A DNA stretch of 63,999 nt, counting the filler, from Circinaria calcarea (lineage: Eukaryota): the NCBI GenBank assembly GCA_051942165.1. It is 12 parts of 12 records of this genome, joined end to end, with 100 filler letters (N's around TTAATTAATTAA, not from the genome) between each part and the next. Parts side by side here need not be neighbours in the genome. Positions count along the whole stretch, not along the records: positions 59,026 to 63,999 come from JAVECS010002097.1; 11 more parts are not named here. One strand, given 5' to 3'. Numbering within the stretch: the stretch's first letter is position 1; every line of letters starts with the position of its first letter. The notes under the pieces were generated by a model that had not been told where the DNA came from, searched no databases, and saw only the letters and a program-made list of their open reading frames with translations. Below, in pieces: positions 1-63,999 of the stretch. A program made the translations under genes and the position numbers.

Positions 1-302
1 TCAACGGTTTCTAATCCTATGTAACCTTTGGCGGTGTCCCTGTGCCTCTGCAATGATTGAAGGCGTAGCGTCTGATCATATTGTGAACGACTGTCAGAGT
101 CGGAGAGGATCTTGTAGGCCGTGGTGATTTCATCCACCGAATATTTGGGTCTTGGAGGTTGAGAAGATATCTTCGCAGATTTATCTGGATGATGTTGTAG
201 TAAGGCCTGCCGGTATGCGAGTTTTACATCTGGCTGGTTAATGCTGCGGCTCGCCGTTAATGAAGTCGATAAGGCGAGTACCTCATAGTGATTGCGCGAC
301 AT
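1..302 (-). CDS. DPH4: Diphthamide biosynthesis protein 4 (J-domain + CSL zinc finger), 5' part, runs off window start
   Basis: Manual translation from ATG at 302: MSRNHYEVLAL...DVKLAYRQALLQHHPDK...YSVDEITTAYKILSDSDSRSQYDQTL...GLETVD. J-domain with HPD motif followed by the GLETVD linker that precedes the CSL finger in fungal Dph4/Jjj3. Not in the ORF track. Confidence 0.85.
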   Translation of the reverse strand, partial: MSRNHYEVLALSTSLTASRSINQPDVKLAYRQALLQHHPDKSAKISSQPPRPKYSVDEITTAYKILSDSDSRSQYDQTLRLQSLQRHRDTAKGYIGLETV

Positions 303-898
303 TAGTAGCAATAGTGAATCTGGCCTTCACTTGACACAATCATACGAAGGTAGTGCGAAGGTCATAACAATAGGTACCGTAAAATTAATATAATGCTGGT
401 ATCTTCTGCAGGGCTGAACTAAGAAGCCGAGACCCTGTAATGATAAAACACGGGGAAGCAGATTAGAGTATTTATGACGTATAACCGTAATTGGACTGAA
501 CTTCTATGCCTTAACTGTCTCAAGATTGATTCAACGCGATGCTTCCTGACGCAACTGTACCCGAGCAATCACCAAGGAGTCCGTATAACTAAACAGCAAA
601 GTACAGAGGAACTCTACCCCACACGTTATCAAAATCAAGCTTGGACAGGGCTATGACGCAGGGCTCTCGGCCATTGGCTAAGTAGGAGCGTTCAGCAGGT
701 TTCTGGTGAATGGCCAAGATGGAAACCGCATCTGTCACGGGCGCAATCATTATCCATTAAGTCCTGTTGTTTGGACGTAAATACGTTTCTTAGCTCCTGA
801 TCATACATATGAATTAACCCCACTTATCCATGGCCAAAGATGTGCCATGCCAGACTGATTTCTCTGTGCTTTGACTGGGCTAACCCAATATTCTGACA

Positions 899-3800
899 AT
901 GACTGATCATGCAGACTTCGATGAGAATGCGTCTCATCGCACATTCACCGCACCCTACACGTCAAAGCATCCGGTCCCAACAATTCAAGGCTACCACGAA
1001 CATCAGCAGCAGCGTAAGGATGTGGAGCACGTGACGGAACATGAAGACGGGAACAGAGACGAGGGTATTCTTGGTACCGTAAAAGAGTACATCACTGGTG
1101 ATGGCGACTCCAAGGATGGGACGCCTGAACCAAACGGGACACGGAAACCCTATGAGAGCGAGAATCGAAACATTGCACCATCAAACCCTACTGAAGACTC
1201 TACAGAGCAGAACGAACAGACGCAGGACCGAGATAGCCCAAACAGCAGTGGGAATAATGTCGGTGGATCTAAGCAAGACCACCTGGGAAGACGCGGTAAT
1301 CGCTCAAGCAATCAAGAGGATATTACAAACGAGCAAGATCCTCGTAAGAAAAGAAAGAACATGAAGCATATGAAGAGGGATCATGAGGGTCGAGAAGTCA
1401 CCGATCCAGTCACACACTTGCCCGTCACGATTCACGACTCGACGGACAAGGAGCTTAAGAACGTACCGGAAAACTTACCTCCAGCCGGTTCAGACACAAG
1501 GACTTCTACAGGATCAGACGGGGCTTCCAAAAGCAATTCTCAATTAGATCGTGAACAGGCGGAACAGGAAGCGGAACATAGAGGCATGAAAAAACTATTC
1601 CCTCCACCCGATTTTCAGGCTGTGAAGGAACAGCTGGCTGCTACGTACAAATTGGCACTTACTTTTGGTATTGGTGCACTTGTAGTAACGTTCCTAATGA
1701 TCACCTTGATGAGTTATTTGATTTCGAACAGCGGAGCCCGCTCGTTGGTGATGACTGTTTTGCTGCTTTTGATGGGGCTTATAATATCCGGTGTACTGGT
1801 ATGGGGGATCCGGGACTGGATGGATCACAGAGCTGAGAGGATTTGGGAGGACGAAATATGGGATGCGTCGAGACAGCAAGAGCTGAAATGGGCGGATTCC
1901 CCTACTCCAGAATCGACTCAATGGCTCAACTCTCTACTCTCTGCTGTCTGGCCGTTAATTAATCCTGATCTATTTACCAGTTTAGCAGATACGCTCGAAG
2001 ACGGTAAGCTGTTCACTCGGGAAAGGACATGATCATCTTACTTACAATATGTAGTTATGCAAGCAAGTCTTCCCAAGTTAGTCAGGATGGTTTCTGTGGA
2101 GGATCTCGGCCAAGGAAGTGAGGCGATTCGTATCCTCGGTATACGATGGCTACCTACCGGTGCTGCAGCCAAGAGCGTGAAAGTTAATGGGGAAGTCAAA
2201 TCCAGTAACGATGAGAAGAACGATCGTGCAGTGCCCGGACAAGGAGAAGTAGAAGACGACGCTAAAGCAGATGCTACTCAGCAATCGGAATCAAAGGCGC
2301 CCAAAAAGGATGATCAGGAGAATGAGAGCGAGGAGCAAGATACAGCCGAAGGAATGGAAGCCGAGGAGGGCGATTTCGTCAATGTAGAGATCGCTTTCTC
2401 CTATCGAGCTTCTAGTGGCAAGGGCCTTAAAAAGAAGGCGAAAAACGCGCATCTGTTTCTTGCGTTTTATTTGCCTGGTGGCGTAAAATTTCGTAAGTAT
2501 CTAACGACTTTGGCGCCATATGCTGTACACCATTTCCGAATATTAGTGCTAACTACTTTCCTGGATAGCGGTTTGGGTGGAGATGAATGGTATTGTCGGG
2601 ACTATGAGGATGCGCCTACAACTCTGTCCAGATCCACCGTTCTTCTCCTTGTGCACACTCACGCTCCTCGGTCAACCCAAGGCTAACTTGTCCTGTATAC
2701 CGCTGACAAAACACGGCTTGAACATTATGGATCTTCCCATCATCTCGTCATTTGTTCAGAGTTCCATAGACGCGGCGTTAGCCGAATACGTTGCACCCAA
2801 AAGTCTTACTTTGGACCTTAAAGACATGCTGGTTGGGGATGACTTCAAAAAGGATACAAGTGCTCGAGGAGTCCTCATGGTCAAAATCAAGCGAGCAAAA
2901 GATTTCAAACAAGGTGATGGAAATCTCGGAGGTCTGAAAAAAGGATCCGCAGACACATATGTGACTGTAGGTTGGGCCAAATATGGTAAACCTTTGTGGT
3001 CGACTCGAGTTATTCTTGATGACATGGAACCCATCTGGGACGAAACAGGATTCATTCTCGTGGGGCCCGAGGAAACAAATGCCGACGAACGTTTGCGTAT
3101 ACATTTGTGGGATTCTGATAGGACATCGGCCGATGACGACCTTGGTAGGATCGAGGTCGAACTCAAGGAACTCATGCACAGTAAGCATTCAACGGGCAAG
3201 ATGTGGGAACGGAAAGATGGATTCGGAGCTATGGATGCGGACGAGAAAATGCCGGGCTGTCTGGAATGGAGTGTTGGGTACTTTACCAAGCTTCGAATAC
3301 AGGGCGACCAATTAGCGCGGCAGACCTCAGAACCTGATATTAGAAATATGCAACAGTTAAAAGATACAGTCTCCAAGGAAGCGGAACGGAAACTCAGAGA
3401 AGCCACCGAACGGGAGAGGTCCGATGAGCTCGAGCAGCAGAAAGCCCAAGACTTGAAGATTCGGGAGGATAGCTTAATCATCTCGTCACCACCACCAATA
3501 GACTATCCTACAGGAATCCTCTCAATACAGGTCCACAACATCACAGGTTTGGAATTCGAAAAGAAAAACAAAAACGATGGTGAAGGCGACGAAGGTGACG
3601 ATGTAAATGAAGGTAGTGAAGATCTTCCTTCAAGCTACTGTACAGTCATCCTCAATCACCAAAAGATTTTCATGACTAGGACCAAACCCAAAAATAACAA
3701 ACCGTTTTTCAACGCTGGTACTGAACGTATGGTGCGTGACTGGAGGACCACAGAAGTTCTAATATCAGTCAGAGACTCTCGTGTACATGAAGACGATCCT

Positions 3801-4856
3801 ATGATAGGCATTGTGTACCTTCCGTTGAGCCGCCTCTTTCACAATCGTTCCCAGATCAATGACACCTTTCCCCTTGCGGGAGGTATCGGCTATGGTCGTA
3901 TTCGCCTCAGTATGGTGTTTCGGTCAATACAGCTCCAAGTACCCAAGGAGCTCCTCGGCTGGGACTACGGGACACTCGAAATTACCGATTCAATTACCAC
4001 AAAGGATCTCGCAGCCGACTTAAAAGGTCTGCGGCTGAAGCTTCGTAGCTCTATCAATCGTGGCAAGATGCATAGTGCTGGGAATGATGAGCATTGGGCT
4101 GGGAAAAGGAACAGACACGTATATCTCGCCATACGGAAACGGTACAGTTCTTGCCTTGTGATTGAGTTTCGCAAGAACAGCATCGGTTTCGATAAGACAT
4201 CCGCCTTTGCAATTCTCTGGCTGAAAGACATTCCTGACGACGAAGAGAGGACCGTTACTCTACCTGTCTGGCGTGGGCATACGGAGTTAAAGCGGGCTGA
4301 AACGAACTGCTTGGAAATTATGGGGGAAAGGGTGGGAAGCTTGGAGGTACCGCTGAAGTTTTGGCACGGTCTCGGTGGGTACCATAAGAGACTAACGAGC
4401 AGGAACCCCAATCTCAAAGATGTCTTTGAGGTTCTCGACACGGCTAGCGATAATCGGGAAGTTCGAGAATCAATGCCTGGTGCCGATGAGAGTGACTCCA
4501 GCAGCTCAGATGAGTCTGATAGCCACGAGGACGACGGTGGAAGTAGGGCTTCTACCGAAAACACAGTAAGCGACGAGTATGATAAGCATAACCAGGAGGA
4601 TGGCAAACGTGGTCCCTTGGACCAGCTAAAGGACTACAAAGATCATCACAAACAGTTGCATCGGCAGCATCGGGGAATCATGCAGTACAAGGTTTGTGAC
4701 GGATCGGAGGTACAGAGGAGCGGTTGCTAATATCTGCGTCAATAGGGAGCGCGAACGGCGAATTGGATGAAGACCAAGGTGCAACACGGCAAGGATCATA
4801 TTCTGGACAATTTCAAACATCACGATCGGGACTCTGGAGTGGAGACGGAGGTTTAA
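899..4856 (+). CDS. Mug190-like SMP + C2 domain membrane-contact protein (tricalbin/extended-synaptotagmin-like)
   Basis: Exons 899-2003, 2055-2492, 2569-4691, 4746-4856, all GT-AG, giving a continuous frame (DTLEDVMQASLPK; GVKFPVWVEM; ...SGVETEV*). Two TM segments, PESTQWLNSLL SMP start, two C2 domains (DSDRTSADDDLG; DSRVHEDDPMIG). Confidence 0.9.
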
Positions 4857-5277
4857 GCATTCTCGAAAGCCAGGTTGGTGTTATTGAAAGCGTGTATGGT
4901 GTGTACGGAGCAGGTGTTCTCGTAAAGCCTAGGTATAGGCAACAGAACTGGCATATTACAAGCGGGCATTCTATCTACCCTTTGCAGGCATGGAATATCA
5001 GATTGTAGGACGGTGTTATCTTGTTTAATTGTCCATTTCAAAATACCCACCACATGCAAAACTCAATCGAGATACACCTCTTCTCGCTCCCAAGATTTTG
5101 ACCCTAAATTGATCGAGGCCCTAACACGAGACATTGAAAAAAACCTTCCCCTCGCACTACATAAAAGTCAAACCTCCACAACCCACGGACTAAACCTTCC
5201 TTTCCTCATCGTTTCACATCCCTAGCTAACATCTATCTATCCCATCCCTCGGTACCCCCTCCTCCCTCCTCTCCCTC

Positions 5278-5377
5278 NNNNNNNNNNNNNNNNNNNNNNN
5301 NNNNNNNNNNNNNNNNNNNNNTTAATTAATTAANNNNNNNNNNNNNNNNNNNNNNNNNNNNNNNNNNNNNNNNNNNN
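5278..5377. other. Artificial contig linker N44-TTAATTAATTAA-N44 (first of 11)
   Basis: Identical 100-nt spacers at 5278, 10652, 16024, 21396, 26765, 32134, 37501, 42867, 48224, 53577 and 58926. The core places stop codons in all six frames. Confidence 0.99.
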
Positions 5378-8300
5378 GCCTGAAATGACCAGCGGCGTCT
5401 TCAGTCGCTGTACCTTCTGGTGGTTGAATAGCCTTCTCAAGTCCGGGTTTTATGTCAGTCTTTCACTAGAAGACCTGACTCCTGTGGATTCTCGGCTTTC
5501 ATCCGTCGTATTACGAAGTCAGTTACAATGGGCGTGGGATCATTGTAAGAGAGAATCTTGTGTTCTCACACTAGGATATAATGCTAATCCTTCATCTTCG
5601 GAAGGCCGTCAGGATAGTCCTCGATCGCTTGTGTATGCAACCTTCAGATGCTTCTTTTGGCCATTAATAATTGCAATTCCACCGCGACTTGCTCTTATTG
5701 GATTCAGCTATTCGCAGCCCTTCCTGATCAGTCGTATCATAACATTCGTGGATCAGCCACCAAGCGTTACAAGCATCAAAAATGGATATGGACTCATTGG
5801 AGCAACATGCGTGATCTATGTTGGACTGGCTGTAAACTCTCTTGAGATCTCTACATTAGTCTGACGGTGCTAATTCTCCGAGCAGATATCTACAGCAACA
5901 TACAAGCATATGGTTTATCGTACTATTACTATGTTCCGAGGCGGATTGGTATCACTCATTTACTCGAAGACGCTAGTTATTGTTGGCGCAAATCTAAATG
6001 ACGCTGCTGCAGTAACATTGATGAGCACCGATGTTGAGCGAATTTGCAGTGGTCTTCAAAACATTCACGAAGTTTGGGCGAACTCGATTGAAGTTGCAAT
6101 AGCTATATACCTCTTGGCGATGCAAGTTGGTGTGGCTAGTGTAGTCACTGTGGGATTGGTTATCGGTCAGATTTCCTGCGACTATGACTGATGAAGCTGA
6201 CAAAGGTTTTCGGAGAAGTTGGTACCCTGCTCTCTACGCAGCTTGGAAAACTCATGGGCCCGGGCCAGGCAAATTGGAACCAGGCCGTACAAAGGAGGGT
6301 CGCAGTAACTTCTGCTGTCCTTCAATCTATAAAAGGTATAAGGTTGATGGGTTTAACTAAGCTTTTGTCGGATAAAATTCAAAGTCTTAGGATTTCCGAA
6401 CTAGAGCTGTCAAAAGTCTTCCGGAAGCTTATCGTTTGGATGAATCTCAACTGTGAGCTATTTTAGGTAATGTCTGTTATATGTTTCGATCAATGGCTTA
6501 TCACTTAGTAAACCTAGCAAACTTCGCAGCTATCGTGTCTCCACTCATCACGTTTACTGTCGTCTATGCTATGGCAAAGTCGATAAACGTCGCCCAAGCA
6601 TTTACATCGCTTGCTATTATTACTCTGTTGACCAATCCGCTCTCCTCGCTACTGAGTTCCGTGCCAAGCTTTGCAGCCACTTTAGGCTGCTTCAATAGGA
6701 TCCAGGAATACCTCCGCTCCGAGGAGCATAAGATTCTCAGAATGGCCGACGACGAAGTAGACTCTATTCGGAACTCTAGCTTCCAGCAAGATCTACCCGG
6801 CACTGCGAACAACCAGTCAATTCAGCTGGAACTGTTAAAGTCTTCCCTTCAGCCTGCTCATCGTTATCCTCAAGATGCTTTACTTAGAATCGAAAAGTGT
6901 TCCTTTGGCGATCCTCCTATCCTCCACGATATTACCTTAACCGTCGAAAGAGCACCTCTGACCATGATATCTGGTCAAGTTGGGACTGGCAAGTCCATGC
7001 TTATCAAATGTATACTAGGAGAGCTTCTAAATAGTACCGGTACTATGCATAAGAAAATCAAAGAGATTGCATACTGCGCTCAGAGTCCGTGGTTACTCAG
7101 TACCTCTATTAAACAAAATATCTTAAGCGAATCTGACAATCGTGATTTTGATGAGGCGTGGTATAAGACAGTTATTCATGCGTGTGACCTACATTCGGAC
7201 ATTGCTCTTCTTCCCGAGGGCGACCAATTTGAGGTTGGAAGCAACGGGATCGGTCTTAGTGGTGGTCAGAAACAACGCGTGGTAATTGTGAATCTTGGCA
7301 GACTTCGAGGACCCAGCTGACATCTTATAGGCCCTTGCACGAGCCGTGTACTCTAAGAAGTCCCTAATATTACTCGACGACACGCTATCTGGCATGGATT
7401 CGACGACTGGCCGGCGCATCTTTGAGCGATTGCTTGGCCCAGCTGGGCTTTTCCGGAAGTATGGTATCACCGTAGTATACGCTACACATGCAGGTGGGCC
7501 ACCACATTCGAAGTATGAGAAAATACTTCATACTAAATGTCCTAGTCCAGTATCTTCGATCAGCAGATAAAATCGTGGTGCTTGGCCAAGGTGGCATTAT
7601 TGAGGAGCAAGGCAGCTTTGACGAATTGAACTCAAACAATGGATTTGTGCAGAGCCTAATGCTCAGGAATGGGACTTCCACCCCCCTGGAAGAGACTGTA
7701 GCATCTCCGGCGAAGCCCCAGACTCTCGAAGCTACAAGAAAGTCCATAGCTCGTAACAATGAAGATATCAATCGGAGAACCGGCGACTTATCCATCTACA
7801 AGTACTACTTCAAGTCGATTGGCTGGCGGCATGGTCTCTTCTATCTCGGCTTTTTGACTTGTTACATCTTTTTCTACAAGTTTCCACGTAAAGTATTTCC
7901 AATTTATGCTCTACGTTTTATGCTAATTACTGGGTGCATAGAGGTCTGGCTAAAATTCTGGACCACGGCAGAGAAGTCTTCCTCCGGCGCAAATTCACCC
8001 TACTATCTAGGAATCTATGGCTTGCTGACTGGCTTAAGTATTATGACGATGGTGATGACAATATGGTAAGTAGTTACCGCATATCTAGATATCCGGAGCT
8101 AATAAATGGAAATAGGTTCTGGTTTGTCGTGGTAATACCTATATCTGCTCAGAATCTCCACTTGACTCTACTCAATGTTGTAATGAGGCAAGTCAAGTCC
8201 AATAAATTAAATAGTATAAGCCAACCCGCTAAAAACCTGGCACAGAGCTCCACTTATATTTTTCATTGAAACGGATAACGGAGTTACGCTCAATAGGTAC

Positions 8301-10049
8301 GTTCCTGTGAGAAATTATGACGAAGCCGGTGTACAGAAGTGGTTGCTGTCCCCCTGTACTTTCTTTTGCATCGAAATCGGTAATGATTTCGGTACACCGG
8401 CATCGTACCATTACTTCTGGTACTCTTTGACTTAATCATCGCAGGTTCAGCCAAGATATGCAGCTTATTGACCAAGCTCTTCCTTCTGCAGCCTTCACGA
8501 CATCTTCAGGTATGTGGCAGCTTTACCCTTCTTGATCAGAAGCTCATTGTTCTGCAGGCGTTCTTGTTTGCATAATGGAGGTGGGCTTCATCGGTTCTGG
8601 CGCTAGATTGGTCACCGTTACAATCCCGGTCATTCTACTCGTCCTCTATTGTGTACAAAAATTTTACCTAAGGACGTCTCGACAACTTCGGTTTCTGGAC
8701 CTTGAGGCTAAATCGCCGTTATATGCTCATTTCACAGACACATTAAACGGTTTAGATACTATAAGGGCCTTTGGTTGGGAAAAAGCGTTCAAAGCCCAGA
8801 ATATCAAACACCTGGACGTGTCACAGAAACCCTTTTACTTACTGTATTGCATACAACGGTGGTTGAACTTGGTCCTCGATTTTGTTGTTGCAGCTCTTGC
8901 GGTGCTTCTTGTAACAATTGCTATTGAGGACCAATCAATCACTAGCGGTGGAGCTATAGGTATAGCACTCAATAATGTCCTGGGCTTCAATATCAGCTTG
9001 GCAAACCTTGTCAACTCTTGGACAACACTGGAGACATCTCTGGGTGCTATTTCTCGATTGAAAAGTTTCGAGAAGAAGACAAAGGTGGAGAGCCAGCCGG
9101 GAGAACCGGATGAGCCCCCAGGACAGTGGCCTACAAATGGATCCATCGAAATTCGGAACGTCTCTGTTTTTATAGGGTATATTTCCTATTCAACAAAGAC
9201 TCTACTGTTGCTAACATTTCTGGTACTAGCACTAATCCGATACTGCAAGATATCTCCATCAGCATAGAAAGTGGTGAGAAGCTAGGCATCTGCGGAAGGA
9301 CTGGGAGGTGAGTTCCTCATACGCTGATTCTCAAGACACAACTCTTACTCAAGCAATCATCTTCAGTGGTAAATCATCTCTAGTTCTCACCCTCTTCCGC
9401 CTTCTTACTCCCACATCCGGCTCGATTGTTATAGATGACCTCGATACTGCTCATATGCCCCGCGACACTCTACGCGCACGTCTAACGACTATTCCCCAAG
9501 ATCCTGTTTTCATCCCTGGCTCTATCCGCTTCAACCTCGACCCACACGCCCTTGCTGCAGACTCCCAGATAACAACCGCGGTGAAACGCATCGGCCTATG
9601 GGATCTCATTTCGGCATCAGGTGGACTGGATGGTGACATAGATGGACTGAAGATGTCAGAAGGCCAAAAACAGCTCTTTGCTTGGGGACGTGCTTTGCAG
9701 TCTAATAGTAAAATTCTGGTTGTTGATGAGGCGACTAGCAGGTGAGTTCCTATACATAGACATACGTGCTTGCACCTCGATTCTCAGTAAACACCTTCGG
9801 TCAGTCATCGCCCTATCTCACTAACTCCTGAATAGTATTGATATTAAAACCGAAGCCCTTGTCCAGGATATCCTGCGGACAGAGTTTAAGGCGCATACTG
9901 TTATCTCTATTGCGCATCGATTAAGCACGATTATTAATTTCGACCGCATTCTGGTACTTGAAGGGGGCAGAGTTATAGAATTTGATGAGCCGGCGGCACT
10001 ACTGAAAAGAGAAAGTAAATTCAGAAATTTGTGGGAAAACCAGCATTAA
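5378..10049 (+). CDS. ABCC/MRP-type ABC transporter (TMD1-NBD1-TMD2-NBD2), 5'-truncated, multi-exon
   Basis: FWWLN motif; NBD1 Walker A GQVGTGKS, LSGGQKQR, Walker B ILLDD; RQLRFLDLEAKSPLY; NBD2 GRTGSGKSS, MSEGQKQL, VVDEATS, IAHRL. Last exon 9836-10049 ends ...LWENQH*. About 13 introns reconstruct an intact frame. Confidence 0.93.
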
Positions 10050-10651
10050 AATAAACATCGGGTAATAAACAGTAAAGAAATTATTTTTAGAATTATTTCG
10101 AATTTAAAATAAAATATCGATTTCTTTCGCAAATTTATATTTCTTAAAAAAATTAAATAATAAATTTTTTAATAAAAAATATAATAAATTTAATTTATAA
10201 TATTTTATAAATATTTTATAAGAATTTAAATTTTTTTTTTTATTATTTTTTATATATATTAAAAATTATATTTTAAATATAATTAGAAGCTTATATAATT
10301 CCGCGGAATAAAATTATTTATAAATAAAACTATCGTGCACGCGGTATTTAAGGAAAAAATATTAATTATTTTAAAAAAAAACCTTTAGAACGTGCAGGTT
10401 ATATAAAATAAATTAAATTCGATAAATAAAACCCTTAATTTAGAATACTTAATTAAAAAATCTAATGAATTAAATAGTATCGTCTTATTAATAATATTAA
10501 AAGAATATATAATATATAAAGAATTATTTAAGGAAAAGCCAGATTATAAAATTTTATTTAAATATTAATTATAAAACTATAAGATAAAAATTAAAAAAAG
10601 AAAAATATTAATTAAAAAATTTATTTATTTATTATTAATAAAGAAGCTTAA
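10050..10651. repeat. Extremely AT-rich RIP-degraded repeat relic
   Basis: Abrupt switch to almost pure A/T with abundant TpA; many surviving C/G sit in CpG-containing words (ccgcgg, atcgtgcacgcgg, ttcgat). Ends at a contig break. Confidence 0.75.
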
Positions 10652-10751
10652 NNNNNNNNNNNNNNNNNNNNNNNNNNNNNNNNNNNNNNNNNNNNTTAAT
10701 TAATTAANNNNNNNNNNNNNNNNNNNNNNNNNNNNNNNNNNNNNNNNNNNN

Positions 10752-13700
10752 AGCGCAGCAACAGCAGACTGAGAAAAGATTTGCTGAGGTTGGTCAGCCC
10801 TCAAGCGAAATCCAACAAGTCGGCTTGTTTGCCGTTTACGACTTCGGACTCGTTTGCCTCGACCACCAAGATCGCTCGATCCTTTTTCATGAAATCTGGC
10901 AAGATGAAGAGCCTACACCGGAAGGAGAAGAGCGGGGATAGCGTGCTCATACTGGCAGACGAGGGCGCATCTGTCGTCGCGGCACCGACACACCAAGTCA
11001 ACCGTCCAGTTCGAGTGCCATTGGAAAATCGGAATGGGACTGAGGCTCCGTATAGAGCATCCGACGAGCTAGCAACAATGGATAGAATCTTCGAGGAGGA
11101 TTACACGTCAGCGGAATCAAGGTCGGCCAAGCGAAATTCAATGTTTGTAGGACTACCCGACTATCGTGTGGACTCGGACTCGATTTCGGGTTTCATCGAT
11201 CCAAAATTCTTCCTGCAAAAGGCATTCGGTATCACCTTGGAAGAGAACACCGACAAGGGAACGTTCCCGATGTTGGAAACCATCGACTCGAACACATCAA
11301 GCAATTCGACCGGCTCGACAGCACAAGATCAACCATCAGCGGTTACAACAGTAAAAGATCGAAGGCCCAGGATTCACGTCTCAATACCCGATAAAAAAAA
11401 GACACAGACGTTGGCATCGAATCGGAATTTCGATGGTAACGCTCGCGGAACGCCCAACACCGTGTCACCACCGTCGACCACCACGATGCATCAACGGCGT
11501 TTTAACGGTGTCGCGACCGCACGACATTCCATCATCTCCCCACTTTCGGTAATGGAGATGCCCAAGCCACGAAGGCCCTTCTCCGCCGTCTCCCTAGAGG
11601 GAATGACGGCACACATGCCCGAAAGTACAGCGGCGATTCCGAAATCGCGGTCGACGTCTTCGGAAGATTCCCGCAACGAACCGTACGAACGCTCGTCCGG
11701 CCATAGCCCGCGATCGTCCATGTCGAGTATGGGATCGGAGCCGACGTCGTATAAGCAGCAGCAGCAGCGGCAGCAGGAGCAGCAGCAGGAGCAGGAGAGC
11801 GGAGGGAACAGTGTTCCTAGCCTAGCGCCGGCGTTAAAGGGAGCAGCTGGGCCCGACAGGCATGGTCCTAGCCCGTCGCCCAGGCACATACGAAGCCAAG
11901 CCTCGGTTCCAGGTCCAGGGACCACTCCACCTCGGAGCCTGAAAACGCAGAGCAGCGCCATCTCCCTCAACGGCCCCGCTGCCGTCGATACAAACAAACC
12001 TCTGCCACCGGAACCCGGCCAGGTGAATGTCGCACCGCTCAACGTCGTCGGCGCATCGCCATCGCCATCGAGCACGATTACGGTACGGCAGCGCGTGGCC
12101 ACGATGGAATCGGGATGCTTCGTAAGCAGCAACAGTAGCGTCACCCGCCGGTCGTCCAAAGCATCGACGCTGAAGAGCAAGTACACCCCAAAGGACTTGG
12201 ATGCCCTCGACGACGCCTTTCAACGCAACATGCCGCTCAAGCACCAGACATCGCGATCGTACGCTAGCAACTCCACCCCCACACTTAGTGAGGTGACCCT
12301 GGCGCTCGAGAATCAACTTGACACGATCAAGGAAGACTCTCCACAGCATTCGGTAATGGTGCCAAGCGTCTACGATCCTCTCCAGATCAGTCGGGGGCCT
12401 ATGCGAATGGAACCATCGCGGCGGGCACCGTATCCACCAGCTCAGACGGGGTCACCGGCGCAAGAACCGAGAAGAGGGGCGGGGTCCTATCATCGCTCTG
12501 GATCTCCCATGCGTGAACCCCGAAGGGTACCACCTCCTTCAGCGCGTACCGTCTCGCCTGCACGCGAAGCGAGAAAAGCTCCGTCGCCTTCGATTCACGC
12601 CAGTTCCCCAACGTTCGACAAATACGAAGCACCGCCGCGGAAGCGGGTCGTGAAGAAAGCCGCCAGCAGCAATCATGTGGCCACGCAACTGAGGGCGTCG
12701 GACCATACTCACCGGCGGTCATCAACGGTTGTGCACGGTTCGAGTGCGAAAGCCAACCGGATCCTTGGCAAGGATGGTGCTGTCACCCCGGTTCGGATAG
12801 AGCGCAAGGAAAGCATGGAGTCCAACTGGACTCCGAACGAGTCGCCTCAGGTCTATACCACCTCGACAAGCCCTACAGAGGGAACCCACACGCCCGAGAG
12901 TGAGCTCTCAGTACCCGACGCCCACTTTGAGGAAATCCGTAAAAGGTTGGAACTTCTGAGTCCAAAAGATGATCCGTCCTTGACCTTTCTTGCTTTCCAC
13001 CAAATGAATGCATCCAGAGCGTCCGTCAAACTACCAGTCGGCCAGGATAAGATCGGCCATATATTCATGAAGACCGATCTTCATTCTACACACAGTCCGT
13101 CCGTTGAGCACAAGATTGAAATTCCTAATTTCATCGCAGAATTGGAAGCTACCCGCAGTTCTTCACCTGTGGAGCTTGAAGACACGCAACGACCGCCTCC
13201 TCCGGCTGTCGTATCTGAGAAAATCCCCTTGGTGGAGACGGTAGAATGTCCGAATGAAAGCAACGTCCATCCACTTGAACGTCGCGGTCGAGTAGAAATA
13301 TTACCACCTCCGCCCGACCCACCGGCCGTGAAACCACGTTCCATACACCATTCCAGATCGGTAAAAGCCCGCTCATTGGCATCCCTGGCCATGTCGGAAA
13401 TCCCGGAACTCTACGCTGAATTACCTTCTCCGAAAGGGGTTAACCGACCCTCCATGACGGCCGAGGAAGTCGAACAGCTTATCTCTGCTGATGCCGCCGA
13501 ACGTGTCTTGCTTCGTATCCTACAAAGTCTCGAGAATCTCAAAGATTTGTTTGCTGCGGCAACCGTTAGCAGAGGGTTCTATCGTACCTTCAAGCGCCAT
13601 GAGCTTTCCCTTGTGAAAAATGCTCTTTGGTGCATGTCACCAGCCGCTTGGGAGTTGCGCGAAATGAGCGTACCAAGTGGCTTCATCGACTACTCTCCTT

Positions 13701-15140
13701 GTCTGTACCTTCAGCATTACACCACAGACCTGTACACGTTGATTGAGTTGAAATCCATGATGCTGGAGCATTGCAAGTCTTTCTTGCGTCCGGATACCAT
13801 CAAGGGTCTTGCAGGCGAAACCGATCGATCTCCGCTCATAGATGACGCATTTTGGCGGGTATGGACCTTTTGTCGGATTTTCGGTTGCCGAAAAGGTCGA
13901 GAAGACGACATTGTCGGTCAGATGGATTGGCTGAAAGGTGGGAAACTTGCCAAGCAGCAAAGCAACGATACTAGTACGCTGGCCATCAACGACGGGGTCG
14001 CTATGAACAGTGTGTTGTTCAACCCACCCAAAGGATTCTCAAAGGGCAACCGGGGTGGATTGACCGCTGAAGAATTGTACGACATGAGCGAGATTTGGAC
14101 TTGTCTTGGGGTGCTGGTCAGAGGGTATCAAGGGTTCCATCGCGAAGCTCGCGAGTTTGGCATTTTTGAGAGGGCAAATATCGCTCCCGGCGATGTTGTC
14201 AAAGAGAATGCCATTTTAGGTATGTGTTCTAGACTACTTAGGAAGCGTTGCAGCTAATTTGGAAACAGAGGAATGGACATATCACCTGCTCACTCTCGCT
14301 CCTGCCACTGTGCTTGACGCAAACTCTCCCTCCACGCCGACATCAAGTACATTTGCCCATGCCCGCTCTCAAGGCTATACAATCTGGTCTCCCCCTTCGT
14401 GTGGCGCGTCCCGTTCCACATTTCTCAAAGAAGCCGTTTCCCGTGTCTACCATGAGAAGGTGTTTTTGGGACGACCGGCTCTTTCAACAACCAGTTCCTT
14501 GTCCAACTTACACCAAACGACCTCTTCGCCCTCTCCATCCTCCTTTTCAAGTAGTCCTCTTGACTCGTCTCTTGCATCTCGGCAACGTTGCGCCATGCAC
14601 GCGGCCGAGATCCGTGCAAAGAGACAAGATCCCACTTACAACCAATTACCCGTATCCGAGGATCGTCCTATGAGTAACTACCCGGACGTGCTTGCGAAAC
14701 TAGATGCCCAAGCCTCTTCTGCAAGTTCGGCGCCCCCGGTGCCCAAGCTTCCCGGTCTAGCTTCCAAGATCCTTCGTCGTCAACTTGGCTCCAAAAAGGA
14801 CAAGGACAGATCCTCTTCCTCCAAGAAGTATGCATTTTCCGGAAAGTCGTCGAAAAACTCGTCTCAAACCTCTCTCTCATCTGTGGAAAAACATCATTTG
14901 CAGCCGTACGCCCATGGGCACATTTATCCTCATCAGATCCCTTCGGGCCCGCAAGTACGCGACCCGGTCGATTTGGCCGTTGAAAGACTGATAGCGATGG
15001 GGTATGACGAGGGAAGGGCGAAAAAGGCTCTTGCGGAGACGGATTCGGGGAATAGTGTTGATTTTGAGCGGGCGGTGGCATTGTTGAAAAAGGGCGAGGA
15101 GAGGAGGAAGTTGCAGGGGAGGCTGGATAAGATGGGCTGA
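10752..15140 (+). CDS. Large S/P-rich protein with F-box-like region and C-terminal UBA-like domain, probably 5'-truncated
   Basis: Frame open from the contig start. Intron 14220-14268 (gtatgt...gctaat...acag) joins ENAIL-EEWTYHLL. Motif VLLRILQSLENLKDLFAAATVSRGFY is F-box-like; C-terminal DLAVERLIAMGYDEGRAKKALAETD...FERAVALL is UBA-like. Confidence 0.8.
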
Positions 15141-16123
15141 GAGGTTTTTCGATTACAGGAATGGAGGGGATCCTTGTATATGAACTGTTTGTTTTTTGGT
15201 ATTGTGGTTCTCCCGCCGGTGATATGGTTATCGGGATATGGGATACCGGACTTTTTCTAAAGGGAAGGAATCCCTGAATATGGGACTATGGCATTTGGAC
15301 CCGGGGGTAAACCGGAATAGGGATCTTTTGGAAGCTTGGGAATTGGATTTGGGTTCCCCCGGGGGCGAATTGATTTCTTCTATTCGATAGGAGACGAGAC
15401 GAGGACTTTTTTGGTTCCCCCCTCCCTCCCTCCCTCCCATGTCTCGAGTGCAGTTGCATAGAAGCTAAGCTGTAACTAGAAAACTAACTTATTGGATTGG
15501 TTGGAAAGTTGGAAAGTGGGGGGGATTTTAGGATCTAGAGAATTTAAAGAATCTCTTTACTCTTCGTCTCCGTCTTCTCACCCATGTCTGTCCGCACTAT
15601 TTTCTTCACTTGTTGTCCTCACTTGTTTCACTCGTACATCTATCAATATTACTATTACCCGTAAGCCACTCCCTCCCTTTTCCCCCCTTTCTACACCTCT
15701 ACACCTCTCGATTCCCTCGATTTTCATATTCCTGTCCTGTCCGACTTCCCACGCGTTTTTTCCCCTACCCCCCCACTGGGCTTGGGCTTGGGCTTAGGCC
15801 TGGGCCTTTAAACAACACCGTCAGTATAGTAGAAGGAGGGGGTGGCCCTTCTCTTCAAACAAGGAAAAGGAAAAGGAAAAAGAGAAAATACGATCGATGG
15901 GAAAGGGAAAAGGGAAAGGGAAAGGGAAAGGGGTAGGGAAATGAGTGGTTAGGGAGTTCAAAAAAAAAGGGGGGAGCATTTTGGTGGTGTAGGAGTGGGA
16001 AGAGAGGAGAGGGGAGAGGGTAGNNNNNNNNNNNNNNNNNNNNNNNNNNNNNNNNNNNNNNNNNNNNTTAATTAATTAANNNNNNNNNNNNNNNNNNNNN
16101 NNNNNNNNNNNNNNNNNNNNNNN

Positions 16124-17479
16124 GCCAAAATCACAAAGAATTTTACAACCCTGATACGCAGTCCCAAGGGCCCTGAAACCCCGACGAATACTCAATTAGC
16201 CGCCAATGCTGAAAGTTTTAGCCAGCAGGATGTATCAGTCCGAATCGACGCACTGAAGACCACCGTAACAAACATCAAAGTAACCGAGAAATCGGCAAAC
16301 GAGATATTACGCCTAACTTTCGAGAATGATGGGGAACGATACCGCCTCGACACACCGACTCCAACTTACGAATCAACGGCACTTACCCCATTGACCCCAA
16401 ACCCGCGCTTCCGGTACACCGCCATCTATCATCCCCAGCACTCGCATCTGACCTTGTTTTCGTCAGCCAATCTGAATTCGTGGATGAGTGAGCTGAAAGA
16501 TGAAACACCCCTCTCTGCCCTTTCAATTCCAGGAACCCACAACTCGCCCACACATCACCGAGCTCTCCCTTCTGTCCGCTGTCAAGCTGTCTCACCACAG
16601 GTCCAGCTCGAGAACGGTGTCCGCTTCTTCGACATTCGGGTACAGGTCGAGAAGCCCGAAGACCTCAGCAAGGACGGCCTCATCCTCGTTCATGCCGTCT
16701 TTCCGATATCTCTCACAGGTACAAAGTACTTTCGTGACCTAGTCAATGATGTCTTTGAATTTCTTGACCGAAACCCCACGGAGACGGTTATAATGTCAGT
16801 GAAGCGCGAAGGCACTGGAAATGGCACTGATGATCAACTGGGTCGCATCTTAAGAGACCATTACGCTGGAGATGTCAACCATTGGTTCACTGCACCGCGT
16901 ATCCCGACACTTGGGGAAGCCAGACACAAGATTGTCCTTATCAGACGGTTTGGTCTCGAGGAAGGTCTCAGGAAAGAGTGGGACGGTGCAGGTTGGTGCA
17001 TCAACGCCGAGACCTGGCAAGATAATACGCCCAATGACACCTGCCCAAGTGGAGATGTCTGCGTCCAAGACTTTTACGAAGTCCTGGAGACTGAAAACAT
17101 TGACAAGAAGATTGAGTACTCTCAAGCTCATCTAGAACGAGCAGCGCAGTGTACGTATGTCTTAGCGGGAATGAACACTCAAGAAGCCGGATCACCTCCA
17201 CCGAAACAACCGTTCTTTATCAACTTCCTCAGTGCAAGTAATTTCTGGAAAGCCGGCTGCTGGCCTGAGAAGATTGCTGCAAAGGTTAACCCTGAAATCG
17301 TTGATTACTTGTGTAGGAAGCACAATGTAACAGAAGGTCCAGATGCCAGAGAGCAGGTAGGTGATGGGAGTACTGGTATCCTTGTCTGTGACTGGGTAGG
17401 GAATAATGGAAACTGGGATCTGGTACGATGCACTGTCGGCATGAATGCAAAGCTGGAGATGAGAGAGAAAGCCATGTAG
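16124..17479 (+). CDS. Phosphatidylinositol-specific phospholipase C (bacterial-type PI-PLC X domain), 5'-truncated
   Basis: LSALSIPGTHNS, RCQ...QLENGVRFFDIR, LVH, ETVIMSVKRE, VQDFYE, FINFLSAS, GILVCDW. The frame is open back to the contig start at 16124. Confidence 0.92.
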   Translation, partial: AKITKNFTTLIRSPKGPETPTNTQLAANAESFSQQDVSVRIDALKTTVTNIKVTEKSANEILRLTFENDGERYRLDTPTPTYESTALTPLTPNPRFRYTAIYHPQHSHLTLFSSANLNSWMSELKDETPLSALSIPGTHNSPTHHRALPSVRCQAVSPQVQLENGVRFFDIRVQVEKPEDLSKDGLILVHAVFPISLTGTKYFRDLVNDVFEFLDRNPTETVIMSVKREGTGNGTDDQLGRILRDHYAGDVNHWFTAPRIPTLGEARHKIVLIRRFGLEEGLRKEWDGAGWCINAETWQDNTPNDTCPSGDVCVQDFYEVLETENIDKKIEYSQAHLERAAQCTYVLAGMNTQEAGSPPPKQPFFINFLSASNFWKAGCWPEKIAAKVNPEIVDYLCRKHNVTEGPDAREQVGDGSTGILVCDWVGNNGNWDLVRCTVGMNAKLEMREKAM

Positions 17480-18591
17480 GAACTCAACAGCGGTAGACCT
17501 ACTGATTTCGGCCTTTTTGGAAAGGAATGCACGAGAAAGACTCATGGTACCAGATGGAGATTCTTTCTGAGATATATACTATTGTTCATACTACAGCTGC
17601 TTATTGTTATTTCCCTTGGAGATTTTGCGAGCTGACCGAGTTAATCTTCAAGGCAATATCCCCTAGTAGTGCAGGGGTAGAGGCTCTGTACAATGATATG
17701 ATAGCGGTTATATATCATGACAATACATATAAATCTACATGTACATACATAGAAGACGTAGTGTGGAGCGAGTAACATGGCGCAAGACCTTCCAGAAAGG
17801 CAACCGCTTAGAATAGGACAAATGCGTTTTAATGCAACTTGGGTAGGATTAGTACTCGGATTGGACCGGGGGATCCAACTCTCGGGTCTCTCGTTTCAGG
17901 GCAAAGTTTAAATACCCGCGGCTTAGTGCCCAACACCTCACATCATAGGGAAAAGTTGCGGACCGTAACCTTATTCCTAATGAGACCTAATTCAGAATGC
18001 CTCTTTGATGTCCTCTACCAATTCAGTTCATTGCCATGTAGTGTTGCCCAGTGAGCATTTGTAAAAATACATGTCCCTACTGTGGTATTCGACCCAGCCC
18101 TTAGGTTGACTAGACAGTTGACATGTTCCACTTCTTTGTTCGTCATGGCGTGGGAAGGTTTTCACATGAATCTCCACACATGGGAGCCATGGGAATGGGA
18201 GTTCTATGCTCTAGTTTGCATGGGGATTCCTGGGTGCCTACTCATTTCGGATTGGCACTGCTTTGGTCCATGCGTGGTTTCTGCGTCTGATGAGAAGTGG
18301 GTATTCTGTCAGAAACTCATCTTCACTCGGATGATTCTTCATCTGTTGTTGGTTCCCTCTACCTATGTATATGACTTTGTGCTCGAATTCCATAGACAAG
18401 CGTCATTATCTCTTGATTTCAATAACTCAGCTATAGGCTTTACGTCCTTGTCGAGGCTCCTCTTCCTGTGTTACAGTTGGCAACAAGAGTACAACCCTTC
18501 AATTTTCAGTGCATCTACACCGGGTATTTTGTTCACTGAACAATCTTCGTAGCCATCCCCATTTTACACCACCACTGGATCGCTTGTAGGT

Positions 18592-20085
18592 ATGGCCAAA
18601 CAGCAGGAAGCCGGTAACGACCCATTCAAGCTTCCACCCAAAGCCCCCCCTCGGATGAGAACATACGGCGGCGCATATTCTCGAGAATGCGAAGATATCA
18701 GCCGGGAGGACGACCAGAAAACACAGAAGAAATATTGGAAAATTCGGGCAAGGCAAGAGGAGAAGAGAGAAGCGAAAGGGGAAGAGGATAGAAGGGCAGT
18801 GGAGAGGAGACAGGAGACTGGGCGGAAATCTGGTGTGGAAATAAGATCCCCTAGAGGAAAGCTGAAAGATAAACTCAGGGGAGCTGTTGAAGACTCGAAG
18901 ACGGGTGCAAAGCTTGCAAAGAACAGCGCCAAGTATGTATACGAAAATTCTATGCTGGCTGTGGAGGAGACAGGGATCAAAGTCAAGAACAGTGTACAAA
19001 AAGGGGTCGTGGAGATGGGTAGGAAGCTCTCCAAGGGAGACGTGAGCCCGGGGATGGCCGATAACGTAGCGGGATTCGACATGGAATTCTCAGCCAGTCC
19101 TAGGACGGATGCTCGTCCTGAGAGCCCTGGCCCCGTTCCCGCCCGTAAACTCTCACTTCCCGAGGTGTTATGGCGTGAAGCGAAGAGGTTCAAAGAAGCC
19201 TTGGTCGACTTACCCCATCAAGGAATATACTACCATCTGAACAATAATAATCAGAAGCCACGGGCTAACCAGCGCTCCCTCAGTCAGGGAGAACTGCCGC
19301 GTGCACGCACACATGAATCGCTGCCGAGTGACCAAATGACTGGGGAGACATTGTCAATGCCCGGTCAGGACGTGACCTCCTCCCGCAAGATAGGCTATGG
19401 TGAATTTCACCGCCAGATTGGGGAGAGTACTGGGAGAGCGAGACCTGAACCAGGGAGCTCATCGCCAATTGCTCGTTACCACCCAACCCCATCACCCGAC
19501 ATTGGTTATGGGCGAGTGTATTACCACTATGGCGAAAGAGAAACTCGTGCGAGAGCAAGACCTCACATCAATCGTGATGACCCGGCTCCCTCCTCCAGCA
19601 CCGGGTTAATCGATCGCTTGGGCAATAGCTTCGCAATAGTAAGGCCGGAAACGGGAAGCTTGGGGCCTGATCCCTACAATTCCACGGAAGATCTCATTCA
19701 ATCACTTCCCGACTTCAGTACACCACCACCAAGCCCTCCGCCACCGAGCCTTAACAGTCGGTTGTCTGACTGCTCCATCTCTTCGGCTGATCCCTTCCTC
19801 TCCAAACCCGACCTCAGCGAAACAATTCCCGATCCGAGTAGCCCACCGCCAACCCCTAGTACGCCCTTATCCCGGCTTTTGATTCCCTACCGGTACAACC
19901 GTCTTGTCCGTCTTTTCCGCAGTGATGACACTTCTTGTGCTACGGCGACTGATAATCTCCCGATTGGGCAGGATGGTCCCCTCCAAAGAGAGGATTCGTT
20001 GAAGCGTACGCGGGAGCCTTCTGGATCCGGCCCCAGCTCTGCGAAGCCGCCTAGTAAACGGCATGAAGGTGATGACCGGTGCTGA
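18592..20085 (+). CDS. Hypothetical 497-aa protein (basic/charged N-terminus, Pro/Ser-rich disordered C-terminus)
   Basis: Long uninterrupted ATG-initiated ORF; no recognisable domain. Confidence 0.6.
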   Translation: MAKQQEAGNDPFKLPPKAPPRMRTYGGAYSRECEDISREDDQKTQKKYWKIRARQEEKREAKGEEDRRAVERRQETGRKSGVEIRSPRGKLKDKLRGAVEDSKTGAKLAKNSAKYVYENSMLAVEETGIKVKNSVQKGVVEMGRKLSKGDVSPGMADNVAGFDMEFSASPRTDARPESPGPVPARKLSLPEVLWREAKRFKEALVDLPHQGIYYHLNNNNQKPRANQRSLSQGELPRARTHESLPSDQMTGETLSMPGQDVTSSRKIGYGEFHRQIGESTGRARPEPGSSSPIARYHPTPSPDIGYGRVYYHYGERETRARARPHINRDDPAPSSSTGLIDRLGNSFAIVRPETGSLGPDPYNSTEDLIQSLPDFSTPPPSPPPPSLNSRLSDCSISSADPFLSKPDLSETIPDPSSPPPTPSTPLSRLLIPYRYNRLVRLFRSDDTSCATATDNLPIGQDGPLQREDSLKRTREPSGSGPSSAKPPSKRHEGDDRC

Positions 20086-21029
20086 GGATGAGTTACCGGG
20101 AACGGAAAAAGGAAAATCGGAGACCAAACCGTTCATCGAAAGGAAATGAGGATGGGGTGGGATATAATTGACCCCCTTAGTAGAGTATCAACTATTGGGA
20201 GGTTGTTTATCGAGTTATTCTAGCTAGCTTGTTATTCGGTTTTCTCATGTTTTTCAACCCGTTTGGTCTGTCTGTTTGAGGTTAGGGGTTTTGAGTTTCG
20301 CTTTTTTCATAGGTATTCGTTCATAATCTTTTCAAGTGTTTCGGCTTGTGTCATTAGGGAAGAACTCCTCCACGTTATGGAGAGCGGTTTTTGGTATTGC
20401 CCGATTGCATCCGTTCGAACTATTGGATTTAGGGGGTATGCCTAGTTCATAAATCTCTCCCCACCCAGTGAATTATCGTTGCCCATGTATCTATCCATCT
20501 ACCATTGTACATATGGGTGGTTGTGGTTGCTTTTTGCTTTTGGGATTGTTTGAACAAAAAGGCACACGTCAAGTAATCCAAAGCCAAAGCCAAAAGCCAA
20601 AAGCCAACGTCAACGTTTATTCCTAGTGGATCCCGAATTCTGCGCGTTGATTTCGCGGGTTTACAATAAAATCGCGTAGGGGTGTATGCAAATGTACATT
20701 ATCGACTCCCCCCTGAGCTCCTCCTAGCACAGTAGTACCTCATGCGTCTTCTATTCTATGGAAGCAAGCCCGGTTTTTTTTGGCCAGTTTTTCCCCACTC
20801 CAGGGCCATGAATGCCAGCAAAGCACAGCACAAGCAAAAACCAAAAGCCAAGCCAAGCCAAGCCAAGCCAAGCCCCCCTGGGGTATCTTTCCCACCAAAT
20901 CCTGCGAAATCATGTAGAAAGTTTATCAATGTACAAAAGGGGCAGCTGTAACGCTGAAGTACCCATAAATGACCACTCAAAAACAATCCAAAAAGCCTTC
21001 CCCCCGCCCCCGACGTCCATGACACGATC

Positions 21030-21395
21030 TTAATTGAGCAAGTTTGCCATATCCTTTGGTATCGTACCCACGGGGGAGACGATATCACTACCTCGCCTCT
21101 TCAGTCTATCCGGGTCATCGAGAGGGTCGTCGGTTGTGGTTTGAGATTTGCTGAGGTTAGGAAACACGGGTAGGGGCATCTGTGGGAGGGATACGGGACC
21201 GTTGTTACGCGCAGCTGAGGGGGAGAGGGGAGACATGGCGGTGGAGGAACGGTGGGAGCATTCCAGGCTCAGGGTTGGTTTGGGGTAAATATCCTTGGGA
21301 GCTTTCGGAAGGGATTTGGTCGATTTGGTGATTTTGAAAGTGGAGTTGATCTTATGACTGCTAGCTTTGGATGGAAGTTTTGGAAGAGCCTTTGA
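21030..21395 (-). CDS. 3' end of an unknown gene (K/S/P-rich tail)
   Basis: Frame open from the contig end: SKALPKLPSKASSHKINSTFK...RLKRRGSDIVSPVGTIPKDMANLLN*. Confidence 0.5.
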   Translation of the reverse strand, partial: SKALPKLPSKASSHKINSTFKITKSTKSLPKAPKDIYPKPTLSLECSHRSSTAMSPLSPSAARNNGPVSLPQMPLPVFPNLSKSQTTTDDPLDDPDRLKRRGSDIVSPVGTIPKDMANLLN

Positions 21396-21495
21396 NNNNN
21401 NNNNNNNNNNNNNNNNNNNNNNNNNNNNNNNNNNNNNNNTTAATTAATTAANNNNNNNNNNNNNNNNNNNNNNNNNNNNNNNNNNNNNNNNNNNN

Positions 21496-21749
21496 TTAAC
21501 CAGGTAATCAATGTGTCCGTAAATTTTCTCAGCATCTCGAACTTTTGTAAAAATGCTCTCCTGCGGCTCTTCTAGGTCAAGAGTCATGACTTTACCACCA
21601 GCGTTGGTGATCTTCTGAACGGCTGCAGCTGATCTGTTGGGGTCCCTAACAGTAGAGATGACCCTATGGCCGGCTTTTAGGGCACGAAGGGACAAGAGGA
21701 GGCCCATGCCATTGGAGGTGCCGGTAATAAACCAAACTGATGAGGACAT
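21496..21749 (-). CDS. Short-chain dehydrogenase/reductase, 5' part only
   Basis: MSSSVWFITGTSNGMG (TGxxxGxG Rossmann motif), then LDL...YGHIDYLV, cut by the linker. Confidence 0.9.
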
Positions 21750-22539
21750 GATGAAGGGGTTTGACTGATGATTCGATGGATTCCTTCTTGCTCAGTTGGA
21801 GTTGACGTGGAAATATATCAAAGAGATGGACGCTTCTAAAAGGTGAAGCAGCAATGTTGGTGGCAGCATAAACTGTGCTTTTGAATTCCGGAACGGACTT
21901 AAGCTTAACAACGCTTTATCCCGGGCCGAACCGAGATCGGCTGCATCTAACATTGGGTCTAGGTGCTAAATTCTGGAGCTAGTAGGCAAATATAATCCGA
22001 GTGATTATGTAGGGTCTAAGCCTGGTACTGGCTGTATGGTAGGACACCAGAAACAGAACAGCTTATTATTTATGCTGCCGTCTTATTATTAAGGTAGAAA
22101 TATATATTATAATTAATCGAGTTCGTAAAGTCTAAATTGGTCATACCGAAGGATCTTAATACCTTTGTTAGCGGTTATAGGGATGACGAAATTAGACCGA
22201 GGGGTTGTTATCGATAAGTAGCATATATTATTAATACAACGGAAGAGTTCCGGTCGTGAATGCTAGAGATCGGGAGGGCATTACGGAGCTAGTGAGTTCA
22301 GCAGATATTTCTGACGGCAAAACTACCACCAGAGGAGCAAGAGCGATCCTTCCGGCCGATGATCATTTGGATTGGCCAGGTATGTGCTTTCACCGATAGG
22401 ACTATAAAGAGGAGTGCTGTATATAAAGTAATCTGACTAAAATACAAAAGGGTCCGAACTTCGAAGGGGAGAGGCATCAAGAAGTAAATCGAGTTATTAA
22501 AGGCGGCCTGAGGCAGCACGATAAGAGTAAAGTGATTAC

Positions 22540-22611
22540 ATATGCAGGATTAATCGAGAAGGTGGATGGTATTGGATATGCAGGGTTAATCGAGGAGGTA
22601 GATGGTGGTGG
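22540..22611. repeat. 36-nt tandem duplication (2 copies)
   Basis: atatgcaggattaatcgagaaggtggatggtattgg vs atatgcagggttaatcgaggaggtagatggtggtgg; differences mostly G/A. Confidence 0.8.
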
Positions 22612-23539
22612 ATATGTTGGGTTGTAGTCTGTTCCACGTAAAAATTGACTTTCTAAATAGTAAAGCCGAAGAGGTTGAATAGATAAGGGAAGGGGGTTCT
22701 GTTAATGAAAGCTATAAATACATTGGGTCTAGGGCTAGACGTGCTAGACTGCCGAGGAAGCTACGTGGTTATATGCAGAAAAAGGAACAGGTAGGATGAG
22801 ATGGAAAGGCAAGCGAGGAGATAGTAGCATACCACTAGGTAAAGGGGATACCGAGAAAGGGTTAAAGTTATATGGGGTGGTAGAAGCAGGAGAAAACAGA
22901 AAATATAAAGAGAGATTAATATGGAGGATTCCATAACTAGCAGCTCACACAGATGAGCTATATTAATTAAAACAACATACAGCACATAAGGAAATCAGGA
23001 TACGTGGGCGGAGGGGACGGTGGAATAAGGCATATAATATGTGTAAAAGGATATATTAATGCAGGCTATCGAGAGAACTCATTAAATTGAAGTTAAGATT
23101 ATAAAATTCAACGCAGAAGTTTATTGCCGCCTTGCCGATAAGAGGCTCTACATTACTCTATTTTGGAATAAAACTGTTGGAAGTCATAGGGCTTACCGAG
23201 GCAAGTGTTGCTTAGGAGGTCCATGCTCAACACTTCCACACACATCATAAAAGCACTTTTTCGCCGCATAGATAGTTTAGATAGTTACATACTCAGGTAG
23301 CAATGCCACCATACAATTTGCTGCTCAATAAGTGGTAGGCTTGGTGAACCTAACGGCGACGGATGTGGAGGTACCCTAAGGGGATGGGTTCTCTGGTGTG
23401 TGGAACGGGAGGAGGCCGAGAAGTATAGATGGATCTCAAAGCGGAAGTGGAAGGTGGGTCTGCAGGTGGTTGCATCCGGTGGCAACTTGGGCGCTCCACT
23501 TCGTTCTAGGGCTCAAATGTCGATGATATCAAAGAGATC

Positions 23540-24201
23540 GGCCAATCGTTGCGCAGCATAGCATAGTCCAGGACGTTTGTCTCACTTTTACCTACGCAAA
23601 CCACGGCTGACTCTACCAAGACCTCCAGCACCGTTACTACTACCCTCTCCGTCCCTACAGAGTACAGACTCCATAGGCTAGAACCAACCCTGATCCTCTG
23701 TTTTCCCGCACAAAATGGGTCCGTGCAGTAGAATACCAACCTGGTATATTCTAGCCGGCGGAGTCTGTACTCTGTATGGCAGAATATGCCTGCGTAACTG
23801 CAAACAGCGTCTACTGTTCTTGCTCCGCGAACAATGCGGAATTTTGTGACTGCGGTAGCGAGTGTGAGGCGAATTGTCTCTGCTACAGCGCTGTCAACAG
23901 CTCATGCATTTAGCTGCCGTTCATGAGAGAACGCTATAGATCTGCGCAAACTGGGATACAGAATAAGACGGCGGTGTCGGGAATTGCGATGGCCTCGGAG
24001 ATGTGTGTTTCTGCTCGAGAGACGAGAGCAACTATAACCGGAACGGTGGATGTGAGCAGTGCAAATTCGACCAGGACGATGGCGGTGAATCCACAACCTG
24101 TTTTCACTGCTGTGGCGAGTCAAAGCATGAGGAGTCAAACTCTGTTGGTTATACTTGGGATTAGTTTGGACTGGACTGTTATGAACGACTCGTTTTGTTA
24201 A
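23540..24201 (+). pseudogene. Degenerate cysteine-rich protein gene
   Basis: VLCMAEYACVTANSVYCSCSANNAEFCDCGSECEANCLCYSAVNSSCI* (10 Cys), flanked by in-frame TAG/TGA stops; a second Cys-rich block follows in a shifted frame. Confidence 0.4.
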
Positions 24202-24469
24202 AAACTGTTGTCAATTGAAAGGAGCAAGCTAGTCGATAAGGAGGTTATAGAGAAAGCGGCGCGGGTTTTTAATTAAGCGGATAAATGTTAGAATGGACGC
24301 TGGAAAGATAACTCTAGCAATGTAATCGGTACTGTTATTAGGAATTCCTCCAAAACCCATTTGATATTTCCCTTTCCCTGAATTATACCCGGTTCTCCGG
24401 CCATCCGCCTTCAGCGCTCTACATGCTTTATTCAGCAAGAAGCGTACGTCCTATGACCTCCAATGTCAG

Positions 24470-24964
24470 TCATCCTATATTGATACCCCATTGTTCCATC
24501 CAATTCCTAACCCAGCCCTCATTCACAGCTCCCACGCGCCGGAGCGTCTGACTCGCTTTCTCCGCCTTATGCGATATCAGCTTCCGGGAACCCTTCCCCA
24601 CCTTCGCGACGCCCCGGTAAAAGTCCAACAGCTTAATGGCGGGGTTCCTCTCCGGGTCGATGAACTCGTCGGCACTCTGGTCCAGGGCCTCGATCCATTC
24701 GTCGAAGGGAATGGCCCTCGTGTCGATGCCCTCGGGGTAGGAGGCGCGAATCCTGGGTGCGAGTGTTGACCATGATGTGGTATTTGGGTTCACAACGTGG
24801 TACATTAGGGTCCTGCGGCGGCCGGGTTCTGCCGGTGCGGTGCATGCGGAAACGAGGATCTCGATGAGGATCTTCGAGAGCTTGTCTACGGGCAGCCAGT
24901 CGATGCGATCTCGAGACGGGTTGGTGGCGGGGAAGGCGCCGAGGTAGGCGGATGAGATGATGAT
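24470..24964 (-). pseudogene. Orphan last exon of an NRPS-like (A-T-R) enzyme: C-terminal thioester-reductase subdomain
   Basis: IIISSAYLGAFP...IDWLPVDKLSKILIEI...YHVVNP..TSWSTL...PFDEWIEAL...NPAIKLLDFY...WVRNWMEQW. Preceded by a branch-site/acceptor (ctgat...gaag) but no upstream exons in the contig. Confidence 0.8.
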
Positions 24965-25032
24965 CTTCGATTGCACAGATCAGGACGGCCTCATAAAGGG
25001 AATTACGAATGTAAACAACGGCGAAAACGCAA

Positions 25033-25230
25033 CGCTGCTCCTGGCTTCCAGTCGACACTCTCGCTACCACAATCCTCGAACTCTCCGAAACGCTCGCTGC
25101 ATCATCTACGCCCTTTGACTCCAATCGAAGCAAACCCTCCATTTTCTAAAACCTAGTCAACCCGCATGCGTTCGCCTGGGAGGATCTCTTGAGTGAGCTT
25201 CGCGCGGCCGGACTCGAGTTCAGCACCACC
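25033..25230 (+). pseudogene. Second NRPS-like reductase-domain fragment, different paralog, internal stop
   Basis: Manual translation: RCSWLPVDTLATTILELSETLAASSTPFDSNRSKPSIF*NLVNPHAFAWEDLLSELRAAGLEFST. TAA at 25147 replaces the usual Y of YNLVNP. Confidence 0.75.
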
Positions 25231-25568
25231 GAACCCATTCTCGACGTCGAATTCGCCTATACAGTTAAATAGAAGGTAAACAAAATGGAATGTTGGGGGG
25301 AGTGGAAAGTCTGATCCGTTATATTACTATGGAGGTGTACTGGCAGACTATATATAGCTACCACTACGCTAATCCTATTACGGCTCCGCCCCTGCGGGTT
25401 CTACCCCTATGACCTAGCCTCCTTTCAACTTATTATAAGATAATAGGTTATTTGACACGGAGGGTTTATATTCAGTACCAATAATGAACTTGAGAGGGTA
25501 AGGCTACGGATATGAAATAGATTAATCGACTCGATATAGCGCTGGTGTTATTTCCCGAAACCTTCCAC

Positions 25569-26764
25569 TCAGTACCCTGCACAGGCACCTGAAATATCAC
25601 AGGCTATTTTCTCAGCAAATGCATCTAGAATAGCATTAGAAGAAATTCCAACAAGGTTAAAAAGAGTACTTACAAATAGTAGCTTGAGGGTGACCAGGCG
25701 GCAAGATTGGGAAAGCTGCCGCATCCACAACTCTCAAGCTCTGCACGCCGATAACCCTTGACTGGTTATCCACAACGGCCTTATTATCGTCCGGGTGACC
25801 CATTGCACATGTACAAGCGGCATGGAAGATGGTGTTAAAACTCTTTCGAATAATGCTTTCAATCTGTGCATCAGTTTGAATCTGAAGACCGGGAAAGGCC
25901 TCTTCTCCAATAACGAACGGCTGCATCGCCTTTGATTGCCAGAAAGCGCGTACACGCTTGAATCCCGCGATTGCAACCTCTACGTCTGTGCGATCGGTCA
26001 GCCAGTTCGGGTTGATTACAGGCGGGACTGTAGTATCGGCGGATGTAATGGTCAGATTGCCACGTGACCGTGGTGCTACCAGCGAAACTGCAAGCGAAGC
26101 ATAGTTGTACCCGTCATTCGGATCGCCTGTGACCAAGTTCTCTTGATAGCCCAGATAGGCGCCCACGGCGAGGTACTCAAGCTCGGGCCAATCTGCAGGA
26201 AAGGTTGCAAGTGCGGCAAGCGTGCTGTTCGACAACGTTGAACGTAATGGTTGGGGGACTTTCTCCCACGCAAGTACGTCCGTGGTGGGGTTGGTGTACA
26301 ATCCCGCCGCCCTCTCGTTGAAATCTTTAGCTGCTTGAGCGGCAAACGCAGCATTAGAGAAAGACGAAAATGTGGGGGCATTAACTCGGTAAGAAAGACC
26401 AAAATAAACATGATCCTCCATATTCTGACCAACTCCGGGCCGGTCTGCAATAACAGGTATGCCATATTGTTGCAAAGTTCTAGCCGGGCCTACACCAGAA
26501 ACCATCAACAATTGCGGCGACCCAAACACACCAGCTGCCAAGATAACTTCTTTTGTTGCTGACAAGGTATATATTCTGCCTTGAGTGTCCACAATCACGC
26601 CGGTAGCCTTTTTATTCGCATCAAAGAGAATTTTCTTCGTCATGGTCGACTGGTAAACCATGTAGTTGGAATAAGCCAGCCCTCTGCGGAGAAATGACGT
26701 TTCCGAGGAGTCCCTCGTCATGGTTGTTGCGTTGATTGTGAACATGCTGTAAGACTGGCCCGAT
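25569..26764 (-). CDS. GMC oxidoreductase (AA3_2 / choline dehydrogenase-like), 5'-truncated
   Basis: KEVILAAGVFGSPQLLMVSGVGP, PGVGQNMEDH, PRSRGNLTI, FHAACTCAMG, LRVVDAAAFP...GHPQAT; a short last intron leads to YAFAEKIACDISGACAGY*. Confidence 0.93.
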
Positions 26765-26864
26765 NNNNNNNNNNNNNNNNNNNNNNNNNNNNNNNNNNNN
26801 NNNNNNNNTTAATTAATTAANNNNNNNNNNNNNNNNNNNNNNNNNNNNNNNNNNNNNNNNNNNN

Positions 26865-28466
26865 AATGCAGAGGGAGACAATGGCGTTTAAGGCGGTCGA
26901 AGAGCCGATATTGATGCAGGCGAGGATGATGGTGAGAGCGAGGGAGACGAGGACTGCGCGGATAGGGATGTTGGAGCCAGGACTGACCTGAAAAGTGGTG
27001 TTAGAGATGTAGATTGAAAGGTTACGGCAGGAGACTAGCATGTGAGAGAAAGCCTGAAAATGGTAATCCCCTATCACGAGCGAAAGACCAGATCTGTCGT
27101 GAAGCCGTGGCTACTTCGTTAATGCAGCTAGAGGTGAGGGTAATAATGACAATGGTGGTCAGGATGTTTGTGGCAGCATAGCTCCGTGTGGTATTGTAGA
27201 AAACTTGAATGAACGGGTATCCAGTTGGCGAAGCAAGAATACTTGGAACATCACCCAGTGTAAAGCATATGGTAACTGCCATGATTAGACCCATGAAGCA
27301 ATTAAGATACACGGACCACATGATGGCTTTTGGTAAGGTCTCGGAGGCATCCTTGATCTCTTCGGCTATTGCGAGCATATCGTTCAGCGTGCGGTCCATA
27401 AATGTCAAGGATTGGTCGCACCTACCCATATGAACAGCACAGTCAAACCCAAGTATTGAGCCCACGGACGTCAGTAGACCAATCATAGCAGACAAGCCAG
27501 TAGAAGACCAGCCGCCAGAGTTGTCGAACACGAGAAGAGCATCTCGGGCATTGGCCCGTGGCGCCATGACCCACAAGGGAATGACCACTGCTAAAAGTCC
27601 CAATAAATGGATCATCAGGAGTGTGATTTCCACTACGGGTAATCGCGACGCAAATATCGTGTTGAAGATGACTGAAAAGGTGGTGACGGCAATGACCAGA
27701 AGCGTGCCATGCCATCTCTCGAAGACATAAGAAGGATAGTTCAATACGATAAGGCCTTGGATGATTGTTCCGACCAGGAAAGCGATCGATACGAGGGCAG
27801 CTTGCCACCCGGTAGCACAGAGCCATCCTGTCGACTGCATCAGCATAGGTAATGTACCTCAATCCGTTGAGAACCGTACCAACAACGTAACTTAGGGACT
27901 TCTGCATTTTCGGCGGAGCAAACTCTGAAACCCAATGATATTGGCCTCCAGCCGTAGGAGCCCTGCAGGCAGAACGATCAGCTCTAACGTTCGATGGGAA
28001 TGCTAGCCGATTAATTCACATTGAAGCCATTTCAGCCAAACTCGCATATACCATTGACACCCCCACACATACTACCAAGTAACCCCAAAACAAGCCTGCA
28101 GTTCCGCCATTGGTCAAGACAAAGATGAGCTGTCTGCTATTAATCAGTCCCGTACGAACTATCAGCAGGGGAAAGGCAATATTCTTACGATAGCATGACC
28201 TCCCATGAACATAGTAAGGTACTTGCAAACCCTACCATAGACAGCAGTTTGAAGTTGCGCTGTTTACGAAAGTAGGTCAGCCATGGATCATGAGTTCTGG
28301 TCATGTCGGATTTGCGTCTACTTACACGCACGACCTGCTTCCGGCCCAGCTTCCACATGTCCATCCGATCCGTCTCTGTTCCTATATACTTTCTATCGAC
28401 CACATCGCCCACGTCGTCCAATTCAATTGCAGTAACATTCTCAGAAACCTCTTTGTCAAAGTCCAT
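26865..28466 (-). CDS. APC-family amino acid/choline/GABA permease (Hnm1/Uga4-like), 3'-truncated
   Basis: DMWKLGRKQV..RNFKLLSMVGFAS, NGGTAGLFWG, SLAEMASM|APTAGGQYHWVSEFAP, GFDCAVHM|AEEIKDAS, SRQIWSFARDRGLPFS across GT-AG introns. Confidence 0.92.
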
Positions 28467-29410
28467 GACGGCGTTTTCGGTTCAAGTATGTTGAGGAATA
28501 GAAGGCGAGGAAGCAGTGATAAATGATAGAATATGGTCAATGCATACAATGTATATATGATTTTCTACCAATAACAGTGGCTCTGCGGATGGGGCCAATT
28601 CCCCATAGTGGCCGTCTGCTCCATTTACCGCGCGGAGCGCAGCGGAGAAGGATGGAATAGATGAGGTACAATTCAGAAACAGGGATGGTGAATGGAGATC
28701 TGATCATGTTCCCTGCATATTTTCCGACCACTCACAATGTTTTCAATCAACCATCGATGTTAGCAGCAGTCCGGAGGATCACCAGCTGCCTAGACTGGAC
28801 TAAACCGCCATGGAAAGTGGTGGGAGTGGATAATTCATCCTCGACGGGGACGCTTTATGCTCCTTGACCAGAACCTCAGCCCACAAGTCTGTAAGACCTA
28901 GGCCAATGCTTTGTTTTAGATATACTGGTAAGGCTGATGATTTGATACACCAAATTAATCACCCTTACCAACAAGAGTACGGAAAAGCGCACTTTCATAC
29001 CTCACCCCCTCATTTTAATTTATACCTCGGAGGGATATACTGCCGTGGAAGACTGTATGCTGCAATAAGCGTAAGGTAGAATGGAGGTTTGCTTTCGGTT
29101 CACTTTGCGGTTGATGACTTGAGACAAATAGATAGAGTCGTTTCATACTGTAGATAGGAATAATAAACGTCAACGGCCAATCTTGCCAAAGGGATCTCCT
29201 CCAGAGTATTCGTTCCCAAGAACGAACTCATCTCCACTACGGAGCAGGATGGATAGTGGAAAATGCGGGGAAATCTAGGAACGATCTTGACCGCGCCACA
29301 GGCGCCACAACCGACGTCATGGGTGGGGATGTGATGAGCAACGATACATCTCAAGGGCATCCTGTACGAAACATGTACCACTTCACCCACAGACGCACTG
29401 CTCTAACCCT

Positions 29411-31749
29411 ATGAGTCATTTCATCTCATCCTTCCTTGTTGAGCCCGTTGTTCGGCAGGCTCGCCGTTTCTCGCGTCCCAGTATCAGCAACGAGTCTGCT
29501 CGGAGAGAGGAGTCGCCGTCGCTCCATGGTCATGGACACTCGGATAACAGCGACGCGATGGCGTCGCCGCAGGAAATAGAACATCAAGTCTTGGACTTTG
29601 AAAACGATCCATCATTCCAAGACCCTTCTATCTCCGGTCAACCTGTCGTTCTCTCTCCCACCTCGGAGATTGGCGGGTTGGAAGCTGAGTTACAAGCCTT
29701 GCAACGTCTCCAGTCTTCGTCCAGTGGAACTCTCGATCTCCAAAATCCAAATTCCGGAAGAGCGCGCACCAATTCGCGCCTGGAAGATGGCAGTTCTAGC
29801 AACCCACTACATAGGATAGCAGAGCGCTTCCGTTCAGCAAATACTTCGCACAGCAGCTCCATTTACTCACTTGATAATCCTGACATGACTCCGGTCGAAG
29901 GGTCGGCCCTGTCACGCCGTTACACTGGGCAAGAGAGCAGCCGGCGAGGGACTGGCAGCTACAATAGCAAAATGGCAGACGAAATGCTCCCAGCCGACGA
30001 CGGCATGGGTACGATGAGGAGGCGCATTATCGAAATTCAGAAAAGCGAACTTCCCACTACCGACAAGTCCCGTCTAATACATGAGCTGATGACACATGAA
30101 TACAGCTTGTCTCAGTCGAGTCTCCACGCTAGCAACCACGCAAGAACTCGTTCACCAGCGAGCCTTCGAAGTCAAGACAGACCATTAACTCCAAACTCAG
30201 GACATTCCATCTGCGACATTGGTCGGACCACCTCACCTCCGACTTCACAATCCTCAGCCACCGATACCGACAGCCCAATATATGTCTCACCGGAAGATCT
30301 GAAGCCTACGTACTATTCCAAACCCCCACTCTCCGAGCTTTCTCGATCTACAGAGACGGCAACATCAGATCAGCATCGAAGCTCCACCGATCAAGAAGAA
30401 GATAAAGTCCCTTTAGGTTGCGCCCACTACAGGCGTAATGTAAAGCTTCAGTGCTCTACTTGCCATCGATGGTACACGTGCCGTTTCTGCCATGATGAGG
30501 TTGAAGACCACTCTTTGAATCGTCGGGAAACCAAGAACATGCTTTGCATGCTGTGTGGCTGCGTTCAGCCAGCGTCGGGAGAGTGTAAAGATTGCGCTGT
30601 TCGGAGCGCTTGGTATTACTGCGGAGTCTGTAAGTTATGGGACGACGATCCTCAGAAAAGTATCTATCATTGCGACGACTGTGGAATTTGCAGGCTCGGA
30701 CAAGGACTCGGCAAAGACTTTTATCACTGCAAGGTGGGTTACGTCTCCAGATTCAGCCTGTTTGTGATTTTGGGCTAACCAAGCGGTACAGACTTGCGTT
30801 GTATGCTTGTCGATATCAATCCGGGATACTCATCGCTGTATCGAGCGCTCGACGGATTGCAATTGTCCTATCTGTGAGGAATACATGTTTACTTCACCCC
30901 AGACGGTCGTCTTCATGCGCTGTGGGCATAGTATCCATCATCGCTGCTATTACGAACATATGAAGAACTCGTATCGATGTCCGATATGCGGTAGAAGTAT
31001 CATCAACATGGAGATGCAATTCAGGCAGCTCGATCAGGCAATAGAGAGCCAGCCTATGCCTCCTCAACTTCAGGATACCAAAGCTTGGATATACTGCAAT
31101 GATTGCTGTGCCAAGACATCGGTGAAATATCATTGGCTTGGTTTGAAATGTGCAGTGTAAGAAGAAGCTTAAACGGCTTACGAAGTTGTGCTTATTGGTT
31201 TTTAGGTGCGACTCATACAATACAGCTCAGATCCGAATGCTCAGCGAAACGAACCAGCAGACAGAGGTTGGGTTATCAGACGAGGGTCTTTTAATCCCTG
31301 ATGACGTGAATTTGCTCACATCCGATACACTGCGGCAAGTACCGAGAGGACGCTCGACTCACAACAGTGATGCGGCAAGACGACCAGCGTCTTCTGTTTC
31401 AGCATTAGATCGCATTCGAACGATAGTCCCTTCCGAGCCATTACGACAAACATTCAGATCCTCCTCCCCTCGCATAACCACACGGCAATCAGTACCCGAA
31501 AGTAGCATCAACACCGATGATGCCGATGCAATGGAAACGGACGACGATGATGACCTCGATGATGTAGACTTCTGGGGTCGACAGAGTCCTCGAGGGAGGG
31601 CTAGACACGAGACCGGGATGGTAGAGACCGGAAGCGCGGATGACAGCGATGAAGGTGATGATGATGATGAACTTATGGATGACGAATTAGAAGATGACGA
31701 CGATGATGGCGAAGGCGAAGATCACATGGAGATTTTTGGGCATCGCTAA
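29411..31749 (+). CDS. CHY zinc finger + RING-H2 + zinc-ribbon E3 ligase (RCHY1/Pirh2-like)
   Basis: Exons 29411-30733, 30792-31156, 31206-31749. GCAHYRRNVKLQCSTC...CRFCHD; CPICEEYMF...CGHSIHHRC...CPIC; IYCNDC...YHWLGLKCAVCDSYNT; acidic tail ending IFGHR*. Confidence 0.93.
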
Positions 31750-32639
31750 GTTGATTTCTTTGTATAGGGATGGTTCTGGGTTTGAGGAGGAGGGTTTGGA
31801 AAGGGTTGAGATAAAGAGGGAGGGCTGTCGCCGTGTTTATAGCCAACGTGATTTGCATCTCGAATAAATCTAAAAAATGCTATAGCGCTGCTTTCCATCC
31901 AGCATAAATAAAATTCTCCATTCTCTGCTCGTTTTTGCGTTGTCGGAAATCGAGGTATCTTACTATACCGTCGTTTTCCCCCATCCCCGTCCCCGTACAT
32001 TCCTATCCCCACAACTCGGCGCTATGCCCCGTCCCCGTACAAGCAAGGCCTTCCTTTTCCTTTTCCTTTTCCGTACGGCTTTTTGCTGGATGATCAAGGG
32101 AATCTGGGGTTAGGAGGGGGGAAGATGGAAGGGNNNNNNNNNNNNNNNNNNNNNNNNNNNNNNNNNNNNNNNNNNNNTTAATTAATTAANNNNNNNNNNN
32201 NNNNNNNNNNNNNNNNNNNNNNNNNNNNNNNNNGGAGTAGGGAGCAGGAGGGGGGTGGGCAGTTGTAGATGTGACCGCGTAGCCTGGATGGTGTTATCCC
32301 GTATGTATGTACGGGGTAGAGGATATACGGGCGTTTGGAAGGGGGCGAGGGCTTTAGCTTCGGCATCTTATCATCATAATACCACTATCCTTGTTCCCTC
32401 CCCTTCCGTTTCCAATATTTTCCTTTCCTTCCCTTTTCCCCCAGCTCCCTTTCACTTTCCCTTCAATTACCCCATTTCCATTCAATTACCCCTTTCCCAG
32501 CTTACCGAAGTAAGGTATCCCATTAATAGTGCCCTAGTGTAGGAACGATGGCTATGGATGACACAATATACACCCTGGGGAATAACCTGCCATACGCTAC
32601 CGTCACAACGTCTCCTAATAACATGCTATCCAGTTCTTT

Positions 32640-33500
32640 ATACTTCGTTACCCAACAGACTGGCATGGAATCGTGCTACTAGGTGGAACGCCATCTTGGC
32701 CGAATCCACGTCCACCGAGTTTGCGTACTTTTTCCTAAAGGTCACTAACTGTTGTCTGGTAGAGCTTTGATCTCCCATGTAGCTCCTTCATCTTGACCAT
32801 TAAAATCCACCGGCCTCCGCATTCACAATCTCCTGAAATTTTGCTCGAATTGCTTCATCAAGAAATAAACCTGCTTGGTCGACAGAAGGATCGTATCGGC
32901 TAGGGTGGACCGAGGACGCGAATAACAGGTCTCCACGGCTCGCTGAGCAAGCCTCCCGCACTCGAACAGCATCGCCTTAGTAAGGGGCGATCAGTTCCAC
33001 TATGTGCACGCGAGTTGCATGCCTGTGTTTTCCGTACGGATATGTACCCTCGACTCTCACCGAATGTACCGCTTCCATTCTTACTATCCAACACCCTTCA
33101 ATGTCTCCAATTCGATACCAGCCAGCGCCCTCTTAACCTAAGCTAATCTCCTCTTTTTTGGCTTTGGCGTCGAGGAAACCACCCGGGGCGGCATGAAATC
33201 GTTGAAAAATGGTAACTAACCAGGAGATGTAACCTCTACGAATGTTTCGAGGATTGTATTCATCGCTATCCAGGGGTAATAAGGTCGATAGCTTTTCTGG
33301 CTTTAGTATAATTCTATCGTTGATGTACTGGAAAAGGATGGTTTTAAGCCAGTTGGCTGAATCGTCTTTATCAGCCACACCGAAGTTATTATGGCATTCG
33401 GAAGCCCAGACTAATAGGATCTTTTCTAGAGCCTCACTCTCCCTTAAGGACTCTTTAAGCGGGTTAGTGGACTCAAAGTCACTATACTCAGCCATGGACG
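32640..33500 (-). pseudogene. Degenerate gene of unknown family
   Basis: The 120-aa ORF at 33133-33495 continues in frame through several TAA/TGA stops; region is TpA-rich. Confidence 0.35.
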
Positions 33501-33957
33501 AAAGATCGTTGTAGATTTCGCGGTTAATAAGCCTGACTCCTCTGAGATTCGCTTTTATCGCAGCCGTTTCAAGTTCATATCTTTTAGAAGTTTATCTTTG
33601 GCTGATACGATCGCCACTTTTCTGGTAGTGCCCTTTCCGCGCGTTTTCTTCCCCTTTGGCTCCTCTTGGGGGTCGACTGCCTTACGTTTCGGATTCGCCT
33701 CATCTGCGTGCTCCTCCCACGTTTCCTTGTAGGGGCCTATTCCTTGTACTATATCCCTTTCTGTCGCAGCGTATGTAACGCTTACTCGGCGTCGTTTTCA
33801 TAAACGCACTGCACCGGACCTAATGTTCCCCCTAATAATATAAAACAACCAGCAGAAATTATATACCAGAAGTTTCAACACTCATGTTATTATCCTGGGC
33901 AGCAGACGGGACTAGATGATTACCGTAAAAAAAAGCAGTAACAACGAAATCATATTC

Positions 33958-34048
33958 AACGGGGATATTCCTCGCACCAGCGATGTCCTTCGTAACGGAG
34001 AAGCCCTTCTCGACGGTGATGTTCTTCGTAGCAGGGATGTCCTTCTCG
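33958..34048 (-). repeat. 18-nt degenerate tandem repeat (~5 units)
   Basis: Units gagaaggacatccctgct / acgaagaacatcaccgtc / gagaagggcttctccgtt / acgaaggacatcgctggt / gcgaggaatatccccgtt. Confidence 0.75.
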
Positions 34049-35536
34049 AGGGATCGGGTGAGAAAGGCCATTCTCGCTGTCCCAACTAGACGCCGGTGGG
34101 GTGAAGGGCTTCTGGCTAAAACGCGGGCCCGGCGGGGTGAACGACTTCTCGATAGGTTTACATCTGATCTGCGCCCCGGTCTATATTCGCAAAATCACAC
34201 GCTATACCTGTCAACATGTAAAAGATCTGCCGTGGGAAGCCCAGGACATCCAAGGATAAAGACTGGAGCAGGGGTGATTAGCTTAGGAGCAGGAGGTGTG
34301 GCCTCGAACCTCACATGGATACACCGCCCCCGGAGTCTACTATCCAACACCCTTCAATGTTCCGACATCAATACCAGCCAACGCCCTTCTAACCTAGTCT
34401 TTATATCATGTCCCTTTTTCTCTCAGAATATGCAGGGCCCACTCCGCTTTATTTTCACAGACGCGTTGCACCGCAGCTAATACGCCCGAGGTTTCTTAAT
34501 CGACCCTACATTGGGCCCCTTGCTCTTGTTGCCGATGAAAAAATTTCGTCGTGAAGTGCGGGAAAAACTAGACATGTTTCGCCATGCTAGATAAAAATGA
34601 GTTGCCTTCCTCTTTCGTAAAATATACCTCTTGGGTTTCCGAACTGGGTGCTTCGATTGTTATAACACTCGAAGTGATGACAGAAATCCCATAATATTAA
34701 TTTACTTCAAATTGGACGTAACAGCTAGTTGTAAACTGCTTTAGAGATAAGGGGGGAATGATGTTCACAATTGGTAAAGTCAGTATCAGGATTTTTTGAT
34801 AGGGATGGAGTCGTCGTTGGGAGAAATTGGAATCGCCCTCGTCGAATGGGGCAGTGTCCATATTATCAACAAAAAAGTTACCAACTCCCAAAAGCATAGC
34901 TATCGGCTGGATGACAGACCTCCAGGCGTACGGGAAGGCGTGTCTGCAAAGGAGATCATCCTTCTTATCTGGTTATCATGGTTGCAGTTTAAAGTTTGAC
35001 ATGATTCGCACAGCGGAGTCAACGGCGAACTTGAAGTTGAAGTGTATTTGCTTTTTACTAAATGCAGATACATAGGCCAAGGGAAGATCGATGCCTCGGA
35101 TGATAAGAACAGCAAAGTGAGCAGCTACTTGAAATCACTTGCCCTTCCACCTGACTGAGTACATCCGAGGGTAAATGGTGCCTGGGACCATGAGCACAAT
35201 AAAGTCGTAGGTCATTTGGTTCAAGTGTCTTCATTCTATTAACTGTCGTGTCATATATAATTTACCGTATTTGAGGTTGACTTCCTTTTTCAACACGGGA
35301 GGTGATCGGGTTTAACCCTCGGATTGGAGACCGTATGTCCTTCATAAGCGGTAACATTCTTAAAAATTTATTGACATTTCCTGAATTGTGCTGCTCTTAC
35401 AATCTTTCGATCAGGTTATCGAATCTAATTGCAGACTCATATCTTCCACAGCTTGTATATTAGTGTTGTCAGTAACTTCTTCTAACTAGTACTTTCAGTA
35501 ACATCCTCATCAACAGCACGGTCACCAACATTCGCA

Positions 35537-37000
35537 TCAGCCCCACCCCAGACTATGAAGCGCCAAAGTATTTTTGCCACACTCATTCAAATACTCTTCC
35601 CACATCGCTATCAGCAGCTCCGGACTCAGCACTACCCGTTTGAGTTCCTCTATTCTTAACAGTTTGAAAGAGAATGTAGTCTCAAGGGTCCTGCGGATAG
35701 CCGAGGAGCTGAGACATTGATCTACTGTTCTCTGTGAACATGATTGGCATAGGGGCCAGGTCGCAGTCGGACGTGCCACGGTCAACGGGGATCCAGAGGC
35801 TTGCCAAGCTTGGGACAGCCGTGTGTTTTGTGTACTGAGGGAGTTGAAATCATGCCTGTCGACTGGTTTGGTCGAGTTCCGGAGACAATCTTTGCAACTC
35901 CTGGGTTTCTCTGGTTGACAAAGTACGAATCTTACCTTGGCCGTAGGATCATTGAGGCGATAGGTATCGTAGAGGATACTGAGTAACATTGCCTCATGCT
36001 CGGCGGAGCCTAGATCTACTTAAGCTGTCAGCAATCGCTCTTATAAAGGAAGATGCCTGTAACCTTACCTCTTCCAACCAACTCTCTATTGCCAGCCCTC
36101 TCAAACGGCAACTCCGGCTCTTCTCTTGTCCTGGCCTCAACTATCTCGTCTTTAGCCCTTCCTACAGTTCCGACCTTCTTCCAAGGTGCAAAACCCTTTA
36201 GCTGTTTAAGGACATCATGTGAGACGATTTTGCAGCCTCTCCTTAGGTCGTTCCGGACGGGCCGATATCTTCATGTATTGCGTTGACCATAATGATCTCT
36301 GGTCGGGGTCCCATGTTAACGGGCACCTATCTCGTATCGGCGCCGAAAATTATTCCGGCGATTGATATCGTGGCTCAAAGTACAAGTTGGATTATTGCAT
36401 CGACCATTAAAATTTTTCAAAGCAGAGAGACACGCAAACAATCTGCTCGTTGCACCCAAACGAAAACTTTGCTCGATTCCCACAATTTAGGTCTGGTAAA
36501 AAATCCGGGCCCGTCAGCGTTACGCACTCAACTCCTCACCCATCCAGCTCCGCCATTTCCTTCAACTCATCCTGAAATCTCTTCAACGCAGCGTCATCCT
36601 GCTTAAAGACCCATACCTAAGGTAGAAGGTCTGGACATTCTCTCCATAGTCGCTGTCGTTATTTCAGACTGAAGACTACCGCCTGGTTTTCGCCCTTGCA
36701 CTTGTCGGCCACGTAATCGGCATCCATGAGATTTATCATGGTGACGGCAATGTTCTGATCCGTCCCGCTGTGATAGAAAGCATGGTTGAGGGTGGCGAGG
36801 TGGCCTTGGTGAGGAGGGTTGAAGGAACCAGTGTATATCAGAATGCGATTTATGGTACCCATTTAAAATTTAGGTGGCGAAGGGTTAGTAGCTGTCTTGA
36901 GCTTGGGAAGGAAGGAAGTGGTAGGCAGGGTTTTGTTTTCCTCGGATGTGAAGGGTACAAAGTCTGTAATTATATCAGGAGATATATCTAATGGATGAGG
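35537..37000 (-). pseudogene. Cytidylyltransferase-like (HxGH nucleotidyltransferase) pseudogene
   Basis: RILIYTGSFNPPHQGHLATLNHAF...FSLK*RQRLWRECPDLLP*VWVF...DG*GVECVTLTGPDF; in-frame stops at 36863, 36659, 36617 and 36536. C-terminal LSSSAIRR...LSPELL lies in ORF 35537-35989. Confidence 0.75.
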
Positions 37001-37855
37001 AGTAGAGAGTGCTAACACAAGTGCCGTCTTCGAACATCCGATTGATCTTCTCTGTTTGTGGCATCCTGACCAACTTGTTAGGCAGGCGTTATGCCTAGAG
37101 GCTTGAAACTTTAAATGTGCCACATAGAAAGCAATGATAAACTGGCTCTTCACACGTTTTTCTTTAGGTAACACAAGGAGCTATATCAAGGCAAGGGAAT
37201 ATGGAGAAGAGGAGTAAATATAATTCCAGTGATAAGCAACAAGATTTAGCTTAATGTTAGAAAAACGAAATCTCACGGTAGATAATCTACACCTGTAGAC
37301 CATAATCACTAAATAAAATACGACATGACATCGTCCTTCAGCTTAAGTGTGAGTGTCGGAGACCTGCTAGCCCTCAACTTCAGCTAGCCGATATTGAAGT
37401 GTTGAAAGTTTCACACCCAGTTTATACTCACATGAATGGTTTTAGCCACCTTGTACAATCCATGTCCATAACTATACGCCGTCTTGTATTTTCTAACCGT
37501 NNNNNNNNNNNNNNNNNNNNNNNNNNNNNNNNNNNNNNNNNNNNTTAATTAATTAANNNNNNNNNNNNNNNNNNNNNNNNNNNNNNNNNNNNNNNNNNNN
37601 AGATTAGACAACGGGGGGTGCTGAATGAATGGTATGGTATGGTATGGTATGGTATTTATTTGCTCTCTCGATTCCCAGATGAATGAAATCCCTAACCCCT
37701 TCTCTCCCTTCTCTCCCTTCTCTCCCTTCTCCCACACGCATGCAAATGGCATTCACACGGGAAAGAATTCGAGAAGCTCAAAACCCATACACGTACCCCG
37801 TTCCGCTTGCTCTCACACAGAAAAAAAGTCCTCCTTCTCTCCCTCACCTACCCAC

Positions 37856-38716
37856 TCACTCCCAATCCGCATCCAGCGGCCTGCACCATCCTTCTCCCAC
37901 CACCCGAAAAACCGCCATCTCCCCCGCCCGCATCTCACGCAAATCATACCTCCCCGCACTCACAGCCAGCGGCACGCCTCCGTTCTGCTCAATCACCTTC
38001 ACCACATCGCCCTCGACGCCCGCAACCACGGCGGTGTGATGCGCCATGCGCACATTCTTCTCCCCCGGGCCCCTTTGCCACTGGCCCCATTCGGTCCCTC
38101 CGGCGGGCGTCGAGACCTCGAACACGGTTCGGAAGTGCGCGCATGTCAGCTCGAGGATGTCGCCCCGGCGCACGTCGGCGAGTTGCAGCAGTCCGGCGTT
38201 GGAGCCCGGGGCGGCGGCGCAGAGGGAGAGGAGCGGGTAGCCGTGCGAGCGACCCTGGCTGAGTAGAGGGGGTTCCTGGCCGTGCTGGCGGTAGGACCGG
38301 GCCAGGTCCTGCAGGGCGTGCTGGACGAGGGACCAGCATTCGCCGTCTCCGACGGTTTGATCGAGGGAGCCTTCGCTCCAGGCGGCGACGTTACGGCCGT
38401 AGGCGTCGTGGGCGCGGGAGAGGTCGTCGTCCGAGAGGGGAGCCGGAGGTGGCATGTGCTTCTGCCGGGCGGAGACGGTGCGGATGGGATCCGAGTCTTT
38501 CCAGGTGACTTGGACTTTGGTGGTGGAGAGGTCGGCGGTCCAGCGGACGGAGGCCACGAGGACCTTTTTCACGCCGGAGAAGTCTTCTTCCCAGCTGTAG
38601 GCGTAGGTCGAGGTGTGAGGGCCTTTGGCACGCATCGAGGGTACGGGGAATACGGGAGGAAGCTGGGTGTACCAGAGCGAGCCCAGGTCGAGGTCAAAGT
38701 CCTGAGACATGGTCAT
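37856..38716 (-). CDS. Stand-alone BBC1/AIM3-type cysteine-proteinase-fold (CHAP/NlpC-P60-like) protein
   Basis: DLDLGSLWY start, QKHMPPP, VGDGECWSL (Cys), VRRGDILE, HHTAVV (His), VIEQN (Glu/Gln/Asn). Intronless and visibly GC-rich. Confidence 0.8.
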   Translation of the reverse strand: MTMSQDFDLDLGSLWYTQLPPVFPVPSMRAKGPHTSTYAYSWEEDFSGVKKVLVASVRWTADLSTTKVQVTWKDSDPIRTVSARQKHMPPPAPLSDDDLSRAHDAYGRNVAAWSEGSLDQTVGDGECWSLVQHALQDLARSYRQHGQEPPLLSQGRSHGYPLLSLCAAAPGSNAGLLQLADVRRGDILELTCAHFRTVFEVSTPAGGTEWGQWQRGPGEKNVRMAHHTAVVAGVEGDVVKVIEQNGGVPLAVSAGRYDLREMRAGEMAVFRVVGEGWCRPLDADWE

Positions 38717-38717
38717 G

Positions 38718-38718
<1 letters not shown>

Positions 38719-38760
<42 letters not shown>
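38719..38760. repeat. (CT)n/(GA)n microsatellite, ~20 units
   Basis: Direct reading; it abuts the start codon of the 37856-38716 gene. Confidence 0.95.
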
Positions 38761-38763
<3 letters not shown>

Positions 38764-39115
38764 ACGTAGAGGTCAGAAATAGAAAGATTTAATCATGGGG
38801 ACGTTTGAATTCAAGTATTTCTGCATCTCAAGGGTGGAATGAGCGGTACAGAGGAGTAAAACAATTATGTAGTCAGACTTCTATGAAAAAACGTAGACTC
38901 TGAATCACATCATTCACAGGTTGAAGCCTGGCACTGTCCTGTTCGCCGGGAAGTCCCAAATTTTCTTGGAACACTGTGAGAGCCTAAATGGCTTTGCAAG
39001 TGGGATGGAGCAATAGGAGTTAAATACAGTAACGTCACGTTAATCTCAATCGGATAATACAGATATTGTCTAAGAAACCAGCTTTTAGCAGAAGTTGATG
39101 CTCATTGTAGTTAGT

Positions 39116-40407
39116 CTATGTTCTTGGTTTGCTAGATAAGGGAATCGGAGGTGGCACTATGGCCGAACCGGGTTCAAACTGAACTTTCTTAGGTGGTGGC
39201 GGAGGAGGCACTTTCTTCTGGCCTCCACTAGCAAACAGTGCTTGTCCAACAGGGCTTGCCGCGGGAGGTGAAACCTCGTAAGAAGAAGGCGTGCTACTCG
39301 TAAGTCCAGGACTGCTTATCCTATCCGTAACTCCATATTTTGTATTCAAATTATTGGCACCTTGCCATCCAGCGGCGACTTGGTCACCGTGCCGTTCTCG
39401 AAAGTTATTGGCAGTTGAGGCAGCGTTTCTTGCATCAGCCAGAGATACGGAAGAAGGATTGTTTCGGAAAGTGTTGACGGTCTTCAATGCAGCTTGTTTC
39501 TGAGCAAAGGATGTACCTACGGGAGAAGACTGTGGCGGAGTTGAAGAAAAAGCAGACAACTTGGAGAATCTTCCTTGGAGCTCGTTCATGCCTGCCCCTT
39601 GGTTGGAAGGAGAGCTAGGTGATGCAGCAACGCCATGCAGACTTTGGTGATCCCGTCCCGAACTGACAGCCTCTGGTTCTTTTCCGATACCTAGCCCGGG
39701 TACAGATATACCAGCACTGCTCAGCCTGCTAAGAGCGCTTTGATTCAAGTAGCTTTTCTGCGGCGGCGGTTCAACCGATTTGGTAGTCTGTAGTGAATCG
39801 ATGCTAGTAGTTGTAGAGTTTTGTCTTGGTGGAAGCCTTGGAGGTAATGAGGGCTTGGGCTTGGCGCTTGTAAGAGATCCGATGGTGATGGATTCTGAAT
39901 TTGTCTCTACGCGTCTTGCTGGTGGCTTTGGTAGACTCCGAGGTGACAGTCCAGTGGTATCAACCCTGTAAGGTCCTGAAGGCGGTGGAGGTTCCTGCGC
40001 AGTCCCTCCTTCTCTCGTAGACATTTCTTCAATGTCTCTTTCTTCCAGGGCTCCGGTGTGACCATAACTTATAGGTATTCTTGATCCATCCTTATCCGAC
40101 ATTGTATGACTTGGTCTTACAGCCCCACCATAGGTTGGAATATGTTTGGGAGGCGGTCCAAAGGCACTTGGGTCTTTGAGAGCTGCGAGGGGCCGGGAGT
40201 GGTGACTTTGCGCATTCTGTATTGCATTGGAGCTCTCTCCTTTGCCCATCAGTCCTGCCTAAAGATAGTTAGGTCCACAGCAGTTCTTGGGAAAGACCAT
40301 ACACCAACCGCTCTGCCCTTGATATCACCCCGCCAACTCTCCTTTTTCCTATCCTTCCCATGCAAGCCAGCTTTTGCGGCATCCCTCACACCCCTCACCT
40401 TATCCAT
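39116..40407 (-). CDS. Proline-rich cytoskeleton-associated protein (AIM3-like annotation in Pezizomycotina)
   Basis: Exon 1 from ATG 40407 (MDKVRG...KESWRGDIKG), intron ending ctaac...ctttag, then AGLMGKGE...SRPLAALKDPSAFGPPPKH...KPSLPPRLPPR...GTSFAQKQAAL...NNFRERHGDQVAAG...PPPIPLSSKPRT*. Confidence 0.8.
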
Positions 40408-41176
40408 ACCAAGTGCAGACCTTATTCACGAAGGTGTCACAGCAGATATAGCATTTTCGAATATCATTTATTGCTGCGATAATGAAGTGAAGGGTTGCAT
40501 TTTATATAATAGGTACTTTCCAGCTTATTTAACGATGTCGACATGTTGTTGGAGCTGTAGAATACGGGATGTCACGTGCTTAGGGCTAGACGGGTACTGC
40601 TTATAAAGCATTCTAAAGAAGACCGAGTTCTAACACTACATCACAGCATATCTACCTATGGTGTAATAAATTTAATGTGGCGAACACTCCCGCAATCTAG
40701 GAGAATTCCTTGCGTGCATACTTATCTATTGATTCTATCTTAGAGCTACCAAGAACGCTATATCCAGTCCAAGGTCCCAAGAGATATGAACAATCCAACC
40801 GCCGTCAGTTTGATATAGACATGATCACTCCAACTCCTGTCACCCGCAAAGCCAGGTCTACCATCCGTGGTGACCTAACTCCAAAACAAGGATATAAATG
40901 TTTATCATGCGGGATGGTATCGTTGCGTAAATCGGAGCAGTGACAAACACAGCAATACCCACAGAGTACAACCAATAAAACCAGACTATACCAGAAAGTG
41001 ACCTTATTAGAAAGAAAGGCTGTACGAGAAAAATAGAGGCAGGGAAGGAAATGGAATGGGCAAGGGGCAAGGGGCAAGATACATGGTCAATGTCTATGAA
41101 ACCATATAAGCAAATGGTATATCTTTGACATAATATATGCAGTAGTTCAGGTAAACTGTTCTCAGTGTAATCCTCT

Positions 41177-42823
41177 TTAACGATTTGCAGCAAAATCCGT
41201 AACTTCAGTAGCATGCGGCGGTTCCTCACTTAGCGCCTGCAGTGCCCTTGAGACCTCGTCACAACCTGGCTGTGAGGGTGGCAGAGGCACATCTTCAGGA
41301 TTGTGTGGTTGGGGTGTTCTCATGTTGCTGCCTTCTCCGGAGGTAGTAATTGGTGAGTCAACGGTAGGTACGTCCTCGCTGTTCGCGCTTGAATCATCTG
41401 CTACTTGCTCGTCGCTTGGACCTGGAAGGTGTGACAAACTAGTGGCACTGGCGTGGGATGAATTCTCTCCATCAGGTAGACTCTGTACTATGGAGCTATC
41501 AGAATCAGCTAGCTCGGCGTCGTCCTGGTCGAGTACAGGGTCAAGAGCTCGCCTGCTGGCAATTGGATGTCCAAGGTCGTTGAGGCCGCGAAGGTAATCA
41601 ACCAGTGCCGGACGAGAACGCTCGGCGACTTGAATGAATTCATGAAATGGATCTGCCGGAAAGCTCATGGCTCGCCGAGATGTAAGGCTGGCTGCTCGCG
41701 CCTCTGAGCTTCTACTATCAACGGCCGTCGTGGCTTGACTTGTCCTGGTCGAACTGCTGATGCGGCTTCGCTGTCGTTCTTCGTGAGCTCCTACTAACGA
41801 CCTAGACCCACGACCCCTAAAGGACGGTTGGGTTGGTAGCTGATTTGAACTAAGATGAGCACCTGCAAAGGCAATATGTCCTGAAGGGCTATGGGTCCGT
41901 AGAGAAGCTACCGAAGATGCCGGAGAAGTTACTACTTCTGCAAGGAGATTTCCAAGGTGATGTTGAGGTATATTCGAGTTATGAAGCGAGTCGTGGGATG
42001 ACTGGTTAGAAAGCCTTCCTGCACCTGTGTAGCAATGGCAGTTCTCATCGCAATAACATGTCCGTGCAGCAAGGTGCTTTTTCTTGTTAGTGGCTTCAGA
42101 ACGCTTGACATATAGTCGGTCCTTTTTGGTACGAACGGCATCCACCAGCTCGTTAGTGGGCTCATCCGGCTGAGCAGTTTCAGCTCTAGGCTGGGACGAC
42201 AAATCAACAGTTTGGCTGTTTTGAGTATCAGGATGTATCGAGGGTGACGGTGTTGCTCGTGCAGATCCATCTCGCAGTTGCCTTCTAACGTCCGGTTGCA
42301 TTGGGCCTTCTACATGATCCATAGATGATTCTGCTTGGTCAGATACATCTGAGGGAGATAGAAGGTCCGGCTGTCGCCCAAGAATGCGATAAAATGGTTT
42401 TTTGATCAGGCCGATTAGTTTTTTGGCATTGCCCTTGGTATTGAAACGCCGCCTTAGTCGTTTATCAGTCCCCTCAACAAGATTACCTCTAGGGTGAGTG
42501 TCTTGCGCCGGGTCCGTATCCAAATTGATTGGCGGTGATTTTGGTGTTACAGTAGCGCCGTGGGCATGAGGTTGCGTAACAATAATAGATGGAGGCTCCC
42601 TAGCCCGCAATCCGTTTTCATTTCCCTGGGATGATGCTTCGTTCCGAGGAGTAGTCTGATTCCTCTGATCGTCCAAGGCTCCACTGCTCAACACTGTATG
42701 ATCACGATGATCACTGCAAGGCGGAAGATGGTTAGGCGAGCTTGACCTTACAGTGTTCTGACCCGAAGTCGTCAAGACAGATGCCAAGGTCGTCTGTGTC
42801 GAATTGCGTCCCAAGCCAAACAT
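41177..42823 (-). CDS. Hypothetical 548-aa S/P/D-rich disordered protein with CxCxxxCxC motif
   Basis: Long ATG-initiated ORF containing RTCYCDENCHC; 5' end lies 43 nt from the contig break, so it may be partial. Confidence 0.7.
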   Translation of the reverse strand: MFGLGRNSTQTTLASVLTTSGQNTVRSSSPNHLPPCSDHRDHTVLSSGALDDQRNQTTPRNEASSQGNENGLRAREPPSIIVTQPHAHGATVTPKSPPINLDTDPAQDTHPRGNLVEGTDKRLRRRFNTKGNAKKLIGLIKKPFYRILGRQPDLLSPSDVSDQAESSMDHVEGPMQPDVRRQLRDGSARATPSPSIHPDTQNSQTVDLSSQPRAETAQPDEPTNELVDAVRTKKDRLYVKRSEATNKKKHLAARTCYCDENCHCYTGAGRLSNQSSHDSLHNSNIPQHHLGNLLAEVVTSPASSVASLRTHSPSGHIAFAGAHLSSNQLPTQPSFRGRGSRSLVGAHEERQRSRISSSTRTSQATTAVDSRSSEARAASLTSRRAMSFPADPFHEFIQVAERSRPALVDYLRGLNDLGHPIASRRALDPVLDQDDAELADSDSSIVQSLPDGENSSHASATSLSHLPGPSDEQVADDSSANSEDVPTVDSPITTSGEGSNMRTPQPHNPEDVPLPPSQPGCDEVSRALQALSEEPPHATEVTDFAANR

Positions 42824-45800
42824 TACATGCTCGCATCTCTCACAATTGAAGCGTATGTGCCGACTCNNNNNNNNNNNNNNNNNNNNNNNNNNNNNNNNNN
42901 NNNNNNNNNNTTAATTAATTAANNNNNNNNNNNNNNNNNNNNNNNNNNNNNNNNNNNNNNNNNNNNGTGGGGAGGATTATCAGGAGGGAGGAAGGAGGGG
43001 GGAAAGCGAAAGAAAAGGGAAGCGATCCGTTCAAAAATGTTAAATGTCCACAAAAAAAACCCCAAAAAAAGGGGCCATGGGGCTTTTCAATACCGGCAAT
43101 TGCTTCATATCAACCACTTACACCTTACACGAAATCGAGGACCCCTTGCCAAAAGTATAAACATTGCCCCCAGGTGGAGCGAATCCCCCCCTCCCTTTTC
43201 GCTCTTGAAACCGAAAGAACGAACCGAAAGGAAAACCGGTCCCTTGTCACCGAAGTTGCCAAGTCACCATGCAAGAAAAACGGCGGATGGAATTTGCTTC
43301 ATTACGAGCTATTTTGCCCCGGAAGCCAGGTTTTTTTCAAGGCTCTCTTGGTTAACTAGCTGACCTGCTCCCCTTCCTCCACATGACACGGTCTCCGCTT
43401 TGGGCCTTGGGCTTTGGCTGCGTGCCCTGTCCATGCACAGCTTGCTCGTGTCGACGATGGGGCTTCAGACCGCCCCAATCTCCGCGCGATAGAAAGCGGT
43501 CGGCAAGCAAACCTCGGCGGCTTGGAAGGAGGGCAAGTCAGGCCTGCTGGTTGCTGGGGCTCTGCTCCTTTTAGCGTGAAAGGTGAAGGGGAGGTTCTTA
43601 CCGACATGGTAGAATTCATGCGGCGGGAAGGGGAGGGGAGGCACATCAATAATAGGAAGAGAAGATATCAATTACAATATATCGAGTAGGTACAGGGTTT
43701 GCCCTCAAACGGGGTTACTAAAACTTCTACATTCAAGCACAGGATGCTTTCTATGAGCGTTGCATTCCAGGACTTATTGAGCTTCGCGAAATAAAGGGGG
43801 CACGAAGCGTCGGCGAACGGGGCCCCAGCACTTGTTCGAAAGATACACCATTGAATCCAACAACAGGGATGCTGTGAGATTTTGCTTGTTTGGTCGGAAC
43901 CGATCGTGAGCGGGTTCTAACAAGACTGACGTGAAGTTTGCAAGCGATGCGAACCGCGAAAAAGGGATAGGAGCAAGGGGAGGGAAGGAAAGGGCGATGA
44001 GTGAAAGAGGGTGTGGTAGATTGGAGCTCCCGGTTTGGGGTGTCATGACTCTAGGCAAATAGCTTTCAAGCAGAGAGGTGTATAGTGCAGTGATGTAGTT
44101 GTTCGATAAGACAGCGGCCACAACTGTGGAGGGCCCTGGAATAGTAGGAGAGGAGACCGAAGAGTGGAGAAGGAGGGAAGTGAGGTGAACACTTCATGGG
44201 GCTTGAAAAGACGTGGCTTTAGGACAGGAGACAAAGAGGATGGCGGGCTCTGATAAAGGACAGTTTTGAAAGCCATGGATGCTGATGGTGATACTGCGCG
44301 TGAATCAGTGGCAAGAGAAGTTCCGGAGAGGTAGATGGACGCTAATCGTTGAAATTTCACTCGAGGCCCTTCTCCAACTCATCATTGTTCCGGCTGTTAT
44401 GCAGGTAGTCTCCTCCTTCCCTTCCTTCCGTATCTGCCCACCAAGGACTGGATCCTAGCACATGAAGCAAACGGTTCAAGAGCTGACAGTCACCCCAGGG
44501 GTTGTGTTGCCTACTCATTCTTCAATTCGTGTTAAAGTCCGTCCGGGAGGGCGGCAGGAGTGGAATTCGCTCGAGGTAAAATCCACTGCCTGAGGCGATC
44601 ATGGCGAAGCTTCCGCCCTTTTCTCGTGAGCGTCAATCGTCATTATGTCATGGTATAAGGGGGTAGGCTGTGACAGTAGGCATATCTCGTCGAGGTGTTC
44701 CAATGAGAGAGGACACGCCATGACAGTAATGCAGGCTTTGCTGGCAACTTGTTGAAGGCTGCTGCTCGACCCAGGCTTGTCGATCGCGCTGGACGAGGGC
44801 GAGGGCGAGGGCGAGGTGTCTTTCGAACCGATCCATGACCGAGTCGGCTAAGACCTGACCGGCCGTAGTGGCTGTGTGCATGACACGTACTGTGGGCTTT
44901 GGTGAAATCTCCATGATCAAGATCACATGTAATGGAGTGTGCGCTGTTACACAAGGCGCGGCTACCCCTCATCTGGATTGGGCAAGGGCCATCTACCCAA
45001 TAACACGTGTAGAGGACTTAGTGACCCTGGAGTAGATCCACTTGGACATCAGACGAACCTTTCAACGACGGATGGAATGAAGCAGCGCCAGACCCGTGGA
45101 AGCGGGAATGTGCTTCGTTTCCTTACACGGTCATGCAGTGTCAAGTGTCCAAGTCCACGTAGGCCACGCGTCGAGCATTGGAGCTTCTGCACGCTTGCCT
45201 CAGGAGAGGAAAGCCTTGCAGCCTCACCTTCAAAGGCCGGTTCGGATCGTGATTGAAATCGACAGCGAGCGGTAACGCATTGCTGCCCGAGGGAAGCCAT
45301 GAATGTAGAGGAGCAGACGCTTGAATGGAGACTTCGAGTCCGTCTACGTATCAGTAAACGATTGCCACATTGAAAGGTATATCTAATTCAAAGCCCGCAT
45401 CATCAAATATACGCCGACAGAATTATCAATCCCAGCGACAACGTTTGAGGAATCCGTGGAATCCGTGGAATCCGTGGCGAAACTTGGCTCGAGACACATT
45501 CTGCCAGTTCCACTCGAGTCAACAGGCACAAATGTATCTTCTCAGGCACGCGCCAAGGCGAGGAACCAAAGCTTCGTGGATCTGCAATCCCAGTACGAGA
45601 TGGAGGAGACCGTCGAGTAAGCACCGCTCTTGGCCACTCGGCCTGCATCCTTTTCTCGACCAAGAATCCAATGTGCTTCTGCGAAGCACCGCCACCACCG
45701 ACTATAGGGCGATTGCGTAATTCTCCCATTGGCGCGAATGATGGTCTTCCATCTCGAGTGGACGGTCACTGGCAGCTCTTTGCTTGAGTCGAAGCCGGGG

Positions 45801-46297
45801 CCAACGCTCGATCTGACATCAACCACCGGCTACTACTTCGGGTTCCTGCATTAATCCAGCCTCGAACAATTCGGACTCGAATCCATAACTCGAGAGTTCA
45901 GACCCCATTGCGAGAGAGATGATGGCGTGGAGTAAAGAAAGACACGGCGATGGTGTTCCGCGCTCTCTGTGCGGAGGAGAGCATCCCAGCGTTGGTGCTA
46001 AGGATGGGGTTCACCGGTCCATTAGCGTCAACAAAGCACGACGGTTTCTTAGGGCAGATTCCAAGGCGAGACTTGACCGGTGAAGGTGGGGAGTAAGACG
46101 GTGTGTTCGGCCTGTTCCACTTTGCCCGTTCAAATATGAGGGTAAGGCATTGCTTCAACCGGATGTGATATAGCCTTATCTATCAACATTTCCCAAACAT
46201 TTCTGGTAAGCTCCGCCTCATCAAGGCAATCGATTCCCCGCCATCATCCAGCATCGGCTTGGTTCAGTATTTTTAGACCTTTCTTATTCTACTGAAC

Positions 46298-48223
46298 ATG
46301 CTCTCAGCACGCATCAAAGCACGCCGCGATCAGCATAGGTCGGGACGCAACCGAATTCGTCGAGCGGCCTCATCTTCGAACATCGAGGTTTCTCAGAACG
46401 GATGGTACATCGAATCGGATCCCTCGAGGAGACGGGATTTCGGGTCAACTTCGTCAGACTTATCCTATCCGAACTCAGGCAATACCCGTGGACAAATCCC
46501 AACGCCTAGTGGTACATCTTATAGTCCCTTGGATTCGAACATTTCAGAATACCAATCGATATACGGCCCATTGACCTCGATCCCCTCTCAGCAATCTACC
46601 ACTTCCTCGCAGGGACTAGGCTCGGAAATCTTGGGCGAGCATGATGCAGACCTCTATCCAGCAACACAGCAATCGTTAACTGAAGTTTCGGTCCCTCACA
46701 CTGACACGTTTCATTTCTCGCTCAACGAGGATCCCCCGAATTGTTTGCCATCTCAAAGTGACTTAACCGTGATGAGCCTATACCAATCTTGGTTGATTCC
46801 GAAAATAGCACCGCACGTTCTGCAAAATCACGGACAGCCAACAGTGGCTGGTTATCAAGTAGATCGGGCATACGTCGGGTATGGGCCACAACTGGAAGAG
46901 AATCTGTCTGCATATAATCAGATCCAGCCACTACCGGACGGAGCACCTACATATTACCACATTTCCCAGGTTCCTCCCGGAGAACCATGGACGCCATGGA
47001 ATGTACACCATGAGCAAGTCACGAATCAGTCTGCTTTCGACAATTATACCGCTTTCCTTGAGCAACAAGTGCATCCTCCAACCGCCACCCTTCATGATCA
47101 ATATGTACCACCACAGTCCTTTTGGGGCACCGAAAATGACGGACAGTACTTCGCTGCTTCGGCAACAGAAACTATTGAGTTGCCTTCATCAGATGATCCG
47201 GTGGGTCCTCCCATTGGTTTCGAGCCCGGTGGTGCTCAACAAGTCGACGAGCAAAGCAGACTGGATAACGCAAAAGGCGGAAGGCGGCACGGGCCATTGC
47301 ATCCTGTATCTGCAAAGAATGCTTGTAAGATGCGAAAAGAACATGTGTGCATGTCGTGTCGGATGTTAAGGGAAGCGGTAGGACTGATATACTCATTCCA
47401 TCAAGGCAAAAGTACTGATGAGTTACCTTGCCATAGTGTGTTTTCGACGGCGACGAAGCTGTTTGTCGGCGTTGCAAGCACAAGTGTAGCATTCCTGGAC
47501 GGTGGAGTTGCGATCGAACGCAGCTATCGGAGTTGGTGCCTGTTTTTCTGCCAAGTATTCTTTTTGACCACCCCACCCACGATGCCCTCGAGCGTTTCCT
47601 CCAACGCCATATTACTGGTTACGTCGAGGAAAATCCTATTTCAGTACAGTTAACACCTGGGTTTGGAAGGCCTCTGGTTATCCAAGCCATTGAAGCTCAT
47701 CCAAATGGCACTTGGATGCTATACTCAAGGCAATTGAGACGGAAAACCCATACAGACAAGTATGAAGCGATGAGAGTACCCTCACCGTCCCTGGTAATCA
47801 TATTGCAGGATGAGGGAAGTGTGCGAAAGTGGAGAGGAGAACTCGAGAATTATCTCCATACAATGCTAATGGAAAACTTTGAAAATATTGCTCGGAAGTG
47901 CTTTCCCGGCGGCAAAGAGTCCAACAGAATTTCGAGGAGCATCATGATGCTGTTGTATGAGTACTACCTAAATTGCCCCAACAAGGTAGGGTGAGTAATG
48001 CGTGAGGGTCTGATGTCACACTGACTTAGTGCAGGCAAAGGATGTGCCGGTTTTGTGTTTGGAGCTCATCATGCTCACCTTTATGATGAGCCATGCGTTC
48101 ACGCTCGTGGAAGAAACTAGACGCACAACCTGGCAACAACTCCACCATCGGCCAGACCAACCCTATGGAATGCGTACGTCGGCAAGATATTTGAATAAGC
48201 AATTGAAATACCTCCTATCAACC
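46298..48223 (+). CDS. Zn(II)2Cys6-like transcription factor, 3'-truncated
   Basis: Intron 47378-47436 splits the cluster: CMSCRMLREA|CVFDGDEAVCRRCKHKCSIPGRWSCDR, preceded by GGRRHGPL...ACKMR; second intron about 47985-48034. Confidence 0.8.
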
Positions 48224-48323
48224 NNNNNNNNNNNNNNNNNNNNNNNNNNNNNNNNNNNNNNNNNNNNTTAATTAATTAANNNNNNNNNNNNNNNNNNNNN
48301 NNNNNNNNNNNNNNNNNNNNNNN

Positions 48324-50430
48324 GTAGCCTCCCAGTCCGATCGCATCTCTTCAATCTTCTGCTTGTAGTCCAGCTCCGGATCATAGTGCTTGCCGACGCC
48401 CCTCCATCGCTCATACAAAGATAGATGTTTGGGATGAACAGCGACACCATGATAGTCTTGTTCCCGACCAGAACGGATATACTGCCAGCGACGTTCTTGC
48501 TCCTTAAGATCGAGGCCGGTGGTATCTGGCAGGAAAAGCCAAGTGAGAATCATGCCTGCTAAGCCAAACCACGGTACGACATAAAATTTGGTCTGCGTAT
48601 CAATGTAGTTGTAGAGCACAGCGGCTGTCAAGGCACCGAGTTTCCCAACGGCGGCGGAGAAGCCGTGTGCCGTTGCGCGGATTGGAGTCGGGTAGACTTC
48701 GGCTGCCACAAGGAAGGAAACAGAATTAGGACCGAACTGATTGAAAAAAGAGGAGAGGAAGTAGATTGCTTGGAAAGCGTGGATATGGCCTGGACTGGTG
48801 AAAAACTTGTAGTTAAAAGCTGGAACGACGAAGAGGATGAAATCAGCCGCGAAACCGACGATTTGCATGTTTCTTCTCCCGTAGAGTTTGTTGTCAATAA
48901 AAAAGGCTATCAACAATCAGCTTGTGTGGCCTGAAACCAGAGCAGCAATACTGACAGGCAAGGTAGTACCCGACGAGAGAGACGCCAACATTTACTAGAT
49001 TATAGAGCCAATTGGGTAAAATGGATGTTGTTCCAGGACTAATAACAGAGATGAACTCGCTCTGGAAGAGCTTGTTACCGTAAAAGAAGATATCGTTAGC
49101 ATACCAGCCCCCGGCAGTGGCGAGCAAACGTGGTCCGAAGTACGTCAAGGTAAGCCGAAGGGACTCCGTATCATAACCAGTAACATGACTCTTCTTCTTA
49201 GCAGCGTCTAATTGCCGGCTGGCGGACTTCATCTTGTAAGTACGGTAGTAGACTAGCCATAACGTGCCAACTGCTGGAATCGCAAAGGAAACTCGGTATG
49301 TCCATTGAACCGCAACGGTCGAATACGGTGGATTTCCGCTTGAAACGGTTTAGCAAAACTTGTGGCTAAGAGTGCAGATTGATTACTGACCTTCCGTGAT
49401 GAAAAATAAGCAAAAGTAGGATGAGAATAGCTTGGTTGAAAAACTGGCCCCAACCCTGCATAAGAAAAGCACTTGTAACTTTTCTTCCACGATGGAGGCG
49501 ATCTTCCTTGGTTGAAATCTTGCCGGATCCGACCGCGTTTTCCATGCCAGATGTTGCCGTCATAGGGTATTCGCCCCCCACTCCGACACCGTAGAGAACT
49601 ACGATACATGATCAGTAAGGCTTATCGCGGGATTGATATGCTGTTCACTGACACAAACTCCAAACATAGAATATTACCCACCCATTTTGGGTCGTAGCCC
49701 AAGCTGCCGTGAGCATCAGAAGCCCAATAAACATTATCGCAGCATCTTGGATAAGTCCCCATCGTCGACCAAGCCTGCTCCAGATCAGTTGCTATAGCAG
49801 CAGTTTAACGCAATGCCATCTGTCGACGCACCAGTCGCCAAGGATTCCCACAAGGATCTGTCCAATGATGATGCCGACGATTTCAAGATAATCTGCAGCT
49901 GCAATCCACGTTTCACTGCAGATCCTATATGTTTTCCAGCAGCTCGGGAAGGCTTTCACAAGACCATTAGTCACAACTCTGATGGAATTAGCCAGGAAGC
50001 CTACCTCCTTGTGCTTGGAACATTGGCTTAATATTTCCAATCGAAAACAAAACGTAACTACACCGAGGTTAGCACCCTGTCATATCGATCGTCGGGCAGT
50101 AGCTACTGCTTACCCTTCAAGACCAAGACCAGCACCTGGAAGCACCATGTTACGGAAGTAGTAGGCAACAGGGCTGAGGGGGTCTGCCTTCATCATGCGC
50201 CCAATAGAAGATAATTCCTTCTTGGTTTCTTTTGCATCGTATCTTCCCACAAACTTGGCACGCTTGGCAAAGGGCATGTCGGCCCAATAGACACCATGCT
50301 CATCATAGCTGTCGTCGGGACGAATCAGGTAGTCGAAGATGGCTCTCTCGTTTTTTGTAATAGTGTGCGTTGGATCATGAGTACCACCCATGTCAGGCCA
50401 ACGAGGCTTAGCTGAACCGTAGTCCGTCAT
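48324..50430 (-). CDS. MFS inorganic phosphate / glycerophosphodiester transporter (Pho84/Git1-like), 3'-truncated
   Basis: ATG 50430 (MTDYGSAKPRWPDMGG); GLGLEG|YVLFS, GDW|LGRRWG, GVGVGGEYPMTA, AFLMQGWGQ, WYANDIFFYG, QFGPNSVSFLVAAEVYPTPIRATAHGFSAAVGKLG. Confidence 0.92.
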
Positions 50431-50676
50431 AATATGTGACGATGAGGATGAATGCGCTGAAGTTGAAGTCCCTGCGAGCAATATCAAAGGCAGAGAAGGA
50501 GGGAAGCTGTCTTCGGAGGTCAAATAAGACCCGTGCAGCGTGGATCTCTCCCAGGTTCTAGTGATGTAACTACTGCAGCACCAGTAGGAAGGTCCGATCG
50601 GCGTTTCGGACGTCAGCGAGATTCCTGCTCCCCACTCAACTTCCAGAGTATGGTCGAGGCTGGAGAAAAGCAATAG

Positions 50677-51576
50677 CACGTTTCGGAATGGGCTAGCTTG
50701 TATGGCTCGTTGGACCCGAAGACGTGGGCACAGGGAATCCGATAAGCCGATTGCTAGTTTTCACAGGTGGAAAGGCTTCAATGTGATTTGTATTTGCACA
50801 AGGAGGTGCGGGCACTAAAAGAGTAGGGCTATTATCGAAGATGGTGGACGTTTATCTCGAGGTGCTAACTTCACATGGGGTAATTTGAGGATTGACCCAA
50901 GTAGGAAAATTTGCGTCTTTCCGTGGATCGGGGCCGAAGGGAAGGTGCTCTGCCTCAGGTGTCCTGACGTCGAGCTCTTGGGATCTGTTACTTGACCCGT
51001 CTAGTATAAGTGAAGCTTGGGAAATAGTCTGATATCGACTCGTCGTGATATAACACACGATCCGGGGGCTATCGGTCGTGGCAGCTTCCTCCCTGACTCT
51101 TGGACCTGTAGATGTGTACAGCTGAGATGTAAAGTAGCAACGGGAACAGTAGTGGAAGGTATATTTGACAGCCAGTTGAGATCTGAACGGAGCCCCCAAA
51201 ATCTCGGACGAGATCCTAGGCACAGCAAACTCTTCCTCGAGCACTCCATGTCTTTCTTATGTCCGCCGTAGCTCCGACTCATCATTTGCTTCTCTATGGG
51301 GCGGAATATAAAAACCGGCAAATGTGGGGAAGATGGAGAAGGAAGTTGACGTTGGGAGCTGAGACCAATGAGATCGATCTGAGAGTCCACGTTCCTTCTC
51401 CAGCATAACTGAATGGATGGAGGTCTGTAGGTGGACGAGTAAGGTAAGGCTGACGGTTAGAGCGGTTTTACTGTGGGGTTATTCGGATCTCGGAACTGCT
51501 AAGAATAGCTCGGTCCACGGTACGGAAGCTTGATTGACCGGGAGCTAGCGGGCCGTACCTCGCCCTCCGCCACGTG
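50677..51576. promoter_or_regulatory. Candidate PHO boxes upstream of the phosphate transporter
   Basis: CACGTT at 50677 and 51388, CACGTG at 51571 (Pho4/NUC-1-type bHLH sites). Short motifs, could be chance. Confidence 0.35.
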
Positions 51577-52036
51577 ATCATCGCAGACTTCATGCCAGAG
51601 GAACTCTTCTCTCTTAATATACGTTTGAGCAACAACTTGTTTCGTGCTGTAATAGTACAGCCTCAGAGAATTTAAAAAAGTAGTTGACCATGATGGAGTC
51701 TGTCTCCTGTCTGGAGCGGGCCCACTCTGTACAGACTGAAACAGTCGCTGTGGACCTGGCGAACACGGAGCTCGGTGCACTTGACGCTTCTGTTGTGTAA
51801 CGGCAGCGAAAGGATGGCAGGTCTAGCAAACAAATCTCCCTTGCATAGGAATGGACGAAGGTAGTGGACGCTGATTCATAGGGAGACCTGTTTGCGCATT
51901 TTCTTCTCCAGATCCTCTTTCACACTCCCTAATCCTGCGACGCAAGCTGCTCGAAAAGCATTACCAGCTCACGAAAACAGACCACTCGACATCGCATGAC
52001 ACCTCTGTAGAAGCCAATTCGCAACCGACTGGCACT

Positions 52037-52669
52037 ATGCGGTGGTTTCCTGACCCGCTGAGAGGCTATAGTCTTATGTCTTACCCTAGACGGGAGACTG
52101 AGCCATCGAATAGCGTCCTCGAATCACTTAATCTTGCTGCTGTTATCGGTGTGCCTTTAGGATTCATCTGTCACGGCCTCGGTGCAGCCCTCAAATTACC
52201 CCGTAGAGGCTACATTCTTCCCATCACTGCTTGGATCGGCTTGATCAATGGGTCGCGAAGTTTCGTTGAGGAGTACAATAAAAGATTGGTCGTACGGCGG
52301 CGAGATGTTCGAGGACTGCCTGTTCCTCCAGCACCCTACTTTACAGAGAAAGATAGGATCTCCGTCGATGACTTCCAAATAGTAGGTGGCATATTTGGTG
52401 CCATCGCAATTTCGATCCTATCTTGGCGAAGACCTGTACTTGCAACCCGTTGGCAACGAACGCTTGGAGCTGGATGTATCGGCAGCCTAGCCGGTTACCT
52501 CGGTTATAGGCCGTGTGTCGCGGCGGAAGATGTAGTAAGAGACCAGGTGGCGACTAGAACATGGACTAATCTCCAGCTTGCGCTCATTTTCGATTGCAAG
52601 GAATTTCGATGGGTAACCTCAGAGCCTAGCGAGCAGAGAGATAAAGGGGATCGAGGGTCTCAGGCTTGA
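52037..52669 (+). CDS. Hypothetical membrane protein (several Gly-rich hydrophobic segments)
   Basis: 210-aa ORF with AAVIGVPLGFICHGLGAAL, IVGGIFGAIAISIL, LGAGCIGSLAGYLGY; 3' end uncertain. Confidence 0.5.
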   Translation: MRWFPDPLRGYSLMSYPRRETEPSNSVLESLNLAAVIGVPLGFICHGLGAALKLPRRGYILPITAWIGLINGSRSFVEEYNKRLVVRRRDVRGLPVPPAPYFTEKDRISVDDFQIVGGIFGAIAISILSWRRPVLATRWQRTLGAGCIGSLAGYLGYRPCVAAEDVVRDQVATRTWTNLQLALIFDCKEFRWVTSEPSEQRDKGDRGSQA

Positions 52670-54010
52670 AGAAGGTTACCGCAATGGGCAATATTACACA
52701 GGGAACTCTTTCTTGAGGGAACTAGAGAAGAGGAGAGGTTTTCGAGTGCTCTGTGGAACAAGAAGGGAACATATCCACGGATAATCGCATCGCCCTCCCA
52801 GCATTTTCGGCCTATGTCTCGTGATTCATTGTTCGGCTTATACGAAAGGCGGCCCGATTTTTTAAGTTTCAGCACATGGATTCGTCAGTGCCAAAGCTTC
52901 TTGCGCCGAGACTTCAAACCGGGGCTCCTTTCGTATCTCATCATCCTTTCCTGCTAGGCGCATCTTATTCCCAGCTCCCCATACTTCTACGATAGCTAGA
53001 CTTGCCACACTTCTTTCAAATGGTTGGGCCGAAAGCCCAGAAGGACGACGGCGGGTTCCTAATTCATAAGCCATATGCTGTATGCCAATCAAAGCTGCCT
53101 CTCCCTCACCCGTACCACCGAAGATTCTGCCTACAAACCCATAACATGGTTTTTCATCACCCCCTCAAGAGAGCACAGAGCACAGAGCACAGATAACCTA
53201 GCTAGCTTGGCAAGTTTGGCAAGTTTTTTTTCTCAGATTTTCGCCTTTCAAACTCTTTTACAAGCGGGGGGGGGGAGGGGGCCAAAAACCAGTAATTATA
53301 TTATATATATAAAAAAAAAAGACCAAATATCTTCTTCACCCTATTTAGAATAACCTCCAATCCCAATCAACCCATACCCATGCCCCATGCCCCATATCCT
53401 TGATGAAAAACTTACTTTCCCATTTAATACCGGCACAAATGGTTCCAAAGAGAGAGAAAGATAAAAAGAAAAAAAAGATGGCTGAGACTTATGAATTTCT
53501 TTAGTCCTACAGCTACAGCCCCAGGAAACCAAAGCGTGCCGAAAACCCCAGAAAAACCCCAAAAACACCCCCGTACNNNNNNNNNNNNNNNNNNNNNNNN
53601 NNNNNNNNNNNNNNNNNNNNTTAATTAATTAANNNNNNNNNNNNNNNNNNNNNNNNNNNNNNNNNNNNNNNNNNNNGGGGGGGGGTTTACACAAATTCGC
53701 CAAATCACAAATCCCATCGATACTCAACCTAACCTCACCGCCAAAACGGTATCCATCCGCATCACGTTTTCCAACCCAACGAACGGGGGGGGGTAAGGTT
53801 CCATCGATATTTTTCCAAGGGGGGAAAAAAAAAAACTCGAAACTCGAAAACGTCCCCATTGGGGACAGGGACAGGACGTATCGGGAAAGAGAAAATAAAG
53901 GAAGAGAAGAGAGAGAGAATGTCTTAGCTTTCCATTTTATTTCCCCTCCCTTTCCTCTACCTTTTATATATATATTTTTTAAAGACAAAAAAAAATATTA
54001 AAGGGAAGCT

Positions 54011-56368
54011 TCAATCTTCGAATCCAGCCCAGTCCTCCCCGTTCCCGTCCCCATTTCCGTCTCCATGCCTTTCTGTTTCCCTTTCTGTTTCCCTTTCCCT
54101 CTGAGCCCTCACCCCTCGAATGGCCCCCTTGCGCCGATTCTCCAGCTTCCGGTCAAAGCCGCTCTTCGTGCTGATTCGGTCTCTGCTCTTTCCCCTTCCC
54201 TTTCCATTTCCCTTGCGTTCCTTTCCTGTGACCCCCCCGTCTCGCCTTCGGCCACCCAACCCCAACCCCAAACCCACGTCCTCCTTTCCGAGATTAGGAA
54301 CTGTGCGTCGAGACTCGACGCCCCTCCTCTTCAGCTCGCTCTTCGTCTTCTTACTCACCTTTGGCAGCGCATCCAGGAGCCACTTCTGCACGCCCTCCTG
54401 ATTCCCGCCCTCAATCCCCTGGGACGCCGCGGTCGTCGACTTGGCCTTCGTCTTCTGCGACGCAGCAATCACGTTGGCGACATTCTTCACGTACGGAATA
54501 TCCTCCTTCGTATACAACGTCACCGCCACGCCGCCCTCGCGTCCCGCACGTCCGGTCCGACCCGCTCGATGCACGTACGAGGCGCCGGTGGAGGGGATAT
54601 CGTAATTGACGACGCCGTTGACGCCCCGGAAGTCGACGCCGCGGGAGAGGAGGTCCGTGGTGATGAGGACCCAGATTTCGCCTTGGCGGAATCCCGTCAT
54701 GATGGCCGCACGGGCGGTATCCGAGAGATCGGCGTGCAGGACCGCGATTCGAGTGGAGCCGCCTGCTTCCGGGGGGATGTCGTAGAGGAGTTCGGAGTGC
54801 AGGGCGATGGCGCGGCGGATGGTTTGAGTGAAGATGAGGAAGGGGGGTCGGAGCGTGGGGTTGGGGTCCTGGGGGCTAGAGGCGGTAGGGTGGAGGAGCT
54901 GGCGGATGGCGAGGAGTTTACCCTGTTCGGTGCCGGCGTAGATGAGGCGGTGGGAGATTGTGGGGAGGGCGGAGTCTTTGAGGCCGACGATGAGGCGGAG
55001 GAGATGGTGGTTGGAGGTCTTCGGCAGCTGGAGGGTTTGGCGTCGGGAGGAAATGTAGATTTGGGCGAGAGATTCAATGGATGAGCCGATGGTAGCGGAC
55101 CAGAGGGAGGTCTGGAGGGAGGGGCTGGTGCAGACGGACCAGATGGCGAGGGTTTGGGTGCGGAAGAGAGGGTCGAGAAGAACGTCGGCCTCGTCTAGGA
55201 CGAGATATTGCACTGACGGAAGAGGTAAAGGGTCCGAGTCGTCTTCGGCAGGTGCCAACGCATGCAACAGCATCAAAGGCGTGCTGACGAGAATATCTGA
55301 TTTTACCAGATATGTGCCACCGCTAGGCTCGCCTAGAGTCTTACTAGTAGACACATTACCGGCTCCGTTGCCATTTGATTGAGATGATTTTTCATGTGCC
55401 TGGTACATAACCATACCCTTCCGCATACCAGTTACCCTGATTCCAGTACCCACAGCCAGCTTCTTCCCCTCGTTGACTATTTGATCGGCCAATTCGTGCG
55501 TCGGAGCTATGATGATGGCCTTCACTTGATGTTCCTCCTGCTTCTTGGTAGACTTTCCTTCATTCGCATGACGTGCTTGGAGCAGACCATGCAGCGTAGG
55601 TATTAGAAATGCCAAAGTCTTCCCGCTGCCGGTTGGAGCAACTGTAAGTAAGTCAATGTCCGACCTCTGGTGTAGCTTTCGATGTTTGGAGCTCTTAGGT
55701 CGTAACCCCCGATCCTCGTCCGATCCCAATAACAGAGGCAGGGCTCCCATTTGTACCTCTGTCGGAATGGTGTATCCCTCTGCACTTAGGTTCTTGGTTA
55801 GCCTTTTAGAGATCCCATACTTGCCCCTCAACTCCCTGAAAGACGTCAAAGGCTGAGAAAATAGCTGGGTGAAGGCGTCTTTCTTGGGGGGTGGTGGGAC
55901 GACTGGGTCTTTTCGGCGCTTCTTTTTGGTATGCTCCGCTTCAGCGTGGTCTTCCAACAAGGTAACTTTCAGCTTGTGCGCCTTCATCAGTTTCCGACAT
56001 TCATCCTCGCTGAGACGCTCGAAAGATATACCAGTCGCTGTCTCGTCCTCTGCCTTCCCCCGTGGCTTTTCTGGATTCACAGAGGACGGTGGCTTAGGGA
56101 TTGCATGATTGCCAAAGAAATCAAAGTCGTCCTCCGCACCATTTAATGCGTTGTCTTTTACATCATCTCTTTTGCGCTTTCTCTCTTCGCCGGGACCTAT
56201 CGATGGGTACCGCGATACCTTCGTGGGCGGAGAGACTGTGTTTTCGCATAGTACCTGTGGATGGGAGGGGACTCCAGCAGAGGGTATTCGCTGATCGGAA
56301 GCTTTCTTCGCAGCTATTGTGGACTTTTGTAGATTAGTAGATCTGATGAGCAGTTTGAAGACATCCAT
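54011..56368 (-). CDS. ROK1: ATP-dependent DEAD-box RNA helicase Rok1 (18S rRNA processing)
   Basis: MDVFKLL start at 56368; PTEVQMGALP, APTGSGKT, APTHELADQI, LDEADVL, SAT, PPFLIFTQTI, TTDLLSRGVDF, YVHRAGRTGRAGREG; R/K/G-rich tail. Confidence 0.95.
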   Translation of the reverse strand: MDVFKLLIRSTNLQKSTIAAKKASDQRIPSAGVPSHPQVLCENTVSPPTKVSRYPSIGPGEERKRKRDDVKDNALNGAEDDFDFFGNHAIPKPPSSVNPEKPRGKAEDETATGISFERLSEDECRKLMKAHKLKVTLLEDHAEAEHTKKKRRKDPVVPPPPKKDAFTQLFSQPLTSFRELRGKYGISKRLTKNLSAEGYTIPTEVQMGALPLLLGSDEDRGLRPKSSKHRKLHQRSDIDLLTVAPTGSGKTLAFLIPTLHGLLQARHANEGKSTKKQEEHQVKAIIIAPTHELADQIVNEGKKLAVGTGIRVTGMRKGMVMYQAHEKSSQSNGNGAGNVSTSKTLGEPSGGTYLVKSDILVSTPLMLLHALAPAEDDSDPLPLPSVQYLVLDEADVLLDPLFRTQTLAIWSVCTSPSLQTSLWSATIGSSIESLAQIYISSRRQTLQLPKTSNHHLLRLIVGLKDSALPTISHRLIYAGTEQGKLLAIRQLLHPTASSPQDPNPTLRPPFLIFTQTIRRAIALHSELLYDIPPEAGGSTRIAVLHADLSDTARAAIMTGFRQGEIWVLITTDLLSRGVDFRGVNGVVNYDIPSTGASYVHRAGRTGRAGREGGVAVTLYTKEDIPYVKNVANVIAASQKTKAKSTTAASQGIEGGNQEGVQKWLLDALPKVSKKTKSELKRRGVESRRTVPNLGKEDVGLGLGLGGRRRDGGVTGKERKGNGKGRGKSRDRISTKSGFDRKLENRRKGAIRGVRAQRERETERETERHGDGNGDGNGEDWAGFED

Positions 56369-58403
56369 TTTCCCCGTCACTGCATATAAAGGAGATGACA
56401 GCGCTGATCTTTGCGTATGGGCCTGGCAACGGCGGAATAAATTTCAAGATGTGCCAGGCCTTTATTTCCGAGATCCGATCCGATGTCCCCTGATTGTGGG
56501 GTGCTCAGAGAACCAGGCGTTAGTGGGATTGTCACAAACATTAGGGCATTAACAATCCACCAATTTAGCTGAAGTTCTAGGGCTTATTGCAAAGCGTTTT
56601 GGTCTGTTGGTCAACCACACTCCATGTTCTATGCCAGAGGCTATTTACACTATCACAACAGGTCGAGATATGAAACTAATTCAAAACATTCCTCGCTACG
56701 CATATTGCTGTTGATCTACCAGTCTCATCTCATGGCCACTGCTGCTGGAGAGCTAGCCTTTCCTTTCACTGCTCTTCCATGATTTGCGTATTTCAAATTG
56801 CCCTGTTTTTGTGCTGACTTGGCAGTAGCATGTCGGTAAACATGATCTTCTGCTGTGTGATGGGCTCCATGCGCACTGCTTATGGTTAAACATCACGGAA
56901 TAGACCAAATTCAGTATTAGGCACCGCTAGTTGATGGAATCATGGCAAAGTTGCCGCTCACACCCCTATCCAAAGAGATTGTTCTTGGGGGCTGAATCCC
57001 AGGTACCAAACTTCACCGACGAGGCTGAAACGCCAGGAATATCACGCTCACTCCCGAGCCTAGTCATTGCGCAATCGAAGAGGATCGATCCTGCAGAAAG
57101 CAGACTCCACCGGCTAGAGAAAGAATAGCATCACGATAGTTCCTGTACGGGGTTTTGCGCACCAACATGCATTGCTGATAGAACATCGGCCCGGTGTATT
57201 CCAGCTAGCAGACTCCTCTCTCCGAGGCCAAGTACACGTGCGCAGAAAGAATGTGTGGGGAGGAGCAAGATCTAGTCGACGATCTGATCTCCTTTGCCAG
57301 ATCCTATCAGTCTACCATCGTAGATCCTGCGGGATCTTACCCGCCCGACGCAAGCTATTCTGACTTGTGGCTTGAAGTGCCTCGCCTTAGTATTCACAAC
57401 ATTCTCTTCCATTACTCCGGAAGGGGAAATACTGCTGCTACAGCACATGACCATCCTTGTCGCACTCCTGGAATTTACACACCGTATTATCTAAATGCCT
57501 CCTCGACACTCACACCAAATCCCAACCACCTACCCAATTTGATCAAGCATGGGACCACCTATCGTCAAACAGCTATACATCAGGGCAACCTCCTCGCTTC
57601 TAATCTCCCCGTGTTCAAATCATGAGTGGATGGCTTGAAACATCCAGAGATTACCATGGGATTCCTAATTACTGATGCTGGACTGAGAGTAGTGGTACGT
57701 ACACCATGCAACCATGCGGCGTTTTCCCAATACAATCTGTAAGCCATGCCGCGGCGAGGCGTTCTTGCATGAGCTTTGGCGGTACTCCATGTTTAGATGT
57801 TTTCTATTGCAATGTACGGTGGAAGCAGACTGGTAGAGTATGGTAGTCGCGATAGCTGGGATGGTTTCTAGTGACCATCATACCAACGCTTTGCTTCCAG
57901 GTTCTAGTTCTACTTACGGAGTACCGTAACCTCTCCGCTATCGCTTTTGCAGAATTACCATTTCCGGGGTGGATTAGCTGTGAGGGGCCAATAGTCCTGA
58001 TGTGGTAAAGGGAATGCAACGTCGCATCGTGCATTAGCCCCTGTCATATTCCGTACCTTATTTTCTGTCTTGCAGCCTCGACCGTTTATCGCATTTCTCC
58101 ACCCGTTGATTGGGTAATATTGCGCAACCACCTTATGGAGAGCTCATTTATGTACATAGCATGAGCTATCATGGAGTGCGGGATTGCCGTCACATTTTCT
58201 ATTGGAGGAGCAAGGCTGGAGGGACCGATTGGATTGTATTATGATCGTACATCCGGCCCAGCTTCTCGAACACTCTCCACCTCTGTTATTGGTGTTGTTT
58301 GTTTCCTCTTCAAATACCGATTGTTCCAGTCTCTATTACTTCAAGCAAAAGGCATACTTATACTTTGATGCATTGATATAGCATCATCTCATCTGATTCC
58401 ATC

Positions 58404-58925
58404 ATGCCGGGTGGTGGAGAGATTGACCAACCTGCCTTCAAGGTCTGGCTTTTTATAGTCCACTGAGCAGGAGGATAAATCTGACATGCAAAACTTAGGC
58501 CGCAGTCGGTGCACTCTTTGGCATTGCCCTAATCGCCGCTTGTGCTCGAACGGTCATCCGGTATAGAAAGTTCGGTCGATTCTTCGTTGATGACTATTTC
58601 TTCTTTCTCGGCATTGCAACACTCATTACCGGGACCGCTATTCTCTACGTGATAGTCCCAGCTCAGTATGCTGTCATTGCTATCGGTGCTGGTGGAGGTG
58701 GAGGTGGACCACTCTCACCAGAGTTCTTTGACAAGATCGCAGCCAATATCGTCATGGCTGCTGTTGGTGCTACCATCACATGGGTGACCATTTTCGCTGT
58801 CAAGTTCTCGTTCCTGTTCTTTTTTCGGACCCTTGTGAGACGATTGAAGAAGTTGACGATATGGTGGTGGTTTACTCTCGCGGTCATGATTCCGGTTGCC
58901 GTCACTGATATAGCGGCAATCTATA
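58404..58925 (+). CDS. PTH11-like (fungal rhodopsin-domain) integral membrane protein, 3'-truncated
   Basis: ATG 58404, intron 58443-58498; ARTVIRYRKFGRFFVDDYFFFLG and TWVTIFAVKFSFLFFFRTL motifs. Confidence 0.85.
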
Positions 58926-59164
58926 NNNNNNNNNNNNNNNNNNNNNNNNNNNNNNNNNNNNNNNNNNNNTTAATTAATTAANNNNNNNNNNNNNNNNNNN
59001 NNNNNNNNNNNNNNNNNNNNNNNNNCCCTACGGGGGAACTATACACCGAGGTCACGAGGTGTTGGCTTAGCGAGAAAGGTTTTCCTCGCGAAGCGTTACA
59101 CGAGAACTCTTTAGCAATAATTCATACACTGATGCGAACCAACTAAGCTCATTATCACACAATT

Positions 59165-59260
59165 CACCGACCCTTATCGTAAGATCATTATACTATTCGT
59201 AAAGGATCCTTACACCGACCCCTATCGTAAGATCATTATACTATTCGTAAAGGATCCTTA
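59165..59260. repeat. 48-nt tandem duplication (2 copies, 1 mismatch)
   Basis: caccgaccc(t/c)tatcgtaagatcattatactattcgtaaaggatcctta at 59165-59212 and 59213-59260. Confidence 0.95.
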
Positions 59261-59417
59261 CATTTACAGAACGCGGCCGAACTTATTAAAGAGTTTGATA
59301 AACAAGAAGAAAGAGAGGAAACAACGGCTTTATTATAGGATTTGGCGTTGCTTTTATTATGGCTTATTAGCTTTATTATACGCCTTCGGGGCGAAGGCAA
59401 TTTCTATTTAGCTGGTA

Positions 59418-60195
59418 ATTATTATGATCATACCGCAGGCTACGCCTACGGTTTAGGGATTAGCGGGAAGTTAGCGCCATTTAGGTAATATATCCCGAGG
59501 ATTTTCCCCGTAGGGGAAAATCATCCTTCACTTCCAATTCAATAGTACTTTTGCACGCAGTGCAACAGCTCGGCTCCCTGGTTCCGCCGCTTGGCCTACT
59601 AGGGTACGGCATCGCGCCATAACAATGATATAGGTCCGTTGTGGATGTATAATTGTTGCACGAAGTGCAAAGTACCATTGTATGAAGTGAAGGATGATTT
59701 TCTATCATGGGGAAAACCCCCGAAATATACTACGGAAAACCCGCTAATTTCACCACTATCCCTGTTATGGCGTCAACACCATACTAGGCACTAGATCCGG
59801 ACGGGACTAGTGCGAAGCCGGACTAACCTTAACCCGATGCTCATGGGCGCTCAAGATATAAGTATAGATAAGCAGGACCGGTGCTTATAAGTGCTTAGGG
59901 TATGAGCATAGATGAGTAGAACCAGTACTCGTGGATGCTCAGGGCATGAACATAGATGAGTAGGACTTTATATAAATAGGTTGTTCCTCGTTCTTTAGAA
60001 TAACATGTTTATAGAACAATAACAAGTTCAATATACTCCTTTTGTAATGAGCCTAGGGCAACAGTTCAACTACACCCTATATAACCGTGCTATTACCAAT
60101 CGGGACTTATCATATTCCTCAATAAGCCCCAAGGATTGCAGCGCCCTTACAATCCCCTATGGGGAAGGCTTCGCCTGCCGTATAACCATAACAAC
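59418..60195. mobile_element. Foldback / long inverted-repeat element (arms ~150 nt) interrupted by a solo LTR
   Basis: Left arm 59418-59567 is the imperfect reverse complement of 59654-59762 + 60157-60195, with an exact core gaaaatcatccttcacttc / gaagtgaaggatgattttc. Confidence 0.75.
59763..60151 (+). mobile_element. Solo LTR (389 bp) of an LTR retrotransposon
   Basis: TG...CA termini with imperfect terminal IR (tgttatggcg / cgcccttaca); perfect 5-bp TSD ATCCC (59758-59762, 60152-60156); TATA box tatataaatagg near 59969; internal degenerate repeats. Confidence 0.9.
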
Positions 60196-60600
60196 AATGG
60201 AGTTATGTAAAGCCATGCCGGGGGAGCCTTGCAGACGAGGTATCGATTGGCTGGGAGCACTGTTATTCCGGGCCTACCCAACAATATCATGAAACTGCTA
60301 AAACCCCCAATACATACTTCTTTATATAGCAAAGCAGCATAGCAGTTAGGAATACGATATCGAGACCCGTTCTGATTTCCCTCTATATGTGCACTATACT
60401 GTAGCAGTCAGTTCATGCTATATACCTCCTGATTCTTCGCTATTTGGGCCACCGTCACTTTTCTTCGACAGCATCTTTGCCGATACATCAGGAGCATAGC
60501 GGAGCACCCTATATCCTTCACATTTCCACCAATAAGTCGTGTAGCAGCACTCACCGTACTACTTTCAACTTAGCCTTATTTTCTTATTTTTATACATAAT

Positions 60601-61692
60601 TTAATTATTGGATAAAGAATTAGAAAATATATTTAATTTACGTCGTGATTGTTTTTTATCATCAACCACTCCAATGCTTTCAGCTTTTCCCACACCGTTT
60701 TGACGGGATATCTTTTTGTTAGCCTTACGAGCCGTGGGTAAGAATTTGTCCAGCACGCTATGTCGCCGCTGCTCAACGTCCTCATCCTTCTGGCTCCAGT
60801 CATTCTGATCGTCAATCTGAAAGATAGTATGTCTCCGTGGGCTCTCACTCTCGATTCTAAAGTCCATTGGCTTCCAGTGCCCTACCGGCCCAGGTCCCAC
60901 ACTCCGTCTGTTCACCTTCTCTCCAGACGACTTCTTTGAAGACCACAATTTTCCCAAGCCCTTCTGGTGAAAGTGATCGACGTTGCGAACCGGGTCTACC
61001 TGGGCTGCTTGAGCGGCAGCCTGAGCCCGCGTTAGCTGAAAATTATTCCTCGCGGGCGCCTGTTGCGTGGTCGGTGTTGCACGATCACGGCCTTCGGTGA
61101 AGGACGCGGTCGACAGCCGTCGGTCGGGTAAAGTGGAGCTCCCGAGCACTGTCGAAGGCCGACGATCTGCGGTACCGGAGACTCGACGATCCGGCATCAT
61201 GGAGACTCGGTGATCTGGCATGATAGAAGCCCGACGATCCGGCAGAATAGATGCTCGACGATCTGGAGCTACCGAAGCGCGGCGTTCCGGAGTCAAAATA
61301 GTCGACTCCATAGCTGATAGTGATAGAGGGTGAATCGTCACATTTTCCGGTAGTTCGGCTGTAGCTGTGCTCATGAAATCGGACGCGGCAAACTGCGGTA
61401 CATGGCGATATCCCCGGGTAGGTGCAGTGGGAGGCCTGTCATTTTCCGGAAATGCCTGATGACTTCTGCCTTTTTCCCGCACCTTAAAATCCTCCAGTGC
61501 TCGGTACAGCTCGTCTGGATCAAGTGGTTTCCCCGCTGTGGTGGTCTGCCCGAGTTTTGTGGCATTCCGCAATCGGTGGATGTTCGAGGAAACGGGAATT
61601 ACAGGCTGAGCAAAAGATATTTTAGCAAGCTGGCTCAAGCTTGTGACATCGTAACTCACATTCTGTGGTGAGAGTATTTCGCGCGAAGTCAT
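60601..61692 (-). CDS. Hypothetical protein with tandem RRxS repeat array
   Basis: ORF of ~360 aa (first ATG 61692; may have upstream exons) containing YRHVPQFAASDF and 24-nt repeats encoding PDRRASIL-type units. Confidence 0.7.
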   Translation of the reverse strand: MTSREILSPQNVSYDVTSLSQLAKISFAQPVIPVSSNIHRLRNATKLGQTTTAGKPLDPDELYRALEDFKVREKGRSHQAFPENDRPPTAPTRGYRHVPQFAASDFMSTATAELPENVTIHPLSLSAMESTILTPERRASVAPDRRASILPDRRASIMPDHRVSMMPDRRVSGTADRRPSTVLGSSTLPDRRLSTASFTEGRDRATPTTQQAPARNNFQLTRAQAAAQAAQVDPVRNVDHFHQKGLGKLWSSKKSSGEKVNRRSVGPGPVGHWKPMDFRIESESPRRHTIFQIDDQNDWSQKDEDVEQRRHSVLDKFLPTARKANKKISRQNGVGKAESIGVVDDKKQSRRKLNIFSNSLSNN

Positions 61693-63999
61693 GACTTCAA
61701 TTGGATGGGACAAGGTTCCTCAGGACAGCTGAGAAACTCCACGAGCTTTACTTGATAGGTGAACAATGGGATGGAGAAGGGAATCGAAAGTAGCAGGCCA
61801 GGGACTTTATAGCGTCCAAGAGAGGCCGGGCATAGCATGACGGAAGAATATTCAGCTTGTAAAGCATCTTGCCTGCGTGAGTAGACTTTGGGAGGCGTTG
61901 TTGTCAATTGCGGGAACGTAGGCTCGTGATCAGGTGCCGTAAGGTACCGAGAGTAAGAGTGGGATAGTCCATCCTACGGGAGATTGAGGTCTGGTAAGAG
62001 CGGGGCAAACCCGGGGGATAGAAGCAGGGAACGAGGGAAGGCTCCGCATGCTCCCATCGAGTTAAAAGTCAGTTCCTGAGCATTAGCCGTGGGACGGGGC
62101 ATAGTCGAGTTGCGACTGCATAAAGCCTCGCACTTGCTCACACCCCATGACGCTCGTCTAGGGCTCACATGAGATGGGAGGTTCATTTCCCGTGGTTGGT
62201 GTCGAAATCTTAGTTTCGGCCGGGCGGCAACATCTTCGAAACCACGGGGTCGAGTAGCTGCCTCAGACCTGCTCGCATTCCAAGCGTGTTTAATCCCAGA
62301 CTAGGAAGGCCGACAGAGGAGAGCATCAGGGATGGGAACAGACTCCTGCGGTACTTCGATGCCAGTCCATGGCACCTTGTGCCGGTCCACGAGGTCGACA
62401 AACGAAGTGAATCGGTGCCTCTACGACAGCCGGATCAGAGGCTTTGGAGGGACCATCTTACAGGATCTCGGGGAAGCACAGTGACTTCTGTGTCCGTCGA
62501 TTGTACCTGCATTAGCCGGTTCCTGTCCGAGCCAACCCACACATTACTCTACTCCGCACGGAAGAACAGCACTTCGCACGTGCGGGCTGCCGCCCTGCAG
62601 TGTGTCCCTTTGTTTTGGCGCCTGAGCTCAGACTAGGAGCACATCAGCTTGGGTCGGTCATTTTGTACGAGCAATTGTTCCTAAGGCGAGCGCATGGTCC
62701 CGAGGCCTGCCGTCTTCTCTGTGGTAGAGAATGGATTCTCCTCTGAAGCTGTGACTAGGTAGATAGTGATCCAAAGTCAATAGGGCGATTATGATAAAAT
62801 CTAATCGTTTTGGTGAGGCCCCAGGCAAACATTAGCGGCCCAATTTATCGTCAGGGCCATACCATAGCTGATACATGGGCTTCCAACCAAACGCTGAATG
62901 ATCAAATGTTCTCCTGCCCTTATCATCGCTTACTACCGTCAAGCACGTCCATTCCAGGCAGGGACCTCAGCTTGCATGCTTCCGCCAGGTAATTCTTCGG
63001 TGGAGCTTATTACAACTCACCAAGGCAGTCTTTGGGAGGGGTTATTCCTCGTGCTCTTTCCTCCCCTTCGGCTAAGGGGGAAGAACAACCACCCGAATCG
63101 TCCACATGTCTGCCCTACCCCATCCTGCCCAAAATTCTGAGAGGAGCGCGTTTTCAGGGACCATGAGATAAAACTGCAATGTCCTTTTCAGCAAGACGGC
63201 AGACGCCACTTGGATGCGCAATTTAGCCTTGGAGAGAGTGTATTATCTATATCTTTCGCCGTTTCAATCCCATCATCCATGGCGACGCATAACACGAGTC
63301 GGCAAGTCGGAGTATCTCTACATTGACGATGTTGGACCACTCATCTCTCATCGCCTATCCATAAATCCCTGGTCTCAGCAAGCTTCCGGCCACGCTTCTT
63401 GACCGTGTTGTGCGGTCAGATGAGGTGAGGCAAGGCGGGGCGGCAGTGGCTGAAGGTGCACGCATCAATGATCGTCATGCCCAAAGAAACTTCCAAAGGA
63501 TGAAGTCGACGAAAAAGAAAACCACGAGGTCCGTGGAGCTCCCAAGTCTCCCTGCGACACGCATGCCATACACTCGTCAGCTTCTATGTCTCGGCCGGGT
63601 CTCAAGGAGCGCTCTCGTTCGGCACCAATGGTGACTTCAGTTCTCCGAGGGGACCGCAATGATGGCCAGCGCAGGGAACCTAACCCTACCACGTCCGAGC
63701 TCGTTACCAGCGCTGGCATCGATCTCGACGATGGCCAGCCATGCTCGTACTTACAGTCTGATCTCCTAGAGCCGAGCAAAATGATACAAGTCCCGAGTAC
63801 GTTTGGTGCTGTAAGTTGACCTGCGGCTAACACCAAGGCACCTTTCTGTCTACAAACTATTTCTAGTCAAGCCACAGTCTAGCTTAAGGGGCGGTGTATC
63901 TCCATCAAATTGGCAGTGGATAACTAATTTCGAGTGAATGATCCAGGCCGAACATCTCAAAATGATGCCTGAGGTGAACTTGGCTGTGATAGGCCAACG

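Follow-up and report, generated by a model that had tools for sequence, protein, structure and literature searches.

In fungi, the LTRs of GalEa Copia elements read TGT...CA, measure 138-311 bp and are flanked by a 5-bp duplication (PMC5445492), and the termini of Gypsy elements read TGTNR (PMC2836005). In a lichen fungus, retrotransposons cluster in segments affected by RIP (PMC12542154). Ginger elements likewise have TGTNR termini, with inverted ends of ~50-180 bp and duplications of 4-5 bp (PMC2836005). Among rolling-circle elements of the Helitron2 type, Fusarium FoHeli1 and FoHeli2 start, after TNAT, with a T followed by a hairpin with a 5-bp-scale stem and a GAA loop (PMC5148889, section 6). 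Short multiple 5' termini and self-insertion are reported for Helitron2 in the same source (PMC5148889), and its 3' features are a second inverted repeat of 12-16 nt and an ATTTT end before A or T (PMC5148889; also PMC11417382). In Adineta, inverted pseudo-LTRs of ~180-220 bp carry palindromes at their junction (PMC3846280), and fungal Penelope-like elements carry ribozymes (PMC4209133). Mini-hairpins of the C-GNA-G type are exceptionally stable and nuclease-resistant in DNA (PMC13037366). These descriptions, and the comparisons made with them below, refer to the available excerpts of the cited papers.

Here we describe a fold-back region of Circinaria calcarea that is rich in such mini-hairpins. 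The window, that is, the whole stretch of DNA analysed (63,999 nt), is made up of 12 contigs, 11 of ~5.3 kb and a last one of 4974 nt (59026-63999), joined by N-linkers with a spacer that has stops in all frames. Because 59026 is the start of a contig, the repeats are cut off on their left side. The original prediction took the region for the end or origin of a mobile element with a selected single-stranded DNA (ssDNA) structure. We favour, with confidence a little above even, a nest of LTR-type remnants that includes two diverged solo-LTR-like copies in opposite orientation. The features are collected in the table below, where L and R denote the units forming the left and right arms.

Table. 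Features of the fold-back region and its surroundings (positions in the window; R is interrupted by the nested LTR)
Feature	Position	Strand	Basis
Repeat remnant at contig start; mini-hairpins at 59026 and 59087	59026-59262	.	Hairpin and repeat scans
Remnant; end of stop-broken frame (plus strand, stop at 59336); 7-bp hairpin at 59382-59398	59263-59419	.	Frame and hairpin scans
Unit L (left arm), 148 nt, TATTATG...GTGCAACA	59420-59567	+	Arm alignment, end comparison
Hairpin A, GTA loop; stem extendable to 9 bp on minus with one G.T	59437-59447	-	Hairpin scan
Hairpin B, 10-bp stem, GTA loop; broken in right arm	59500-59522	+	Hairpin scan, arm alignment
Hairpin C, 6-bp stem, GCA loop, 2 nt from CA end	59551-59565	+	Hairpin scan
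Part of 86-nt loop; starts at 59624	59568-59624	-	Same first 10 nt as nested LTR
29-nt spacer	59625-59653	.	Sequence inspection
Unit R, first part; inner end TGTTGCAC on plus	59654-59762	-	Arm alignment
Hairpin C', GAA loop on plus, unit R	59656-59670	+	Hairpin scan
Nested solo LTR of 389 bp; TG...CA; three internal repeats of 44 nt	59763-60151	+	Ends and exact 5-bp duplication
Hairpin D, TAT loop, right arm only	60153		Hairpin scan, arm alignment
Unit R, second part; starts TGTTATGG on minus at 60193	60157-60193	-	Hairpin A', end comparison
Hairpin A', GAA loop on minus, unit R	60166-60176	-	Hairpin scan
Host gene, outside the element	60601-61719	-	89% identity to Circinaria calcarea hypothetical protein

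Once the nested LTR is excised, two arms of ~150 nt pair around an 86-nt loop, as had been predicted: 59418-59567 aligns with 59654-59762 plus 60157-60195, with 111 of 151 columns identical. Within the unit bounds (59420-59567 on the left), 110 of 149 columns are identical and four are gaps, and the identity of L and R is 74%. The homology stops at TG/CA on all four ends, both outer (59420 and 60193) and inner (59567 and 59654). Alignments anchored at the junctions were at chance level past the outer ends, where 277 of 1000 random controls score as well, and past the inner ends (549 of 600 controls), and an extension of the fold-back beyond TG/CA was rejected on these scores. Since the homology stops so sharply at the four ends, each arm is a unit, of 148 nt for L and 146 nt for R with the LTR excised. 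R has the ends TGTT...AACA, and L has the same ends except for one G-to-A change at its start, which is one transition away from TGTTATG. The 8-mer TGTTATGG has five exact occurrences in the window, three of which lie at unit boundaries here (59763 on plus, 60193 and 59624 on minus). The starts of L and R show a modest likeness to the start of the nested LTR (269 and 99 of 13279 background 22-mers, respectively, score as well). As DNA, L folds at z = -4.49 (0 of 200 shuffles).

We compared the flanks of the units for traces of target duplication. R is flanked by ATAAT and ACAAT, identical at four of five positions with one C/T transition (0.8% of random pairs). The flanks of L, GTAAT and GCTCG, agree at one of five positions, without a 5-bp duplication. 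For the fold-back as a whole, GTAAT and ACAAT have three identical positions and two transitions (1.8% of random pairs), with one of four identical when 4 bp are taken; L together with 57 nt of the spacer has the flanks GTAAT and ATGAT, again three identical and two transitions. Eight boundary choices were tried and all four flanks resemble one another, so the flank test favours, without proving, a separate insertion of R.

The predicted solo LTR in the right arm was confirmed by its TG...CA ends and by ATCCC on both sides (59758-59762 and 60152-60156), an exact 5-bp duplication. It contains no C-GNA-G hairpin with a stem of at least 3 bp. In the spacer, the 22 nt read from 59624 on the minus strand, anchored to the start of the nested LTR, gave a score reached by 0 of 13279 background 22-mers; alignment of the whole loop to the nested LTR was marginal (71 of 2648). 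Given this likeness, an LTR related to the nested one has probably left its truncated start at 59568-59624. Alternatively, this stretch may be the 3' part of a 205-nt unit, 59420-59624.

To the left of L, a 48-nt tandem duplication (59165-59262) ends with CCTTACA, as the nested LTR does. The end of 59026-59262 is weakly like that of the nested LTR (595 of 13279 background 22-mers score as well), and this stretch is a weak candidate for an LTR remnant. The broken frame 59027-59308 (94 residues, three stops being read as X) matched none of 47 candidates and had no Pfam family in a protein comparison that is a weak search. By eye, we take this frame to resemble the last helix of a chromodomain, an unsupported likeness. 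On the minus strand, 59270-59370 has a TATA-like stretch, then a pyrimidine tract, plus three short TAATAA-type repeats; by eye, this is either LTR-like or C-to-T-decayed sequence. Its opposite strand is the end of the broken ORF.

The six mini-hairpins named in the original prediction were all found in place (59551, 59656, 59502 and 59087 on plus; 59437 and 60166 on minus), the one named at 59502 having in fact a 10-bp stem that starts at 59500. Over the 776 nt of 59026-60195 with the LTR excised, a region picked after the fact, C-GNA-G hairpins with stems of at least 3 bp numbered 7 versus 0.29 expected, a large margin, and none of 2000 dinucleotide shuffles reached 7. With stems of at least 4 bp, there were 5 versus 0.07 expected (0 of 2000 shuffles), and the left arm alone had 3 versus 0.02 (0 of 2000). 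Triloop hairpins of any loop were likewise enriched (11 versus 2.5), and 59026-60200 contained 9 minimal mini-hairpins of 7 bases, compared with 1.1 expected from the remaining window.

The GNA loops had been described as strand-specific and as keeping the same strand in both arms. The matched strand was found in both surviving pairs (2/2), but the pairs themselves use opposite strands, the outer pair A (59437, 60166) lying on minus and the inner pair C (59551, 59656) on plus. Four hairpin positions are comparable between the arms, and two of the four are not common to both: B (59500) lacks a GNA counterpart in the right arm, and D (60153) lacks any in the left. In both flipped pairs, A and C, the G and the A of the loop are kept and the middle base differs. 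Judged from these 2/2 flips (n = 2), this suggests that GNA is under some constraint.

The inner hairpins also share a plus frame in which each reads Cys-x-x-Cys, at a distance of 35 codons (59552-59668). A coding explanation was rejected, this reading being a by-product of the palindrome; it may explain why many viral contigs match the hairpin motif. Word matching in open-licence literature found no paper on GNA-type loops in fungal LTRs, and the available part of PMC13535494 has nothing on hairpins.

Within the unit bounds, L and R differ by 35 substitutions: 18 transitions, 11 complement swaps and 6 other transversions, of which 4 are the loop flips. Many of the arm mismatches had been described as base-for-complement changes and not RIP-type transitions. 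This view was overstated, as transitions are the largest class; complement swaps are present, but they are grouped in blocks and outnumbered. One example given for such swaps, taa/att at 59416-59418, falls outside the significant homology between the arms. Thirteen of the 17 transversions have another one no more than 2 nt away (null 6.3; 104 of 20000), which indicates block events and not independent changes. The block 59448-59453 pairs leftwards in L, where it completes hairpin A, and rightwards in R, where it completes hairpin D, and the block 59477-59484 copies an 8-mer located 23 nt away in the right arm. Template switching is described as giving fully inverted loops and multi-base changes (PMC8794818). 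By analogy, we infer that template switching occurred at L/R. Most simply, the loop would have been inverted within a short perfect palindrome, giving the difference in loop orientation; template switching would account for the block-wise complement swaps too.

We searched for homologues of the units using several patterns. The 19-mer common to both arms matched 1 viral and 21 metagenome loci, none of the 22 being similar beyond 22 nt. The inner hairpin pattern matched 22 viral loci, of which 0 were homologous (best profile E 0.056), a unit-start pattern matched six loci (0/6 homologous), and a longer degenerate pattern matched 0 loci. These DNA pattern collections are mostly prokaryotic with few fungal genomes, and diverged copies escape an exact match, so a single-copy unit does not follow from the blanks. 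A profile search of the window with two sequences (L and R) detected no further copy, and Rfam gave 0 matches.

The host gene at 60601-61719 (minus) is the sole ORF of at least 150 aa in the contig 59026-63999, so the prediction that no enzyme is encoded there stands as far as tested. Its protein, with KAL9123393.1 as the Circinaria calcarea counterpart, has five relatives and no Pfam family, and, judging from its sequence identity, the host of the repeats is a lichen-forming ascomycete. Within this ORF, a 24-nt tandem repeat at 61160-61290 gives 8-residue Pro-Asp-Arg-Arg repeats. The first 1.2 kb of the contig has a weakly RIP-like dinucleotide signature, from which most of the remaining contig differs. 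Pfam matches in the remaining contigs are fungal-type, and 7 of 16 ORFs have no family. Open frames of 380-1167 aa that are Pfam-blank at E 0.001 were found at 10754-14254, 41177-42865, 46277-47650, 18553-20082 and 39119-40258. A 59-nt direct repeat (33082-33140 and 34338-34396; 85% identity, 1256 nt apart) lies in a weakly RIP-like contig. GC content is 0.15 at 10001-10500, near a contig end, and this AT-rich stretch is probably heavily mutated repeat DNA. At 45674-45690, a lone hairpin has a 7-bp stem and, on the minus strand, a GCA loop. As the window contains 0 tRNA genes, there is no sign of tRNA-targeted clustering.

In the nest of LTR-type remnants that we favour, the arms would be two diverged copies of one ~147-nt TG...CA element, 86 nt apart and in opposite orientation, and this element would most likely be a solo LTR. 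A different LTR, of 389 bp, would later have interrupted the right copy, and most of the spacer would consist of the start of yet another LTR, in truncated form. Because the two copies ended up in opposite orientation, the long fold-back would be a by-product, whereas the C-GNA-G mini-hairpins would be a property of the unit itself. Both the LTR identity of the units and their independent insertion are interpretations of the sequence. They are consistent with the proven solo LTR inside R and the probable related LTR start in the spacer, with TG/CA at four ends, with unit ends that read TGTT or its one-transition variant, and with the flanks of R. On the other hand, the searches described above gave no further copy, and hence no full-length element that would link the unit to gag-pol. 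A duplication of its own is missing from L, the boundaries were chosen from eight, and the fold-back as a whole also scores three identities and two transitions. The GalEa hairpin-site motif was not seen beside L, nor were a primer site or a polypurine tract evident there by eye, although a solo copy would not be expected to adjoin either of the latter. As for the nested LTR, which is the only certain one, it has no C-GNA-G hairpin with a stem of at least 3 bp, its start is matched modestly by those of L and R, and the flips that keep G and A in both loops are left unexplained. Speculatively, the hairpins might form on single-stranded cDNA during reverse transcription and protect or present its ends. 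Such a role is conceivable because C-GNA-G hairpins are very stable and nuclease-resistant in DNA, but the loop orientation differs between the copies and the nested LTR does without them.

The same fold-back could be one old non-autonomous cut-and-paste element, Ginger2/Tdd-like or a MITE, with 147-nt inverted ends starting TGTTA, an 86-nt core and arms that drifted after insertion. We regard this as unlikely. TGTNR outer ends with long inverted repeats are indeed found, and the outer flanks of the whole fold-back might suit a decayed duplication, but the inner ends are equally sharp TG...CA, the arms are better conserved inside than outside, an LTR start lies in the core and the flipped loops are left unexplained; in addition, the single fungal case named in the excerpt of PMC2836005 is a vestige in Malassezia. 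The hairpins themselves, with their C-GNA-G excess, could instead belong to Helitron2-type (HUH, rolling-circle) ends, in which the inner end of R would be a 5' terminus like that of FoHeli1/2, the inversion would come from self-insertion or clustered short 5' duplications, and the transposase would read the GNA hairpins on ssDNA. Position 59654 has a 5' T and a hairpin after TNAT and is the only such site on either strand of the window, in a test made after the FoHeli layout was known (PMC5148889). The arms are best conserved between hairpin C and ATTTT (44 of 52 columns versus 63-79% elsewhere), and this ATTTT ends 46 nt past the start of hairpin C'. However, the second inverted repeat of 12-16 nt is absent downstream of 59654, TGTTGCA occurring on the minus strand of the contig only at 59567, which is upstream. 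All three ATTTT sites are followed by C and not by A or T, and the homology continues ~100 nt past ATTTT up to the TG/CA end. No TNAT stands before the inner end of L, whose loop lies on the opposite strand, and no RepHel ORF was found in the contig 59026-63999. We consider these Helitron2-type ends doubtful. Elements that use a tyrosine recombinase (DIRS, Ngaro, Crypton) have a recombinase gene and an internal complementary region or split direct repeats. No tyrosine recombinase ORF was found in the contig 59026-63999, and neither HUH nor tyrosine-recombinase elements would account for TG...CA ends with 5-bp flanks.

The predicted mobile origin and the C-GNA-G excess are supported, but the fold-back departs from what a single ssDNA end or origin would show: the loops lie on both strands, one of the hairpin pairs has been lost, TG...CA ends belong to each arm, an LTR start lies in the spacer and the Helitron2 3' features are missing. 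Alternatively, an undescribed fungal element would have long inverted ends that keep DNA-specific C-GNA-G hairpins on matched strands, the outer pair on one and the inner pair on the other, both ends being read as ssDNA. It would be a HUH family, new or derived from Helitron2, or else an LTR element with hairpin-shaped, protected cDNA ends; we give this only an outside chance. The mismatches offer another view, because 13 of the 18 transitions allow G.U wobble pairing on the minus strand, which also folds more strongly as RNA (-188 versus -168 kcal/mol). A local inverted duplication of repeat DNA might thus have been kept or exploited as a minus-strand hairpin RNA, a source of small RNA. A one-strand C-to-T bias is, however, also produced by RIP or deamination, GNA triloops are a DNA motif, and a local duplication is not expected to stop exactly at TG/CA ends, so that we find this explanation decidedly improbable. 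The least probable of all, to the point of being hardly credible, is a head-to-head junction of Penelope-like pseudo-LTRs with built-in palindromes. Its layout is that of the inverted pseudo-LTRs of Adineta (PMC3846280), and the stop-broken frame ends just left of L. Nevertheless, the four hammerhead matches are loose and none has a stem II longer than 1 bp, although decay could hide the core, and Rfam is blank. The weak search gave no reverse transcriptase or endonuclease match for the broken frame, the contig has two isolated hexamers and no telomeric repeat array, and TG...CA ends with 5-bp flanks are not among the features given for such elements in the excerpt of PMC3846280.

On the favoured reading, the nest of LTR-type remnants is ordinary repeat debris, and it illustrates how a pair of opposed solo-LTR-like copies can look like a designed fold-back. 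This does not account for the density at which C-GNA-G mini-hairpins occur in a probable LTR. If the loops were conserved across many copies, this would suggest either that the single-stranded cDNA structure of a retroelement is under selection or that lichen fungi harbour a rolling-circle family not yet recognised.

Among known systems, Replitrons provide an HUH-type precedent for terminal hairpins in eukaryotic elements (PMC10288648). Their terminal repeats are short and direct, mostly without target duplication, and the excerpt names them from green lineages and protists (PMC10288648); a Replitron was rejected here because the repeats are long and inverted and the contig has no Rep ORF. In FoHeli1 and FoHeli2, as at 59654 here, TNAT is followed by an initial T and, 1-2 nt after it, by a terminal hairpin whose loop is GAA (PMC5148889). 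Unlike FoHeli, the locus lacks the downstream short inverted repeat, the ATTTT-A/T end and RepHel, and its inverted homology extends over 147 nt instead of 12-16. Ginger2/Tdd and their non-autonomous forms are similar in their TGTNR outer ends, inverted ends of ~150 nt and a possible decayed 5-bp duplication (PMC2836005), but here there are inner TG...CA ends, arms that are 74% alike and less so outside, no transposase and an LTR piece in the core. Compared with GalEa Copia and Gypsy solo LTRs of Pezizomycotina, gag-pol, a primer site, a polypurine tract and the GalEa hairpin site were not seen, and L is without a duplication. The locus resembles them in its TG...CA ends, in a length within 138-311 bp, in nesting in repeat DNA (PMC5445492, PMC2836005) and in the 5-bp flank duplication of the nested LTR (5/5) and the possible one of R (4/5). 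Dense C-GNA-G mini-hairpins, not mentioned for GalEa or Gypsy LTRs in the available text of these papers (PMC5445492, PMC2836005), set it apart. The element is most likely an undescribed member of such LTR remnants, with an unexplained excess of DNA mini-hairpins.
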